Assembly: GCA_021498095.1 (NCBI GenBank)
Contig: JAIZWK010000001.1
Span: forward strand, 2,744,810 to 2,808,809
DNA: 64,000 nt
DNA from: Candidatus Harpocratesius repetitus
GTDB taxonomy: Archaea; Asgardarchaeota; Lokiarchaeia; Sigyniarchaeales; Promethearchaeaceae
Reading direction: 5' to 3'
Shown: piece by piece, positions 1 to 64,000 of the stretch
Position numbering within the stretch: position 1 is the stretch's first letter
Layout of the letters: every line of letters starts with the position of its first letter
Notes under the pieces: generated by a model
Seen by the model: the letters and a program-made list of their open reading frames with translations, nothing else
What the model was told of the DNA's origin: nothing
The model's database searches: none
Translations under genes and position numbers: made by a program

Positions 1-1380
1 AATCTTTTCTACATGATTATCTCGAAGAGCGTCTTCTATTGGTATTTTTTCTACCTTTTCAATCATATCATACTTGCTGATCATCTCTAAAATGGTCATC
101 ACTTGTTTCCCATGCCCATACTGCTCATTTGCATCATACAAATTTCGCCAACAGAAGGGACATTCGGTTAGCATGATATCCGCACCTACTGCATCTGCTT
201 CATCCATGCGCAAATGTGATGTTCGAATACTAAATTCCGGATACTGTGCTCGTACACCACCACCTGCACCACAACAGAATGAATCCATTTTTATTCGATA
301 CATTTCGTTAAATTGCACTCCAGGAACGGCTTTAATAATTCGACGTGGAATTTCAAACCATTCGTTAACAACTTGATCTACCTTTCGCATATCAAGCATT
401 AAATTGCTGGATTTGTCAATAATACGTTCTTTAAACCATTCACCAAAATGACGCCCAGTATGACAAGGATCATGATATGTTACTACTTTTCCATCAAGTT
501 CTGGATTCTTTTTCAATTTGATTTTATCTTCAGCAACCATTTCTGAGATAAGCTCCATTGCATGGATAGTTTTGAATTTATTTGGTTTACCAGTCCACTT
601 AGGATAGTCAATGGTGAATGTCCGATAACATCCAGCACAGCTGAATAATATGATGTCATATTTCCCGAATAGTTCTAAGTTATGGTTCATACTTCGTTTG
701 GCTTCATCGATTAATCCAGTACGGAAAAATGGAGACCCACAACAAATTTCATCATCAAGGACAGTGATATCATATCCAATTTTATTCATTAAATCCGCAG
801 TAGCAACAGCAATGTTTTTTTGTCGATATGAAGCAGTACAACCTACAAAATATGCAATTTTCACATTTTTATTCAATATACTTTCAAATCCTGCATCTTT
901 TGCCCATTGCGTACGTTGATCCTTTGGACCACCATAAGGATTGTTTTTGGTTTTGGATGCATTTTCCATCCATGCATGCTTATTTAAAGGTTTCAAACCA
1001 GCTTCTATTACTGCAGCGCGTAAAGCTTCTATGATATCAACCGTTCTCACTTGGTTTTCGCATTGAGCACCACACATACCGCAAGTAATACAAGGGTACA
1101 GTACATCAGCAATTTCTTGACCTTGTCTTTTTAAATCTAAATCTCCTTCAAGCACAGCTCTAGCAATCCACATCTTTCCTGCATTCCAATAAGCTTCCCA
1201 TCCAAATTCAATTCCTGCCGGACATGCATTGACCATTCCTTCATATAAAACCGTATTTCCTGTATTTCCAGTGAATTCGCCAATACCTTCTCTGTTAGGA
1301 TCACCAGAATAAGCAAATCGACATGCTTTACAATGAATACAACGATAAATATCATTTTTTAATTCTTTTAATCGTTCCAT
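1..1380 (-). CDS. Fe-S oxidoreductase with two CCG domains (GlcF / HdrD / LutA-like), C-terminally truncated by window edge
   Basis: I translated the minus strand from the ATG at 1380-1378 and the frame stays open to position 1. The peptide starts MERLKELKNDIYRCIHCKACRF and has two ferredoxin-type motifs (CIHCKAC...CP and CITCGMCGAQC). It also has two CCG signatures (CCGSP and CCGAGGG). It is absent from the ORF track, presumably because there is no stop codon in the window. It lies immediately downstream of the GlcD-like gene on the same strand. Confidence 0.7.
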   Translation of the reverse strand, partial: MERLKELKNDIYRCIHCKACRFAYSGDPNREGIGEFTGNTGNTVLYEGMVNACPAGIEFGWEAYWNAGKMWIARAVLEGDLDLKRQGQEIADVLYPCITCGMCGAQCENQVRTVDIIEALRAAVIEAGLKPLNKHAWMENASKTKNNPYGGPKDQRTQWAKDAGFESILNKNVKIAYFVGCTASYRQKNIAVATADLMNKIGYDITVLDDEICCGSPFFRTGLIDEAKRSMNHNLELFGKYDIILFSCAGCYRTFTIDYPKWTGKPNKFKTIHAMELISEMVAEDKIKLKKNPELDGKVVTYHDPCHTGRHFGEWFKERIIDKSSNLMLDMRKVDQVVNEWFEIPRRIIKAVPGVQFNEMYRIKMDSFCCGAGGGVRAQYPEFSIRTSHLRMDEADAVGADIMLTECPFCWRNLYDANEQYGHGKQVMTILEMISKYDMIEKVEKIPIEDALRDNHVEKI

Positions 1381-1441
1381 AATATTCACCTTTTTTTTAT
1401 TATTATACATACCTTTTCCGATCATGCGAAGAACATGTGGT

Positions 1442-2941
1442 TTAAGGCAACATTAACCTCCCTGGGTGTAAGATATAATTTGGATCAAACATTTCTTTCA
1501 CTTTTCGCAAGTATTTTAAGTAAATGCCTGCTTTTGAGTATGTAGATGGAGCATGTACATATGGATCAGGGCGATAATTTATCCATCCTTTCTGTAAACA
1601 GTATTCTGTAGTTTCACGATTCATATCTTGAACCCGTTGGAAATCATCAGGGTTACTAGAATCAAAACACACAATTGGCATACAGATGGCTTGACGACAT
1701 CGTTCGATAGATGCTATCCACATTACTTCAGGGAATCCATATTTTTTCAGAATAGAATTATAATATTCTGCAAAAGCTGCACTTTCATTCCAAGGTGTAT
1801 ACCAGGTAATAAATAAGAATCCCGCTTCCCAATAACTGTAAGGAATTGCAATTTTGTTTGGTTTTCTCAATCGTGACTCAATTTGCTTGGGATGGAGTTT
1901 CCATTCAACAATTGAATCTGGATCAATACATTTATCTGATTTTTTGAATTCTGCAGCATATTTATCAATGGTTTTGATGACATTATCCATTTCTTCTTGA
2001 GTTTGAGCCCAAATTTCCCAATTCATCCACCATTTTGGAACGCCAATTTTTTTATAGAAGCTATAATCGTGCGGGACCTTATCTTTAGGCCATCGAGTCA
2101 TAACTAAAGGCCAATTTCCTCCTTGAACCATAACTGTATTATGAGCAATTCCAAATTCAAGTTTACCTAGTTCTAATGTAAGATTCTGCATATCTGTCGG
2201 ATTTCCCATTGCATAGGCTTTAATTGTCTTATAATGAGGATGAGGAAAGATTTTAACTATTCCTTTTGTAACGACCCCCATAGTTCCTTGCGAACCCATT
2301 AATGTAGAGAATAATTCAGGACCTAAACCCCATCTATAAAATGGTTTTGCGCCATTTAGTGCCATTGATCCATAATTTAAAATATCACCTGCTGGAACAA
2401 CTACTTCAGCACCCATAAAGATTTCTCCTTGAGGACCCATACTTGAAGTAACTAAACTGAATCCACGATCAATTCCATCACCAAGTACTGTAGCCGCAGG
2501 AGGTGCACCATCTGCGATAGGTGGGATATATGCAGGATGATGCTTTTTCATGTATGCCCATAATTCTCCATTTGTAACCCCAGGTTCAATAATTGCATAA
2601 CGATTATCTTCATCAATTTCAATGATACGATTCATTCGACTCATATCAAGCACGATTCCACCGGGGCGTGTTACCGGACAAGCAAAACCTCCTGAAAGTC
2701 CCGCTGAAATGGGTGAAACAGGGATTTTACGATCTGAACACCAGATGAGTATTTTTCGTACTTCTTCTGTATAACGAGGGCGAACCACACAATCTGCAAT
2801 GGAAGCTTCTAAACCCATAACAGATCTTGACATGTATGCAGCAGTTACTGCTGGGTTAGCACTCACATAACGTTTGCCTACAACGGATTCGAAATATTCA
2901 ATATCCTTGGCTTCAACTTTATTATATTCCATATTTTTCAA
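1442..2941 (-). CDS. FAD-linked oxidase (GlcD / D-lactate dehydrogenase family)
   Basis: 499 aa with an FAD_binding_4-type N-terminal half (PVSPISAGLSGG) and the overall architecture of glycolate oxidase subunit D-like enzymes. It forms an operon-like pair with the CCG-domain Fe-S protein at 1-1380. Confidence 0.7.
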   Translation of the reverse strand: MKNMEYNKVEAKDIEYFESVVGKRYVSANPAVTAAYMSRSVMGLEASIADCVVRPRYTEEVRKILIWCSDRKIPVSPISAGLSGGFACPVTRPGGIVLDMSRMNRIIEIDEDNRYAIIEPGVTNGELWAYMKKHHPAYIPPIADGAPPAATVLGDGIDRGFSLVTSSMGPQGEIFMGAEVVVPAGDILNYGSMALNGAKPFYRWGLGPELFSTLMGSQGTMGVVTKGIVKIFPHPHYKTIKAYAMGNPTDMQNLTLELGKLEFGIAHNTVMVQGGNWPLVMTRWPKDKVPHDYSFYKKIGVPKWWMNWEIWAQTQEEMDNVIKTIDKYAAEFKKSDKCIDPDSIVEWKLHPKQIESRLRKPNKIAIPYSYWEAGFLFITWYTPWNESAAFAEYYNSILKKYGFPEVMWIASIERCRQAICMPIVCFDSSNPDDFQRVQDMNRETTEYCLQKGWINYRPDPYVHAPSTYSKAGIYLKYLRKVKEMFDPNYILHPGRLMLP

Positions 2942-3145
2942 CCTAAACTTATAGTTATTAGCATTTTCCTACATGAAGATACAAACCTAAAAAAATTATA
3001 TATTAGGCATGCCTCCAAATACAATGCCAGATTTATAGGTACTATGAAAAGTGTGTAGGATATTTATAAGTGTCTAGCTTTCAATTTAGCGGAAAAGAAT
3101 GAAAAAATTAAAATTAACTGAAATAAAGTAATGAAAATCTATAGA

Positions 3146-6100
3146 TTATTCTTTATCATCTAAAATTAAATCATTGAAAACTGCAAAAAATATTTGTCTA
3201 TTTTTTACCGGAGCCATTAACACACTAAGTTTAAATTCTTTTAATCCAATCATTGTTATTATTTCTAATTTTTCTGAATAAATTTGTCCTTTCTTTAATC
3301 CTCTTAATTTCTCTAAAATTTTATCATATGTATTCATTTTTTTTTGTAATAAAGGTTCAAGCTTTCTTGCTCTATTTCTCTCTAGGTTTCTATGAGAAAT
3401 GTTTAATTTTATTTCATCGTTATTCAATTTATTTTGAAATGCCAAATTTGTAAAAAGAAAGTTTAGATTATTTTTAGTTTTAATTTCGAAAATACATATT
3501 GGAATTTCAATATATCTTAATACTTCAATTAAATCACTATATATATCGATTTTTTTGTTTTTGTTTAATGCAAAACCAATTAATATTGCCACATTAAGAG
3601 CTAGTTTTCGTAAATGAGATGTAAATTCAAATGATTTTTGAGTAGATATTATTATTAAATGTCCAGCTATGATGTTATTCTTGAAGATTGGAACTTCAAC
3701 CATCTTTTCAATTCCTAAATGTTCCATAATCGTTCTAGCATCAAGTGGAAAATCCTTTGGCGTTAATGAACGAATAATTTCTGAAGGTCTTTTTTCATGA
3801 GCGATTATTTCAAAGTAATTAACAATAGGCATTTCCAGCAGGCTTAATTCTTGATTATTCTCTGGATTTTTTTGCCATATTTCACGAATTTCAAATGTGA
3901 TATTTCTATAAGAAAAATCTCGTTCTAGAGCATATATATAATCTACCTTAATTGTTTTACCTAAAGTACGAAGAATTGGAGCAATATTCACTCTTGAATG
4001 ATGAGAATCATGAATTAACATAGATGAAATCATAGAAATTACATTAGAGTATTGTAGATTCAATTCTCTATCGCGCAATTCTCTTTCTTTCCTTCGAATT
4101 TCTGTAATATCGCGTGAAACACATAAGAATGAAACGATTTCTCCTTCACTATTAAGTAATGGTCTGGTTTTTGTTTGAAGTAATAAATAAATTCCAGATT
4201 GTTTTCTGAATCTATATTCTATATTTGAGTCATTATTATTACCAGATTTGATTTTTCTAAGGTTTCCCAAGAATAATTCTTTATCGTCAGGATGAATTAA
4301 ATAATGATGATTTAATTGATCAAGAATTTCTTTTGAATAATTTAATTTTTCATAAACGCTATTATTTGCAAATAGAATTTTTCCATTTTCTTTAATAATA
4401 AATATCAAATCATCTGAAGTTTCAACCACATTTCGATATTTAGATTCAGATTCCCTTATTTTTTCTTCATCTTTTTTACGAGCGGTAATATTTCTTGTTA
4501 CTCCTCGAAAACCCTTAAGTTTTCCATCTTGAGTTAAAATACCTACACCATGTGTCTCTAAATAGACAATATTACCGTTTTTATGATAACATTCAAATAT
4601 ATAATTTTGAAATCCGTGATAACCTTGTTGATATAATAAACCTTTATTTATGTGATTGGAAAAATCTTTCCAAATTCTCTTTTTTACTTCAGGTTTAAGA
4701 GAAAGCATATCAAAAGATCTACCAATAAAATAATCTGGAGAATATCCAAGAATTTTATAGCAAGTGGGACTAATATAAACAAAATTTCCATGTATATCAA
4801 TTTCCCAAATAATATCACTGCTACTTTCAACTAAAGCATGAAATTTACGTTCACTTTCAGCCAATTTTATTCGAGCTAATTTTTCTTTAGTAATATCAAC
4901 TTGAGAAATAAACAATAATGGGCCTTTTTCGCTTTCAAATTTTGTTATGGAAATTAGTGCCCAATATGTAGAACCTAAAGCATTTTTAAATTGGATTTCG
5001 TATTTATCAATTCGTTCATTTTTTTCAAGAAGGTCTAAAATTATCTTTCGTTCTTCCATATTTGCATAAAGTGTCCTGGGATCAATATTTTTTACTTCTT
5101 CGCGTGAACATCCAAGTAATTTTAATTGGGTTTCATTTATTTCTAAAATATGTCCATTAAGATCGACAATTGCAATTCCAATTGGTGAATTTTGGAATAA
5201 TTTTTCATATTTAATCTCTGTTTCAGTTAAAATTGCTTGTGTATTTGTCATTGATGTTAAATCTTCTGTAATTACAATGATGTGCTCTATTATTTTTTTG
5301 TCATTATCAGATTGATTAATTAATTTTGATTTATTTGTTTTAAAAACAGGGAAAATGGTTAATTTAAATGATAGAGTTTCATTTAATGAAAGGTTTGGAA
5401 TTAAATTGTGATCCAATTGAATTAAAGGAATTTTTACAATTTCTCCTTTTAATACTTTTTTAACTTTTTCCATTAAACCTAATTTAATTAAGATTCTATC
5501 TTTGAACAAATTTAGTTCAAAATTTTTTTCTTTTAGTTTGTTCTTAAAAAATCTTTTAATAACAGGGTTACATGATTCAAAATACCCATTTCCATCAAAA
5601 ATAGTTGTTCCAAATGGATTAAAATTAATTACATTTTCTAAAATCTGCCTTTCTTGCGATAATTGAATTTCCACAGATTCTCTTTCCAAAGCATTTCCGA
5701 GTAAATCAGTATAGATTTTCAATAAAGTAAAATAATCTTTATTAACAATTTGATTCTCAAATCTAATTAATAGCGTTCCTATAATCATATCTTGATGTCG
5801 AATTGGAAAGAAAACTGAATAAGTTTCATCCATATTTCGGAATATATCTTGAAAAATTATTGGATAAAGTGGGTGATTCTTTGTATAACGAAAAGAAATC
5901 CATTCTTCACGTTGTAAAATTTGAAAAAATGGTGATTTCTTCTTTAAGAAGAATGAAGGATTTCCAATAAATGAGTAGTCATATCCATCTTTGATCCAAT
6001 AATTAATAAGATCTACTTTTATTGAATCAATTGAAAATGAATTTTCGGAATTTTGAATTATATTTTTAATTGTTCTATTTTGATGTTCTTTAAATTCGAA

Positions 6101-7843
6101 AAGCATAATTTCTGAGCATTTAATAAACTCAGAAATATCTGCAAAAGATTCTTCTATTATTCTGGAGATATCATATGATTTAATGAATTTAGCGGAGATT
6201 TCAGCTAATTTTTGTTGAAATTCAAGTCGAAATTTCAATTCTTTTTCAATTTTTCTTCGATTAGTTATATCAATAGCAAATACCATATGAGCAATAGTTT
6301 TTTTTTTCCATTTTATTAATCGAGTAGATAATAGATAATATTTTTGCAAAAATGAATTGTAATGTTCAAAACGAATAGATAAATTTTCAATGAAATGATT
6401 TTCATCCATTTTTGATAATGCAGGAGTTACTTTCTGTTGAAAATCAAATACAATGTCATCAATTGGGCCATAATGAATAGATAAATTTTTTAACTTTTGA
6501 TTAGCAAAAAGAATTTTTTGTTGATTTGGTTGATAAACATAAGTAATTTCAGGAAAACTATCAAAAATAGAAAGTAATTGCTCTCGCTCAAAATCTAATT
6601 CTGCTTTAACTTTAGTTTGTTGTGTTTTATCTTCAAACATGAAAATAATTCTTTCAACCTTCTTTTGATGATTAAATATTGGAAAAGCTATAATTCTTAA
6701 TGACAAATCCCAAAGAGGATATCTATTAAATTGATGTTTTTTCAAATTTAACAAAGGTATTTCTATTGTATTTCCATTAAGTAGACTTTGATATTTTTCT
6801 TCTAAATTATGTTCTTTTATGTTTGAAATATCAAATAGATGAAAATCTGATGGAAGTTGAAATCCAAGAATATTAATTAATGCATTGTTTGATTCGATAA
6901 AATTTCCTTCTTCATCAAAAATGGCAATACCATATGGATTAAGATGAAAGAAATCTTTTTGAGTCTTTGTTTCGATTTCTATACGTTCTTCTAGTTTTTT
7001 TTGATAATCTTCTAATTTTCGAGTGAATTGTAATTGAACTGATATGTCTTCAAATATAATAACAGGATAATACACTTGTTCTTCATTATCATAGAGAGAA
7101 AAAAAAGTAAGATTAAACCATTTTTTATTTAAATTATCTGTAGTTTTCCTTTCTAAATCATTAATTTCAAAATTAAGAGAAACTTTTTTCAAAACAAAAG
7201 AATTTCCCTTTTGAATTTCTCGCATTCCTTCATAAAACCCTTCTTTCTGTAATAATGTTGAATCATCATATAATGAATAGCTCTCAGATGGTTCATGATT
7301 AAAAATTTGATAAAAAGCTTTATTTGCATGTAAAAAATAACCTTTTGGATCAAAAATCGCTATTGCATATGGATTTGACTCAATTATTTTATCAAATAGA
7401 CGCTTATCTTCCAAGAATCGAGAGATTTGAGAAAATGAACGAGATTTAGTTTTGTTTGTATTATTATTTGAATTACTGTGATTCTCAATAATTAATAGAA
7501 ATAACTTTTGTGATGAATTTTGATGAGCTAAAGATAAATGAGCAATAATTGAATATTGTTGCGAAAAAGTATTAATTGTGAGTTCTAAAACCTCACAGTC
7601 TAAAAATTTTTCCTGTTCAATTATACCTTCAATCATATTTATTGATTTTTGCTCTAAAAATTCAAATATTGAGTGTTTTTCTAATTCTTCTGCATTGTAT
7701 TCTAAAAAATTTGCAGTAAAACTATTTACAAAAATGATATCTCCGTGGCTGGAAAAAATCAAGACTGGCTTCTCAATGTACTCAAATATACTTAAATCAA
7801 TAGTATTTAATTTCCAATCTGTCTTTTCCATTCCATAACTCAC
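3146..7843 (-). CDS. Large multi-PAS/GAF sensor protein (1565 aa) with no recognisable kinase or other output domain
   Basis: Repeated PAS-like modules run through the protein (motifs such as NPYGIAIFDxxG and a recurring FxNxAxxxxLGY pattern). The C-terminal ~150 aa look GAF-like. I could not find histidine-kinase H-box or ATPase G-boxes. Confidence 0.55.
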   Translation of the reverse strand: MSYGMEKTDWKLNTIDLSIFEYIEKPVLIFSSHGDIIFVNSFTANFLEYNAEELEKHSIFEFLEQKSINMIEGIIEQEKFLDCEVLELTINTFSQQYSIIAHLSLAHQNSSQKLFLLIIENHSNSNNNTNKTKSRSFSQISRFLEDKRLFDKIIESNPYAIAIFDPKGYFLHANKAFYQIFNHEPSESYSLYDDSTLLQKEGFYEGMREIQKGNSFVLKKVSLNFEINDLERKTTDNLNKKWFNLTFFSLYDNEEQVYYPVIIFEDISVQLQFTRKLEDYQKKLEERIEIETKTQKDFFHLNPYGIAIFDEEGNFIESNNALINILGFQLPSDFHLFDISNIKEHNLEEKYQSLLNGNTIEIPLLNLKKHQFNRYPLWDLSLRIIAFPIFNHQKKVERIIFMFEDKTQQTKVKAELDFEREQLLSIFDSFPEITYVYQPNQQKILFANQKLKNLSIHYGPIDDIVFDFQQKVTPALSKMDENHFIENLSIRFEHYNSFLQKYYLLSTRLIKWKKKTIAHMVFAIDITNRRKIEKELKFRLEFQQKLAEISAKFIKSYDISRIIEESFADISEFIKCSEIMLFEFKEHQNRTIKNIIQNSENSFSIDSIKVDLINYWIKDGYDYSFIGNPSFFLKKKSPFFQILQREEWISFRYTKNHPLYPIIFQDIFRNMDETYSVFFPIRHQDMIIGTLLIRFENQIVNKDYFTLLKIYTDLLGNALERESVEIQLSQERQILENVINFNPFGTTIFDGNGYFESCNPVIKRFFKNKLKEKNFELNLFKDRILIKLGLMEKVKKVLKGEIVKIPLIQLDHNLIPNLSLNETLSFKLTIFPVFKTNKSKLINQSDNDKKIIEHIIVITEDLTSMTNTQAILTETEIKYEKLFQNSPIGIAIVDLNGHILEINETQLKLLGCSREEVKNIDPRTLYANMEERKIILDLLEKNERIDKYEIQFKNALGSTYWALISITKFESEKGPLLFISQVDITKEKLARIKLAESERKFHALVESSSDIIWEIDIHGNFVYISPTCYKILGYSPDYFIGRSFDMLSLKPEVKKRIWKDFSNHINKGLLYQQGYHGFQNYIFECYHKNGNIVYLETHGVGILTQDGKLKGFRGVTRNITARKKDEEKIRESESKYRNVVETSDDLIFIIKENGKILFANNSVYEKLNYSKEILDQLNHHYLIHPDDKELFLGNLRKIKSGNNNDSNIEYRFRKQSGIYLLLQTKTRPLLNSEGEIVSFLCVSRDITEIRRKERELRDRELNLQYSNVISMISSMLIHDSHHSRVNIAPILRTLGKTIKVDYIYALERDFSYRNITFEIREIWQKNPENNQELSLLEMPIVNYFEIIAHEKRPSEIIRSLTPKDFPLDARTIMEHLGIEKMVEVPIFKNNIIAGHLIIISTQKSFEFTSHLRKLALNVAILIGFALNKNKKIDIYSDLIEVLRYIEIPICIFEIKTKNNLNFLFTNLAFQNKLNNDEIKLNISHRNLERNRARKLEPLLQKKMNTYDKILEKLRGLKKGQIYSEKLEIITMIGLKEFKLSVLMAPVKNRQIFFAVFNDLILDDKE

Positions 7844-8289
7844 ATACTGATTCTTTTTTTATTTTTTCTCTTTATCTCTTTTTCTTCTTACTAAAAATTA
7901 AATAATCATCAATTAAATAGCTGATAATATTATTTGAATTTTAATGTTTTAATACATTATTGTAATTACTAATAACTTTTTTTATGAATGTTTTGTTAGA
8001 CATTTCAAATTATTTTGCAATATTGCAATTATTTCATAATCCATAAAATTAAATTTATATTTTTTTAAGGATTTATCGTTGGAGAAAGAAAAAATTTATA
8101 AAGTATTTCTTTCAAGAACAATGCTCTAATAATAAAGATTATTAATTTTTTTCAAATTTAGAATTATATAATACAAGATAATTGTAAATCTTTAAGAAAT
8201 ATATAAATCAGTCAAAAAATAAAATCAAAATAATTCACCGTATTAAAAATGTAAATAAATAATGATTTCTTCCATAGGACGCTATAGTT

Positions 8290-9081
8290 ATGAATAAAAA
8301 ACTTGAACATCCAACAAAAGCTTTTCAATATCTTGATAAATGGCATAAAACTTCTCTTTCATCTATGGCAGATAATCAGCTTGCATATCTTCTTAAATTG
8401 CTAATAAACGATATGGAAAATCAAAATTATTCAATTTTTAAAGAATATATGAATCAAATTCTTTCTCATTTACCAATTAAAATTTTGCCTTTATTTTTAG
8501 AAAACATAATTCATTCAAACGATCCAGAATGGTTTCAACAAAATTGTATAAATTTTTTAATTCATGCAAATCGTCCTATTTACCAAATCAAAGGTCTACA
8601 AATTATTCAAAAAAATAATGATGAAACGCTGATTCCTCTAGCAATTCCTCTGATTTATCATTCACATCTTCCTTTACAACAAGAAGCTATAAAAACAATA
8701 ATTCAATTTCCATCAATCAGCGAACCAATTTTAGAAAACGCTTTAAGATCAAGAAGTGAAAAGAAATTAAATATAGTTAAGAAAGTGCTTAATCAGTTAA
8801 ATCCAAACAATATAAAACTAGCCGTAGCAGAATTAAATAATCCTGATTTTTTAATTAGAGTAAATGCATTGAAAATTTTAGGAAGCACTGGGGATAGGAA
8901 ATGGATAACAAAAATTCTCCCATTTTTAGAAGACGATGATATGGCGGTTAGAAAGGCAGCAATCGAAGCGCTTTCACAATTGGGAGGAAGAAAAGCAAAA
9001 CAAATACTAAGTCAAACTCTTATTCGAGAAGATTATCCTCCATTAAAACTGATTATTCAAAAGCAATTAAAAAAATGGTAA
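8290..9081 (+). CDS. HEAT/PBS-lyase-type repeat protein
   Basis: 263 aa, alpha-helical. It has repeats with an LxxLxxxGDxxxIxxLxxLLxDxDxxVRxxAxxAL-type signature, for example FLEDDDMAVRKAAIEALSQLG. Confidence 0.5.
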   Translation: MNKKLEHPTKAFQYLDKWHKTSLSSMADNQLAYLLKLLINDMENQNYSIFKEYMNQILSHLPIKILPLFLENIIHSNDPEWFQQNCINFLIHANRPIYQIKGLQIIQKNNDETLIPLAIPLIYHSHLPLQQEAIKTIIQFPSISEPILENALRSRSEKKLNIVKKVLNQLNPNNIKLAVAELNNPDFLIRVNALKILGSTGDRKWITKILPFLEDDDMAVRKAAIEALSQLGGRKAKQILSQTLIREDYPPLKLIIQKQLKKW

Positions 9082-9092
9082 TATTCTTTATT

Positions 9093-9728
9093 TCAATTTT
9101 GACTAATTAATTCTCCATTTTGATACACTTTACGTTTTAAAATTAATTCAATTGGAATATCTAAACCTTGAAAAATTTCAACTAAAGTTTGTGCTATACG
9201 TGTATTTTCTCTGATTTCGCGCAGATGAACGCGAAAATTAGAAGTATTTCGTTTTGAAAAGATCCATTTTTCTCGAAAATCTTTAGATTCACCTTCTTTT
9301 TTAGAAAATCCTAATAATTGCAATGATGAATGATATTTAAGCGAATTTAATGTTAATTTTTTATTCGTATCTCTATTATCTTCGGTTATATCTTCTACCA
9401 AAATAAAACTTAGATCTGAGATTTTTTCCGATGAAAGTGGAATAATCATAAATATAATTTTTAATTGTATTTTCCATTGATTTTTATCAAGATCTATCCT
9501 CAAATGCTTGATAGGTAAAATGAACCAGAGTAAAATTCCAAGAAATATAACATCCCAAAGTAATAACGCTAAATCAGAAGGATAACGTTTAATCCAAGCT
9601 AAAATTGAGAAAATTAGAAAAACTAGCAAAAATATGCTAATAGAATAAATCTGTTCTAGATTATCTTTCCAGTTTCGGATAATATCAATACGGTAGGGAG
9701 AATTTGGATCGAACTTAATTTCAACCAT
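9093..9728 (-). CDS. Membrane protein with two N-terminal TM helices and a possible PH-like (bPH) cytoplasmic domain
   Basis: 211 aa with two hydrophobic helices at residues ~30-75 followed by a beta-rich soluble part. It is divergent from the GTPase gene. Confidence 0.35.
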   Translation of the reverse strand: MVEIKFDPNSPYRIDIIRNWKDNLEQIYSISIFLLVFLIFSILAWIKRYPSDLALLLWDVIFLGILLWFILPIKHLRIDLDKNQWKIQLKIIFMIIPLSSEKISDLSFILVEDITEDNRDTNKKLTLNSLKYHSSLQLLGFSKKEGESKDFREKWIFSKRNTSNFRVHLREIRENTRIAQTLVEIFQGLDIPIELILKRKVYQNGELISQN

Positions 9729-9903
9729 AATATACTACTTACTTAGAAATTGGCTAATGATAAATTTTTTGATTAAAGAACACTAAATTAATTAAGGAAG
9801 TTGACCAACTTTTGTTAATACAATTAAAATAATTTAATCACATACATAATTCTGTTCTGAAAGTGGCTTCTATTATTCTCGCCGATGATAACAGTGAAAA
9901 AAA

Positions 9904-10443
9904 ATGTCAAGAGATATTGATTATACCTTCAAAATTCTTATGTTGGGTTCTGCATCTACAGGTAAATCTTCTTTATCTGATAGATACGTGCATGGAATAT
10001 TTTCTGAAGATATTAAACTTACAGTTGGAGTTGAATTCTTTGTAAAAACAATTCATTATAAAGATAAATTTGTGAAACTCCAAATTTGGGATCTCGGCGG
10101 AGAATCCAAATTTCGCTTTCTTCTGCCAACCTATTGTCTTGGATCGTCTGGTGCAATATTTCTTTTTGATCTTACCCGACCAGAAACATTACATGAACTT
10201 GATTCTTGGATCGGAATTGTTAGAGAAAAAAATAGTCAAATACCTATTTTCTTAGTAGGAAATAAAAAAGATCTAACAGATATTCGAAAAGTTCCTGAAG
10301 ATCATGGGATTCAAACTGCAATTCAAAATAATTTGACCGAATATATTGAAACATCAGCAAAATCCGGCGAAAATGTTGAATTTATTTTTCAAAGTTTAAC
10401 AGAACATATGTTAAAAAAGATTGAACGATTAAAACTGCATTAA
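9904..10443 (+). CDS. Rab/Ras-like small GTPase
   Basis: G1 is GSASTGKSS, the switch II/G3 motif is WDLGGE, G4 is GNKKD and G5 is SAK. Length is 179 aa. This is typical of Asgard-type eukaryote-like small GTPases. Confidence 0.8.
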   Translation: MSRDIDYTFKILMLGSASTGKSSLSDRYVHGIFSEDIKLTVGVEFFVKTIHYKDKFVKLQIWDLGGESKFRFLLPTYCLGSSGAIFLFDLTRPETLHELDSWIGIVREKNSQIPIFLVGNKKDLTDIRKVPEDHGIQTAIQNNLTEYIETSAKSGENVEFIFQSLTEHMLKKIERLKLH

Positions 10444-10454
10444 GAGGGGTAATC

Positions 10455-11435
10455 ATGAATACAGATGGAAGGATTGCATTTTTGGTTGATCTTTTTCATT
10501 CAATTGATATTCGAGAAAAAGGAATTGAATATATTTATGATCTACTCCTTCAAAAACAAAGTGTTGAAGATATTAAAGAATTCATTGATAATAGCGAACT
10601 TAGTTTGAAAAGAACCTATAAAGTAATCCAATTACTTGAAAAACTTGGCTTAATTCAAGTTTATAATCGACCAATGATTGTAAATATAAAGGATCCTATA
10701 TCATCATGGGAAATTTTAATTTCAGAAAAAATAAAACAGATTAGAACAGAAGCAGATCGAAGAATAGAAAATTGTGAGATTTGTTTTCATAATTTTGTTG
10801 ATGAATATAAATTAAATCCAGAAAGTATATCAGTTCCACCTGTTGAATTTATAAATATAAATCCTAATGATTACTCTCCAGATTTTTTCAAAAATGAAAT
10901 TATCGGTAAAGCTAAATCTTTTTGTATTGCAAAAGGTGATATAATAAAGACTTCTTTTAATGAAAAATTAAAATTATTAATTAAAAATATATCAGTTTCT
11001 GATTTAGAATCACAAAATACATTTCTTTCATATTGTAAAGAATGGAAAGAAGCAATTCCTTCCCTTACTTTAGAAGTTTTAATAACTGAAGAATATTTGC
11101 ATAATAAATTAGAGATATTCAAAGAAAAAGAGATTTCTTTTATTGAAGATTTAGTAAAAAGCGAAATTAAATTTGATTCAATTAAAATAAAAGTCACAAA
11201 AAATGTCCTAACTAATTTTCTATTAAAAAACAATAATGAATTAATTCAGTACTCCACCTCTCCAGATAATGCCCTAATTGGTCTTTTTATTTCAAGACAA
11301 CATGAGATTTGTGAGATCTTTACTAAAAAATATACTTATGAATTTGATAATGCTATTAATTTGGATAGTTATTATATTAAAAACTTTAATCGTTCTCTCA
11401 CAATTTTTGAAATCTTCTATTTGACTTTAATATAA
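10455..11435 (+). CDS. Hypothetical protein with N-terminal winged-helix (TrmB/MarR-like) domain, co-transcribed with the Rab-like GTPase
   Basis: The gap to the GTPase stop is 11 bp and a GAGGGG SD sits 6 nt before the ATG. The N-terminal ~70 aa have the pattern IEYIYDLLLQKQSVEDIKEF...LKRTYKVIQLLEKLGLIQV, typical of wHTH regulators. The remaining ~250 aa are unassigned. Confidence 0.4.
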   Translation: MNTDGRIAFLVDLFHSIDIREKGIEYIYDLLLQKQSVEDIKEFIDNSELSLKRTYKVIQLLEKLGLIQVYNRPMIVNIKDPISSWEILISEKIKQIRTEADRRIENCEICFHNFVDEYKLNPESISVPPVEFININPNDYSPDFFKNEIIGKAKSFCIAKGDIIKTSFNEKLKLLIKNISVSDLESQNTFLSYCKEWKEAIPSLTLEVLITEEYLHNKLEIFKEKEISFIEDLVKSEIKFDSIKIKVTKNVLTNFLLKNNNELIQYSTSPDNALIGLFISRQHEICEIFTKKYTYEFDNAINLDSYYIKNFNRSLTIFEIFYLTLI

Positions 11436-11692
11436 CAACAAATTATTATATCTCTTATGACCACAATTCTGATTTCTATGAACTTCAAATCAACTAAGCA
11501 AATACATATTGGATATGAATTAGATATTTCACTTTTTGACATTAAAAAATACCATCGAAATTACCTTCAAAAGATTATTTGAATGGATTATTTATATACA
11601 AAAAAGGGCAAATATTCCCAATTGGATTCAACCTGCAATACATTTTAAAAACGGCGGAAGAAAATACTTTAGTTATGAAGTTTCGCAAGCTT

Positions 11693-12019
11693 TCAATAAT
11701 CCAAATTTTCAAAATAACTTCCTGCCCATATTCCAATAATAATTGCAAAGTCACCGTACCGATCTAAAGTAGAATCCAAAAATGCGCCAAATTTTGTTGG
11801 ACCTTGTAATCTTGCTATAATACCATCTAATTGGTCAAAGAATTCAATAAAAAGAAGTGCAATAATTGTAATTATTAGATTATTTAAATAATATCCAATC
11901 CCTGTAATGATTGAAAATAAGCAGCTCATAATTGTAAAATAATTTGCAGGAATTTTTTGGAATTTTCTACCAATTGGAGAGAGGAGTTTGCTCGAATACC
12001 GTTTCATTTGAAAAAGCAT
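11693..12019 (-). pseudogene. CDP-alcohol phosphatidyltransferase family gene, apparently truncated after the catalytic motif
   Basis: The motif DQLDGIIARLQGPTKFGAFLDSTLDRYGD matches D-x2-DG-x2-AR-x8-G-x3-D-x3-D exactly. The ORF is only 108 aa and stops 18 aa after the motif, whereas family members usually carry 2-3 more TM helices. There is an upstream in-frame stop 9 codons before the ATG. Confidence 0.4.
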
Positions 12020-12110
12020 AGAATAATCAACTAAATTTATTTTATTTTATATTAAAAAAACTTGAAAATTTTGAAAATTTAATTAATAAAAAAAGGATTC
12101 AATTAAATGA

Positions 12111-12419
12111 GGGTATTTTAAATTTCAAAGATTCGAATTTTCTCATTTCATCATCTTAATTCTCCCGACTCAAATCTAAAATATCCTTCCTTATTTTTTG
12201 TCGATTTTATCGACGTACCAAATTCAAGGTATGAAAATCAATAATTTTAATAAAATCGACTTCAGATTGAAGAATTTATAAACAGGATGGTATATTTTTA
12301 ACAAATTCTTTGAAAAAATCGAGTTCGACAAAAAAAGAATTGCGATATTTCAAATTTAAGTCGGATATATGTAAATGATATTCAAAAAAGCGTTTAAATT
12401 AAAAAAGATAAAACATCCT
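12111..12419. repeat. Copy A of a ~309-bp noncoding repeat; inverted partner at 54661-54969
   Basis: By manual alignment to the reverse complement of 54661-54969, about 89% of positions are identical with no large indels. There is a perfectly conserved 40-bp core TTGAAAAAATCGAGTTCGACAAAAAAAGAATTGCGATATTTCA. No ORF spans it. Confidence 0.8.
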
Positions 12420-12456
12420 CAAATAAATAATTCAATTTTTATTTTGATTAAAAGAA

Positions 12457-12872
12457 TTAAACATTTTCACCAAAAATCTGTATATAGATTTTTCTTGCAC
12501 GAGGTCCATCAAATTCACAGAAAAATATACCTTGCCAAGATCCAAGGACTAATTCACCATTTTCAATTGGAATATCTAGGGAACTACCAAATAAAGTGGA
12601 TTTAAAATGAGCATCTGAGTTTCCTTCAACATTTAGTAATTGTTTGTGAGGAATAAGTGGCTGTAAAATTGTTTTTATATCACGTAACACGTCGGGGTTT
12701 GCATTCTGAATAATAGAAACAGAAGCAGTAGTATGAGGACAAAAAATCTTTGCAAATCCTGTTTTAACATTGGTTTTTTTTAAAATCTTTTTTATTTTTT
12801 GAGTTATTTGAACAAATTCTTCACGTCTGTTTGTTTTTAAGGAAAAATTATATGTTTCTAAAAACGTTTTCT
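12457..12872 (-). pseudogene. YjbQ/UPF0047-family gene with an apparent 5' frameshift
   Basis: The family signature is present (PHTTASVSIIQNANPDV...DAHFKSTLFGSSLDIPIENGELVLGSWQGIFFCEFDGPRARK). The homologous frame extends upstream of the listed GTG start (12690) through KTFLETYNFSLKTNRREEFVQITQKIKKIL. It then has no ATG/GTG/TTG start. A candidate ATG GAG GCT AAA GAA AAC (12872-12855) sits in the +1 frame and terminates after 11 codons. This is consistent with a 1-nt indel in the AAAGAAAAC run. Confidence 0.45.
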
Positions 12873-13146
12873 TTAGCCTCCATTATTTTTTCACAAGAAC
12901 ATTTCGGCATATAACTTTAAAAATTTTCCAAATACAACGGGAAACAAGCTAATGAAAGCTTCATAAAAGAAAAATATAATCCTTTTTGTAAAGTTATCTA
13001 TAATGCGGGAAAACTTTGCTATAACTTCTCAATAAACTTAAATTAATATAAATAATTAAAATTCGACTGGACTTTGATTCTTGATTACTCTCATCCGAAA
13101 ACATTTAAGATAAAGATGTTTGATTTATATATATTAAAAGAAATAT

Positions 13147-13404
13147 TTGGTGATAAAAATTCCCGAAGCAACCAGAAAATGTCCATATTGCGGTAAAATA
13201 TTAACGGAACGCCCATACTGGCGCCATGTTGAAAAAACACATCCAAAAGAATATGCGAGTGACAAACAAACTTGGATCCAATTGTATAAAGACTATACAA
13301 ATATGGGGATGAATGAAAGTACCACAATTACAGTTATTTCTGAAATCTTCAATAAAGATGAAGATACAATTAGAAGTTTTTTGAAAAATCATAACGTATT
13401 ATAA
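13147..13404 (+). CDS. Small C2H2-type zinc-finger protein
   Basis: The motif C-x2-C-x11-H-x4-H (CPYCGKILTERPYWRHVEKTH) is in the first 31 residues. The protein is 85 aa with a GTG/TTG start. Confidence 0.4.
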   Translation: MVIKIPEATRKCPYCGKILTERPYWRHVEKTHPKEYASDKQTWIQLYKDYTNMGMNESTTITVISEIFNKDEDTIRSFLKNHNVL

Positions 13405-13421
13405 ATTTATCTCTCTCTCGA

Positions 13422-15044
13422 TTAATCATCATTTAAAAGATCCTCTAGTGTATCCAGAAGATCTTCATCTTCTTTTTCCTTTTCCTTTCTATTTCTGGTT
13501 TCTTTTGTTTTTGAAGATGAGTACTTTGAATTTTGACTTTTTATTATTTTTTTATTGGTTAAAAATTGCTTATCTCCAGAGTAAATCATAGGTCCTTGAA
13601 CAGTAAAGTCAATACTTGATTTGCACTCCATTAAAAAGTGGAGAAGTTCATCAATCGGAATATCAAGTATCTTTGAAATTTCATTTTTTGATATTTGTCC
13701 TTTTTCTGCTAAAAGTCGCTTAAAAATCTCTTTTTTTGAAAAGATTTCTTGTTTATCCAAATCTTGTTCATTTTTTGGTATTTCATCTTGAAAAGGATCA
13801 AATGTTGAAGAAGCTTCAACTTGTTTAGATGAATCTGCAGTAGATGATTGAAGGGAATTTTGAACTAATATAATACGATTTAGTAATGTCGAAAATATAT
13901 CTATTTTATTACGAATTTGTGAAAAGTTTTGATTAAAAGGTATAATTTTAGTTTTAGCTCCTAAAATATCACCTTTCTCTAAAGATTCTTCGATTTTGTG
14001 CAATTCTAAATAAAGATCTCTATTTTCTTCAATACGATTTTGAAATTCATCAAGATTGATGTCATCATGTGTTACACCCATTGCCTGTAATTTTTGTTTA
14101 TGCTCTTTTAATTTCTTTAGAGCAGCCTCAAATTGAAAATTGCTACACATTTGGTTAATTTCTTGGAAAATTTGTGGTATTTTTTCCGTTTCAAGAGAAA
14201 TTTTATGATTAATTTTATCTAATTTTTCAATTATTTCTTGTTTTTGGCTTAATGAGAACAATAAGGGATTTTCTTGAACGATTTTGTATGCTTTTAGGAG
14301 TTCTTCACGACCTTGCTGAATTGATTCAGGAGTATTTTCTTTTAAGATTTTTTCTGCATTAGTATAATATCGTTTAAATTTTATTTCTTTGCTTTTTAAA
14401 TCTAGATTCTTCTTTGTAGAACTCCACATGCTTAAATTCTTAGTATCTTCTATATTTAGACTCGGAATTCCATGATCTTCCATAAATTTTGTTATTTTCG
14501 AAAATACTATCTTATAATCATTTTTTATTTCAGGATGAATTGCATCTTGTCGAGTTTGATCTTCTTCTAATTCTTGGAATTGCATGTCTAATTGATTATG
14601 AATTTGCTGAATTTGAATAATTGGTATATTTTTTAAGTCAATTGAGAAATAAGATCTATATTTTTCAACAATTTCTAAACTTCTGGCAATTTTACGTTCT
14701 AATATATGAATTTTTTGAGACCAATTATGTAATCCAGATTGATTTACAATCGTTTTTGCAAAACCAATTAAATTTAATGCCAATTCGAAATTTTTCGTTA
14801 AATAGAGTTCTTCACATTCTGAGAATATTAACAAAACTTCTTCTTCTCGCAATTTTCTTATTTTAGTAAATAGATTCATAATATACTCAATATGCTGGGC
14901 ATCTCTTTCTGTGTAATTCTCAGTATTTTCATGAACTAAAAGTAGATTTTTTTTAAGAATTTCCTTAATTTTACTAATATCCATAGTTTTTTGAGCTTTC
15001 ATAAATGCAGCGTTATAGATTGATTTTTTCCCGATATTTCTCAC
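13422..15044 (-). CDS. Hypothetical alpha-helical repeat protein with C-terminal winged helix and acidic tail (PCI-like architecture)
   Basis: 540 aa, largely helical and TPR-like. There is a C-terminal segment KGQISKNEISKILDIPIDELLHFLMECKSSIDFTVQGPMIYS resembling a winged helix, then an EKEDEDLLDTLEDLLNDD tail. Confidence 0.45.
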   Translation of the reverse strand: MRNIGKKSIYNAAFMKAQKTMDISKIKEILKKNLLLVHENTENYTERDAQHIEYIMNLFTKIRKLREEEVLLIFSECEELYLTKNFELALNLIGFAKTIVNQSGLHNWSQKIHILERKIARSLEIVEKYRSYFSIDLKNIPIIQIQQIHNQLDMQFQELEEDQTRQDAIHPEIKNDYKIVFSKITKFMEDHGIPSLNIEDTKNLSMWSSTKKNLDLKSKEIKFKRYYTNAEKILKENTPESIQQGREELLKAYKIVQENPLLFSLSQKQEIIEKLDKINHKISLETEKIPQIFQEINQMCSNFQFEAALKKLKEHKQKLQAMGVTHDDINLDEFQNRIEENRDLYLELHKIEESLEKGDILGAKTKIIPFNQNFSQIRNKIDIFSTLLNRIILVQNSLQSSTADSSKQVEASSTFDPFQDEIPKNEQDLDKQEIFSKKEIFKRLLAEKGQISKNEISKILDIPIDELLHFLMECKSSIDFTVQGPMIYSGDKQFLTNKKIIKSQNSKYSSSKTKETRNRKEKEKEDEDLLDTLEDLLNDD

Positions 15045-15200
15045 CCAGCTTAGTATTATTTGTTAAATAAAAATAGTATAATTTCCAATCTTCACATTAT
15101 CATTGGCTTGTGTGGGTAAAAAATTTTAGTTAATGTTATTTGTTTCAAATCCAATTTTTTTTTTTCATTTTTAAAGCAATATTTAATTAGTTATGAATTC

Positions 15201-16214
15201 TTGAATAGAAATAGGAAAGGAAAAGTGATTCAGATGATTAAAGGACTAATACTGTTTTCTGTTCAAATACCAGCATCCAATGATCAAAATAAGAACGAAA
15301 TACAAGGCTCAAAGGGAGAAAACTATTCTAATTCATCTCGTGTTCTACCGAATTGGTCCATTTTAGCTAAGTTCATCCCTGAAAAAGAAGATGAACCCCA
15401 ACATGAAACAGTAAACGAAATAATGATTCGTTATTTTTCTTCGAATGATAATTCAACTTTGAATATCCGTCTTTTTCCATTCAAATATTTCATTCAACCA
15501 ATTAAGGAAGATCGTTCTATTTTATTAGTTTATCTTTTAGATGCGAAAGAATCTTTAGAAATTGCTCAAATTTATTCTGAAGAAACAATAAAAAATCTTG
15601 AGATGCAAATCAATGGAAATTCTGAATTAAACGAGAGTCTTGAAGAAATTTTTACATATAGAAATAAAATTTTGATGAAATTAGAAAAAGAAGGCGTTTT
15701 ACAAGAAGAAATCGGTCATTCTGCAAATAGATTAATTGATAGTGGTAAATTTGATGAAGCTCAAGATTTAATCAAACTTGCAAAAACAATTCCTGAAAAA
15801 ATGGTTTCTACTTATCTTAAAAGCAAGTTAATAGCGAAAGAGCATAGTTATAGACAAGCACGAAAATTATTGGGTGATTGCTTAAGTTTAGCACAAAAAA
15901 TTGAAGATGATGGAATAATACAATATTTAAATAAGAAGATTGAAATTTTTACCCAAATTCCGCAATATGAAAAAGATGTTCGTTCGTTAATTTCGTCATT
16001 TTCTAAGGAACTATCCAAATCAATAAACTTACCTTCTTATCAAAGACAAGTATATAAATTGGACAAAACTCTTGATTTACTTGATAAATTAGAAGAAGAT
16101 GAATTGATCGAAAAGATTATGGAACTTTCTAATACTTTAATATTAGCAGGAAAATTAGTTTTCGATCTTAAATCATTGGATAAAAAAATTAAAAATATTA
16201 TTTCTGAATTATAA
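15201..16214 (+). CDS. Hypothetical alpha-helical protein
   Basis: 337-aa ORF in a distinct intergenic context. It has no recognisable motif. Confidence 0.4.
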   Translation: MNRNRKGKVIQMIKGLILFSVQIPASNDQNKNEIQGSKGENYSNSSRVLPNWSILAKFIPEKEDEPQHETVNEIMIRYFSSNDNSTLNIRLFPFKYFIQPIKEDRSILLVYLLDAKESLEIAQIYSEETIKNLEMQINGNSELNESLEEIFTYRNKILMKLEKEGVLQEEIGHSANRLIDSGKFDEAQDLIKLAKTIPEKMVSTYLKSKLIAKEHSYRQARKLLGDCLSLAQKIEDDGIIQYLNKKIEIFTQIPQYEKDVRSLISSFSKELSKSINLPSYQRQVYKLDKTLDLLDKLEEDELIEKIMELSNTLILAGKLVFDLKSLDKKIKNIISEL

Positions 16215-16427
16215 ATTAAACTTTTCACACTATATCATAGCTTTTTGAAAACATACATTAATTCTGCTCTTTTTTCACTTGATTTTTCTTAATATATTTT
16301 ATCCAATTTATCTTTTGAAATGATTTTTTACTTTTATTAATATGTAAAAGAAAAAAGAAATAAATACATTCAATATAATTGTGTTATATTTTAATTTTTT
16401 TTAATTATTGATTTAACTTTAATTATC

Positions 16428-17285
16428 TCAATACTGTACAAAGGCAGTATAAGGAATAACTTGTAATTCAATCAAACCAACTTGCACAAAAATTATTGTA
16501 ATTATCGCGAATACTAAAAATTGAGCAAGAGTTCTCACCCAAGTGCGCTTTATTCTCGGACCTACGAAATAGAGAATTCCATTAATAAAATAGAGTAAAG
16601 CAATAACAATGATATATTCCAAACCGTAAAAGACAAACGGCATATTATTTATTTGATTTGTACTTATCATTCCTAATTCATTACCAGGTGCCCAATATGG
16701 CCATTTCTGTAGAAATATTCTTGCTAATATAAATAACAACCAAGTAAAAAGAATTGTTGGAGTAATCTTTTTAAAATTGATATTTTCATTATTCTTATTC
16801 AAAGCATTATAATTATAAATTCCCATAATGATTCCACATAAATGATTCAAATCGTATATAATCTGGAGTATATATGAATGGTAATAAAATATATCCCACG
16901 TAAAGATATCAGAAGCCACAAATGGATTAATAGTGCTGAAAGCAGATATTACAGGAAATGCCATTGTTGCTACTGAGCCTTGTCTTAACCATTTATTACC
17001 TGTAATTAGTGCTAAATATGAGATTGTTCCCGTCCAATAGCAAATATAGACTAGATTATGCAGGTTATTTGTAGAATAATATACTCTTTCTCCGTTAATT
17101 ATATCCCATTGCATATCTCCAAAAATATTAAAGTCAAAATGTTGATTTGCGCCAGAATATCCGTAATGTAGCCATTCAAAATGCCAACCATCGAAGAAAA
17201 GATAAAATAGGAATATAAAAATATAAATTCCCATAAAGAAATATCCCCAATGCCGCTCTCGTTTATTTTCATTTAATTTAATCAT
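16428..17285 (-). CDS. Polytopic membrane protein, unknown function
   Basis: 285 aa, aromatic-rich (W/Y/F) with at least 6 hydrophobic helices. Confidence 0.45.
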   Translation of the reverse strand: MIKLNENKRERHWGYFFMGIYIFIFLFYLFFDGWHFEWLHYGYSGANQHFDFNIFGDMQWDIINGERVYYSTNNLHNLVYICYWTGTISYLALITGNKWLRQGSVATMAFPVISAFSTINPFVASDIFTWDIFYYHSYILQIIYDLNHLCGIIMGIYNYNALNKNNENINFKKITPTILFTWLLFILARIFLQKWPYWAPGNELGMISTNQINNMPFVFYGLEYIIVIALLYFINGILYFVGPRIKRTWVRTLAQFLVFAIITIIFVQVGLIELQVIPYTAFVQY

Positions 17286-17622
17286 TTTTTATTACTTTCC
17301 GTTCTATATTTTTAAAATTTCACGAAAATAATCATGATTCTCTTCTCAATTTCTTTGATAGTAATGATACCAAAAACATCGTATTATATAAGTGGTATAT
17401 TTTCCCACAAAAGAAATTTTCAATTATTTTTTTTTATTCAAAAGATCATTTATACTTTCTGAATATTGATAAATTATGAATAAGCTAAATTGAAAACTTA
17501 TCTTTTCGAAAATTCTTGTAGATCTAGGTCAATATCATTATGAGAATTATAGGAAATTTTTCATTCAACATCTAATTCGAATTTTATAAAATATTCTACT
17601 TTTTAAAAGTTTCTCGTTGAGG

Positions 17623-17904
17623 TTAATTCTCTTTTATTCTTTTGAAAATTCGCTCAGCTCTTTTTAAATCATGTACGATTTCTTCATCAGATTGCGATGG
17701 GGGGTTGATTTTCTCCGCTTCAAGATATTCCATCATCTGATAAATAGTTACTTTGGCTTGATAAGCTGCTTCTTGCAAACTAACTGTGCCTTTTCGGTAA
17801 TGATTTGCCATTTTTTTCATATTATATTGTTCTATTTGAGCAAGTAAAAATTTCCTGATTAAATTATACCGATCCATTTGCTCCTCTTCTGCAATTTGAT
17901 TCAA
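17623..17904 (-). CDS. UPF0175-like small helix-turn-helix protein (predicted antitoxin-like)
   Basis: 93 aa. Its start overlaps the upstream gene's stop by 4 nt (ATGA). It has the YRKGTVSLQEAAYQAKVTIYQMMEYLEAEKI pattern. Confidence 0.4.
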   Translation of the reverse strand: MNQIAEEEQMDRYNLIRKFLLAQIEQYNMKKMANHYRKGTVSLQEAAYQAKVTIYQMMEYLEAEKINPPSQSDEEIVHDLKRAERIFKRIKEN

Positions 17905-18539
17905 TTATTATAATAAATTCTTAATAATAGTTTTACTTGTTTTTTTATGGATAATTTGTTCCAATCATCAAGATCAAGATTGAAATCTGTAAAAAGCTTT
18001 TCGTTAAGTAATTTGTAATATTCATATTCTATTTTACGCTCCTTTTCAACTACTTTATCGATAAATCCAATAGGTAAAAATATCTCATCATTTTTTTTTT
18101 GAGGAAAAACTCGAAATAAGGAATTAATAATGTTACATGAATCATACATATTTTGTAATTGAACAGAATCTTCTAAAATACAATAAATAAAGGGAAAAAA
18201 GCGGCACTGGTCTGAACGCGCAGGATATATGTCGCAATTTCTCGTCTGTGAATTATAAAATGGGCAACCATGTTTTTTTTGCATGCGAATAGAAAACACA
18301 GGAATAAATTTTGAGATTCCAGTTAATTGAAAATTTTCATCTCGAATATGATATTCATATTCAATTATTTTTAGATATTTTGAAATGAGTAATTTGGGTT
18401 TTATTTGTAAGTAATTGAGTAAACGATGAAAATCATGTGGAAATATTAGCACATCTCCCTCTTGTGAAGCGGTGCAGCATTTTCCACAATTATTGCATTT
18501 TTTCATTAATTCTTTACCCACTTGATGAACATTTTCCAT
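17901..18539 (-). CDS. YkgJ/UPF0153 family Fe-S or zinc-chelating protein (CxxCxxCC motif)
   Basis: N-terminal CNNCGKCC plus downstream conserved Cys residues (HGCPF...NCDIYPARSDQCRFFPF). Confidence 0.55.
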   Translation of the reverse strand: MENVHQVGKELMKKCNNCGKCCTASQEGDVLIFPHDFHRLLNYLQIKPKLLISKYLKIIEYEYHIRDENFQLTGISKFIPVFSIRMQKKHGCPFYNSQTRNCDIYPARSDQCRFFPFIYCILEDSVQLQNMYDSCNIINSLFRVFPQKKNDEIFLPIGFIDKVVEKERKIEYEYYKLLNEKLFTDFNLDLDDWNKLSIKKQVKLLLRIYYNN

Positions 18540-18794
18540 AATAATCTCACTTAATTTAAAGATAGAAAAACTTTTATCAATTTATATCTTCTTGTTCAAA
18601 AACAAACGATCTAATTAAATAGAGTTCAATTATAGAATTTGAATAAAAATCTTATATTTAATATCAAACATTCTAAATCTTTTAAATCTAAACCATAGAG
18701 ATCAACTAAATTGCTATTTCGATAAAATGTTAAAAATAATAAAATTGTCCAAATGAATGAAAATGCTCCTGAAGTGGCTTTTCAAGCTGCTGTT

Positions 18795-18838
18795 GAAATT
18801 CTACAGAAATTCTACAGAAATTCTACAGAAATTCTTGA
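18795..18838. repeat. 11-bp tandem repeat (GAAATTCTACA) x about 4
   Basis: Seen directly in intergenic DNA. Confidence 0.8.
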
Positions 18839-18906
18839 GATATTTCTTTATTTCTAAAACTGAAAAAGAAGAAAAAGAAAAAATTTGTTATAAAATTCTG
18901 TTCCAA

Positions 18907-19098
18907 TTAATTTCCTAACTTGGAGATAGAATTTTTGCATGTAAAATCTTCAAAACAACTTTTATGATACCATTTGTCAGATCTTGCATGGTAAAAAAGA
19001 TATTCACCTTCTATTTTTCTGCAGATTGCACATGGTTCTAGTTTTTTTATTGTAATTTTGTTTTGTGGATTGTTTGTGGAAATTGATTCTTCAGTCAT
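18907..19098 (-). CDS. Small Cys-rich (zinc-ribbon-like) protein
   Basis: 63 aa with CAICRK...YHKSCFEDFTC. Confidence 0.3.
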   Translation of the reverse strand: MTEESISTNNPQNKITIKKLEPCAICRKIEGEYLFYHARSDKWYHKSCFEDFTCKNSISKLGN

Positions 19099-19363
19099 TC
19101 AATAATCCCCTCATGAAAATTTGTCGGCAGTTGTTGGGATTTCCAACAAATCGCTGATATTCTAAGTAGATCGTTCCCAAATAAAAGAATTTCGTTCCAA
19201 AAATATTTAAGGAATGAGAATATTCATGTTAAAGAGTAAACAAACAATTTCGACAAAAATCATGATTTGATTCCTTTTTATGTAATCCTAAAAATAATCC
19301 AGTATCCAAAAACTCTTCACACTTGATCTATAAAAAATTATCATTATCATTATCAAATTCTAA

Positions 19364-20278
19364 TTAGACTTTATTCTGTTTAACAATTGGATTGATAAGA
19401 GCAGGAAATCCATCGATGTGACATTCAAGAACATCACCATCTTTTAGTGGCACTGCGCGCGGGGTTCCGGTTGAAATTATATCACCAGGATAAAGCGTCA
19501 TTACTTTACTGTGAAAAGAAACCAAATAATCTGGAGGAAATGTCATATTGTAAATGAAATTGCTGGCATGAATCTGCCCATTTATAACAGTAGAAACTTT
19601 TATCGTAGCTATTTCAGAAAATTCATTTGGAGTTATTAAAACGGGTCCAAAACTGAAAAAGGAGTCAAAATTTTTACTTAAAGTTAGATAACGAGGGTTT
19701 TGTCGCAAAATATCTTCTGCTGTCATATCCAAAATAGGAACAAATCCTGCCACCACAGATTTCCAATTTGAACGCGGAACATTTTTACATTTTTTTTTAA
19801 TAATTATTCCCAATTCTGCTTCACCTGTAGTTTTATGGGAAAGTGCAGGAATTATAATGGGATCTTGGTAACCGATAATTGTGTTTTTTCCTTTAATGAA
19901 ACTTGCAGGATATGATTCTGGAGCAATTTCATTTAAATCTTTAGCATGATCTTTGTAATTTAATCCAATTCCCCAAATTTTTGAAGGATTTCGATAGAGT
20001 GGACAAAATTTAACTTCTTGAGCTAAAATTGCATTTAAATTTTGAGAGATTATATTCCTCTGAATTTCTTGATATTTCTTTTGGAACCAACCTAAAAATT
20101 CATCGAAAAGATTAGAATTCAAGAGTTCTTCAATGGATAGAGCCCAATTTACATCAAAAAAAGTGTTAAGTACTTCAATTGGTATAAAAAAAACTTCATT
20201 ATTTTGATTTAAATTTATATATACTGCCAATTGCTCCCTGTTTTTATAATTTATCGTCGCAAATCGCATTTTAATCAA
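19364..20278 (-). CDS. Fumarylacetoacetate hydrolase (FAH) family protein
   Basis: The C-terminal ~220 aa match the FAH fold signature (IWGIGLNYKDHAKDLN...TGEAELGIIIKKKC...GDVLECHIDGF). Confidence 0.75.
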   Translation of the reverse strand: MIKMRFATINYKNREQLAVYINLNQNNEVFFIPIEVLNTFFDVNWALSIEELLNSNLFDEFLGWFQKKYQEIQRNIISQNLNAILAQEVKFCPLYRNPSKIWGIGLNYKDHAKDLNEIAPESYPASFIKGKNTIIGYQDPIIIPALSHKTTGEAELGIIIKKKCKNVPRSNWKSVVAGFVPILDMTAEDILRQNPRYLTLSKNFDSFFSFGPVLITPNEFSEIATIKVSTVINGQIHASNFIYNMTFPPDYLVSFHSKVMTLYPGDIISTGTPRAVPLKDGDVLECHIDGFPALINPIVKQNKV

Positions 20279-20317
20279 TGATCCTTAAAATAATAGTTAA
20301 AAGTGAAAAGTTTTAAT

Positions 20318-22036
20318 CTAAAATTCTCTCCAGTAATCTTCTAGTTCAATATCAGAAACATCCCATCTTCGCTCTTGGTTATCTTCAAGAGGTTCATTTA
20401 TCATAAATTCTGGAAATTGATCCACCGGAGATAGTCCTACCTTTTCATTATAATCTCTTTCAATTTTCAACCATGTTTTTGACCATTCAATCAGCTTTTC
20501 TGGTGTAAGATTCCATCCAAATTTTGCATTTAATAATGTAACAATATGAGGGGTGGATTGAAATGTTGGATTCATGAAATAACATTGACCAATAGAATCG
20601 TGGATCATGGTAAATATTTGCAATCCTCTAGATAGTTCAACTTTATGCTCTGCTTCGGTTATTTTTCCATATTCTTTATCTGGATAAGGAACTCTACCTG
20701 TAATAGCTGCACCGGCTGTATGATCAGCACCCATCGGTGATGTTAGATATGTAACGCCCATTCCCTTAAACGACCGTGGATCATATCCTGGAATTCCTTG
20801 CCCTTTAACTTGAGCCACTCGTTTAATATTATACATTTTTCCGGTATACACCGCTCCATTTGCAATTGCAAGACTATCTGGGTTATCAACAGCAATTTCA
20901 TTTATAAGTTTTACAACGTTATCAGCATCTCCCCACTTTATTTTCCCCGTTTCCATAAATACTCCCATTGCATTACCAATTTCAATTGAATCAACACCTA
21001 CATCGTCGCATGCATGATCAATTTCTGCTAATTTTTCAATATCGTTAATTAATAGATTTGATCCATTTAATGCAACTGTTTCATACTCCAAACTTGAAGT
21101 TATATGTTCTCCTTTTGAATTTTTCACCAAATTTGAACATTTAATAACACAACCTGGAGAACAAGCAAGACCAGATTTACCATGATTGGTTTGAATATAA
21201 TCATACAATGTTTCTGCGCTTATTTTTTCTACATCATCAAATGATCCACGCCTAAAATTATGTGTTGGAAGAGCGTTAAGCGAATTCATTGTAGTTAGAC
21301 CGATTAAAGTACCAAATTGCGAAAAAAGCCGCTTTGCCTTGTATACAGATAAACCCCAAGATTTTGCTTCATTTTTAAAGGATTTTGAATCTAGATAAGT
21401 CAACTTATTCTTTTTTGGAGGTATTACTACTATTGCCTTTAATTTTTTTGAGCCTATCACCGCACCCATGCCTCCTCGTCCAGCATGTCGCGAAGGATAA
21501 CCTTCTAAATCAATTGAAGCAATGGATGCTGAATTTAACTGCTTTTCTCCTGCAGTTCCTATTGAGAATAAACCGATTTTTGGACCAAATTCTTTTTTTA
21601 GGGCATCTGCTAGCTCATAATTATTCATTCCTTGAAATTGGTCGCCAGGTTGAAGTTTAAGATTACCTTCTGCATCTATAATTAATATTTTCCATGAAAT
21701 CGCTCTTTTTTCAAAAATTAGAGCCCGAATATCATGTCGACCGATTAAAGCAGGAGCTCTTCCCCCAACATTCGATTCTTTAATACCTTTGGTTAATGGA
21801 CTTTTTGCTCCAATTGAAATTCTTCCAGAGTTTGGGCAAGGTGTTCCTGTTAATAATCCTGCAGCTATAATTAGTTTATTAGATTCATCTAATGGATTTA
21901 TTTGAGGATCAACTTCTTCAGCAATAATTTTTGAAGAAAGAGCCCTACCACCAAAATAATAATAGGGATGACCTTTAATTATTTCTTCAATTTGAATATG
22001 ATTATCTGCTAAATCAATTCGAATAAGTTTAGGCAT
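20318..22036 (-). CDS. aor: Aldehyde:ferredoxin oxidoreductase (tungsten-type AOR family)
   Basis: It has the AOR N-terminal domain (IRIDLADNHIQIEEI...YFGGRALSSKII...LLTGTPCPNSGRISIGAKSPLT) and RHAGRGGMGAV. Length is 572 aa. Confidence 0.85.
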   Translation of the reverse strand: MPKLIRIDLADNHIQIEEIIKGHPYYYFGGRALSSKIIAEEVDPQINPLDESNKLIIAAGLLTGTPCPNSGRISIGAKSPLTKGIKESNVGGRAPALIGRHDIRALIFEKRAISWKILIIDAEGNLKLQPGDQFQGMNNYELADALKKEFGPKIGLFSIGTAGEKQLNSASIASIDLEGYPSRHAGRGGMGAVIGSKKLKAIVVIPPKKNKLTYLDSKSFKNEAKSWGLSVYKAKRLFSQFGTLIGLTTMNSLNALPTHNFRRGSFDDVEKISAETLYDYIQTNHGKSGLACSPGCVIKCSNLVKNSKGEHITSSLEYETVALNGSNLLINDIEKLAEIDHACDDVGVDSIEIGNAMGVFMETGKIKWGDADNVVKLINEIAVDNPDSLAIANGAVYTGKMYNIKRVAQVKGQGIPGYDPRSFKGMGVTYLTSPMGADHTAGAAITGRVPYPDKEYGKITEAEHKVELSRGLQIFTMIHDSIGQCYFMNPTFQSTPHIVTLLNAKFGWNLTPEKLIEWSKTWLKIERDYNEKVGLSPVDQFPEFMINEPLEDNQERRWDVSDIELEDYWREF

Positions 22037-22370
22037 TTTTCAAGGATTGTTAAGCAAGTTATATAATTAAGGGTTATCTTTATGAATATTTAAAATAATT
22101 AATCGAAAATCTTTCAGATGATCAAGATTAAGGACCAAAGGTTCATCAGAATTTAAATTAAACTTTAAATGATAGTAATTAAGGATTCTCTTGCTGTACT
22201 ATTATCAACTTTTTACCCTTCTCACAAATTTAGAAGTTTGACCCATATTGATATATACAGTAAAGAGAACCCTTTTTTATGAAAATTTAGATCTGCTCTT
22301 TTTTTGCGAATAATTATGATATAAAATCAAAATGATGACAATAACTAAATTTAAGTAAATATGCTAGATT

Positions 22371-22793
22371 CTAATATTCTAATATTGGAAGTTCCCAGCA
22401 TGTAAAATGAAGGCGATTTCGAGTGATTATTGATTTAGCATTGTAATATTTTGCTGTAGCTCCTATAATGAGATCGATTAAATCGATTTTAGCACCTTGA
22501 TAAAGAAGAATTCCCCTCATTTGTCCGCTTAATTCCATAATTGCTTCATTTAGGGACAAAATATCGAATGAAAGAAGCACAGATTTAAGCTCTTTAGATT
22601 TCTTAAGAAACACTGCTTCTCCCAATTTTCTTTTTGTATAATAAAGTCCAGTAAACAATTCTGATATAGAAATTAAGGAAAGTCCAATAGAATCTTGCAG
22701 AATATTCTTTTGAACATGAGAAACATTACCTCGATTTCTAAGAAGATCAATAACAAAAGTAGTATCAGCAATTATCATCTTACATCTCATCAT
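22371..22793 (-). CDS. vapC: PIN-domain toxin (VapC)
   Basis: N-terminal IIADTTFVIDLL with an Asp-containing PIN signature, ~140 aa. It immediately follows a small antitoxin gene. Confidence 0.7.
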   Translation of the reverse strand: MMRCKMIIADTTFVIDLLRNRGNVSHVQKNILQDSIGLSLISISELFTGLYYTKRKLGEAVFLKKSKELKSVLLSFDILSLNEAIMELSGQMRGILLYQGAKIDLIDLIIGATAKYYNAKSIITRNRLHFTCWELPILEY

Positions 22794-22794
22794 T

Positions 22795-23046
22795 CTAAAG
22801 ATTTATAATGTATTCATTCTTCTGTTTATCTATTTTTCGAGCTTTTATAATTGCCTCTTCAAAAATTCTCCCTTCATCTTCTTCATCGCCTTCAATTTTC
22901 TTTTCCCAGATTCCAAGATATTCAAATGGATCCTTTTTGTTTTCCAATAATCGATTAATTAACTTGGAGAAACTTTCATTTGGGCGCTTTAATCGTTTTA
23001 ATTTGTAATAAATCTCTTTTGTAATTGAAATATTTATAGATGACAT
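22795..23046 (-). CDS. vapB: VapB-like antitoxin
   Basis: 83 aa. Its stop abuts the vapC start with a 1-nt gap. The N-terminus is MSSINISITKEIYYKLKRL. Confidence 0.5.
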   Translation of the reverse strand: MSSINISITKEIYYKLKRLKRPNESFSKLINRLLENKKDPFEYLGIWEKKIEGDEEDEGRIFEEAIIKARKIDKQKNEYIINL

Positions 23047-23193
23047 GTGCTCATATGAGTATATGGAGTGAATGAATTTATTTTTTTACATGATTTATTT
23101 GTTCGCAAAAGAAAAAAGAAAAAGAAAAGATATATCAGCATCAAAATTAGGTAGATAAATTTTTGGTTAGATAAATTTTTGGTTAGACAATAT

Positions 23194-24300
23194 TTAGTTA
23201 AGAAAATACTCACACTCATATTCATTTTGATTTTTTTTTCTAATTTTTGAGATAATTGGAAAAGAGCAAAGCCGTTCTTGATTGGTTATAACATGAAGAT
23301 TAATGTTGTTGTTAAAATATTTTGGTATTTTTCCTGCATTAATTCGATTTTTAATAAAAATTTCATGAGTTTTAATTCGGTTGTGTACTAATTTTTGGCT
23401 TAATTTGCGAATTTCTTGAAGTCTTTCTATTATAATTGTGCTAAATCGCCCCTCTAATTCATATCCAATTGAATTTCGAGCAGCACACATTGCTGCAAAC
23501 ATTGTTGTACCTGTTCCTAAAAAAGGATCTAGTATATAATCTCCCTGAATTGAATACATGTGAATAAGACGCCATGGTAATTCAAAAGGAAACGCACCAC
23601 TCCTCATTCTTATTTTGTTTTCTAAACCATTTAGAGAAGAAGTTTTTTTTTCTTTTTTCTTTTTTCCAGATTTATTATCAAATAAAGATTGAGAAATTCC
23701 TTTAAATTTCCAAACATCAGAAAACCATTCGTTCCGTTCTTCCCAAAAATAAGCACTTTTCCTGCGTTTCTCTATATTCTCTTCAGTTTTAAATTCCCTC
23801 TTTCCTTGTTTTCGAAAAATCAAAATAAATTCATGTTCTAATGTAACATAAGCATTTGAAGGAAGCATGCCAGATCCCATAAATTTGGTAGGAGAATTTG
23901 TAGATTTTCTCCAAATAATTTCAGGTAATGATTGAAAACCCAATTTTTGAAATCTTCTAATTATTTCTGCATGAGATGGGTATAATTGAAATTTTTTTCC
24001 AATGCGTCTGGTTGCATCGCCAATATTTATGCAAACAATTCCTCCAGGAATCAAAACCCGGGATATTTCTTGCCAAATATATTGTAATTCTTCATGCATT
24101 AAAATAAAAGCTTTATTTCCTTCTCCAGTAATTAATAAATCTCTTATTTTTTGATTTTGTTCGCTGAAAATATCGTCCCACATCTCTATCATAGGATACG
24201 GCGGAGATGTTACAACTAAATGAATCGTCTCATCAGAAATTTCAGTCAATTGTTTTGAAGTATGAAAAAAGACACGATGTGATGTAATCAATGATTGCAT
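23194..24300 (-). CDS. Beta-class DNA (N6-adenine or N4-cytosine) methyltransferase, orphan
   Basis: Motif IV TSPPY lies near the N-terminus and motif I ILDPFLGTGTT near the C-terminus (N6_N4_Mtase arrangement). No restriction endonuclease candidate is adjacent. Confidence 0.75.
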   Translation of the reverse strand: MQSLITSHRVFFHTSKQLTEISDETIHLVVTSPPYPMIEMWDDIFSEQNQKIRDLLITGEGNKAFILMHEELQYIWQEISRVLIPGGIVCINIGDATRRIGKKFQLYPSHAEIIRRFQKLGFQSLPEIIWRKSTNSPTKFMGSGMLPSNAYVTLEHEFILIFRKQGKREFKTEENIEKRRKSAYFWEERNEWFSDVWKFKGISQSLFDNKSGKKKKEKKTSSLNGLENKIRMRSGAFPFELPWRLIHMYSIQGDYILDPFLGTGTTMFAAMCAARNSIGYELEGRFSTIIIERLQEIRKLSQKLVHNRIKTHEIFIKNRINAGKIPKYFNNNINLHVITNQERLCSFPIISKIRKKNQNEYECEYFLN

Positions 24301-24362
24301 TTTCTAATATCCATAAGAATAATTAAAAAAAAGATAAAATGCTTTACGGTTTCATATTATAT

Positions 24363-25718
24363 TTATTTGAGTATTGACAATCCAGGATATAATGGAAATT
24401 CTTTAGTTAATTCCAAAATTTCCTCATGAACCTTAGCACTTACTGATTTATCGCCTTTAGATTTGATAACACGAGCAATTCCGCTGGCAATTACCTTCAT
24501 TTCAGATTCTTTCATTCCACGACTTGTAATTGCAGGTGTTCCCAAACGAATTCCTGAAGGATTAAATGGAGTTGATGGTTCATAAGGAACAGTATTTTTA
24601 TTTGTGGTGATTCCTGCAGCGTCTAATGCATTTTGGATTAATTTGCCTTCTCCAGTTAATCCATCAGGTCGTAAATCAATAAGAATAAGATGATTGTCTG
24701 TTCCATTTGAAACTAATTTTATATCAAGAGCCATTAATTCATCAGCTAAGGCTTTTGCATTTTTAACAATCTGCTGAGCATATTCTTTAAACTCGGGTTT
24801 CATAGCTTCTTTAAAGGTTATAGCCTTAGCTGCAGTCACATGATCATGGGGTCCACCTTGTAATCCTGGGAATACAGCAGAATCAATCAATTGAGCCAAA
24901 TTTTTCTTAGAAGTCGGATGATAAAGATCATGTAAACGATCTTCAGTTTTGCACATAATAATTGCACCACGTGGACCTCGTAGACTTTTGTGCGTTGTTG
25001 TTGTAACTACATCAGCATAAGGTACTGGACTCATATGTGCACCACCAGCAACCAATCCCGCAATGTGAGAAATATCCGCTAATTGATATGCATTTACTTC
25101 TTCACATATTTCTTGAAATGCTTTAAAATCTATAGCACGTGGATAAGCTGTAAGACCAGATATAATCATTTTAGGTTTTTCTTGAATAGCCAATTTTCTG
25201 ACATTATCCATATCAAGCATTTCAGTTTTTGGATCTACATCATATGAAACACATGTATAGTTTTTTCCTGAGAAATTTACATGACTTCCATGGGTCAAAT
25301 GTCCACCCGATGTTAGGTTAAAACCTAAATATTTATCTTTTAAATTAAGTAAAGCAAAATAAACTGCTTGATTAGCGGGTGAACCTGAATAAGGTTGTAC
25401 ATTAACATGTTCAGCCCCAAATAATTGTTTCGCCCTATCAATTGCAATTTGCTCTACTTCATCTACGACTTCATTTCCTCCATAATAACGTTTTTTAGGA
25501 TATCCTTCAGAATACTTATTAGTAAAAACACTTCCTACTGCTTGCAATACAGCACGATAAGTATAATTTTCAGAAGGGATTAATTCGATACCTTCTTCTT
25601 GACGTTTTAATTCTTTTAAAATTAAATCGGCAATTTCAGAATCCGCCTCGAAAATATCGTTCATTAAATTCATTTTTCTGTCCTCTCTTAAAGGAAAACA
25701 CTTTTCCCTACTTGCCAA
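24363..25718 (-). CDS. glyA: Serine hydroxymethyltransferase
   Basis: The PLP-lysine motif TTTHKSLRGPRGAIIM is present and the protein is collinear with SHMT over 451 aa. Confidence 0.92.
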   Translation of the reverse strand: MASREKCFPLREDRKMNLMNDIFEADSEIADLILKELKRQEEGIELIPSENYTYRAVLQAVGSVFTNKYSEGYPKKRYYGGNEVVDEVEQIAIDRAKQLFGAEHVNVQPYSGSPANQAVYFALLNLKDKYLGFNLTSGGHLTHGSHVNFSGKNYTCVSYDVDPKTEMLDMDNVRKLAIQEKPKMIISGLTAYPRAIDFKAFQEICEEVNAYQLADISHIAGLVAGGAHMSPVPYADVVTTTTHKSLRGPRGAIIMCKTEDRLHDLYHPTSKKNLAQLIDSAVFPGLQGGPHDHVTAAKAITFKEAMKPEFKEYAQQIVKNAKALADELMALDIKLVSNGTDNHLILIDLRPDGLTGEGKLIQNALDAAGITTNKNTVPYEPSTPFNPSGIRLGTPAITSRGMKESEMKVIASGIARVIKSKGDKSVSAKVHEEILELTKEFPLYPGLSILK

Positions 25719-25952
25719 GGTAGTGATCTTTCCTTGTTATTTATACATGGCTCACTTCCTATTAAAAGCCTACCCTTCCATTTGTGGTTCCTATGTGGGA
25801 AATAAAATTTATAAAAAGCATATTAATCTACCTTTATTTTTTATTAAAAAATTGAAAGAATAGTGCAATTTGGTAAAAATTTTTTGCGAATGGAATATTC
25901 TTCACATTATCAGAATACATATTTATAGCTGTTAATTGGAGGAGACTTTAGA

Positions 25953-27089
25953 ATTAGCGAAAAAATTGAAGAAAAAATCCGCGAATTTGAAGAACGTTTA
26001 GCCCGTACTCAAAAAAATAAAGCTACACAAAAAGCAATTAATTATACTAAAGCACAAATTGCCAAACTGCGGAATGAATTGTTAAAAATTGCCAGTTCTA
26101 AAAAAGGAGGGGGAGGTGGATTTGGCGTTAAGAAATCTGGTGATGCACAAGTTGCCTTTATTGGTTTCCCAAGTGTTGGAAAATCTTCTCTTCTAAACCT
26201 TTTGACAGGAGGAAATACTAATTCAAAGGTTGCCTCTTATGATTTCACAACCTTACAAGCAATTCCTGGTATGATGGTGATAGAAGATGCAAGAATTCAA
26301 TTGATTGATCTCCCTGGAATTATCTTGGGTGCTGCTGCAGGAAAAGGTCGAGGAAAAGAAATAATTGGGGCTGCCAGGAATGCTGACCTTATTTTAATTC
26401 TAATTGCTTTTCAATATGATGGCAGTATAGATTTCGACCATCTCTTTCAAATTCGGAAAGAATTATTTGATGCCGGTATTAGACTTAATCAAAAACCCCC
26501 AAGGATTCAAATTAAAACTCAAACTCGAGGAGGAATTGGTTTTACATATAACGGCGAACAAATAATGGATAAAGATGAAGTAAAAAGTTTAATGAATGAA
26601 TTAGGCTACAGCAATGCTGCTGTTTACTTCTTTGAGCCGAATGTTACTCCCGATCAACTTATTGATTATGTATTAGGAAATCGAAAATATATTTCTGAAT
26701 TTGTGGTTATTAATAAATCAGATTTGGAACAACATACATATACAGATAAAGAAATCAGTGAAATAATTGGCCATCGCAATTGGATAAAAATCTCTGCACT
26801 GAATGAAGACCATATTGATGATTTACGCCATCAAATTTTCCTACAATTGCATTTAATTCGCGTTTATTTGAAACCACCGGGTGAAGAAGCAGACATGGAA
26901 GAACCAATTATCTTGAAAGAAGGAGATACAATACAGAAATTGTGTGAAAAACTGCATAAAACATTTCTAAAGAATTATCGATATGCACTAATTTGGGGCC
27001 CATCTGCGAAACACCCAGGGCAAAAATTTAATACTATGGAACATGTATTAGAAGATGGTGATGTTGTATCTATTTACTTAAAACGATAA
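25953..27089 (+). CDS. Developmentally regulated GTP-binding protein (DRG / Obg-family with TGS domain)
   Basis: G1 is GFPSVGKSS, with DLPGI, NKSD, a glycine-rich GGGGGFG segment and a C-terminal TGS-like region. Conserved DRG N-terminal sequence (EKIEEKIREFEERLARTQKNKATQKA...AKLRNEL) lies in-frame upstream of the track's TTG start (26079). No ATG/GTG/TTG start exists in that frame, so the proposed start at ATT 25953 is tentative. Confidence 0.75.
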   Translation: MSEKIEEKIREFEERLARTQKNKATQKAINYTKAQIAKLRNELLKIASSKKGGGGGFGVKKSGDAQVAFIGFPSVGKSSLLNLLTGGNTNSKVASYDFTTLQAIPGMMVIEDARIQLIDLPGIILGAAAGKGRGKEIIGAARNADLILILIAFQYDGSIDFDHLFQIRKELFDAGIRLNQKPPRIQIKTQTRGGIGFTYNGEQIMDKDEVKSLMNELGYSNAAVYFFEPNVTPDQLIDYVLGNRKYISEFVVINKSDLEQHTYTDKEISEIIGHRNWIKISALNEDHIDDLRHQIFLQLHLIRVYLKPPGEEADMEEPIILKEGDTIQKLCEKLHKTFLKNYRYALIWGPSAKHPGQKFNTMEHVLEDGDVVSIYLKR

Positions 27090-27217
27090 ATTCTTTCATT
27101 GTAGTTGCAAAAAAGTTAAAAAAATTAATGAATAATTAAAAAAAATCAGCTATAAGAGAGAAAAATACTTTATTTTTTTCATGGCGATATCTGGATACCT
27201 ATTTTTATTTTCTTCTT

Positions 27218-28141
27218 TTAATTATTGTTATTTTCCAATTTTTTCTTCCTTTTTTCAAAATAGGAAAGCTTTACAAAGAGAAAGATAATTCCTATTGTAT
27301 AAAGAATATTTAAAGCAAAGTATAATGGAATTTGAACTGCTAACTGTAAATAAATCATAGCAGTAATATTAAACAAATAATGAAAAACGAAGTAAATAAA
27401 TGGAAAATAATCAGGAATCTGTTCTTTTATCGGATATTCTTTTTTTGAGGTAAAGTAGACAACTAATGAAATAATCGAACCAATATATATCAACAAAAAG
27501 ACAAGCCAAACCCAATTCAGAAAGAATTGAACAATTATAAGTACAGCAAAAAGTAAAATTTCTGCTCCAACAACACAAATTATGGTTCTTATTCCCAATG
27601 TAGTAAAATTCGATTTTTCAAATTTCAAATCAAAAATGTGAAGAATAAGTGAACTTAAAAATATCACAAAATACCAGCCGTAAAAATTCCCATATGCTAT
27701 ACCCATAAAATCTGTATTAGTTATAGTTAATACGGCAGGATGATCTGTCCAGATCCAAAAACCTCCATCTAAACGCACAGCTACAATATCTGAAAATAAA
27801 TCGATAGACACAATAAAGGTTGCTTCAAAAATTGTTCTGAATATAATTGGTAAGTGAAAACATTTGCTAACTTCATGTGATAATTCCAGAAGCATTCCCC
27901 AAGACAAACCAATTACTATTGGAACATTAATTGGTGCCTTACCAACCAAAAAAATAAAATCTTGACTGTAATAATAACCGTGCGAAAAGTAGATATTTAC
28001 ATACTCCAGAACCACACCAAAAATAGCACCTGCAATTATCGTTGATAATGCACGATAATCTTTCTTCGCTATAACTCTTATAATTGCTGTAATGAAGAAT
28101 ATAAGAGTAATTATTTCGAATGTTATGATCCATATAGCCAT
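27218..28141 (-). CDS. Polytopic membrane protein, unknown function (divergent from GT2 genes)
   Basis: 307 aa with about 8 predicted helices. Confidence 0.45.
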   Translation of the reverse strand: MAIWIITFEIITLIFFITAIIRVIAKKDYRALSTIIAGAIFGVVLEYVNIYFSHGYYYSQDFIFLVGKAPINVPIVIGLSWGMLLELSHEVSKCFHLPIIFRTIFEATFIVSIDLFSDIVAVRLDGGFWIWTDHPAVLTITNTDFMGIAYGNFYGWYFVIFLSSLILHIFDLKFEKSNFTTLGIRTIICVVGAEILLFAVLIIVQFFLNWVWLVFLLIYIGSIISLVVYFTSKKEYPIKEQIPDYFPFIYFVFHYLFNITAMIYLQLAVQIPLYFALNILYTIGIIFLFVKLSYFEKRKKKLENNNN

Positions 28142-28416
28142 GAAAAAATCAATAATTTTTAATTTATTATTTTTCGTTTTTTAAAAATATTCAACAATTA
28201 ATACAAAATTAATTGTTAATTCGCAATTTTTAATGAAAGTATTCAAATTTCAAGCAATACTTGATTTCAGAAATCGATCGAATAATATTTTAAAGATTAA
28301 GGATTTTGAATGAAAAAATAAAATTATTTTATAATCCTTTACATATCTTTTTTATAAAAGAATTCATTACTATTTTCAGAAATGAATTCTTTACTATATA
28401 GTAAAATTTTTAATTT

Positions 28417-29814
28417 ATGAGGTTTGAAAATATGACTTCAATGTCTACATCATCACTATCAATTGTTTCTTTTATTGGAATTCCATTATATCTTATCAAT
28501 TATGTTATTTCTTCATACTCACGAACACTTAGATGGCTGATATCGGCTCATCAAGTTTTAAAAGTATTATATCTAATTTCATTTTATATAGTTTCTACTG
28601 TCTCAATAATTTATTTAATTATGGGTATTATTGCATATTTTAAGCCAAAAATAGTTAGTAGATCATTGCCTTATGGTGATGAACCTTTTGTTACAATCCA
28701 AATACCCACATATAACGAATTGGCAGCAATTAATTGTGCTCGATGTTGCTTAAATTTTGATTATCCTCGTGATAAAATGCAAATTATAATTGGTGATGAT
28801 AGTAATGATCCATCAATTTCTGCCCAGATTGATGAATTTGCAGCAAAATATCCTGAAATTATAATGGTTACTAGAAGAGGTAATAATATTGGCTTTAAAC
28901 CTGGAAATTTAAATCATATGTTGAAATATACTAAAGGAGAATTTATTGCAATTTTTGATTCAGATTTTCTTCCACCTCGTGATTTTCTCCGTAAAGCAAT
29001 GCAACCTTTTCAAGGAAATCCCGATCTTGCTGCAGTTCAAGCTCGATGGCATATTACAAATTTATCACAAAATGTTTTCAGTCTATTAGGCGGTATAACT
29101 TCTTATGTTACGCACCATATTGCGATTCCGTTTATGCAAAAAATAGGAGGTAGCGCCTTTTTATGCGGTTCTGCTCATGTTACACGAAAATCACACATTG
29201 AAATGATTGGAAATTGGCGTGTTGGTGCATTAACTGAAGACATTGAAGCAAGTTTAGAATTAATAAAACGAGGCAAAAGAATAACTTATTTAGAGGATGT
29301 TTTAGTTGATTGTGAAGCACCTTTTACTTTCAAAGATCTTCTTTTACAACAAAAACGTTGGGCATCAGGAAATATAACAGCATTTAAGAGGAATTTATTG
29401 AATGTATGGAAATCAAAGAAAATTACACTTAAAGAAAAAATAAGTGCATCTATTTTCAGTACCGGATATATCTATCCTTATTTCTTACTTTTTCTAAGTA
29501 TATGGGGTATTATTTCTCAAATTATTCCCAATCCAATCTCACCACCATTTAATTTATTAGCATTTATTCTAAGTACTATTGGTTCAATATTGTTGACTAG
29601 TGGTGCGTTAATCTCAAGTTCTATGGTTCTTATTAAAAAGAAACAAGGTAGATTAATCCCTAAATTAATAGGTGGCACTCTAACTGTAGGAATGGGTTTA
29701 TTAATTTATGTTAATATAGGTATTTATAGTGGACTTTTTAATCGAAAAATCCCATGGTACATGGTTCAAAAAAATGGTAATTCCTTAGTATCTTCTTCCG
29801 AGGTATCAAAATAA
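28417..29814 (+). CDS. Processive family-2 glycosyltransferase (cellulose/chitin-synthase-like)
   Basis: It has an N-terminal TM, DDS and DSD motifs, a Q-x-x-R-W motif (QQKRWASG) and C-terminal TM helices. Confidence 0.7.
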   Translation: MRFENMTSMSTSSLSIVSFIGIPLYLINYVISSYSRTLRWLISAHQVLKVLYLISFYIVSTVSIIYLIMGIIAYFKPKIVSRSLPYGDEPFVTIQIPTYNELAAINCARCCLNFDYPRDKMQIIIGDDSNDPSISAQIDEFAAKYPEIIMVTRRGNNIGFKPGNLNHMLKYTKGEFIAIFDSDFLPPRDFLRKAMQPFQGNPDLAAVQARWHITNLSQNVFSLLGGITSYVTHHIAIPFMQKIGGSAFLCGSAHVTRKSHIEMIGNWRVGALTEDIEASLELIKRGKRITYLEDVLVDCEAPFTFKDLLLQQKRWASGNITAFKRNLLNVWKSKKITLKEKISASIFSTGYIYPYFLLFLSIWGIISQIIPNPISPPFNLLAFILSTIGSILLTSGALISSSMVLIKKKQGRLIPKLIGGTLTVGMGLLIYVNIGIYSGLFNRKIPWYMVQKNGNSLVSSSEVSK

Positions 29815-29834
29815 TAAATAAAAGATGTGATTCT

Positions 29835-38499: not shown

Positions 38500-40551
38500 T
38501 TGCAAAAATATTTCAATTTTGACACCTTGATAAAGAAAGAGCTGAAGTTAATGGAATCAGAAAAATTTAATTGGAAAAAAGGAATATTTCATGATAGTAG
38601 TTCGAATTTTGTGTCTACTTCTAACCCAAAAAAGGGAGAAAAGATTCACATTTATATTCAAATGCTAAAAAATTCTCCCATTACTCAAATATTCTTCAGC
38701 TTTTTTCAAGATGGTGAAGAAATAAATATTGAAATGCAAAAACTTCCAAAATCAAGTTTGGAAAGAAATAACTACTCTTCAAATCTAAAAGTATATTCTA
38801 CAAAAATAGAATTAAAAGGAAATGAACTTAAGTATAGATTTAGAATTTTGACAAATCAAGAACATTTTTGGTATTCAGGTTTAGGTTTAACTCGAATAAC
38901 ACCTCCAAGTGAGTATTGTTTTACTATAATAGCAGATGCTTTAATTCCATCTTGGGTTACCAAAACGGTATTCTATCAAATTTTTCCTGATCGATTTTGC
39001 AATGGAAATCCTTCAATAGATGTAAAAAATAACGAAATCTCAAGAGGTAATGAAAAATCAGTTCATTGTGAATGGAATGACATTCCTGGAGAATATGGAA
39101 AAAATTATACAAGTTTACATTTTTATGGAGGTGATTTAGCAGGAATTAAAGAAAAAATATCTTATCTTCAAGATTTAGGAATAAATGCGATTTATTTAAA
39201 TCCAATTTTTAAAGCTAATTCTAATCATCGTTATGATACTATTGATTACTATAGAATTGATCCACATATTGGTAGCAACGAAGAATTTGCTCAATTGGTG
39301 CAAGAATTGCACAATCAAGGAATTCAAATTATTTTAGATGCTGTAATCAACCATACGGGAGATAAACACCCATGGTTTAATAGAAATGGCGATCCCAACA
39401 AGGGAGGTGCATATACATCACCAAATGATCCGCATAGATGTTTTTATCGGTTTTATAATGAAGATCCGGAAAGTTTTGATGCATGGAAAAATTATAAACT
39501 CCTCCCTCGCCTAAATTATAATTCTGATGAACTAAAAGATCAAATATATCGAAAGTCAGATTCGATTCTTAAATATTGGATGCAAACACCATATAACATT
39601 GATGGTTGGCGATTTGATTGTGCAAATATGGTTGGAAAATATGATTCATTAGGAAAAAGAATCAATGTATGGGAAGAAATTCGTACTCAATTAAAAAAAG
39701 TCAATCCTAATTCTTTTATTATTGGTGAAAGCTTTTATGATGGAACTGAATTAGTGAATCACCATAAACTTGATGCAATCACTAATTATTGTGGATTTTA
39801 TTCTCCTCTTATTCGATGGCTAACCCAAAATGATGGAATTCAAGCATTAAGTAATAAAGAATTTCGTTGTTTTTCATTTTCATATTATTTTTCACTTTCA
39901 GATATGATTACCCAGATGAAAATTTATCGTAATAAGCTACCCTTTCAATTTCAACTAATCCAAATTAACTTATTAGACAGCCACGATGTTCCAAGATTAT
40001 TTTCGGCAATAGGAAAAAACGAATCAATAATGAAAATGGCAGTGTGTTTTTTATTCACTTATATTGGGATACCGATGATTTATTATGGAGATGAAAATGG
40101 AATGGAGGGTATTTCTGATCCTGCCAATCGACAACCTATGATTTGGGAGAAAGCTAGATGGAATTCAAATTTACGACAATTTTATAAGAAAATGATATTT
40201 TTACGAAAAGAATATTCTGAATTACAAATTGGATCTTTTTTTAATTTTCAATTTGACACAAATAATTCATCAGAAAACGAAGACTCTTATTCTGAAATTC
40301 TTGCTTTTGCACGTTTTTCGAAATCTCGCTGTTTAATTATTATACTACAAAAAAAAGAAGTAAAAAAACAAATACAGATACCTTTATGGCAATTGAGGTA
40401 TGATTCAGGTGTAATTAAGCCTCTACTTGATTTAATTAATCAACAAGAAATTAATCAATCTTTTAAGTTAAACACTAAATTTTCTCAAGGTATAGCGATA
40501 TTTCATGCTGAAAACATTTATCCTTGTTATATTGGAGAAATCAACAATTAG
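38500..40551 (+). CDS. GH13 alpha-amylase family enzyme (cyclomaltodextrinase/neopullulanase-like)
   Basis: Conserved regions are DAVINHTG (I), GWRFDCANMV (II), IIGESF (III) and LLDSHDVPR (IV). It has an N-terminal extra domain, is 683 aa, and probably truly starts at ATG 38551. Confidence 0.85.
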   Translation: MQKYFNFDTLIKKELKLMESEKFNWKKGIFHDSSSNFVSTSNPKKGEKIHIYIQMLKNSPITQIFFSFFQDGEEINIEMQKLPKSSLERNNYSSNLKVYSTKIELKGNELKYRFRILTNQEHFWYSGLGLTRITPPSEYCFTIIADALIPSWVTKTVFYQIFPDRFCNGNPSIDVKNNEISRGNEKSVHCEWNDIPGEYGKNYTSLHFYGGDLAGIKEKISYLQDLGINAIYLNPIFKANSNHRYDTIDYYRIDPHIGSNEEFAQLVQELHNQGIQIILDAVINHTGDKHPWFNRNGDPNKGGAYTSPNDPHRCFYRFYNEDPESFDAWKNYKLLPRLNYNSDELKDQIYRKSDSILKYWMQTPYNIDGWRFDCANMVGKYDSLGKRINVWEEIRTQLKKVNPNSFIIGESFYDGTELVNHHKLDAITNYCGFYSPLIRWLTQNDGIQALSNKEFRCFSFSYYFSLSDMITQMKIYRNKLPFQFQLIQINLLDSHDVPRLFSAIGKNESIMKMAVCFLFTYIGIPMIYYGDENGMEGISDPANRQPMIWEKARWNSNLRQFYKKMIFLRKEYSELQIGSFFNFQFDTNNSSENEDSYSEILAFARFSKSRCLIIILQKKEVKKQIQIPLWQLRYDSGVIKPLLDLINQQEINQSFKLNTKFSQGIAIFHAENIYPCYIGEINN

Positions 40552-40746
40552 GCTTGAATAATTTCCCTATCAATAAGGTTCTGTACCTGATTATGAACAG
40601 CATTTACAGATAAGTTCAACAATTGAGCCATATTTCGATATATAATTCGAGAATTTTGTAATAGCACTTGGATAAGTTGATGATCTTCAATATCCATGAT
40701 TAATTTAATTTTTAAGCAAAGTTATATACTTTTTTTAATTATGCAA

Positions 40747-42117
40747 TTAAGTATCCATATTTTTTCGTTTTAATAAAGCAATAAAATAGCCTTGTCCGTC
40801 TTCTTCAGTTGGATAGAATCGGCGCATAAAGGACTTTGTTTCTGGTGGAATCCCAGAATAATCTAATCCTGAATGACCAAAAGATCTAAATTTAGGCGGA
40901 AGTGAAACTAATTCGTAATTCAATTTATTAATAGCATATGCCACAATGCCTTCATTTTCTTGAATAGCAAAAGTACAAGTATTATACATTAGATATCCTC
41001 CAGGTTTAACAAGTTTATGGACAATTTTAAGCAATCTTCTTTGGTTCAACGCATATGCTTCTAAATCTTCTTTTGATTTTTGAATAAAAAGTTTTGGTCT
41101 TGGTCCAAGTGCACTACATGGAGGATCAAAAATAACAAAATCACCAGTTCCAACATATTGTGGGTATTTCTTTTCAAGTTTTTCTAATTTGCATGCAATT
41201 ACTTCAATGTTTTTCAATCCCAGTCGATCAATATCATGTTTTAGATGTAAAAGTCGATTTTTTGATCGATCGATTGAGACAATTGGAAACCATTTTGGAT
41301 CTCCCTTCTTTTTAGTTAAAAATTGTATCCACTCTGCTAATGCACAAGTTTTATGTCCTGGTGCTGAACAAGTATCAAAAATCACAGGAATCTCCTTATT
41401 ATTGAAATAATATTCTAAAATAAAATAGGCGAAAATTCGTGTAGCAAGATTCGCTTGAAAATGTTGATCTGATATTAATCCCTTTTCAAAGAATTCACTT
41501 TGACGATAAGATGGGATATTGAATTTTGATTGTAAGGTTTTGACCATAATCCCCGTGATTGCTTTCGGATAATCTTTTGAGGCGATCTGAGTGATTCCAT
41601 TTGCTACATGGAAATGTTTTTTATCATATTGAATCGATTTCGGTAATTTTTGAGGATCCAACATTACAGAAACCAAAGTATTATTGGAAAATTTACCACC
41701 AATTTCACACACACCAGGAACATAAAGATTGGCACCCATCATAACAGATTCTGCTGCAAATTTATCACAATAGACGATTGGATCGTGAATTTCCATTTTT
41801 AGTGCCTTTTTGATTTGAATTGAAATCATATTTTCCAAAGAAGTTAAAGAAAAATTATAAGATGGATATGCTTCAATAAGATAATTAATTAAATTATTTC
41901 TTGAAATTCGAGTAAGATTAACTCGAAGGAAATATTCTTTGGGAGTTTTCACCAAATTTTGTAGTAATTTGGATCTCTCTTCTTTATCCTTACAAGTTAT
42001 ACTGATATACAAATCGATTTCTGGAGATATCAAAAAATTCTTTATGTTTTCAGTTTGATTTGATGAACTTTTTTGAATTTCTATTTCATGAGATGGAGTT
42101 TTTCGCTGTAAATTCAT
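40747..42117 (-). CDS. RNA cytosine-C5 methyltransferase, NOL1/NOP2/Sun (RsmB/Trm4-like)
   Basis: Motifs FDTCSAPGHKT (SAM binding), DPPCS (motif IV Cys) and TC (motif VI Cys). Confidence 0.8.
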   Translation of the reverse strand: MNLQRKTPSHEIEIQKSSSNQTENIKNFLISPEIDLYISITCKDKEERSKLLQNLVKTPKEYFLRVNLTRISRNNLINYLIEAYPSYNFSLTSLENMISIQIKKALKMEIHDPIVYCDKFAAESVMMGANLYVPGVCEIGGKFSNNTLVSVMLDPQKLPKSIQYDKKHFHVANGITQIASKDYPKAITGIMVKTLQSKFNIPSYRQSEFFEKGLISDQHFQANLATRIFAYFILEYYFNNKEIPVIFDTCSAPGHKTCALAEWIQFLTKKKGDPKWFPIVSIDRSKNRLLHLKHDIDRLGLKNIEVIACKLEKLEKKYPQYVGTGDFVIFDPPCSALGPRPKLFIQKSKEDLEAYALNQRRLLKIVHKLVKPGGYLMYNTCTFAIQENEGIVAYAINKLNYELVSLPPKFRSFGHSGLDYSGIPPETKSFMRRFYPTEEDGQGYFIALLKRKNMDT

Positions 42118-42171
42118 TCAATAAATCAAAAGTAGAAATTTCTTAAAGTTAAAATGATTTACTGATCTTGC

Positions 42172-42600
42172 ATGTGCAACCAAAATAAAGCGTGTAAGGA
42201 ATTACATGAAATCAAAGCGGAAAATATAATGAGCAGGGATGTTACAGTAGTTGAACCAATGGAAAAGCTTTCAACTGCTGAAATTTTAATGATTAAAAAG
42301 AATATTGGTGGATTACCTGTTGTTTCTCCAGAAACAAAAAAACTAATTGGTATTCTTACACAACGGGATATTCAAATTTCGAAAACATTAATCGGAACTG
42401 ATATATTCCATGTTGATGATATTTATTCGAAAAATCCTGTAGTGGGAAAACCAGATGAAAGTTTACCTAAAATTATTAAAAAAATGAATCAATACAATAT
42501 TGAACGAGTACCTATTGTAGATGATAAAGATCATGTAATTGGAATTGTAGTAACAAAGGATTTAATTCGTTCATTAGCAGAATTTTTTGATGATCCATAA
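42172..42600 (+). CDS. CBS-domain pair protein
   Basis: Two CBS motifs are present (IMSRDVTVVEP...LPVV; VDDIYSKNPVVG...VPIVDD). The likely start is ATG 42229. Confidence 0.6.
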   Translation: MCNQNKACKELHEIKAENIMSRDVTVVEPMEKLSTAEILMIKKNIGGLPVVSPETKKLIGILTQRDIQISKTLIGTDIFHVDDIYSKNPVVGKPDESLPKIIKKMNQYNIERVPIVDDKDHVIGIVVTKDLIRSLAEFFDDP

Positions 42601-42861
42601 GAATAAAGCACGAATATCATATTTATATTGGAAAAATATCCTATTTTATTGTTTTTTTCTATTTGTGGTTTGAAACAAAATATCCAATGTTAATTAATGG
42701 TTATCTGATAATTATTAGGCGTGCAAGATATTTTATAGACAGATGTTATTTTTTTATTAGAATTTAAAAATTGAAAATGATAAGGTGGATCTAAAATAAA
42801 AAAAAAAAAAATCAATTCACTTTCCAATAAAGCACTAAAACCCAGTGGAACTGAATTTTTC

Positions 42862-45800
42862 ATGGCTGAATTTAAATTTCCCCGGTGGAAACCATTCACA
42901 TTTATAGATTCAAACCCGCCAATATTCTATCCAAGTTTTATTAATGAATTACTCCAAAAATGTGATAATTTTTCCCATACATCAGATATAGAAACGTTAT
43001 TTTGGCAGATTCTCACTTTAAAATATCTCAAATTATTAAAAACTAGTGAATTCGAAAATTATTATCAAACATTAATTAAATATGAAGTTACAGAAAATGA
43101 TAAATCGGGTTTTTTAAATCCTCAATTGAAATACTCAAAGAAAAAGAAGAATACAACTTTTTCGATTACTGATTCAGATATCTTAAGTACATATTACATC
43201 TTAAATATATTCGCCTTAACAGGAAAATTAACGGAATATTTAGCAACTTTGAATGGAAATCGGAAAAAATATTTGGAAAATTATATTTTAGATTTACAAT
43301 TTCATTTAAAAAAGAATAGTCGGAAATCTCAAGCAGAAATTCTCTTTTACATTACTACACTATATCTATTATTAGGAAATTCTCCACGGACGATTCAGCA
43401 CCAAGTAATACAGCAAATAAAGCCAAGTATCAAGCAATCTAAAGGACCGAATACTGTTTTTAAATTACTTTTATTTCGATTTTTTAATATGCAAGATCCT
43501 TTGAAAGAAAGCGATTTGATTTCATTACACCAACTTCAAAAAACAAATGGTGGTTTTAATTTTAAAAATTCAACTATTGCAGATCCATCGAATACTTTTT
43601 GGATCGTTTTCACCTTAGAAACTTATAGTTGGTTTTTACCCTATCGTCCAGGACCAATATATTCATATCTTTTATCTTTTCTTCGACATGAATATCAACA
43701 TACACAAAATGATTCACAATATCTTTTCTCTAAGAATACTATTAAGTCTATTTTTCAATTAATAGTCTTGTATGCATGTATTTTCGATTCTCTATTGAAT
43801 GATGTAGAAAACTTAATTTTTACTAATATATCTAAGAAAGGGATGTTAAATGCAGACAAACTTTCGAATGAAGGAGGATTTGCAGGAGCAGAGAATGAAA
43901 TTATCTCTTTATTAAATCAAAAATTTCAATTTAAATTAGAAATATTAGATAATAACATAGTATTTCGGCGATATTTAAATCGTTTAAATCCATTTAAAGA
44001 AAAATTGGCTGTTCAAATTAGGAAAGAAATAAGAAATTCTCTGCAATTCGATATTAATGAATTTGTAAAAAATTATAACCGGACAAAAAGTCGAACAAAT
44101 CGAATTAAAGTTGAATTTATATGTGATTTAATCCAAGAAATGGAACAAGAATTTTTCTTTACAGGAAGTCTTAAATCTCGTAATCGTTTTTTCTTTTTCC
44201 ATTCCTATTTATATATTCGGGAAAATTTCATCGAAAAAATCATTGTATGTGACAAACAACTGAATTGGCAAGATATTCAACATGAAAAAAAACGGATGGA
44301 AGAAATCCTTATAGACATATTCAATATGATAAATGAGATTAAAGAGGCAAAAACCCGAATTTTAAATGATATTGAATCTATGATTTTGGTTGGAATGAAT
44401 CCCGAAAAAATTGAAGAACATATGAAATTTTTAATCAAAAATACCCTGATTGATGCTACATTTTTCCGAAAAACAATTGAAACTTTTACTAGTGAATTTG
44501 TTTATTTAAATCCAAATTATGCTCTTAATTCACGAATTAAAGAGTGGGAACTCCTATATTCAAATCTTCAATCAGATTTTCGAAATATTAGAAAAATACT
44601 AAATATAAAATTAGACAACTTAAAAGATGAAATTCAACAAAGAGACTTTCTCTTTTCTTTAGAAAAGGAAATAAATACATGCATAAACCAAATTACTGAA
44701 AATGCAATAAACTTTGAAGAAAATTTCCGACAAACATTTGACCAAGAATATCATCGAAAATTAATAGATCAACTAAAAGAACAATTGAAACTAACAAAAG
44801 ATAATTTAAATATGCTTGATAAACGGATTAAAAATCGATCTTTGAGAATTACAAGTAAAAAAACAAAAATCACTCAAATGCGTAATAAACTAATTAATAA
44901 GTGGATTTCGCATAAACAAGATATTACTCAATTACTTGCTTTTTATCAAGAAGGCTTTGATTATTGGGATAAATCTCTATCAAAATTTGAATTATTACAA
45001 AGTAGTTTTCTTCAAAGAATTAATAAAGTTGAAAAAGAAATCAAAAAAGAAATATCTAAAAATGATTATTCAGTCGCATTTGAAATGAATAGAAGAAAAT
45101 TTGCTGAAATTTTTAATGATATGAATTTATTAACCAATAATTTTGAAAAGGAATTTAATAAAAAACGCAAAGGAGCGCGTAAATTAAATCCTTTATATCA
45201 AGCACTGATAACAGAGTGGAATTCGCTTCAATATTCACTAGAAGCCCTAATTCAACAAAAGAAGCGTTCGTTCCAAAAATCTATTACTATGGATCAAATT
45301 TCTTTTCATACCGAGAATTTTCAACTTATTGTAGAATCCCAAATCACCATTCTGAATCAAAAGCTTATTGAATTCAAAAAAAGATTTTCATCCCTTATTA
45401 AACATGATGAAAACATATCCCAATATAATTATAATCATGAAGCTGAAAAATTAAAAAAGGATTTTTTAAAAATACAAGCTCAAATAAAAGATGAATACAA
45501 TAAAATTAAAAAACTCAAATTAAATATAGATTTATCTCTATCTCTTAAGCAATTTCAAGAATTTGAACAGCATTTTAATCATGAAATTCAAGAAATAATT
45601 GATCATTATAATCGAAAAGAAAAAATTCGAAAAATTCTTAAATATGCTGAAGATAAAAATCAAAACTTGTTTGAAATTGCTGAGATCGCTCAAATATTAA
45701 AAATGAGCATATCTGAAACAGATTCATTGCTAAAACAATTAGTATCTCAAAATTTACTTAACGCACGAATATATAATAAAACAAGAAAAATTGAAATACA

Positions 45801-47277
45801 CAATAAGAATTGGAGAAATTATCTCAAACTAAAACAAGAAAGCGAAATTCGTTGTCGGGAATTACAAGCAAAAGTAAATTTAATTCAAAATTATTTTAAT
45901 AAAGCAGTAATCAATCATGAATTTTTGGAAAAAAGCGACCAGCTCGATACACTTATTGAAGAGTTTAATGAATATATAGAAACCAAATCTAATGAATTTG
46001 AAACTTTTATACAAGATAATCAAATAAATACGAAAAACAATCTGATATATGAAGAATACTTGCAATTCTATCAAAAAATAAATAAGATGAAAGAACAAGT
46101 AAACTCACTACAGAATACAACAAATCAAGCAAAAGAATTTGAACAAATACTTAAGGATTTTACTTCACGTTTAGAAGATTTTGGAAATTCAATAATTAAT
46201 AAAATTGAGCAGGAATTTCAAACTACATCAAAATTATCGCATAAAAATCATACAAAATACTTGCAAAATCAATGGAGTTTTATTCAAAATTTCTTAGATG
46301 ATATTCTTTTACAAGAAAAAACCCGTAGAAAAGAAATTTTTCAAAAAAACGGAAATTTTGGAGAAATTTTCTTTGATATTGAAGATGATTTTAAAAATAG
46401 AATTCAAAATATCATGCAAGATTTTAAGACAACTTTCCAAAATTATGAAGAAGAATTAAAAATAAATGAAATAAAAAACCTTCGCCAAAAAATGGACGAA
46501 ATTGTTATCGAAAAGCAAAACCTTGTTGGACAAAATCAAAGAAAAATTGATTTAGAAATAAAAAATAAAATTAGAGCAAAAGAATATATCATAGCAGCCA
46601 AAAAATTAAATCAACGAGCAAAAAGTCTATATAAAATATTGAAAAATGCTGAAAAAGAAATAAAATTAGCAAACAAAGAGTTTAATGCAAAATCAAAAGT
46701 ATTTGGTATAAAATACTCACCATATATATTAGAAGAATGGACAAACTTTCAAAAACAATTTGAAGAATCAGTAATTTCTACTTTAAATAAAGTATATGCA
46801 AGAGAACTTGTGTTAAACTTTACTTTTTTCTCGATAAAATCCTTTAAAGAGCCTTTTGTCCCATTAAAACTTATAGCTGAAAACCTATTTTTAAGCCATG
46901 ATCAAGTACAACATATTCTTATGAGTCTAATAAGCGAAGGAATGCTTTCAGGAAAAATTGATTTAGAACATGATGTTTATTTTGAAGGAACAATAAGTTT
47001 TGATGATAAAAGTATTGCTCGATTAGAAATTATAAAGAAAACAAATGTTAAAACATATTTAAGAATCAGGCGTTTGGTGAATGTATTTGCAATTCTCGGT
47101 CCGATTTTAACAGGATTTGCTTCTTTCTTAACAATATTATGGTATTTGATCCGTTTAGCCACAAATTTAGTCTTCATCGCAATTCCTATTGCAGTTCTTA
47201 TAATATTGTTTATTTATCTATGGATTCGAAAAGGAAGGGAACAATTTGCTCAACTAGAACCAGAATCGAGTGAATAG
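42862..47277 (+). CDS. Giant (1471 aa) protein: N-terminal prenyltransferase-like alpha/alpha repeat region, ~1100-aa coiled-coil, C-terminal TM tail-anchor
   Basis: N-terminal repeats of the type DIETLFWQILTL, SDILSTYYILNIFALTG, AEILFYITTLYLLLG and LQKTNGGFNF. There are long K/E/N/Q-rich heptad-like segments. A final hydrophobic stretch (ILGPILTGFASFLTILWYLIRLATNLVFIAIPIAVLIILFIYLWI) precedes a short tail. Confidence 0.55.
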   Translation: MAEFKFPRWKPFTFIDSNPPIFYPSFINELLQKCDNFSHTSDIETLFWQILTLKYLKLLKTSEFENYYQTLIKYEVTENDKSGFLNPQLKYSKKKKNTTFSITDSDILSTYYILNIFALTGKLTEYLATLNGNRKKYLENYILDLQFHLKKNSRKSQAEILFYITTLYLLLGNSPRTIQHQVIQQIKPSIKQSKGPNTVFKLLLFRFFNMQDPLKESDLISLHQLQKTNGGFNFKNSTIADPSNTFWIVFTLETYSWFLPYRPGPIYSYLLSFLRHEYQHTQNDSQYLFSKNTIKSIFQLIVLYACIFDSLLNDVENLIFTNISKKGMLNADKLSNEGGFAGAENEIISLLNQKFQFKLEILDNNIVFRRYLNRLNPFKEKLAVQIRKEIRNSLQFDINEFVKNYNRTKSRTNRIKVEFICDLIQEMEQEFFFTGSLKSRNRFFFFHSYLYIRENFIEKIIVCDKQLNWQDIQHEKKRMEEILIDIFNMINEIKEAKTRILNDIESMILVGMNPEKIEEHMKFLIKNTLIDATFFRKTIETFTSEFVYLNPNYALNSRIKEWELLYSNLQSDFRNIRKILNIKLDNLKDEIQQRDFLFSLEKEINTCINQITENAINFEENFRQTFDQEYHRKLIDQLKEQLKLTKDNLNMLDKRIKNRSLRITSKKTKITQMRNKLINKWISHKQDITQLLAFYQEGFDYWDKSLSKFELLQSSFLQRINKVEKEIKKEISKNDYSVAFEMNRRKFAEIFNDMNLLTNNFEKEFNKKRKGARKLNPLYQALITEWNSLQYSLEALIQQKKRSFQKSITMDQISFHTENFQLIVESQITILNQKLIEFKKRFSSLIKHDENISQYNYNHEAEKLKKDFLKIQAQIKDEYNKIKKLKLNIDLSLSLKQFQEFEQHFNHEIQEIIDHYNRKEKIRKILKYAEDKNQNLFEIAEIAQILKMSISETDSLLKQLVSQNLLNARIYNKTRKIEIHNKNWRNYLKLKQESEIRCRELQAKVNLIQNYFNKAVINHEFLEKSDQLDTLIEEFNEYIETKSNEFETFIQDNQINTKNNLIYEEYLQFYQKINKMKEQVNSLQNTTNQAKEFEQILKDFTSRLEDFGNSIINKIEQEFQTTSKLSHKNHTKYLQNQWSFIQNFLDDILLQEKTRRKEIFQKNGNFGEIFFDIEDDFKNRIQNIMQDFKTTFQNYEEELKINEIKNLRQKMDEIVIEKQNLVGQNQRKIDLEIKNKIRAKEYIIAAKKLNQRAKSLYKILKNAEKEIKLANKEFNAKSKVFGIKYSPYILEEWTNFQKQFEESVISTLNKVYARELVLNFTFFSIKSFKEPFVPLKLIAENLFLSHDQVQHILMSLISEGMLSGKIDLEHDVYFEGTISFDDKSIARLEIIKKTNVKTYLRIRRLVNVFAILGPILTGFASFLTILWYLIRLATNLVFIAIPIAVLIILFIYLWIRKGREQFAQLEPESSE

Positions 47278-47325
47278 TTAATTTGAATCGCGAAAATATA
47301 TTTGAAAATATAGAAAATCTAAATT

Positions 47326-49530
47326 TTATCCATATACATAGGTTAAATATGCTCCAGCAGTTTGAAAAATACCTGCTTTAAGACATCTATCAATAGTAAT
47401 TTCAATTTTGATAGAATCGATCTCTTCATTTCGTGCTTCTGAATATAATGCATCTAATTCAAAATATAGACAGTTACCTTTCAATTCACCACTTAATTCC
47501 ATTGTGGATAAAATCCAATCATAATATTTCTTAGTAATGCCGTATTTTGAAAGTAGAGTGTGTGTTGAATTATTTTCTGAAGTATGGTGCTTATTTTGCA
47601 GAATTCGATTCTTTCCTAAAGAAGTAAGTTCTTTAGTTATATCCGAAATCAAATTATATGCCTTTTTTTTACCATTTTGCTTCTTATTTCTTTTAGTTAG
47701 TTCTTTTTTTTGGGAATAATTGACATTGACCTTTTCTATTATTTGATTAATCTTAACTAATTCTTGGTTTTCTTTATATTTCTGCCTATTTTTTTCAATT
47801 TGTGAGAGAGTTTGTACACTATATTTTGGTTTTTCAATTGTTCTGGGAAATTCTTCAATTGTTTGAATTTTTTCTGGATATGTAAGAAGTGATTGCATTT
47901 TTTCTTCTTTATAATGTGAAACTTGATAATAGATTTCATCTAGTGTATTGGGACTCACTAAACAATAGCATTTTCCAACAGTATGGCGTCCTGTACGGCC
48001 ACGTCGTTGGATCAATCTTATTTCACTTGGTACTGAATCGTAAAAAATTACTGCATTCACATTAGGGATATCTAAACCTTCTTCAGCCACTGATGTTGCT
48101 ATTAAAATACGATATTTTCCGTTAGAAAAATGATTTAGTAATTTTTTTTGATCGTTTTGTGATAACCCTGGATCATTAAGTCGTGAAGCTTGACCAACAA
48201 ATCGATATGCGATTTTTTCAGAAAATAAAATAGCAAAATTTCGATTCAATTCTTCTTCAATATAAGTTCCCATTTCTCTGTATTGGGTAAATACAATCAG
48301 TTTAGCCTTAGGATCTTGTGCCAATTCATCTTGAATAATTCTAATTAATGGATCCATTTTCGGTGATTTATTACACGAGCGAAGTATTTGCTTTACGCCA
48401 TTAATATATTTTGAATGTAAAAATCGCTTTAAGTGCTTATTGCCATAATCGGCCCGATCTTGGAGTTTCTGCAAATATGTCCAAAACATACGAACATCTT
48501 GAGTAGTAAGAATTTCTTTTAAATGTTCAAGATATATTCCATTTATAGCATAACCCATGGCTGTAGCTTTATTTGGTATTTCTCTAGATTGTGAAACATC
48601 AAATAATTCTGCAAGGTGTGGGAAGTTTAATCCACGGAAACCTTGTTTTTGAAGCATATCTTGCTTTTCATCTTCAGTCATGTGAGAATCACAAAGAATA
48701 TCGACCATTTTTAGATCTTGAATCAATTGAATAAATTGAAATTTAGAACTAAATCGACGACGGGGAAGAATATCTTGCTCATGAAGATATTCGAGAATTT
48801 TTCGAATAGCAGTATCTAAAATCATCTGGGCTTTTAGAATTTCATTCGGCAATTCAATTCGCTGAATTATTGTATTAATTGGAAATACATAATCTCTTAC
48901 ATCAAGACTATTTTGATTTCTAAAAACAATTTGTTCTATTTGGAGATTTTGACATAATTCATTAATACGGAATAAATCTTTACCAGGACTGGCTGTCAAA
49001 CCTAAAATTAAAGGACAAGAACACTGAGAAAGATAAACTTCTGCCACATAAGTATAACTATAACGCTTCCTTGCTTTATGAACTTCATCAAATATAATAT
49101 GACCAAAACCTTCTAATGAATAAAGCCCTGCTTCTAAATCGTTTTTAATTATTTGAGGAGTAGAAAAGAAGATATCAGCTTCATTTAAACTTAAAGCACG
49201 TTTCGTTGGAGATAAACCACTGGAAAAAATACAAAGTCGTACATTAGATTTAAAAAATCGATGAAATGTATCGTAATGTTGCTGAACTAGTGGACGAGTG
49301 GGAGCTAGAAACAGAATCTTTGAATGGGGAGCACTTTCAAGTGTGTGAGCAATTGATAACACTGCTATAATTGTCTTTCCTAAACTTGTAGGTAATACAA
49401 CTAATGTATTCTTGTAGGATGCAGTTTGAGCAATATTTAATTGATACTCTCTTTGATCGATAAGATCTGTATTCAATAATTGTTGATTTATTTTTATTGT
49501 TTTTTTGTCGGACATACCAATAACTCTCAC
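47326..49530 (-). CDS. Hef/FANCM/Mph1-family DExH helicase without recognisable ERCC4 nuclease domain
   Basis: It has REYQLNIAQTA...NTLVVLPTSLGKT (motif I), IIFDEVHKA (II), GLTASPG (III) and QRRGRTGR (VI). Length is 734 aa. Confidence 0.8.
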   Translation of the reverse strand: MRVIGMSDKKTIKINQQLLNTDLIDQREYQLNIAQTASYKNTLVVLPTSLGKTIIAVLSIAHTLESAPHSKILFLAPTRPLVQQHYDTFHRFFKSNVRLCIFSSGLSPTKRALSLNEADIFFSTPQIIKNDLEAGLYSLEGFGHIIFDEVHKARKRYSYTYVAEVYLSQCSCPLILGLTASPGKDLFRINELCQNLQIEQIVFRNQNSLDVRDYVFPINTIIQRIELPNEILKAQMILDTAIRKILEYLHEQDILPRRRFSSKFQFIQLIQDLKMVDILCDSHMTEDEKQDMLQKQGFRGLNFPHLAELFDVSQSREIPNKATAMGYAINGIYLEHLKEILTTQDVRMFWTYLQKLQDRADYGNKHLKRFLHSKYINGVKQILRSCNKSPKMDPLIRIIQDELAQDPKAKLIVFTQYREMGTYIEEELNRNFAILFSEKIAYRFVGQASRLNDPGLSQNDQKKLLNHFSNGKYRILIATSVAEEGLDIPNVNAVIFYDSVPSEIRLIQRRGRTGRHTVGKCYCLVSPNTLDEIYYQVSHYKEEKMQSLLTYPEKIQTIEEFPRTIEKPKYSVQTLSQIEKNRQKYKENQELVKINQIIEKVNVNYSQKKELTKRNKKQNGKKKAYNLISDITKELTSLGKNRILQNKHHTSENNSTHTLLSKYGITKKYYDWILSTMELSGELKGNCLYFELDALYSEARNEEIDSIKIEITIDRCLKAGIFQTAGAYLTYVYG

Positions 49531-49862
49531 AAATTGCTCATATAACTTATTTTCATAAAGAATATCTTAGAAAATCTAAAGAACGAACAGTTTTTAAAAG
49601 AATTGAGCCTATAGAATTTTTTAATTTTAAGTCAAATTTAGTAACCCCTTATAAATCAGTCGAAATTGGGAAAAATAGAATATACAAAAAATGAATTCCT
49701 ATATTTTTAAAGCACATGGTATAGTGGTTATTATAATTGATTTCCGTTCAAGATGTCTCCTGTTCAAACCAAAATGCATTTTTTAAAGAATCTGTAAATA
49801 CAGTTATAGATTCATTTGGAACTTCTTTAAATGCAACCCAACAATCATCACTGGTAGCAGAA

Positions 49863-50813
49863 TTACATTATCAATTCATAACCGCTTTTCAATTTAAACT
49901 TAGGCCGAAAGTTTTTTGCCCACCTTATATATTCTTCTCGCAGTTCTTTTTCTGGAATTTGCTCCGCAGCAATTAACGCATAGTCCATAAATTTAATCCG
50001 CTCTGCGGTCCACGTAGTTTCAAACCCGTATTCTTCAAAAAATAGCTTCTCCCACTCCTTATAACGCTCGATATTCTCCTGCTTTCGGGGATGGATGAAC
50101 GAATCAAAATCATACATAAATTCTTCGCTGTTTTCAAACTGGGTGCAGTCCCAGAACTCAATCGGTAGAAAGGAAATATGAGGTATGCGAGGAAGATTTG
50201 AAATGTTAATCCATAATTCAGGATTATGGGTGAATTCAATCGGAATCTCCTTAACTTCGCGCAAACTCCATAATTCCAATTTTTCTAATGAAATGCTGAA
50301 TGCCCAATTGATGGGAACCTGCTTCATGCGGTGTTTTCCATCATTTTTGGGCGGCAGCGTTATTTTTTCACCATCGAACATATTTTCATAACGCTCATTA
50401 TAAAAATCTTCACCGATTGAAATTTCCCGCAGGCGATAGCAGTGGGCGAAATCTATGTTGTAATCGTCTAAAACCGCAGCAGTAGTTTCAAATTTTTGCA
50501 AATATTGATATTGATCGCACTTTAGTGGAATTTTGATATTCGAAAATCTAGAAATGCGAATATATTCTATTTTCGGCGGCCATTTAACCACCCGCAGCTG
50601 ATTTTCTCCAGATATTACAATTTCTCTGCAGTTGATGAAGGCGGAAAAATCTGCTTCGTTATTGGGAAATATGCAGCTATATGCTTCTAATTTATATACT
50701 TTATCAACATCTTTCCAATTTTTAACATCAAAATCCTGCCTAACCAGTGTTAATACTAATTTATCATTATAAACATGGCTGTATCTCACATATTTTGGAT
50801 TTTCATTATGCAT
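49863..50813 (-). CDS. Hypothetical protein (possible LRR-like repeats), in GC-elevated island
   Basis: 316 aa. Its codon composition is notably GC-richer than neighbouring genes, and LEKLELWSLREVKEIPIEF...ISNLPRIPHISFLPIEF is LRR-like. Confidence 0.45.
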   Translation of the reverse strand: MHNENPKYVRYSHVYNDKLVLTLVRQDFDVKNWKDVDKVYKLEAYSCIFPNNEADFSAFINCREIVISGENQLRVVKWPPKIEYIRISRFSNIKIPLKCDQYQYLQKFETTAAVLDDYNIDFAHCYRLREISIGEDFYNERYENMFDGEKITLPPKNDGKHRMKQVPINWAFSISLEKLELWSLREVKEIPIEFTHNPELWINISNLPRIPHISFLPIEFWDCTQFENSEEFMYDFDSFIHPRKQENIERYKEWEKLFFEEYGFETTWTAERIKFMDYALIAAEQIPEKELREEYIRWAKNFRPKFKLKSGYELIM

Positions 50814-50919
50814 AATGCTTCATCCACTTTTTTTTTCCATTTACTTTTATTTTCTTATCCAATGTATATAAAAAAAAACGATATTAAAAAATTAACCCCC
50901 TCTTCGGCGAACTTATTTT

Positions 50920-53049
50920 TTATCCGATAAATCCCTCAATCGCATCCAAATATGCATCAAAATTATTCATGGCACTTTCATCCGCATACTCTTCGTAGTA
51001 TAAGCGCATCTCATTTTTGTATTTCAGATAGTATGCGAAACACTGCTTCAGCATCAGTAACTGCGAATTTGAATTGAAGATACTCACGGGATTTTCAATC
51101 TGAGCGTACCATTGGTCGAGTCGGGAGTCAAATTGAATGTTGCCGTTCTCATCCAAAGTGGGAACGAAGTATTCGATTGATTTATCTTTACTTATCTTAA
51201 TTGTTATGGTTTCACCTTTAACGCCGAATGCCTTGATGATGCCTTCAATTCGGTTCCATGTGGCAATGTATGCATTTCTATTACTACCATGGCTTGATTC
51301 CATCATCAACTTAATATCGTTGTAAAACCTTTTCTTTTTTAAATTTGAATCTTTCAAATCCTGCTCGGATGAATGCAGCGTATACTGTTCGTAAACCCAC
51401 CTTGCCAGCATGGATACGGAGTCTCGGATGCTGGAGCCTTGAAATTGTGCAAGATTGCGGAGGTTGAAAAAGGCACGACCGTCTTCAAGTTCAATCAGCA
51501 CCATTTTAGTGGCATCTCCACCAATTTTTTCTCCCATCATTTCAGTAAATTTATCCATACCTTTATGATTTTCAAATATGTTTATCATGGATAAGCCGTT
51601 CTGGAAGGTAGTCCACACCTTGCGCGATTTTTCTGTATAATATTCGATATTAGTATCTTCTACTCCGTGCATTCCCACGCCGTAAATACCGGGATACCGC
51701 CAATTAACCGCACTGCCGTCCGCTCCAATTAGGTTCAGCATATTCTCAAATACCAGAAAATCCATAACGAAGCGCTCAATCCCATTATTTATTTTGGGTT
51801 CGTTGGTTTTATAATATTCTTCATTCACCGGGTCCCACAAATCCATGGAAAACTGTGGAATTATCATGGAATAGGGCGAAGGTGTGGTAGGGACAATGTC
51901 TTTAACGGCATCTGAAATCGGGGTGCCGAGTTGGAAGAATTTAATTTTGTGTTCTTCATCATTTTGAATTTGACCGACCATACTTCCGAAAACCAACACT
52001 TCTCTTCCCGAACCGATCATTTCACTTTTAGCCATTCCGAATTGTATGAAATTTGCAATAAATGCATTTTTTTTGGCACCTATTATTATGATTGGGTCGG
52101 GGAGGGCGCTGGGGGGCACATAGTAGTGATGATCATCGACTACTTTTTCGCTGAGATAGTTTTTAACTCTATCTTGATCTGGAGATTCTAATTTATTTTG
52201 AACAAGATAATCGATAGTTGAGCGAAATGCTTCGATATTGGTAAAAAGGGATGCCAAAGAAATCCAAGCTGCCTGCATCAGCTCCCATTCGTGAATTTGG
52301 GATGAAGAAAGCAAAGAACCAATACTATACAATTTTGATTCTTTAATAAATTGTAAATATTCGCTGTATCCAAGTCTTTTCTGCAAAAACTGGGTCAAAT
52401 AATCAGCAGCACCTCCAGGATTAACTGCAATTTTCTTATCTGTAAAACCTCCTGCATCTTGGGAAATTTCACTGATTTTATATAAAATATATTCAATTTG
52501 ATTAATTACTCCATTATTCCATCTTAATGTATGATCCTTTTTTTTACGGACAGTCCGCCAGTATTTATGAGTCTTATCCGCGTCAAACAATTCTTTTATT
52601 TCGCTGATATATTGTAAATCATCTAAGGACTCATCGAAAAAGTGCTCTCTTAATTCTGTGCCGGCGCCGGGAAGGTCTTTATCCAAAGCGTTAAAATCAA
52701 AAAATAAGTCTCTAAGCTGCTCTGCAATATCGGGAACATTCTTATAAATATTTTTTAATGTGCTTCTAATGATTTGTAAACCAAATTTATAATTCCATGC
52801 ATTTGCGTTTTTTCCATTTTTATAATATTTTCTTATACCAGCTATATGGTTTTTTGCAATTTTTTGAAAAGCAAATGAAAGCAGCCGAATTTCAAATATT
52901 CCTTTCCGCCAATTTATATTAGTATATAAAGGAGTTGATTCACCCTCTAAGCTTTTTGCACTTTCCACCTTATTATTTATCAAAATACGAACTGTTTGAG
53001 ATTTTGGATATTCAAGTTGTATACGATTGCATAGGTAAAAATGATTCAA
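50920..53049 (-). CDS. Hypothetical 709-aa protein, in GC-elevated island
   Basis: It is a long, clean ORF with no motif I can assign. Local GC is about 43-45% versus about 30% elsewhere. Confidence 0.45.
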   Translation of the reverse strand: MNHFYLCNRIQLEYPKSQTVRILINNKVESAKSLEGESTPLYTNINWRKGIFEIRLLSFAFQKIAKNHIAGIRKYYKNGKNANAWNYKFGLQIIRSTLKNIYKNVPDIAEQLRDLFFDFNALDKDLPGAGTELREHFFDESLDDLQYISEIKELFDADKTHKYWRTVRKKKDHTLRWNNGVINQIEYILYKISEISQDAGGFTDKKIAVNPGGAADYLTQFLQKRLGYSEYLQFIKESKLYSIGSLLSSSQIHEWELMQAAWISLASLFTNIEAFRSTIDYLVQNKLESPDQDRVKNYLSEKVVDDHHYYVPPSALPDPIIIIGAKKNAFIANFIQFGMAKSEMIGSGREVLVFGSMVGQIQNDEEHKIKFFQLGTPISDAVKDIVPTTPSPYSMIIPQFSMDLWDPVNEEYYKTNEPKINNGIERFVMDFLVFENMLNLIGADGSAVNWRYPGIYGVGMHGVEDTNIEYYTEKSRKVWTTFQNGLSMINIFENHKGMDKFTEMMGEKIGGDATKMVLIELEDGRAFFNLRNLAQFQGSSIRDSVSMLARWVYEQYTLHSSEQDLKDSNLKKKRFYNDIKLMMESSHGSNRNAYIATWNRIEGIIKAFGVKGETITIKISKDKSIEYFVPTLDENGNIQFDSRLDQWYAQIENPVSIFNSNSQLLMLKQCFAYYLKYKNEMRLYYEEYADESAMNNFDAYLDAIEGFIG

Positions 53050-53237
53050 AATTCTTAACTAAATTAAAGATGAGTTGTTATTTTCAAAGATTAAATTTTG
53101 ATTTGTCTATTTCTTTTTCCAGTTATATTACAAAAAGATCATAATGTTAAATATTTACGATGATAAAACATATAATTATTAAGAATCACATAAATATTTT
53201 TTATTATTTATGAATAATTTGAAGGAGAAACTAAAAA

Positions 53238-53516
53238 ATGAACGATCAAATACCTCCAGCAACAAATGAAAAATGGCAAGCTCTAATTCTTGGACTAGAT
53301 TACAAAAATTTTGAGTTCTTTCCTGTAAAATTGCTTTTAGCTAGATTGCAATTGAAAGTAAAACAAGATCCAAGCGAAGAAAATGTTTTACAATGTTCTA
53401 AAGAATTAAGACAATTATTTGTGAAAAATCAGCACATTCCTAAAGCGAAAAGGGATCTAGATAAAATTTTCAAAAAGAAATTTAATTTCAAAAGATTTTT
53501 AAGAAGGAGAAGATAA
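53238..53516 (+). CDS. Small hypothetical protein with basic C-terminus
   Basis: 92 aa ending FLRRRR. Its 3' end runs into the tandem repeat. Confidence 0.3.
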   Translation: MNDQIPPATNEKWQALILGLDYKNFEFFPVKLLLARLQLKVKQDPSEENVLQCSKELRQLFVKNQHIPKAKRDLDKIFKKKFNFKRFLRRRR

Positions 53517-53612
53517 AGAAAAAGAAGATAAAGAAGGAGAAGATAAAGAAAAAGAAGATAAAGAAGGAGAAGATAAAGAAAAAGAAGATAAAGAAGGAGA
53601 AGATAAAAAATG
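53505..53612. repeat. 30-bp tandem repeat (AAAGAAGATAAAGAAGGAGAAGATAAAGAA) x about 3.6, with a 15-bp sub-period
   Basis: Seen directly. Each unit contains an AGGAG Shine-Dalgarno-like core. The array ends at the ATG of the 53610 gene. Confidence 0.85.
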
Positions 53613-54632
53613 ACAGAAATAAAGATGAATAATCAATTAATGACACTCGAACAGACAAATTTGCTTATTGAGAGTGGAAAATTTTTGATGATAGCAGGAG
53701 ATGAAAAACTTCTATTGCAATTAAAAAAAGGTAACTGGATTGCAGGAACAATACCATACTTCATGGATGTTAATGGTGGTGTTTCTACAAGAGATGAATG
53801 TTTTGTCACCGTGTTACCTGATTTTATTCTTGATTTAGAAATAAAAACATATGATAAAGATGATATTAAAAATGTTTTCGTCGATAGTAAAGATAATGGA
53901 ATTAATTTTATTATTATTCCTGCAATGAGTGAAGTTCATTTCAACTTTGCTTTAAATGCTCCGATTTTTAAAAATTTTGGATATAATCCTTTAATTGGAT
54001 GGATTGCCGGAGTTCATTTGGATGATATTAATAATACAACGGCAAAAACCGCAACTGGATTAACTGGAGAACTTAAGAATGAATACGCAGTTGTAATTCA
54101 TGGATCACTTCCTGATACAAAATATGCTGAGATAGATATTGTAAATATTTTTACCCAAGGCTCAGGAGATGAAATTCAATTTTTAGAAGACAGTTTCAAG
54201 GTTAAAGATGCTTTAATAAATGGTAAGAAGCAAAATTTTGCAGAATATCTCAAAAAAATTAATCATGATACCCGATTTCCATTGGTTGCAGATTACATGG
54301 GTGTAATGATAAATATCAGTTATCAATCAATAGATGAAGATAACATGGAAGTAAATTTTTATGCTCCTGTATTTAAAGGACAGATATATAAAAATGCTGA
54401 AAAATTAGAAGATTATGTCTCAAAATTTGAACATGAAATGCCTAAAGAAGATATAAATTATATTACTTTTAGTTGTAATTGTATTTTAAATTATCTTTAT
54501 TCAGAATTAGAAGGAAAGAAAACAGAGGGAATTACTGGGCCTATAACATTTGGTGAAATAGGATACCAACTTTTGAATCAAACTTTAGTTTATATTACAA
54601 TAAAAGATTACACAGATGAAGAATTGAAATAA
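53610..54632 (+). CDS. Hypothetical protein
   Basis: 340-aa ORF with no motif I can assign (LMIAGDEKLL...GNWIAGTIPYFMDVNGG). Confidence 0.45.
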   Translation: MTEIKMNNQLMTLEQTNLLIESGKFLMIAGDEKLLLQLKKGNWIAGTIPYFMDVNGGVSTRDECFVTVLPDFILDLEIKTYDKDDIKNVFVDSKDNGINFIIIPAMSEVHFNFALNAPIFKNFGYNPLIGWIAGVHLDDINNTTAKTATGLTGELKNEYAVVIHGSLPDTKYAEIDIVNIFTQGSGDEIQFLEDSFKVKDALINGKKQNFAEYLKKINHDTRFPLVADYMGVMINISYQSIDEDNMEVNFYAPVFKGQIYKNAEKLEDYVSKFEHEMPKEDINYITFSCNCILNYLYSELEGKKTEGITGPITFGEIGYQLLNQTLVYITIKDYTDEELK

Positions 54633-54660
54633 GTAATTCTGAATTCAGACTTTAAAATTG

Positions 54661-54969
54661 AGGATATTTTATTTTTTTTAATTTAAACGCTTTTTTGAAT
54701 ATCAATTATATATATCCGACTTAATTCTGAAATATCGCAATTCTTTTTTTGTCGAACTCGATTTTTTCAAAAAATTTATTAAAAATTTACCATAATGTTT
54801 ATAAATTCTTCAATTTGATGTTGACTTTATCATAATTTTTGAATTACATATCTTGAATTTGGCAACTTAGTAAAATCGACAAAAAATAAGGAAGGATATA
54901 TTAGAATTGAGTCGGAAGAATTAAAATGATATAATGAAAAAATTCGAATTTTTGAAATTTAAAATACCC
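54661..54969. repeat. Copy B of the ~309-bp noncoding repeat, inverted relative to 12111-12419
   Basis: Its reverse complement aligns to 12111-12419 at about 89% identity, with an identical 40-bp core. Confidence 0.8.
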
Positions 54970-55004
54970 TTAATTTAAAATTTAAAATTTAGAATTTAGA
55001 AGAA

Positions 55005-55631
55005 CTACAGTATTTTTGCATACCTTTTTTTTTGCAATTTTGTTAAATCCTTTGCATTTTTCATTATTAATCTAAGATTATCACCTATATTATCTAATAA
55101 AATTTCTAATTTATAGTCAGTAAGTTGATCTAGAAAACTTAAAATTAATCTTATAGTTTGTCTTTCATTATAGCGCCCCTCGATGGCGTCATCTAATAAG
55201 TTTAAAATCTTTTCTTGCTCTTCTAAGTAAATATATGTTTCAATACCAAAGATTTGTCCAACAATTGCTCCAAATTCATCAAATTTGCTGATTTCTACTA
55301 CTTCATTTTTGATATAATCTAAATATTGAATTCTAAATGCTTCGCCTACTTCTTCTAATAAATTTTGGCTGATTTTTTTTTTTATTGGTTTTTTTGAGCT
55401 TAAAGCTATTTGAAATTCAGGATATGATTTGATATAGACATATTTATTTCCTAAAGTGATTTCTTCAAAATGGGAACCAAAAAATTGCTTAGAGAATATT
55501 GATAATGAAGTAAATAAACTTGAAAATGTTTCTTTATCCATATGTAGAAGTGATCTCTCAAACACTCTATGAACATAGATCTCTCCTTGTTGACTTAAAA
55601 TTAAAAGAAATTCAAGATCTTGAATATTCAT
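55005..55631 (-). CDS. Hypothetical protein with possible N-terminal Roadblock/LC7-like domain
   Basis: The N-terminal 80 aa fit a beta-alpha-beta roadblock-like pattern (LEFLLILSQQGEIYVHRV...EEITLGNKYVYIKSYPEFQIALSS). Confidence 0.3.
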   Translation of the reverse strand: MNIQDLEFLLILSQQGEIYVHRVFERSLLHMDKETFSSLFTSLSIFSKQFFGSHFEEITLGNKYVYIKSYPEFQIALSSKKPIKKKISQNLLEEVGEAFRIQYLDYIKNEVVEISKFDEFGAIVGQIFGIETYIYLEEQEKILNLLDDAIEGRYNERQTIRLILSFLDQLTDYKLEILLDNIGDNLRLIMKNAKDLTKLQKKRYAKIL

Positions 55632-55729
55632 TCTTATATGAATATAAGCGAGATTAACCTTAATATTTACGTTATTACATCTATTTGGGTACTTCTATGA
55701 TAAAAAAGTGAAAAAAAGGACAATTTTAT

Positions 55730-56899
55730 TTATTTTAATTGTTCAATAATTCCAAAATCTCGATAAAGTGATAATTCTTTCAGAATGATCTGATCATTAT
55801 CAGTAAGCTTATCACGCAGTAATCTAGAGATTAATTCACCAATTCCAGGACCCAACATATATCCTTGGCCGCACATACCAATTGTATTGATAAAATTATC
55901 AATTTCTTTTACATGACCTACAATTGGTGCTCCATCAGGAGTATCAGGATATAAACCCCTCCAAGTACGACGAACTTTGATATTTTTTAATCGGGGAAGC
56001 AGTTGAATCATACGTTTGGCAATTTGAGGAAGAAATCGACTAGTTTCTTCACGATCATGTCCAAAATAAGGAGGATCTGGGGTAATACAGAAAATTATTT
56101 GACCTTCATTGTTTTGGTAAAAGTAAAAATTTTTAGAATTGCCGAATACTGAGTCAGTGCAAGGACGTATATCTACTACCATTGGTCTAAGAAAATACTT
56201 TACAGGTTCAGTAATCCCTGCTTCATGACTAGTAGGTGCAACAGGAAGATCTAAACCAACCATATTACCAATTTCTTTCGCATAACCACCCGCAGCATTT
56301 ATAATCCATTTTGCGCTATATTCAGCTTTATCAGTAATAATTGTCTCAATTGTTGTTCCATTTTTTTTAATTGCAGTTACCTTTTCATTAAAATGAAATT
56401 CTGCGCCATTTTTTAAGGCATCACGATAAAATGCATTAGCTGCTAGCAAAGGGGAGGCATTTCCATCACTAGGACTGAAAGTACCACCTAAAAGACCATC
56501 AGAATTAATGCCTGGAACTAATTCTTTTATTTTTTCAGGCCCATAAAAATCGATATTTAGTCCTAAAGATTTCTGAAGTTTTACATTATTTTGAAATAAT
56601 TGAGCATGTTCTTGGGTATATGCAACATAACAATAACCACCTTGAACCCAACTGATATCATCACCATGTTCCTGCTTCCAATTCGAAAATATTTCAATAC
56701 TTCGGAGTCCAAGTAAAATTTTAGCGCGCTGAGTATGTGTCGCACGAATCCCACCAATAGCATGTTTATTATCCCCTTGAGAAACTGAAGCCTCTTTTTC
56801 AATGACAAGTACACTTAAGCCATCACGAGCACAATATTGAGCAATTGGAATTCCAACACTTCCGGCTCCAATAACAATAACATCATATTTTTTTAACAA
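55730..56899 (-). CDS. FAD-dependent oxidoreductase, beta subunit of sarcosine-oxidase / archaeal L-proline-dehydrogenase-like complex
   Basis: It has the dinucleotide-binding motif DVIVIGAGSVGIPIA and DAO-family collinearity. Its start overlaps the upstream alpha gene's stop. Confidence 0.75.
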   Translation of the reverse strand: MLKKYDVIVIGAGSVGIPIAQYCARDGLSVLVIEKEASVSQGDNKHAIGGIRATHTQRAKILLGLRSIEIFSNWKQEHGDDISWVQGGYCYVAYTQEHAQLFQNNVKLQKSLGLNIDFYGPEKIKELVPGINSDGLLGGTFSPSDGNASPLLAANAFYRDALKNGAEFHFNEKVTAIKKNGTTIETIITDKAEYSAKWIINAAGGYAKEIGNMVGLDLPVAPTSHEAGITEPVKYFLRPMVVDIRPCTDSVFGNSKNFYFYQNNEGQIIFCITPDPPYFGHDREETSRFLPQIAKRMIQLLPRLKNIKVRRTWRGLYPDTPDGAPIVGHVKEIDNFINTIGMCGQGYMLGPGIGELISRLLRDKLTDNDQIILKELSLYRDFGIIEQLK

Positions 56900-56901
56900 A
56901 T

Positions 56902-59013
56902 TTATTCCTCCTTTGATTTACCTTGAGCAAAATATCCTAATGGAACTTCTACAAATAATGGCCGTTTAGTATTCTTTACAATTTTTTCATTCTCTATGCC
57001 TTCTTCACGAAACAACCGTTCGATTAAAGAAGTGCATGTTTTTCCACCACATGCACCCATTCCAGCTCGTGTGATTGCTTTAAGTTGGTTCATATCAGTA
57101 ATTCCTTTTCTAATCCATTCACGAATTTCACCTGCAGTAACCCGTTCACAACGGCAAACGATAGCTGTATCAGGCAAAGGTGCCTTTATATATGTTTCAA
57201 GAGGCTCAACCTTATGATCTTTCCAAGTTCTCACTCCAATTGCCTGTTTAGCAATATCTTTTGGTAATTCTACAGTAATCAACTGTGTATGTGGAAATTC
57301 GGGGATAAATCTTGCTCTTTTGACTTCAAACTGCCCAAGAACACCAGAATTATCTAATATCGTAACAATTTCACCTTTAGATAACTTTTCAGTAGCTATT
57401 TCATAGGGTAAAGTGACTTTTGGCATTTGGGGGTCTTTTCGAAAATCAACTAATGTAATAGCTAAGCCAGGACAAACAGCAACGCAGCGCCCACAACCAG
57501 TGCAATTTTTTTCACCTTTAAAATATGGAAGAGTGGTGATTTCTTGATTTTCTGTCTCAATCTGTTCTTGTGGGCAAACAGTGGTACAAGGATTACATGG
57601 TATCTCTTGGTTACAATGAAAAACTGGAAAAATACCTTCCATTTTTTCTGGAATATCCCGTTCAATTGGTTTTGGAGGGCGAGCTTTCATTATCTGCGCT
57701 TTTTTCTCCAATTCTTCTAACTTTCCATATTTATCAAAATCATCAGCAATATCTAATTTCATATCTTTAAGTATTTTAATAGCTTCGATTCTTCCTGTAA
57801 AAATTGCTGCTGAAGCTTCTGCTATTTCTTGAGCATCTCCTGCCACCCATACTGGAATATTATATTGAAGGGCTTTTTGGTAAAATTCATCCACTGGATT
57901 CAAGCCCACAGCAATTAAAACAGTATCACATTCAAATGTTTTTTCTGTGCCTGGTATAATATTCCAATTTTCATCAAGTTGAGCTATGGTAATGGATTCA
58001 ACCTGTTCTTTACCATTTGCTGAAACGATAGTATGACGAGTATAGATAGGAACACCCAATCTACGAAGCTTAGTTTCGTGAACATGATACCCTCCACAAC
58101 TTGGAAGTGCTTCAATCAAGCCCACCACTTCAATACCAGCTTGAATTGCATGATATCCTGCAATTAATCCGACATTTCCACCACCAACAATAAATATTCG
58201 TTCTGAAGCTTTTACCATATCTCGATTAACTAATGTTTGAAAAGCACCAGCTCCATATACTCCAGGTAATGTATCTCCTGGGAAAATCAACATCTTTTCT
58301 CTTGCACCTGTAGCTACAAGCAACCGCTCTGGTTTAATTAAAATATACTCTTTATTGTCTTTCAATACACCAATTAATCCATCTCGAAATACAGCAAGGG
58401 CGGTAGTATTTAACCAGATTTTTACAGATTCTAAAGAACGAACTTCTTCACCCAAAATTTTTCCAATTTCTATACCACGTTTTCCAGCATATACATCTTT
58501 CTGAGAACCGAAGAATTTATGAGTTTGGAGCACCAATTTACCTCCAGTTCGATCTTTATCATCGATCAGCAGAACTTGAATGTTTTGGGAACCTAATATT
58601 TTTGCTGCAGAAAGACCAGCCGGACCTGCTCCAATTATCAAAACTTGTGTAGAAATAATTGATGGATCACCTATATGAAGAGCTGAATCATCTGCTGGTA
58701 AAGATGGAAGACCTTCACAACTTTCAATTTTCATATTTTCTTTTAATGGTGTCATACATGCTTTCATTGGCTTTCCATCAACTAATACTGTACATTGTGC
58801 ACATTGTCCATTAGCGCAAAAAATTCCTTGTGGAGAATTGTCTTTCGGATGATGTCCAAATGTTTTAATTCCATGAAGAAACAATACAGATGAAATCACC
58901 ATATCTTCATAACCAATTAGTTCTTGCCCATTAAATGTAAAATTTACAGATTTACGGGAGGGATATTTTAGTATAGGATGAGATTTAATTTCTTTCAAGG
59001 TCATAATACTCAA
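56902..59013 (-). CDS. Alpha subunit: 2Fe-2S (SoxA/HcnA-type) N-terminus, NAD/FAD pyridine-nucleotide oxidoreductase domains, 4Fe-4S dicluster, BFD-like [2Fe-2S] domain
   Basis: It has CANGQCAQCTV, two GxGxxG motifs (VLIIGAGPAGLSAA; IFIVGGGNVGL), CTGCGRCVAVCPG and CRCERVTAGEIREW...GACGGKTC. Confidence 0.75.
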   Translation of the reverse strand: MSIMTLKEIKSHPILKYPSRKSVNFTFNGQELIGYEDMVISSVLFLHGIKTFGHHPKDNSPQGIFCANGQCAQCTVLVDGKPMKACMTPLKENMKIESCEGLPSLPADDSALHIGDPSIISTQVLIIGAGPAGLSAAKILGSQNIQVLLIDDKDRTGGKLVLQTHKFFGSQKDVYAGKRGIEIGKILGEEVRSLESVKIWLNTTALAVFRDGLIGVLKDNKEYILIKPERLLVATGAREKMLIFPGDTLPGVYGAGAFQTLVNRDMVKASERIFIVGGGNVGLIAGYHAIQAGIEVVGLIEALPSCGGYHVHETKLRRLGVPIYTRHTIVSANGKEQVESITIAQLDENWNIIPGTEKTFECDTVLIAVGLNPVDEFYQKALQYNIPVWVAGDAQEIAEASAAIFTGRIEAIKILKDMKLDIADDFDKYGKLEELEKKAQIMKARPPKPIERDIPEKMEGIFPVFHCNQEIPCNPCTTVCPQEQIETENQEITTLPYFKGEKNCTGCGRCVAVCPGLAITLVDFRKDPQMPKVTLPYEIATEKLSKGEIVTILDNSGVLGQFEVKRARFIPEFPHTQLITVELPKDIAKQAIGVRTWKDHKVEPLETYIKAPLPDTAIVCRCERVTAGEIREWIRKGITDMNQLKAITRAGMGACGGKTCTSLIERLFREEGIENEKIVKNTKRPLFVEVPLGYFAQGKSKEE

Positions 59014-59354
59014 TACCTGTCATTTTACCCATTAAAATAAAGAGTTTTGATAAAGAAGACTCTAATTTTTTAATTCAAATAATGGGTTTCTCTGTTTTTA
59101 ATCATAAAATCGATTGTATTAAAATTATTTGTTTTTGGGATAATTTTGGGGAAATTTGTCGTTGAAATTTTAATCATCCCCATTAAATAAAAAAAAACTG
59201 CTTTTAATAAAATTAATATCAAATAATAAAATCTTAAACAACTTATCAAAATATTCACATTTACTTAATTACATTCTAAATGAAAGAAGTAGGCTTAAAT
59301 TTTTTAACTACAAAGATATACCATTAAAATAAAAAATTAAAGTAGAAACATATC

Positions 59355-60014
59355 ATGGAAAATGCAAAAAGAGAGAGTTTGATACTGGCTAAAGTTGTGT
59401 ATTGGGGCTGCGCACTTTCAGGAAAAACAACCATAATTGATAGCTTGTACAGACTTACTAAAGAAAAATTTACAGATCAATTTGAACCAGAAGGAACTAT
59501 TAAAAAAATTGCTCAAAGTGATGGAGCTACTTTATATTTTGATAGGGGGATTTTTCGTTCAAAAAAAGAGCGATCACTTCAATATCATGTTTATACTGTT
59601 GCAGGTCAAATTCATTTTGCCCCAGTTCGAAAAAAAGTATTTGAAGGAACAAATGCTGTTGTCTTTGTTTTTGATGCACAACCTGAACGATTGCAAGCAA
59701 ATATAGATTCTTTAAAAGAATTAAAAAATGTCTCAGAACATAAATTGATTACAGAAATTCCAATGCTTGTAATGGTAAATAAACAAGATTTACCTGATGC
59801 AATTCAAAAGGATGAAGTTCAAAAAATACTCGAAGAAGAATCTTTATTTTTTCCAACTGAAGATCCTTGGAGTCTATGGAACCCAATTATTTATGAAACA
59901 ATAGCACTGTATGATATTCAACAAAATATTTATCCTGTGTTTGCAGAAATAATAAGGAGACTCCAAATCTATCAGACTTTTGGTGATGGAATTAACCCAC
60001 CTTTTCAGCGTTGA
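59355..60014 (+). CDS. MglA-like small GTPase
   Basis: The G1 region AKVVYWGCALSGKTT resembles MglA (KIVYYGPGLSGKTT). G3 lacks the Asp (TVAGQ, versus MglA TVPGQ). G4 is NKQD. Confidence 0.65.
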   Translation: MENAKRESLILAKVVYWGCALSGKTTIIDSLYRLTKEKFTDQFEPEGTIKKIAQSDGATLYFDRGIFRSKKERSLQYHVYTVAGQIHFAPVRKKVFEGTNAVVFVFDAQPERLQANIDSLKELKNVSEHKLITEIPMLVMVNKQDLPDAIQKDEVQKILEEESLFFPTEDPWSLWNPIIYETIALYDIQQNIYPVFAEIIRRLQIYQTFGDGINPPFQR

Positions 60015-60078
60015 TTTTTTTGCAAGTATTTCATGTTTATTTTTTGCAATTCAAAATTATTCCAATTAACTTTCTTAA

Positions 60079-61119
60079 TCATTCAACTAATATCTCATCT
60101 GATGATGATTGATTCTGCCCTTCTATTTTGTGTATCAGCGATAAATCATCCCATTTTCCACATTTACTCCCCCATCTCGCGAGTAATTGATTATTTTTGA
60201 ATATTTCAACAATCTCACAAACATTCGGACAATCGGAGCATTCAAAACCTGTTGTTCGAAATCTTAACTGTGGAATATTCCACCCAAGAAATTTTGATGG
60301 ACGAGGTTTCCTTTCTATCTCTTCATGAGCTAAAATAGCCGCTCCTATAGCACCCATAACATCATAATATGGTGGAACAATAATCTTATATCCGAGATTC
60401 TCAGCAAATGCTTTTCTAATTCCTTTATTAGCAGCTACCCCACCTTGAAACATTATTGGAGGAAGGATTTCTTTACCTTTAGCTACATTATTAAGATAAT
60501 TGCGAACCAAAGCTTCACATAATCCGCGAATAATATCTTGCTCTGGATATCCAAGCTGCTGTTTATGAATCATATCACTTTCCGCAAATACCGTACAGCG
60601 ACCAGCTATAGATACTGGATTTGTAGATTTTAATGCATAATCCCCAAATTCTTCAATCGGAATTTTAATTCGTCGAGCTTGTTGATCTAAGAAACTTCCT
60701 GTTCCTGCTGCACATACTGTATTCATTGCAAAATCAATAGCTACACCATCCCGTAAAATAATTATTTTGCTGTCTTGACCCCCAATTTCCAATACTGTTC
60801 TAACATCTGGTTTAAATTCTAAAGCAGCTAAAGAATGTGCTGTGATTTCATTTTTTACAATATCTGCACCAATTAAAACACCAGTCAATTGTCTTGCTGA
60901 ACCAGTAGCTCCAGCACCATGTATAGGAAGGTCACATCCAAGTTTATTGCGCATGATTCTGATTGCATTTTGAACAGCTTGTATTGGTTTTCCATCAGTT
61001 CTAATATATACAGATTCAATTACTTTATGATTTTCATCTATTACTGCAACATTGGTTGAAATTGAGCCAACATCAACTCCAATAAAATAATTTTGCTCAT
61101 CCGATTTCATTTTTTTCAC
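60079..61119 (-). CDS. BadF/BadG/BcrA/BcrD-type ATPase (HgdC-like activase of 2-hydroxyacyl-CoA dehydratases)
   Basis: It has an N-terminal acetate/sugar-kinase-fold motif (FIGVDVGSISTNVAVID) and is collinear with HgdC/YjiL-type activases. A C-terminal Cys cluster (CSDCPNVCE...CGKW) is present. Confidence 0.8.
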   Translation of the reverse strand: MKKMKSDEQNYFIGVDVGSISTNVAVIDENHKVIESVYIRTDGKPIQAVQNAIRIMRNKLGCDLPIHGAGATGSARQLTGVLIGADIVKNEITAHSLAALEFKPDVRTVLEIGGQDSKIIILRDGVAIDFAMNTVCAAGTGSFLDQQARRIKIPIEEFGDYALKSTNPVSIAGRCTVFAESDMIHKQQLGYPEQDIIRGLCEALVRNYLNNVAKGKEILPPIMFQGGVAANKGIRKAFAENLGYKIIVPPYYDVMGAIGAAILAHEEIERKPRPSKFLGWNIPQLRFRTTGFECSDCPNVCEIVEIFKNNQLLARWGSKCGKWDDLSLIHKIEGQNQSSSDEILVE

Positions 61120-61169
61120 CCTTTTGTTTGGAACATTAAAGATTTCTCCTTATTTATTCTTCAAATATT

Positions 61170-61532
61170 CTAGATTTCAATTCTCGTTGATTTTTTTTTG
61201 AATGAAGTAAAAAATTTATTTGATTTTCGCTTTCTGGCTAATAAGTCAACAAAAGCTTCCAAACGAGTCTGAAATCCGGCTTCACCTGTTTGCTCATCCA
61301 CAACTAACGAAAGCACAGGAATATCATATAAATGACTAATTTGAGGAAGAATATTTTTTGAGGCAATATGTGGTAAACAAGTAAAGGGATACAAATGAAT
61401 TACCCCGTCCCATCCATTTTTTTTATAGATTATAGTTTCACCGATAGCTTCTCGTGCTTCTCCTCCACATCGATGAGCAGTATAATCAAATAAGATACAT
61501 TTATGAATTCGACTCTGAAATAAGATTGGTCA
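61170..61532 (-). pseudogene. 5'-truncated remnant of a 2-hydroxyacyl-CoA dehydratase-type subunit (HgdA/HgdB-like C-terminus)
   Basis: The open frame reads ILFDYTAHRCGGEAREAIG...YPFTCLPH...DIPVLSLVVDEQTGEAGFQTRLEAFVDLL, resembling dehydratase-subunit C-termini. The frame is closed by a stop at 61530-61532 (TGA on the minus strand), leaving only about 120 aa. The only available start is a TTG at 61394. Confidence 0.4.
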
Positions 61533-61611
61533 TCAGAAATTTATACTTTTCCATTTTTGTATGATTGCAAAGATACCCAAAAGCAAATAAAACTAAAACT
61601 CTATAATAATA

Positions 61612-64000
61612 TCATGTCTTTTGGAGATATTGTCGTAAGTTTTCTATTAAATATTATCCCATTGATTGTACTACTTTTTCCTATTCCATTTCTAAAGCGA
61701 AAATCGGCTAAAAGATCATTTTATTTGCGATTTTATTATGGTTTGTGTTTTTTCTTTGCAGTATATTGGTTTCTACCTGCTCTCCTTCAGTTGGAAATCA
61801 AATCATTATCAATAGAGGATTCACAATTAAAGCAACCCAGTTTAATTGCCTTATATTTAGTTGTTCGATTCTTTAGCTTAATTACTTCATACGCTCAATA
61901 TCCATTTATCCTTTTACCTCTTATTTTTGTTTTTTCTCCATTTGTATCATTATTGATTCTTTATCTAAGAATTAGAAAGGAGAAAAAAAATGATAATTTA
62001 GATATTTTTCAAGAAATCCACTATGAATACATGACATCCCCTAAAGAAATGATAAAAAGAGCCCTTCGTAAAAATGACTGGTCAAAAGAAAAGGAAATGT
62101 TCAAAGCATTTTTGATTATTATGCCAATTGCGATATATCTCCTAGCAGTAGTATTAGATATTTCAGGTTTAGAGCCAGTAAATTTGAATAAAAGCACTAC
62201 TGCCATCGGAATGTTAATAGAAATATTTTTCGTCTATATTGCCACCTTTTTATATGGATATCAACTAATAAAGGCATCGAAACTCTCATTTCGCGGAAAA
62301 TTTATAGGTGAGCAAATAGAAGCGCGATTCTTTTCCAGTTTAAAACAAGTAGGAACCCCAATTGCAATCTTAAGTATTATTCTATTCATTTTACAGAAAA
62401 CAGACAGTATACTCCTATTTATCTACATTTTTGGATATTTCTTAATGGCTGCATTTATTTTCATTCTTTTTTTACGTATTTTTGAACCAATAAGCATTTT
62501 AATTTTATTAAAAATAATCAATGCAAGAAAATGGAAACAGATTGGAAAATTTAAGCACTGGATTCGAGCAATTAAAGAAAAAAGAGAAAGTTCAGAAAAT
62601 GAAGAAAGTTCAGAAAATGAAGAAAGTTCAGAAAATGAAGAAAGTTCAGAAAATGAAGAGTCATTAGATCAAAATTTAACATCTACATTATCAGAAACAC
62701 AATCTAATTCATCGGATCTCTCTTTACGAAATATAATTTCATCCAAATACCAAAATACTCAACATCAATCAAAATATCTAATTATCATCGTATTGTATGG
62801 AATTATTGCCGCTTCTCTTAGTGTAATTGTATTCTTCATAATCTCTTATATTGGATATCTATTTACTCCTTACCTTCCCTCTGGTTCGGATATTACTGTT
62901 CTCTCAGCTGCAAGTGCCAATCCAACTTATTTAGTTGCTTTAATTACCGAAATATCTGTTTCTTTACATTCTATAGAATTGATGTTTCGAGTAATCATTC
63001 TGTCATATTTTTTTAACTATGCTCTCCGCACTAAATTGCATAACGCAACTGTTATTTTAATATATGGAGGAACTTTGTTAGCATTGACAATTGTTTGTTC
63101 AATTTTACTTAGTTCTCCTTTAATAATTCCTTTAAGTTTCTCTGAAGAAACGAGTTGGTTGACCGGTGTGCCGGTTACAATTGAAGATGTATCTTTTTCG
63201 TTTGTTACTGTTAGGACAGGATTTTTAACCGCTAGTTTTTCAGGAAATATGGTTCTACGTGGTTTAACAATTCCTTTTTATATCTTTAGCCCATTTTCCA
63301 CTTTTATCTTATGGGGATATTTATTTTGTTTTGGTAATAAGCAATTTATGGTGAAATCATTTGATAAACAGCATAAATATGTTGAAAGAACAACTTTCTC
63401 GATAGTTTCATCTGAAAATATCACCGATCTTCCAACATTTTTCAATATTCACCCTGGAGCTTTGATTATGAGAGAAAATGGGCAAAATTTATCTGAATTT
63501 GAATATAATCTTCCAGAATGGAATGAAATAGCATCAAAACTAATGGAAAAGGGAGAAATAAAATTATCTGAAATAACTGAATCTACATTAACTGATGAAC
63601 GATTTGAAGCATGGTTAAAACATGAAGTTAAATTAAAACATATATCAATTTGGATACCAGAATTTTCTTGCATTTTTGAACGCGCTCAGATTGATTCTGT
63701 TTATATTTTATATCAAGATGGTAGAAATTTATTTTTCCATCGATTTCAAGCCCTTCAAACTGAAAAAGAGAAAGCCAGAGAAAAATTTGCTCCTTCATTA
63801 GTATCAGGAATGTTTTCAGCAATCACAAGTTTCGTTAAAGAGGTGACCAATTCTGCAGATTTATTACGCAGTATTGATTCTGGAGATAAAAAAGTGCTCT
63901 TGGAATACAGCCAAAGTCTTCCGATTTTTGGTGCCATCTTTGCTGATAGAGAAACAGGACAGGTACGAAGAGCTTTAAAAGATTTTCTTACACGCTTTGG
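61612..64000 (+). CDS. Polytopic membrane protein (at least 796 aa, continues past window end) with an (ESSENE)x4 acidic repeat and a Roadblock/LC7-like C-terminal domain
   Basis: I translated from the ATG at 61612 and found no stop before 64000. It has at least 10 hydrophobic helices and an 18-bp x4 repeat encoding SSENEE. The C-terminal region (IDSVYILYQDGRNLFFHRF...LVSGMFSAITSFVKEV...KKVLLEYSQSLPIFGAIFADRETGQVRRAL) matches the roadblock pattern. It is absent from the supplied ORF track. Confidence 0.6.
62586..62660. repeat. 18-bp tandem repeat (GAAAGTTCAGAAAATGAA) x4 inside the CDS
   Basis: Seen directly. Confidence 0.85.

Follow-up and report, generated by a model that had tools for sequence, protein, structure and literature searches.

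Why should a non-coding sequence of about 309 bp occur twice, in inverted orientation and 42 kb apart, in the genome of an Asgard archaeon? The host, Ca. Harpocratesius repetitus FW102, is known from a two-contig Nanopore assembly and was named for the 4% of its genome that is repetitive; the genome paper counts the repeats without dissecting them and does not mention MITEs (PMC8813620). The pair was noticed in a 64,000-nt stretch of this genome (the window), and the preliminary description left three readings of it side by side: a structured ncRNA gene present in two copies, a MITE-like element, and a recombination substrate. Our analysis sustains the MITE-like reading and not the other two. 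The two copies, designated A and B, most probably represent a non-coding, MITE-type DNA transposon that is non-autonomous.

The two copies are 88.5% identical over 321 nt (blastn within the window, E=2e-99), far from the drop below 70% over less than 100 bp that the preliminary description had named as the outcome that would discredit the pair. A repeat finder placed the arms at 12105-12422 and 54658-54975 (318 nt, 88% complementary) and returned no other long inverted pair in the 64 kb. The MAFFT alignment of 12105-12422 with the reverse complement of 54658-54975 is gapless, and over its 318 nt A and B differ by 37 mismatches (21 transitions and 16 transversions) and no indels, in close agreement with the hand count of about 35 mismatches, about 89% identity and no large indels. 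The greater divergence reported for the centre was borne out as well, the middle third holding 20 of the 37 mismatches. The 40-bp perfect core fared less well. It does lie inside an exact run of 44 nt, the longest between A and B, but a run of at least that length has P about 0.11 when 37 mismatches are placed at random; it therefore needs no special explanation, and the core was dismissed as a special site.

Refinement of the boundaries gave an element of 312 nt in each copy (Table 1), with a G+C content of about 21-26% and runs of T5-T8 on both strands. The element begins and ends with terminal inverted repeats (TIRs) of 12 nt, GAGGGTATTTTA at the left and, read inverted, GAGGATATTTTA at the right, which agree in 11 of their 12 nucleotides (10 in copy A). 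The left end starts with AAGGG in B, and the inverted right end reads GAGGATGTTTTA in A. These termini are the best conserved stretch of the alignment of copies. A search of the window with the pattern TTGAGGRTATTTTA, allowing at most one mismatch, matched the four element ends and nothing else, with 0.23 matches expected by chance. The claim that neither copy contains an ORF stands: none longer than 35 aa is present inside A or B, and none is common to the element copies.

Table 1. Positions in the window of the two element copies, their terminal inverted repeats and the short direct repeats that flank them (TSD, target-site duplication).
Feature	Position	Strand	Remarks
Copy A, MITE-like element	12109..12420	+	Orientation 'p', GAGGGTATTTTA...TAAAACATCCTC; aligned to B, L004, L005, L019 and others
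Flanking direct repeat AAAT, left of A (putative TSD)	12105..12108		
Flanking direct repeat AAAT, right of A (putative TSD)	12421..12424		
Left TIR of A, GAGGGTATTTTA	12109..12120	+	Invariant or nearly so in 9/9 aligned copies
Right TIR of A, minus-strand reading GAGGATGTTTTA	12409..12420	-	
Copy B	54660..54971	-	Inverted relative to A; 88.5% identical, indel-free
Flanking AATT of B (putative TSD)	54656..54659		
Flanking AATT of B (putative TSD)	54972..54975		
TIR of B, GAGGATATTTTA on the plus strand	54660..54671	+	
TIR of B, minus-strand reading AAGGGTATTTTA	54960..54971	-	

A and B are members of a dispersed repeat family and not a feature of two copies; every copy has its own gene surroundings. 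A third copy on the window's own contig lies at the start of L033/L034, where it adjoins a ParB_N gene, so that this contig carries the element at no fewer than three loci. When genomes, one for each species, were scanned with a portion of the core, two loci emerged in the MAG CAYRPF01, a related member of the Promethearchaeia. One of these, L004, holds a full copy that is 91.8% identical to A; the other, L005, holds a copy from which 115 internal nucleotides are missing, with both ends kept and the deletion junction at an AATT. The metagenome scan with the left end gave a further full copy (L019), together with four contigs of one metagenome that end inside the element (L008, L010, L011 and L017), three of them with new left flanks. 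The related lineage and the metagenome thus contribute at least five distinct flanks (L004, L005, L008, L011 and L017). Ten other metagenome matches to the 20-mer were rejected as chance, as they are without the GAGGG terminus, and a profile search of the collected loci added no diverged copies. Logan short-read contigs that carry the flanking genes of the window (L022, L023, L024 and L032) end some 30-50 nt into the element. Separately, L019 (642-959) and L004 (3854-4171) match at 99.4% identity from the left flank to the end of the element, with the few mismatches confined to its right half; 4 bp beyond the right end the contigs diverge, and their right flanks differ. This pattern could reflect recombination between MITE copies or a chimera of the metagenome assembly.

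Orthologous sites with and without the element were found at three positions. The convergent genes for a 208-aa protein and a DUF6976 protein are separated by 372 nt at copy B in the window, and by 38 nt, with the element absent, in L025, which belongs to a sister Ca. Harpocratesius species (GCA_054039255.1, about 86-94% nucleotide identity to the window). At copy A, the genes for a CDP-alcohol phosphatidyltransferase and a YjbQ/UPF0047 protein stand 437 nt apart in the window, whereas six contigs from more distant relatives (L026-L031) keep the gene order without the element, the intergenic span being 63 nt in L027 and 39 nt in L030. The L004 site provides the reciprocal case. It is filled in L004, with 653 nt between convergent PAC2 and PfkB-kinase genes, and likewise in L036 and L038; it is empty in the window's own genome (181 nt, L033/L034) and in L040 (141 nt, L040/L041). 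These are comparisons of sites between conserved genes, the empty sites being too diverged or too low in complexity for base-by-base alignment to the filled ones. A search of other assemblies for a polymorphic, empty version of the L004 site met only filled sites or contigs ending inside the element. The MAG with the element at L004 and L005 is also the source of L027, and the emptiness of L027 at site A therefore shows that the insertions are lineage-specific and independent. The presence and absence of the element at the three orthologous sites is the decisive evidence.

The sequence immediately outside the TIRs is almost constant. Both flanks could be paired for five copies, and the 4-mers are AAAT/AAAT at A, AATT/AATT at B, L004 and L019, and AGTT/AATT at L005; in L008, L011, L017 and L033, of which the left side was read, the left flank is also AATT. 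AATT is palindromic, and hence for most copies a target-site duplication (TSD) is indistinguishable from an extension of the TIR by 4 nt. The flanks of A are more informative: the non-palindromic AAAT stands on both sides in direct and not inverted orientation, which favours a TSD over a TIR extension. At site B, removal of the element and one AATT restores a perfect tandem of three TAAATTT units. The case for duplication is made by these two observations, the AAAT pair at A and the restored tandem at B, and a 4-bp TSD is probable rather than proven. The preliminary description had anticipated that TIRs accompanied by TSDs would reduce the pair to an ordinary MITE. With the TIRs in place and the TSD probable, this is essentially what was found.

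Each of the eight readable insertions falls between genes or at the extreme 3' end of one, and in 7/8 a gene 3' end lies within about 40 nt of an element end. The different gene contexts described for the two copies were confirmed. Copy A, between the YjbQ stop and the phosphatidyltransferase start, is 36 nt downstream of the former and 89 nt upstream of the latter, both genes being encoded on the minus strand. Copy B is bounded by the convergent 3' ends of the DUF6976 and 208-aa protein genes, at 27 and 33 nt. The corresponding distance is 6 nt at L004, about 0-3 nt at L008 and 5 nt at L017, and for the L033 copy the stop codon of the neighbouring gene falls within the left TIR. The orientation of the element with respect to the nearest upstream gene is mixed among the copies. 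A preference for AATT as target, in which TAA-ATT overlaps stop codons, together with selection against insertions into genes, accounts for the siting near 3' ends. An origin of replication and a duplicated promoter (the latter already disfavoured in the preliminary description) were ruled out by the multiplicity of copies, the absence from orthologous sites, and the position of B between convergent 3' ends.

The genes beside copy A have peculiarities of their own. The CDP-alcohol phosphatidyltransferase gene (11436-12019) keeps only residues 1-105 of the 197-aa ortholog, and the window lacks the 302-aa gene by which it is separated from the 326-aa gene in L026-L030. In comparison with these relatives, the shortened gene and the missing one indicate a deletion beside the MITE insertion. 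On the other side, the UPF0047/YjbQ frame (12457-12873) has no in-frame ATG, GTG or TTG near the expected start. An ATG at 12873 sits one base out of frame, and the ortholog in L027 begins with TTG; a homopolymer error in the Nanopore-based assembly may explain the anomaly, as may an unusual start codon.

Several other features of the window were recorded. A 3.5-kb segment at 49637-53125, with ORFs at 49863-50813 (316 aa) and 50920-53049 (709 aa), stands in place of 419 nt in the sister species (L025, 12092-12510) and is, on this comparison, a lineage-specific insertion. Both ORFs drew a blank in Pfam, NCBIfam and PADLOC, and the segment showed no terminal repeats. Tandem repeats of short period occur at two places. 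At 62590-62660, an in-frame 18-nt unit, GAAAGTTCAGAAAATGAA, is repeated four times (SENEES-type) within a large ORF; about 102 nt are absent at this repeat from the ortholog in L025 (junction at about 4375), and the Logan contig L032 ends there. The other, at 53460-53640, has a period of 15 nt (similar to AAGAAGATAAAGAAG, 9 registers) and reaches from the last part of a 92-aa ORF into the beginning of the DUF6976 gene. Two adjacent paralogous family-2 glycosyltransferase genes (28417-29814 and 29835-31202), a tandem gene duplication, share a 143-nt direct repeat with 83% identity (28675-28817 and 30078-30220). The window also encodes small Ras/Arf GTPases and an EAP30/Vps36-like protein, which fits an Asgard genome.

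MITEs are defined as elements of 50-800 bp with TIRs of at least 10-15 bp and a TSD of 2-10 bp, and with the transposase absent (PMC11602168). The present element is 312 nt long and non-coding, has TIRs of 12 nt, exists in multiple dispersed copies in two lineages, and is mobile as judged from the three pairs of filled and empty sites; the 4-nt direct repeats and the deletion derivative L005, which keeps both ends, count for the same reading. In the mechanism that we infer, a transposase encoded elsewhere, most likely a DDE enzyme of an insertion sequence that makes 4-nt staggered cuts, would bind both ends of the element. Insertion would occur between genes, at AATT-like sites in AT-rich DNA and very often directly behind a stop codon, and would duplicate the 4-nt target, in which case the AATT would be duplicated target and not part of the element. 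The parent was sought in several ways. Neither an autonomous element with the same TIRs nor a transposase gene turned up in the window or the 41 loci examined, and the TIR pattern with up to three mismatches gave only MITE ends and chance matches across the window and all loci. Among the 30 proteins of the window, Pfam identified no transposase. The end and core patterns had no match in a collection of viral contigs, and blastn found none among phages and plasmids. The family is apparently undescribed: in the literature searched we found no description of MITEs from Lokiarchaeia/Promethearchaeia, and a search for the TIR sequence returned unrelated primers only.

One competitor proposed at the outset is a structured ncRNA gene that would encode a long hairpin RNA, occur in several copies and be transcribed from the T-rich strand of the element (the m strand, which is the minus strand at A and the plus strand at B). 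The propensity to fold is real. Alignment of each copy to its own reverse complement gives scores of 56 and 70 for the two copies, against 3.7 +/- 10 for shuffled sequences, and the interior of the element is an imperfect palindrome, the two arms of which show 62-69% complementarity across about 150 nt. Folding of the m strand is far stronger than that of its shuffles (z of -5.1 for A, -4.4 for B and -6.2 for L004; -1.9, -4.0 and -2.9 for the opposite strand), and in the consensus hairpin of four copies 96.8% of the cells stay paired. Yet a palindromic DNA element yields hairpin potential automatically, and the marks of a selected RNA did not appear. Compensatory change was seen in 1/95 predicted pairs, a comparison of low power with four full copies that are 88-98% identical. 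The covariation score of 0.060 was reached by 171/500 shuffles, and all measures by 171-242/500; neither strand gave a signal. The variability of paired columns, 12% vs 21% (p=0.04), is confounded, the structure having been derived from the same sequences, and G:U pairs are only slightly more frequent on the m strand (8-12 vs 5-8). No family in Rfam 15 reached its gathering score for the element or anywhere in the window, a relaxed Rfam search of the element gave only C/D-box noise (E>2), and a tRNA scan gave none. A C/D-box sRNA was considered and rejected: the motif GAUGAUGA occurs in one copy and is not kept in B, and there is no suitably placed D box. Moreover, the element is absent from orthologous sites in both close and distant relatives, L005 has lost one arm of the main stem while keeping both termini, and the orientation relative to the nearest upstream gene varies. 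The hairpin is a property of the palindromic DNA element and not evidence for a selected RNA. With no Rfam match, covariation, conserved ORF or orthologous retention, a dedicated ncRNA gene is unsupported, and we regard it as very unlikely. The MITE model does not itself require self-complementarity of this length.

A milder departure, compatible with the MITE explanation, is that the host has co-opted the element, either behind stop codons as a bidirectional transcription terminator or insulator or to supply dsRNA. Oligo-T terminates archaeal transcription, and the T runs on both strands resemble such termination signals; the proximity of gene 3' ends and the high identity of the element between lineages would also suit a function. 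The AATT preference and purifying selection explain the position after stop codons equally well, however, and the orthologous sites of relatives work without the element, so that co-option appears unlikely. IS200/IS605 elements are without terminal inverted repeats, and their left and right ends are distinct. A palindrome-associated transposable element (PATE) derived from this type would travel as single-stranded DNA under a Y1 (TnpA) transposase, which recognises hairpins and a tetranucleotide on the left flank. Such an origin would account for the hairpin-rich interior and for the near-constant AATT before the left end, and the present element resembles PATEs in being small, non-coding, hairpin-forming and multicopy. 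The abundance of potential parents also speaks for it, IS200/IS605 being reported as the most abundant and widespread archaeal IS family, the commonest one in Asgard genomes and present in more than 65% of them (PMC13343696). Against these points, the element is symmetric, with true inverted repeats at its very termini, and the 4-mer is the same on the right as on the left; at A, where the left reads AAAT, the right co-varies with it, as expected of a duplication and not of a one-sided target. Descent from IS200/IS605 is thus highly unlikely. The remaining proposal, that the inverted repeats are kept so that homologous recombination between them can invert the 42-kb segment, can draw on the inverted arrangement of two copies at 88% identity, and on L019 and L004, which share the left flank and left half and differ in the right half and right flank (unless one is an assembly chimera). 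Such recombination is possible in principle and is unrealised here: gene order across B is that of L025 and across A that of L026-L030, and this intact synteny means that the 42-kb segment has not been inverted at these repeats. The longest identical stretch, moreover, is only 44 nt, and the repeats belong to a dispersed family rather than forming a dedicated pair. We consider this role extremely unlikely, and the MITE explanation is the one that we carry forward.

Prokaryotic MITEs include the SM elements of Sulfolobus, the Correia elements of Neisseria, and MITEEc1 and other IS630-derived elements. In its 312-nt length, lack of coding capacity, 12-nt TIRs and 4-nt flanking direct repeats the present element is like them, as it is in being multicopy, intergenic, polymorphic in its insertions between related genomes, and able to fold into a long hairpin. 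It differs from prokaryotic MITEs generally in that its interior is an unusually long imperfect palindrome. Termini that start with GAG, with duplications of 2-4 bp, are typical of some IS5-family groups in the ISfinder tables. The GAG/GG termini of the element, its short putative TSD and its AT-rich palindromic target recall IS5-derived MITEs and their eukaryotic relatives, the PIF/Harbinger-Tourist group, a resemblance that serves only as a lead to the parent. Tourist elements duplicate the 3-bp TWA, whereas the element here has the 4-bp AATT, and the window and the loci examined yielded no IS5-type (DDE_Tnp_1) transposase with matching ends. From IS200/IS605 elements and PATEs it is set apart by having TIRs and matching 4-mers on both flanks.

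The distribution of the element bears on when and how it spread. Coding DNA flanking the insertions is 65-80% identical between the window and the CAYRPF/DRO88 organism (64% and 71% for orthologous proteins), while copies of the element are 88-92% identical between genomes at this distance and 90-92% identical between these two. Copy A is closer to L004 in another genome (91.8%) than to B in its own (88.4%). Such high identity, together with the empty orthologous sites, means that the insertions are much younger than the split of the lineages. We infer recent activity in both lineages as well as, probably, a horizontal transfer of the element family or its autonomous partner.

A further prospect concerns RNA. 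The Correia element is a hairpin repeat that is processed by RNase III at the RNA level, and in eukaryotes MITE-derived hairpin RNAs feed small-RNA pathways. A read-through transcript of the present element would likewise form an imperfect duplex, with about 95 predicted base pairs, although any likeness to these RNA-processed repeats is purely speculative. The host genus possesses HrAgo1, an RNA-guided RNA-cleaving Argonaute whose gene adjoins genes for an RNase III-dsRBD protein and a helicase (PMC11217426). One could imagine that dsRNA hairpins of the element are processed by the RNase III-dsRBD protein and the helicase into small guide RNAs for HrAgo1. The fold of the element and the identity of its host are what speaks for this, and we hold it to be highly improbable; were it true, it would amount to transposon-derived small-RNA silencing in an Asgard archaeon, analogous to the siRNAs made from MITEs and hairpins in eukaryotes. 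Only if hairpin transcripts feed the HrAgo1 pathway does a larger question open.

As a MITE, the element is ordinary biology, a genome parasite of an ordinary kind. Its description places a well-delimited element behind part of the 'repetitive' genome for which Ca. Harpocratesius was named. It also offers a practical marker of the points at which short-read assemblies of these genomes break. Its identity of about 90-92%, set against 65-80% at the nucleotide level in the surrounding genes, is a sign of recent activity and probably also of horizontal spread among the Promethearchaeia of hydrothermal sediments.

Follow-up and report, generated by a model that had tools for sequence, protein, structure and literature searches.

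Several described protein families share individual features with the protein that is the subject of this study. In the beta subunit of rat RabGGTase, D238, C240 and H290, located where the inner helices of repeats 5 and 6 begin, bind the catalytic zinc. Typical golgins are tightly conserved in neither length nor sequence, and an extended coiled coil rises by ~0.15 nm per residue, such that a region of about 1000 aa would reach roughly 150 nm. Among prokaryotes, the bacterial protein EzrA is a membrane-anchored cytoplasmic scaffold composed of linear triple-helical bundle repeats (PMC4243239).

Among living organisms, Loki-type Asgard archaea are investigated as the nearest relatives of the eukaryotic host cell, and little is established about how their membranes are organised from within. 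Unusual protrusions and an actin-based cytoskeleton have been reported for cultured members. Here, we describe a 1471-aa protein, encoded in a stretch of DNA of 64,000 nucleotides (the window), as a concrete candidate for a membrane-associated scaffold in these organisms. It unites three modules typical of eukaryotes, i.e. a prenyltransferase beta-like cup, winged helices of the PCI type and spectrin-like rods, while its candidacy as a scaffold also stems from a membrane hairpin and a near-invariant length. The protein was found across the Loki and Hel loci searched.

Results

The gene (42862..47277, forward strand) is a complete open reading frame with an ATG start, encoding 1471 aa followed by a stop codon, exactly as had been proposed in a preliminary description made from the sequence alone. 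A database of 5.8 billion proteins yielded seven homologues, one of them 100% identical and the other six more distant, which could be aligned with it from end to end. Fifty clusters at 50% identity were recovered for the family, and its genes occur at 77 loci of Asgard MAGs, nearly all labelled Promethearchaeota (Loki) or Helarchaeota; it is specific to the Loki-type Asgard archaea. Members are about 1460–1500 aa in length, and an alignment of 67 sequences is almost without gaps across 1400 residues. This alignment, together with the homologues, clusters and genomic loci, led us to reject a chance open reading frame or a low-complexity artefact: this is a true, conserved gene. Existing annotation describes the family solely as "hypothetical" or "prenyltransferase/squalene oxidase repeat-containing", and neither a PDB sequence search using the whole protein as query nor an NCBIfam scan returned a match. 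In the literature on Asgard archaea in conjunction with prenyltransferase, PCI or spectrin no description of this family was found; the one paper found to mention PCI in archaea deals with protein kinases that are membrane-associated and belong to other archaeal ESCRT loci (PMC10936438).

A Kyte-Doolittle scan identified two hydrophobic segments close to the C-terminus, at residues 1405–1430 (47074..47151, forward strand) and 1437–1458 (47170..47235, forward strand), the former being helical in the AlphaFold2 (AF2) model and the latter being followed by a short tail that starts with basic residues. The single C-terminal transmembrane helix of the preliminary description thus has to be replaced by two helices joined by a short turn, which reads RLATN in the window protein and resembles SGGNP in most relatives. 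This hairpin, with basic residues on both flanks, is retained in every full-length family member whose reading frame is not cut by a contig end, and it departs from a tail anchor in the sense of one transmembrane helix lying no more than about 30 residues from the C-terminus. Since it is located at the extreme C-terminus, insertion would be expected to occur post-translationally, as it does for golgins. No other segment of the protein was as hydrophobic in the same scan; a hydrophobic N-terminal segment was not seen, and a signal peptide is therefore not expected.

The region between residues 470 and 1300 is rich in Lys (12.8%), Ile (11.1%), Glu (10.2%), Asn (10.0%), Leu (9.9%) and Gln (7.7%) and poor in Pro (0.5%) and Gly (1.0%), in agreement with the K/E/N/Q-rich character previously ascribed to it. 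Its description as a coiled coil of more than 1000 aa was accurate in part: the region is all-helical and heptad periodicity is present, but continuity is lost at four winged-helix-like modules and between 16 helices that AlphaFold2 predicts as discrete, and the heptad signal exceeds 95% of the null for only 25% of residues 470–1300, with frequent shifts in register. The combination that was to refute the preliminary description, absence of the toroid discussed below together with a low coiled-coil signal, was not seen. The AF2 model places nine of these helices (42, 31, 75, 30, 65, 36, 75, 26 and 41 aa) in a first rod of four spectrin-like three-helix repeats of ~116 aa (residues 469–932, 44266..45657, forward strand) and seven (36, 32, 62, 36, 72, 36 and 42 aa) in a second rod of three such repeats (residues 982–1328, 45805..46845, forward strand). 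Because short (26–42 aa) and long (62–75 aa) helices alternate, tandem three-helix bundles are favoured over one coiled coil, and the rods are predicted to consist of four plus three spectrin-like bundles. The model displays the architecture of spectrin repeats, in which antiparallel three-helix bundles of ~106 aa are linked by a helix running between repeats. This bundling is derived from a monomer model with a pTM of 0.37, and AF2 can render coiled coils that are truly intermolecular as folded back within one chain. Neither enrichment nor conservation of Pro or Gly was seen at the predicted helix breaks, and the helix boundaries consequently depend on the model. At the sequence level, the seven predicted repeats bore no significant mutual similarity by hhalign (best probability 27%), neither the window protein nor six relatives matched the Pfam spectrin repeat family (E up to 0.1–1), and a profile of the helical part retrieved just compositional apolipoprotein matches among PDB sequences (E 0.004 or worse). 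Rod length varies by ~1% or less while identity drops to 15–25%; the second rod, for example, measures 347 ± 1.5 aa throughout the family, at about 15% identity to the window protein.

The preliminary description assigned the N-terminal ~330 aa to an alpha/alpha toroid with prenyltransferase- or terpene cyclase-like repeats, and AF2 modelling of this domain indeed produced such a toroid (residues ~20–326, 42919..43839, forward strand; pLDDT 80). The nearest solved structures are the beta subunits of eukaryotic protein prenyltransferases, and kinship to these subunits, which is more specific than what had been proposed, is strongly supported. RabGGTase beta is the sole match by sequence in the whole PDB for a member from Helarchaeota (P0059; E 8.8e-8). 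Against Pfam PF00432, the window protein itself reaches 14.2 bits (E 0.03), below the gathering score of 26.5 bits, whereas members of the family connected with it at the profile level (E 4.5e-19 or better) attain 53.9 and 66.8 bits. The previously noted QxxNGGF variant was recovered as QKTNGGF (residues 226–232, 43537..43557, forward strand), the best-preserved prenyltransferase-type repeat signature. Among 67 family members, its G231 never varies, and conservation of Q226 and G230 is 90% or higher. The inner helices open with conserved aromatic residues (W48, Y55, F84, Y111, F246, W247, W257 and Y261). However, no column between residues 235 and 330 is occupied by Cys or His in 50% or more of the 67 members, and because the zinc ligands of prenyltransferases lie in the corresponding repeats 5 and 6, the toroid is predicted to be non-catalytic, an argument from sequence register rather than from structural superposition. 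Most family members carry an HCx4-5Cx2C insert, and four-ligand Cys/His motifs of this kind typically bind structural and not catalytic zinc. The insert is lost in the window lineage, as is every family-conserved Cys, leaving C34 and C306 as the only cysteines of the window toroid, neither of them conserved; the cup may function differently between lineages.

Four winged-helix-like modules (WH1–WH4) interrupt the helical part. According to DSSP analysis of the AF2 model, WH1 (residues 328–397, 43843..44052, forward strand) has a beta-alpha-alpha-beta order, lacks a Pfam match and is the least certain of the four, while WH2 (residues 398–463, 44053..44250, forward strand) possesses a long beta hairpin and is basic throughout the family (median net charge +8). 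WH3 (residues 936–979, 45667..45798, forward strand; beta-alpha-alpha-beta-beta by DSSP) and WH4 (residues 1332–1374, 46855..46983, forward strand) are of the PCI type, scoring 23.5 and 30.6 bits, respectively, when scanned alone against Pfam PF01399 (gathering score 22 bits); the whole protein scores 37.8 bits, and six of seven aligned relatives also match. The match is restricted to the winged-helix part of the Pfam model (positions 38–83 of 84), and the helices that precede each module (41–42 aa) belong to long bundles, with no TPR-like subdomain. Foldseek analysis of the C-terminal model returned, as its best 50 matches, almost exclusively PCI subunits, drawn from eIF3, the 26S proteasome lid and the COP9 signalosome (CSN), none with an E-value below 1e-3 and all with very low TM-scores. 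WH2 and WH3 profiles are weakly similar (hhalign probability 67%), the corresponding value for WH3 and WH4 being 20%. Both PCI-type modules are near neutral in net charge, and their putative recognition helices, as read from the sequence of the window protein, contain few or no Lys/Arg residues.

Downstream of the gene lies a convergent Hef-like DEAD/ResIII helicase (47326..49530, reverse strand; Pfam), the sole neighbour that the window has in common with other loci. A homologue is present at 59 of 80 related loci, mostly 2–113 bp past the stop codon. Being convergent, it is not co-transcribed with the gene, and we regard it as a conserved neighbour with a putative functional link only. The wider block, containing GlcD/GlcF-like genes and secreted proteins, looks like plain inherited synteny. 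Upstream neighbours at family loci are usually secreted Ig-like or peptidase-like proteins, and the family member P0058 is accompanied by purine biosynthesis genes, all of which are functionally uninformative. No gene resembling the alpha subunit (PPTA repeat), with which active prenyltransferase beta subunits form an obligate heterodimer, adjoins a family gene at the loci examined, nor was an MPN or other PCI gene found in the neighbourhoods examined. The window also encodes an ESCRT-II-like protein (Pfam). The similarity suggested for the protein at 34378–35385 extends to its QNRDGGFG motif and no further: homology to the toroid was rejected (hhalign probability 1.4% over 24 columns), and this protein yielded no significant Pfam, NCBIfam or PDB match.

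Discussion

The features described above are best accommodated if the protein, which is confined to Loki-type Asgard archaea, serves as a rod-shaped scaffold or tether that lies in the cytoplasm and is anchored in the membrane, a functional reading to which we assign a probability of approximately 45%. The C-terminal helix pair would form a hairpin in the membrane, leaving the 1400-residue N-terminal part in the cytoplasm. Two rods of near-invariant length, comprising four and three predicted spectrin-like bundles, would project from the membrane with a PCI-type winged helix at the end of each. At the far end, two further winged-helix-like modules would lead to the prenyltransferase beta-homologous toroid that lacks the zinc ligands. 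The rods may set a distance in the manner of a spacer or ruler, and through its PCI-type winged helices the protein may self-associate or bind partners, a role that such modules have in the proteasome lid, CSN and eIF3. The toroid would represent a binding cup rather than an enzyme, candidate ligands being a protein tail or an isoprenoid lipid, which would be kept at a distance of a few tens of nanometres from the membrane. Such a protein could organise the membrane-proximal cytoplasm or connect the membrane to another structure.

Other functions must be weighed against this one. The fold and sequence homology of the toroid, its conserved aromatic residues and the potentially metal-binding Cys/His cluster of most members would befit a membrane-anchored, active prenyltransferase or terpene cyclase-type enzyme whose protein or lipid substrates are modified at a defined distance from the membrane; yet such activity is very improbable, as repeats 5–6 are devoid of a conserved Asp/Cys/His triad, the window protein has lost the conserved cysteines, the four ligands of the insert point to structural zinc, no PPTA-repeat gene adjoins at any locus examined and PF00432 remains under threshold in the window protein. 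The four winged-helix-like modules, the basic WH2 and the frequent helicase neighbour would agree with a nucleoid organiser or chromosome-to-membrane tether, in which winged helices bind DNA, rods space it from the membrane and the helicase possibly cooperates. This appears unlikely given that WH3 and WH4 are near neutral, with recognition helices poor in Lys/Arg and of a type that serves mainly in protein-protein contacts, while the helicase is convergent and metabolic genes are equally conserved in the same block, rendering the synteny unspecific.

The protein could alternatively be a platform related to the scaffolds of the proteasome lid, CSN or eIF3 but bound to the membrane, with its two PCI-type modules nucleating the assembly of other subunits. 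Each module surpasses the Pfam threshold alone and the Foldseek matches are of the appropriate kind, but the structural scores are poor, the Pfam match covers the winged helix only, long bundle helices replace the short TPR-like repeats and the neighbourhood offers no MPN or other PCI gene, which makes this improbable. We consider it similarly doubtful that the protein is a long dimeric coiled-coil vesicle tether of the golgin kind, as first pictured, despite its large helical cytoplasmic region with heptad periodicity, its anchor at the extreme C-terminus and its Asgard host with an ESCRT-II-like protein in the window: the anchor consists of a hairpin instead of one helix, the helices are predicted to be discrete and to follow the long/short pattern of three-helix bundles, the heptad signal is sparse and shifts in register, no golgin was matched by sequence or fold, and length and sequence are tightly conserved, unlike those of typical golgins.

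Returning to the scaffold or tether, a more far-reaching version is that of an Asgard-specific membrane-skeleton or tethering protein whose head is the closest prokaryotic relative of eukaryotic prenyltransferase beta subunits and serves as a receptor for isoprenoid groups, its ligands being prenylated proteins or archaeal isoprenoid lipids; we hold this joint proposal to be a long shot. Were it true, a module recognising prenyl groups would already have come together with PCI-type winged helices and spectrin-like rods on the membranes of archaea related to eukaryotes, before protein prenylation and spectrin-based membrane skeletons as such existed. The toroid offers a prokaryotic reference point for the origin of the eukaryotic beta subunits, and even if the protein is merely a lineage-specific structural one, a family labelled "hypothetical" gains a clean annotation.

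Compared with known systems, golgins and other tail-anchored coiled-coil tethers (giantin, golgin-84 and CASP) share with this protein a C-terminal anchor and a very long helical cytoplasmic region, and to this extent, as a loose architectural analogy, the resemblance drawn in the preliminary description holds; it fails with respect to the single anchoring helix (two here) and homology, of which none was detected, and probably also with respect to the extended dimeric coiled coil, bundled repeats being predicted here. The toroid resembles the beta subunits of RabGGTase (GGTase-II), GGTase-I and FTase (PF00432), but some 1100 further residues and a membrane anchor follow it in the same chain, the Asp/Cys/His zinc site is missing and no alpha-subunit partner was seen nearby. 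As in PCI subunits of the 26S proteasome lid, COP9 signalosome and eIF3, a PCI winged helix lies C-terminal to a helical region, here twice; only the winged-helix half of the model matches, however, the preceding helices are long and not TPR-like, the protein is membrane-anchored and a horseshoe complex is not indicated. The rods are akin, in predicted structure only, to those of nesprins (KASH proteins), spectrin, alpha-actinin and plectin, from which they differ by the winged-helix modules between them and the lack of CH or actin-binding domains, and from nesprins by a hairpin anchor in place of a KASH peptide. EzrA, to whose family no sequence match was found, differs in carrying an N-terminal transmembrane helix followed by five triple-helix repeats, but shares with the 1471-aa protein the design of a membrane-anchored cytoplasmic scaffold of triple-helical bundles, which in the archaeal case are predicted.

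Gene, domain order and family

The open reading frame of the preliminary description is present exactly as described, at 42862..47277 on the forward strand with an ATG start and a product of 1471 aa; this gene is real, and the G+C content around it is about 27–30%. From the N- to the C-terminus, the protein comprises a prenyltransferase-like toroid (residues ~20–326), the winged-helix-like modules WH1 (residues 328–397) and WH2 (residues 398–463), rod 1 (residues 469–932), WH3 (residues 936–979), rod 2 (residues 982–1328), WH4 (residues 1332–1374) and a membrane hairpin (residues 1405–1458). Among 5.8 billion proteins, seven full-length matches were identified, all from Promethearchaeota MAGs: one is identical to the window protein, three share 51% identity with it and the other three about 25%. 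Additionally, a profile of residues 1–520 matched 50 clusters out of 1.84 billion cluster representatives, about 20 of them full length (1400–1500 aa), and no canonical prenyltransferase was present among these matches.

When one genome was scanned for each GTDB species, 77 distinct family loci emerged, nearly all labelled Promethearchaeota/Promethearchaeia, with a few Hermod-, Hod- or Odinarchaeota and one bacterium, while a more divergent family cluster was derived from Helarchaeota. These taxon labels are unreliable and are not for use at face value; loci L007 ('Hermodarchaeota') and L011 ('Promethearchaeota'), for example, possess almost identical C-termini. One locus (DATKTW010000086.1), deposited as 'Candidatus Nanopelagicaceae bacterium', carries the complete Asgard gene block and is probably a mis-binned contig. 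The median identity over all family pairs is 49%, and the alignment is almost without gaps, with conservation in the rods equal to that in the globular parts; a divergent branch, with ~23% identity to the other members, is made up of the window protein and the three relatives that share 51% identity with it. Publicly, the family is annotated as 'hypothetical protein' or 'prenyltransferase/squalene oxidase repeat-containing protein', and no description of it was found in the literature on Asgard archaea combined with prenyltransferase, PCI or spectrin. The whole protein is a member of no described family; among its domains are a PF00432-type toroid and PCI-type winged helices.

The N-terminal toroid

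The alpha/alpha toroid proposed in the preliminary description was borne out, as was its QxxNGGF motif, which occurs as QKTNGGF at residues 226–232. The AlphaFold2 model of residues 1–520 (7-sequence alignment; pLDDT 79.7, pTM 0.72) shows the stretch from residue 25 to residue 326 folded into about 13 helices. The window protein scores 14.2 bits against PF00432, under the Pfam threshold, and the relatives P0059 and P0058 score 66.8 and 53.9 bits, respectively, both well over it. The sole match of P0059 among all PDB sequences was RabGGTase beta (E 8.8e-8), which was likewise the sole, weak match of the family profile (E 0.05). These scores of the relatives and the RabGGTase beta matches give good support to a toroid that is especially close to the beta subunits of eukaryotic protein prenyltransferases. 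P0058 (locus L081, 8001–11684; 1227 aa, Hodarchaeota label) has the same toroid and a weak PCI match, lacks the membrane hairpin and ends in a C-terminus that, on our reading of its sequence, resembles a small roadblock/longin-type domain; the toroid-plus-rod design thus occurs with other end modules.

The zinc ligands of prenyltransferases are located where the inner helices of repeats 5 and 6 begin. At these places no conserved Cys or His was found in the 67-member family alignment, from which it is suggested, by sequence register rather than superposition, that the toroid is probably a non-catalytic binding cup. Most members instead possess a conserved Cys at the Y74 column, H148 and a Cys at the L204 column, and 62 of the 67 carry an HCx4-5Cx2C insert within the toroid, immediately behind residue 152 of the window protein (near window position 43318). 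In the lineage that unites the window protein with its three nearest relatives, the insert has been lost through a deletion of ~10 residues and the Y74- and L204-column Cys residues by substitution, leaving H148 as the only one of these Cys/His residues. The insert and Cys cluster probably constitute a structural metal site with which one lineage has dispensed.

Rods and winged-helix modules

In residues 470–1300, the amino acids K, I, E, N, L and Q are abundant, while Pro (0.5%) and Gly (1.0%) are nearly absent. The AlphaFold2 model of residues 460–1471 (23-sequence alignment) is confident in local structure (pLDDT 82.4) and not in global shape (pTM 0.37). Rod 1 is modelled as helices of 42, 31, 75, 30, 65, 36, 75, 26 and 41 aa and rod 2 as helices of 36, 32, 62, 36, 72, 36 and 42 aa, each rod being followed by a beta-alpha-alpha-beta-beta module (936–979 and 1332–1374, respectively). 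This A, B, (C+A), B, (C+A)... pattern is the one expected of three-helix bundles arranged in tandem and joined by unbroken helices; the plectin entry 5j1i_B (283 residues) is listed alongside it. The rods are accordingly predicted to comprise 4 + 3 spectrin-like three-helix repeats of about 116 aa each, in a monomer model of a kind that may falsely turn an intermolecular coiled coil back onto itself. Rod length is nearly constant across the family (465 ± 3.4 aa for rod 1 and 347 ± 1.5 aa for rod 2), with identity to the window protein falling to 23% and 15%, respectively. No significant similarity was detected when predicted rod repeats were compared with each other, nor were the helix breaks found to be marked by Pro or Gly.

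Two more modules of similar topology (328–397 and 398–463) follow the toroid in the AlphaFold2 model. Residues 936–979 and 1332–1374 each match the winged-helix half alone of the Pfam PCI model, and each individually exceeds the gathering score of 22 bits (23.5 and 30.6 bits, respectively).

The C-terminal membrane anchor

Using a 19-residue Kyte-Doolittle mean, with values above 2 regarded as strongly hydrophobic and a cut-off of 1.6, the sole strongly hydrophobic stretches were located at the C-terminus (about 1405–1430 and 1437–1458), and one weaker stretch above the cut-off (294–315) lies within the last helix of the toroid. Two helices and a short turn (RLATN in the window protein, SGGNP-like in relatives) occur in all full-length relatives not cut by a contig end, with basic residues ahead of the first helix and behind the second. 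The anchor is therefore a family-conserved hairpin and not the single transmembrane helix initially proposed. Both ends would be expected to be cytoplasmic, given the hairpin and the positive-inside rule, and with the anchor confined to the last ~65 residues, insertion would have to take place essentially after translation, in the manner of tail-anchored proteins.

Gene neighbourhood

Directly downstream and convergent lies a gene (47326–49530, reverse strand) for a 734-aa Hef-like helicase with DEAD/ResIII and Helicase_C domains, in which no nuclease domain was matched by Pfam. Homologues occur in 59 of 80 related loci, mostly just 2–113 bp past the stop codon of the family gene. In about 50 loci a GlcD/GlcF-like pair is located upstream at a distance of 0.1–9 kb, about 2.6 kb being typical, and two proteins that look secreted are encoded between the pair and the family gene. 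Two reverse-strand ORFs at 1–2941 of the window show 55–72% identity to this FAD-binding (GlcD-like) and Fe-S/CCG (GlcF-like) pair; their inverted position ~40 kb away indicates a rearrangement in this lineage. The conserved block looks like inherited synteny and offers no clear functional clue.

Elsewhere upstream, 32767–33429 (forward strand, 220 aa) encodes a eukaryotic-signature ESCRT-II type winged-helix protein (Pfam EAP30/Vps36, E 1.1e-9), which confirms that the window is of Asgard origin and just ahead of which the product of 31386–32615 resembles, by reading, an SPFH/flotillin-type protein. Two short neighbouring ORFs (92 and 144 aa; 33470–34207, forward strand) resemble by eye an antitoxin and PIN-domain toxin pair. 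The 335-aa protein of 34378–35385 (forward strand), noted earlier for its similar motif, does possess a genuine QNRDGGFG motif but has no profile similarity to the toroid past it, nor any significant match in Pfam, NCBIfam or PDB; a homologue is present in the related locus L003. A 157-aa ORF (35374–35847, reverse strand) includes five consecutive MEK repeats (MEKMEKMEKMEKMEK) and gave only weak, sub-threshold Pfam matches (PAC_bac, E 0.0015), while relatives of a second very large ORF (3146–7843, reverse strand, 1565 aa) occur in just four of the 80 related loci.

Interpretation and comparison with known systems

The reading we favour as most economical, tentatively and with a probability of roughly 0.45, is that of a fixed-length, membrane-anchored scaffold or tether presenting a ligand-binding cup. 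The entire part from the toroid to WH4 would be cytoplasmic and fixed to the membrane at the extreme C-terminus, the toroid would be held out as the cup by rods of set length, and association would take place at the PCI-type winged helices.

That the protein is an active enzyme seems highly improbable, the toroid being a divergent and probably non-catalytic branch of the PF00432 superfamily. Tethering of DNA to the membrane is unlikely; here the 398–463 module is basic family-wide (median net charge +8), the other modules being near neutral. A platform for PCI complexes is given little credence. For the C-terminal model no Foldseek match in the PDB reached E < 1e-3, yet nearly all of the best 50 belong to the PCI subunits of three assemblies: eIF3, the proteasome lid and the COP9 signalosome. 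Similarly small is the chance of the golgin-like, dimeric coiled-coil tether envisaged initially. Heptad-type periodicity is real, exceeding the 95% shuffle level in 25% of residues 470–1300 versus 3% in the toroid, and within the long helices 551–625 and 668–732 family-averaged hydrophobicity repeats with a period of 3.5 (z about 10); however, the continuous coiled coil of more than 1000 aa gives way to predicted discrete three-helix bundles with winged-helix modules between them. The remaining probability falls to explanations outside these five.

As a Loki/Hel-wide protein uniting three eukaryote-typical modules, it merits specialist attention. Its known kind is that of membrane-anchored rod scaffolds, a functional assignment that we infer and in which the spectrin-like reading derives from structure prediction. 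In their way of working, the nearest likenesses would be, jointly, the nesprins, which are membrane-anchored spectrin-repeat proteins, and bacterial EzrA (PMC4243239), while the resemblance to golgins put forward earlier holds only loosely, nesprins and EzrA being resembled more.

Follow-up and report, generated by a model that had tools for sequence, protein, structure and literature searches.

The locus studied here raises the question of what two neighbouring minus-strand genes represent in the chromosome of Candidatus Harpocratesius repetitus, where they lie beside a gene for a Hef-like helicase. A preliminary description took the pair for a horizontally acquired island and, together with the helicase, for a candidate undescribed defence system. 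We analysed the whole 64,000-nt stretch of contig JAIZWK010000001.1 that contains the genes (the window), and compared the pair with its relatives in the same genome, in the genome of a sister species and elsewhere. The two genes belong to a dispersed family of two-gene repeats that is specific to Ca. Harpocratesius (with only distant, single relatives elsewhere in Lokiarchaeia), and we are moderately confident that this family is a mobile or self-duplicating cassette. Both ORFs lie on the minus strand where they had been placed before; the features of the locus are collected in Table 1.

Table 1. Features of the two-gene locus (positions are those of the window)
Feature	Position	Strand	Description
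Large ORF	50920-53049	minus	709 aa from a TTG start; NCBI K9W44_11780, 682 aa
Small ORF	49863-50813	minus	316 aa; K9W44_11775
Spacer between both ORFs	50814-50919	minus	106 bp
Segment absent from the collinear sister locus	49637-53125		3489 bp; blastn and local alignments against L002
Decayed tRNA-like sequence	49710-49782	plus	33% GC; sub-threshold Rfam tRNA match

The total GC content of the large and the small gene is 36.9% and 36.6%, respectively (the window mean is 29.7%), and not 43–45% as had been claimed; 41–43% is reached only in the highest 300-bp windows. Total GC alone does not set the two genes apart, because several ordinary genes of the window reach 35–38%. Codon usage does: GC3 is 0.363 (z = 5.6) for the large gene and 0.379 (z = 6.1) for the small gene, as compared with 0.190 ± 0.031 (range 0.13–0.27) for the 38 other ORFs of the window, the codon-usage log-likelihoods of the two genes have z-scores of −5.3 and −4.9, and the codons CGG, GCG and CCG, whose frequency had been remarked upon, are indeed 2.4–4-fold enriched in the pair. 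In codon usage, the gene pair is foreign to its host. A high GC3 is also seen in truncated copies of the sister genome (0.34–0.47 versus 0.19–0.24).

The sister genome contains a locus (L002) collinear with this part of the window, with the same gene order (RsmB, CBS, a 1471-aa protein, Hef, a 92/102-aa protein, DUF6976, a 208-aa protein and DAO) and 86–94% nucleotide identity, but without the 3489-bp segment listed in Table 1. The left flank ends at position 49636 (9178 of L002) and the right flank begins at position 53126 (9598 of L002), with 419 unrelated bp between them in the sister. The sister species lacks the window copy at its orthologous site. Since GC3 differs and synteny with the relative does not include the pair, the two genes cannot be vertically inherited core genes, which was the outcome set against acquisition in the preliminary description. 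The foreign composition and the absence at the sister site fit acquisition or insertion, as had been suggested; however, the 419 unrelated bp mean that the sister site is not simply empty, so loss there is as possible as gain here.

Neither protein matches any model or sequence in Pfam, NCBIfam, PHROGs, PADLOC or the PDB sequences in profile searches (weak matches to WH1, TerD, V-ATPase and phrog_37096 were treated as noise), in line with the earlier remark that no motif could be assigned to them. Paralogues, with K9W44 locus tags, are spread along the 4.36-Mb scaffold of Ca. H. repetitus: we observed eight loci with both the large and the small gene, five with small-gene fragments only and one with the large gene only (about 14 loci), and three further loci that belong to a second, 43%-identical subfamily. 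A third subfamily is found in the sister metagenome-assembled genome (MAG), and the three subfamilies are only ∼40% identical. The name of Ca. H. repetitus refers to the 4% of its DNA that is repetitive (PMC8813620); for FW102 the same paper only notes the 4% repeats, and the two-gene family itself is not described there. Among 1.84 billion cluster representatives there are nine matches at E ≤ 1e-3, and the named ones all come from Harpocratesius or Lokiarchaeum ossiferum; the L. ossiferum relative is distant, single-copy and compositionally matched to its own host. Scans of GTDB representative genomes, JGI metagenomes and IMG/VR gave no relatives; viral contigs likewise yielded nothing (no related loci in IMG/VR for either protein, and no significant match in PHROGs).

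Copies of the family share their 3′ ends and differ at their 5′ ends. All alignments extend to the C-terminus, and the copies of the large protein start at residues 1, 33, 61, 275, 383, 383, 450, 495 and 530, and those of the small protein at residues 18, 75, 184, 233 and 233; the common 3′ end with variable 5′ truncation was checked at the DNA level only for the window copy and two sister copies (L006 and L007), most 5′ ends of the other H. repetitus copies come from ORF calls alone, and some of the ‘truncations’ are frameshifted genes (e.g. 13775+13780 and 01265+01270). Conservation is highest at the C-terminus and in the partner gene (84–97% identity), and the N-terminus varies. The large gene of the window is itself such a copy, a 5′-truncated member of a family of roughly 950 to more than 1240 aa: its 709-codon ORF is intact, but similarity to full-length paralogues begins at position 53010, which corresponds to residue 275 of the 983-aa paralogue P0003, so the window copy lacks the ∼274 first codons. 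The 106-bp spacer shows no similarity to any compared sequence, and the 226 bp past the small gene contain a 37-codon open frame with no tblastx match. The linkage of the two genes extends across subfamilies: at locus L007 of the sister genome, a 31–35%-identical homologue of the LRR-like protein comes after a truncated core.

The conserved core of the large protein comprises approximately the last 450 aa. It has ∼35 residues that are invariant across members with 23–40% identity, including a GxxGxGxHG motif, an SxIN motif and several D/E/N/K/Y residues. The AlphaFold2 (AF2) model of the large protein has a pLDDT of 41 (the alignment of paralogues is shallow) and is too poor to be used.

For the small protein, the preliminary description had mentioned LRR-like segments. 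Its AF2 model contains a beta-rich repeat, with pLDDT of 70–89 only for residues 10–110 and an overall pLDDT of 49 (again with a shallow alignment of paralogues). All of the 50 best matches of this model in a Foldseek search of the PDB are LRR proteins, with weak E-values (4e-3 to 0.2); Pfam LRR models do not match the window protein, and its sister homologue scores 24.1 bits with LRR_4, below the 27-bit cut-off. The suggestion is thus weakly supported: the N-terminal two-thirds of the protein appear LRR-like, and the C-terminal part is predicted to be helical (in a low-confidence region of the model). The small-protein paralogues are 83–94% identical. Between the window gene and a copy on an ENA contig (L009), dS is 0.34 and dN/dS is 0.115, similar to that of host orthologues (0.04–0.17); the small gene is therefore functional and under purifying selection. 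Purifying selection on many copies is also compatible with a host-beneficial multigene family.

We searched the junctions of the segment and its coding content for signatures of mobility. At 49637 and 53125 we found no terminal inverted repeats (TIRs), target-site duplications (TSDs) or att-type direct repeats, only AT-rich chance repeats, and no poly-A or other tail. No transposase, integrase, reverse transcriptase (RT) or HUH domain was detected in either ORF or in the rest of the 3.5-kb segment (Pfam, NCBIfam and PHROGs), no DDE, serine or tyrosine recombinase in either ORF even at permissive thresholds, and no match to RVT or another polymerase in either ORF. Apart from a tRNA match below threshold, the region gave neither a group II intron nor another RNA family. 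An unrelated 321-bp repeat elsewhere in the window has TIRs and a duplication of ∼10 bp, unlike the two-gene segment. An IS6-like gene, weak and probably independent, lies beside one sister copy (L001); it was considered as the transposase of the element and rejected, as it does not occur at any of the other loci seen.

Within the inserted segment, 80 bp separate the tRNA-like sequence from the stop codon of the small gene, and its 3′ end points toward the genes. The tRNA-like sequence has imperfect acceptor and T stems, scores 24.4 bits with the Rfam tRNA model, below the gathering score of 29 (the E-value is 0.075 over 4.4 kb and 0.005 over 301 bp), and is not called by ARAGORN. It shares with the tRNA-Val gene of L007 a 15-nt D-arm block and a 13-nt T-arm block at an equal spacing of 21 nt. 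Two of the three sister copies are found near tRNA genes as well: L006 is 97 bp from a tRNA and L007 is 360 bp downstream of the tRNA-Val, so that the tRNA association comprises three loci in all. There is no tRNA at sister site L002 and no second copy of the tRNA-like sequence at the other end of the insert.

Several known systems resemble the unit in part. Archaeal integrative elements of tRNA genes and their decayed remnants (SSV-type, pNOB8-type and ‘gene capture’) show foreign composition, a position on the 3′ side of a tRNA, presence or absence between genomes and progressive truncation. The Harpocratesius pair is alike in composition, in presence or absence and in truncation, and perhaps in its position by tRNA genes (near two of the three sister copies, with only the decayed tRNA-like sequence in the window insert), but its segment has no integrase (or fragment of one) and no att direct repeats. 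Random decay of different elements would not leave the same two genes at about 14 sites. Partitioning of an SSV-type integrase was considered as the cause of the truncated ORFs beside tRNAs and rejected, given the varied truncation points and the lack of a detectable recombinase fold or motif. Non-LTR retrotransposons (including the TRE elements of Dictyostelium, which target tRNA genes) form nested series of 5′-truncated copies that share their 3′ ends, have two ORFs and are found ∼100 bp from tRNA genes; the Harpocratesius pair is similar in its 3′-anchored series, its two ORFs and, for some copies, its tRNA proximity. This is a resemblance of pattern only: no RT, endonuclease domain, A-rich tail or TSD was found in the unit, and its tRNA-like sequence is inside the insert.

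Orphan toxin–immunity cassettes of Rhs and other polymorphic-toxin systems offer another parallel: they too are multi-copy and compositionally distinct, consist of a 5′-truncated fragment of a large gene with a small partner on the same strand (in their case a specific binder, as may be true here), and recombine between copies. They differ in polarity, as the Harpocratesius pair conserves the C-terminus and the small gene and varies the N-terminus, and in arrangement (Rhs cassettes are stacked after a full-length gene, whereas the Harpocratesius copies are dispersed on the chromosome). Searches of the two proteins gave no Rhs/YD, toxin or immunity domain. Finally, aloposons, transposons of Heimdallarchaeum that encode ∼5000-aa proteins (PMC8813620), are like the Harpocratesius pair in being Asgard repeats with very large ORFs without assigned function that make up several per cent of the genome; no sequence similarity was detected between the two, and no transposase was found in the pair.

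The two-gene unit is most likely a mobile or self-duplicating cassette and not a defence system. It consists of a large protein (with a variable N-terminus and a C-terminal core of ∼450 aa) and, ∼100 bp further on the same strand, the 316-aa LRR-like protein. Most plausibly, it represents the att-proximal end or the cargo of tRNA-associated integrative elements, which may have spread by duplicative insertion anchored at the 3′ end of the unit, with later exchange of sequence among the copies by gene conversion. The LRR protein is a putative specific binding partner of the large-protein core (possibly a regulator, an inhibitor or a targeting subunit).

The alternative that fares best, although we consider it unlikely, is a host multigene family (a conflict, toxin–antidote or sensor–effector module) that grew by ectopic or segmental duplication and was homogenised by GC-biased gene conversion, with no dedicated mobility machinery. 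GC3 climbs with the identity between paralogues along both genes (Spearman 0.76, p = 0.0015), as it would if raised GC3 were a by-product of conversion, but we know of no demonstration of GC-biased conversion in archaea. The homology between the window and L009 ends exactly at the stop codon of the small gene despite a neutral divergence of only ∼0.34, as would be expected if only coding sequence keeps its similarity. The low dN/dS (0.115) and the lack of a detectable transposase, TIR or TSD point the same way, and three copies of the second subfamily share a conserved core-only architecture (474 aa), so the short forms may be real proteins and not wrecks. Against a host family, identity is only ∼40% between the subfamilies but ∼90% between the two host genomes, each of which carries an expanded subfamily of its own, and this looks more like repeated invasion than vertical descent; the locus is also present in one sister species and absent from the other, and copies are found by tRNA genes.

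Less probable still is a new class of autonomous mobile element, in which the large protein (∼1000–1250 aa) would act as a transposition enzyme of a new kind and copy the unit starting at the 3′ end, aborted events would leave the 5′ truncations, and the LRR partner would target the 3′ flank of tRNA genes. Such an element would account for the nested, 3′-anchored 5′ truncations at about 14 loci and in two genomes, for the tRNAs near two sister copies (97 and 360 bp away) and the tRNA relic at 80 bp from the window copy, and for ∼35 invariant core residues in a family that expanded to many copies under purifying selection. But even permissive thresholds revealed no RT, DDE, HUH or recombinase signature, and there is no poly-A or other tail and no TSD; the tRNA relic is part of the inserted DNA, and a tRNA is lacking at the sister site; and L. 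ossiferum has its distant homologue in a single copy, with a composition native to that genome.

That the two proteins form an undescribed three-gene defence system with the Hef/FANCM-like SF2 helicase is very improbable. The three genes are adjacent on one strand, the helicase gives generic SF2 matches to the helicase models of PADLOC (e.g. PbeA, Cas3 and DrmD), and LRR-type sensors are plausible immune components. The neighbour is, as had been claimed, a Hef-like SF2 helicase without a detectable nuclease domain: DEAD, ResIII and Helicase_C domains are present, no ERCC4 nuclease domain was found (canonical Hef carries one of XPF type), and by far its best match is NF010337 (‘Hef nuclease’; 488 bits, below the cut-off of 610 bits), with other NCBIfam models at ≤64 bits. 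Its GC3 (0.174) is typical of the host, and its dN/dS (0.12) is like that of its neighbours. It occupies the same place among the same neighbours in the sister genome, where the gene pair is missing, and as a syntenic orthologue in a genome without the island it is not part of the two-gene unit. From its position and composition, the helicase is vertically inherited and unrelated to the pair. The preliminary description had proposed looking for the pair with and without the helicase and running PADLOC: in the sister genome, three copies (L001, L006 and L007) have no helicase beside them and L002 has the helicase without the pair, and PADLOC gave no match for either protein at E ≤ 0.1, nor was any defence domain detected in the pair. 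A pair repeated about 14 times in one genome is also unlike the behaviour of a defence system.

Least credible of all is that the segment is an artefact of assembly or contaminating DNA joined to the scaffold: the composition is atypical, the MAG (a Canu/nanopore assembly polished with short reads) is scaffolded and has gaps, and L009, which may itself be chimeric, has a small-gene fragment linked to a RuvA-like gene (44% GC) at 1.9× coverage, but relatives of both genes are found in ordinary Harpocratesius context in the independently assembled sister MAG, both junctions are flanked by sequence collinear with the sister, and the family is found only in Lokiarchaeia.

The repeats of Ca. H. repetitus gave the organism its name and are nevertheless undescribed, and the two-gene family is a visible share of them; no domain library detects it, and it is restricted to a few Lokiarchaeia. 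The analysis removes a false lead, the Hef-linked defence system, and shows that compositional islands in Ca. H. repetitus should be checked first against the genome's own repeat families. If the large protein is a mobility enzyme, it would define a new enzyme class, and if the unit is an autonomous element, it would be a prokaryotic analogue of the tRNA-targeting retroelements of eukaryotes, in the archaeal lineage closest to eukaryotes. If the unit is a self-propagating cassette, it would represent a new route of Asgard genome growth by duplication, which is currently discussed as a eukaryote-like trait.

The gene pair of the window is a dispersed repeat in the genome of Ca. Harpocratesius repetitus, the Lokiarchaeon described by Wu et al. 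(PMC8813620), a paper in which the genome repeats were not characterised. The two minus-strand ORFs of the preliminary description are present (see the table). The large protein has eight more paralogues in the same genome (983, 951, 910, 884, 592, 489, 453 and 451 aa; 79–90% identity), and the small protein, which appears to be LRR-like, has 11 more (83–97% identity). By adjacent locus tags (K9W44), large and small genes form eight pairs (01260/65, 05540/45, 06530/35, 09580/85, 11775/80, 13770/75, 13825/30 and 17535/30), of which 11775/80 is the window's own; there are further five small-only fragments and one large-only locus, and a second subfamily (43% identical, 474 aa) accounts for three loci more.

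Features of the window and of related loci
Feature	Sequence	Coordinates	Strand	Remarks
Large ORF	window	50920-53049	-	709 aa from TTG start; 100% identical to K9W44_11780
Small ORF	window	49863-50813	-	316 aa
Decayed tRNA-like sequence	window	49710-49782	+	inside inserted segment; 80 bp from small-gene stop; 33% GC; anticodon loop reads UCC
MITE-like repeat, 321 bp	window	54658-54978 and 12103-12422		inverted orientation; copies 88% identical
Purine-rich tandem repeat	window	53490-53610		15/30-nt units GAAGGAGAAGATAAAGAAAAA; directly upstream of DUF6976 gene start
Second window-specific segment (relative to the sister genome)	window	60118-61549		~1.4 kb
BcrAD/BadFG-family ATPase gene	window	60079-61119		on the ~1.4-kb segment
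Tandem paralogous genes	window	28417-29814 and 29835-31202		465 and 455 aa; 67% nt identity
Very large AT-rich ORF	window	42862-47277	+	1471 aa; GC 25-26%
Very large AT-rich ORF	window	3146-7843	-	1565 aa; GC 25-26%
IS6/IS240-like transposase homologue	sister locus L001	8604-9917	-	437 aa; weak (Pfam 24.8 bits, NCBIfam 30.7 bits)
RuvA-like HhH gene	L009 (ERZ2433807 NODE_268111)	1-492		~44% GC; joined directly to codon 55 of a small-gene copy

When 1.84 billion cluster representatives were searched exhaustively with HMMER, just nine proteins had E ≤ 1e-3, one of them a repetitive protein (P0020) whose match is weak and local. The others are own-genome copies, fragments and a partial protein of at least 1092 aa (39% identity) from the sister MAG (Ca. 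Harpocratesius sp., GCA_054039255), a 995-aa protein of Lokiarchaeum ossiferum (25%) and a 916-aa protein on a 3.4-kb contig. The family is previously undescribed, and its detectable relatives are confined to a few Lokiarchaeia. Since the distant members can be aligned across almost their full length, and the sister protein reaches 251 residues past the longest H. repetitus paralogue, the ancestral large protein was ~1000–1250 aa long.

The pair shows presence/absence polymorphism between the two genomes. The gene order of the window from 40.7 to 64 kb (RsmB-like methyltransferase, CBS protein, 1471-aa protein, helicase, 92/102-aa ORF, DUF6976, 208-aa protein, DAO oxidoreductase and onward) is kept in sister locus L002 at 86–94% nucleotide identity, but the alignment stops at window 49636/L002 9178 and restarts at window 53126/L002 9598, so that, in place of the 3489 bp with both genes, the sister has 419 bp of unrelated sequence. 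The two junctions showed neither a target duplication nor inverted or att-like repeats, and with a sister site that is not clean, gain in H. repetitus is indistinguishable from loss in the sister. The locus is clearly not a conserved syntenic core: vertical inheritance of the two genes as core genes, which the preliminary description had named as its counter-case, fails on their absence from L002 and on their distinct GC3. The 419 sister bp hold two copies of the 15-nt GTGCGAATAAGTTTT (L002 9196–9262), a small sister-genome-specific repeat that is also found at L001 854–868 and is absent from the entire window.

Several other features of this region were observed. The MITE-like repeat has imperfect 13-nt terminal inverted repeats (TGAGGRTATTTTA); 54633–54950 is absent from L002, where ~10 bp (L002 11014–11023) can be aligned to both sides, suggesting a target-site duplication, and a Logan contig of the same sample (L010) ends at the repeat. 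The ATPase gene has host-like GC3 and is also present in L010. The purine-rich repeat is apparently ~45 bp longer in the window than in the sister. The 1471-aa protein has no significant family match (PADLOC at noise level only, E 0.043) and is conserved in the sister (dN/dS 0.08).

Copies of the pair are anchored at the 3' end, which is retained in every one of them, and their 5' ends form a graded series. Large genes start at residues 1, 33, 61, 275, 383, 383, 450, 495 and 530 of the large protein (sister copies at 547 and 752) and small-only fragments at 18, 75, 184, 233 and 233, with copy ends read at the DNA level for the window and sister loci L006 and L007 only, and with at least two of the 'short' proteins being parts of frameshifted genes. 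The window copy is the one beginning at residue 275 of the 983-aa paralogue, and no match to the missing N-terminal part was found upstream within the window. Homology between the window and L009, an ENA contig with a small-gene copy, stops exactly at the small-gene stop codon: over the 118 bp past it, similarity is no higher than for shuffled sequence, where the neutral divergence of 0.34 predicts ~70% identity. The L009 contig (1.4 kb, coverage 1.9x) is a chimeric assembly or else carries a cassette copy in another genomic background.

Two sister copies lie near tRNA genes, each the sole tRNA gene of its locus. For one copy, the distance from its end to the tRNA gene is 97 bp; this gene is called by ARAGORN and not by Rfam (perhaps due to an intron), and its acceptor stem and T-arm pair perfectly. 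The other copy starts 360 bp downstream of a tRNA-Val (63 bits). Proximity of this kind at both loci would arise by chance with an estimated joint probability of ~1e-3. The tRNA-like sequence of the window scores 24.4 bits, under the Rfam threshold, and is not called by ARAGORN; 15-nt D-arm and 13-nt T-arm blocks of it recur in the sister tRNA-Val with the same distance between them.

The codon usage of the pair is foreign, and at synonymous positions the pair is indeed compositionally anomalous, with a GC3 of 0.363 (z = 5.6) in the large ORF and 0.379 (z = 6.1) in the small one, versus 0.190 ± 0.031 (maximum 0.272) in 38 other ORFs; the codon-usage log-likelihood of both has z about −5, and CGG, GCG and CCG are enriched 2.4–4x. 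The distinctness claimed earlier holds only in part, because total GC, put at 43–45%, is in fact 36.9% and 36.6% (window, 29.7%); several ordinary window genes have 35–38%, and 41–43% is seen only in the highest 300-bp windows. Within each gene GC3 rises from ~0.2 to ~0.5 toward the 3' end, and along the pair it correlates with inter-paralogue identity (rho 0.76, p 0.0015). The truncated sister copies are likewise GC3-rich, and the single L. ossiferum homologue has GC3 like its own host. The transposase homologue in L001 lies in divergent orientation to the longest sister copy (P0022), 83 bp upstream of it, and has similarly raised GC3 (0.29).

Neither protein matches Pfam, NCBIfam, PHROGs or PDB sequence profiles, in agreement with the earlier failure to assign a motif. 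The AF2 model of the large protein (pLDDT 41) is not usable because its alignment consists of near-identical paralogues only. Its conserved C-terminal core (~450 aa) has ~35 invariant positions across members of 23–40% identity (including EW, IG, QxG, GxxGxGxHG, Y...K and SxIN), a pattern compatible with an enzyme or a tightly packed binding domain; no known catalytic signature could be mapped among them. The LRR-like character proposed for the small protein is weakly supported by LxxLxL-type segments at residues 60–225 and by Foldseek against PDB, where 50 out of 50 best matches are LRR proteins, but E-values are weak and the model is confident, as a beta-rich repeat, at residues 10–110 only. 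Sister locus L007 has a core fragment and, after it, a 228-aa ORF (LRR_4 match below threshold) that consists of the N-terminal domain of the small protein in duplicate (31–35% identity), an arrangement that points to an old pairing of core and small gene. The small gene is under purifying selection (window versus L009: dS 0.34, dN 0.04, dN/dS 0.115); dN/dS is 0.04–0.17 for host orthologues between the two species and 0.33–0.38 for sister paralogues of the family. Judging from this low dN/dS and a 709-codon ORF unbroken in a 30%-GC genome, the pair genes are functional.

On balance, the window pair is likely to be a copy, truncated at the 5' end, of a two-gene cassette that is endemic to Harpocratesius and either mobile or self-duplicating. 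Such a cassette would spread by duplicative insertion anchored at its 3' end, probably forming the att-proximal part of integrative elements associated with tRNAs, gene conversion among copies may follow insertion, and the LRR protein could be the binding partner of the core. With its many copies, distinct composition and truncation, the gene pair resembles known selfish or mobile cassettes, but has the defining features of none of them. The main rival, that the host has a multigene family of conflict type whose copies are homogenised by GC-biased conversion, is rather unlikely: it better explains why homology stops at the small-gene stop codon and why the GC3 rise tracks inter-paralogue identity, but accounts less well for the tRNA association and for subfamilies of ~40% identity in hosts that are ~90% identical. 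A new autonomous element with the large protein as mobility enzyme would account for the 3'-anchored series of 5' ends and the tRNA proximity, but has no domain support, and we regard it as doubtful.

The neighbouring gene does encode a helicase-only Hef-type protein, as described previously (734 aa; NCBIfam Hef model 488 bits, far over every other model; DEAD, ResIII and Helicase_C domains, and no ERCC4 nuclease domain in domain searches). The proposal that it forms a three-gene defence system with the pair is highly improbable and contradicted by sister synteny: the helicase (GC3 0.174) occupies the equal position in the sister without the pair, at dS 0.28 and dN/dS 0.12, similar to its neighbours; none of three sister copies adjoins a helicase; and PADLOC has no match for either pair protein. 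The helicase is independent of the pair. An assembly artefact, which the same synteny contradicts, has a negligible chance of explaining the locus. The family offers a concrete, tractable lead on the nature of the 'repetitus' repeats and on the growth of Asgard archaeal genomes by duplication.
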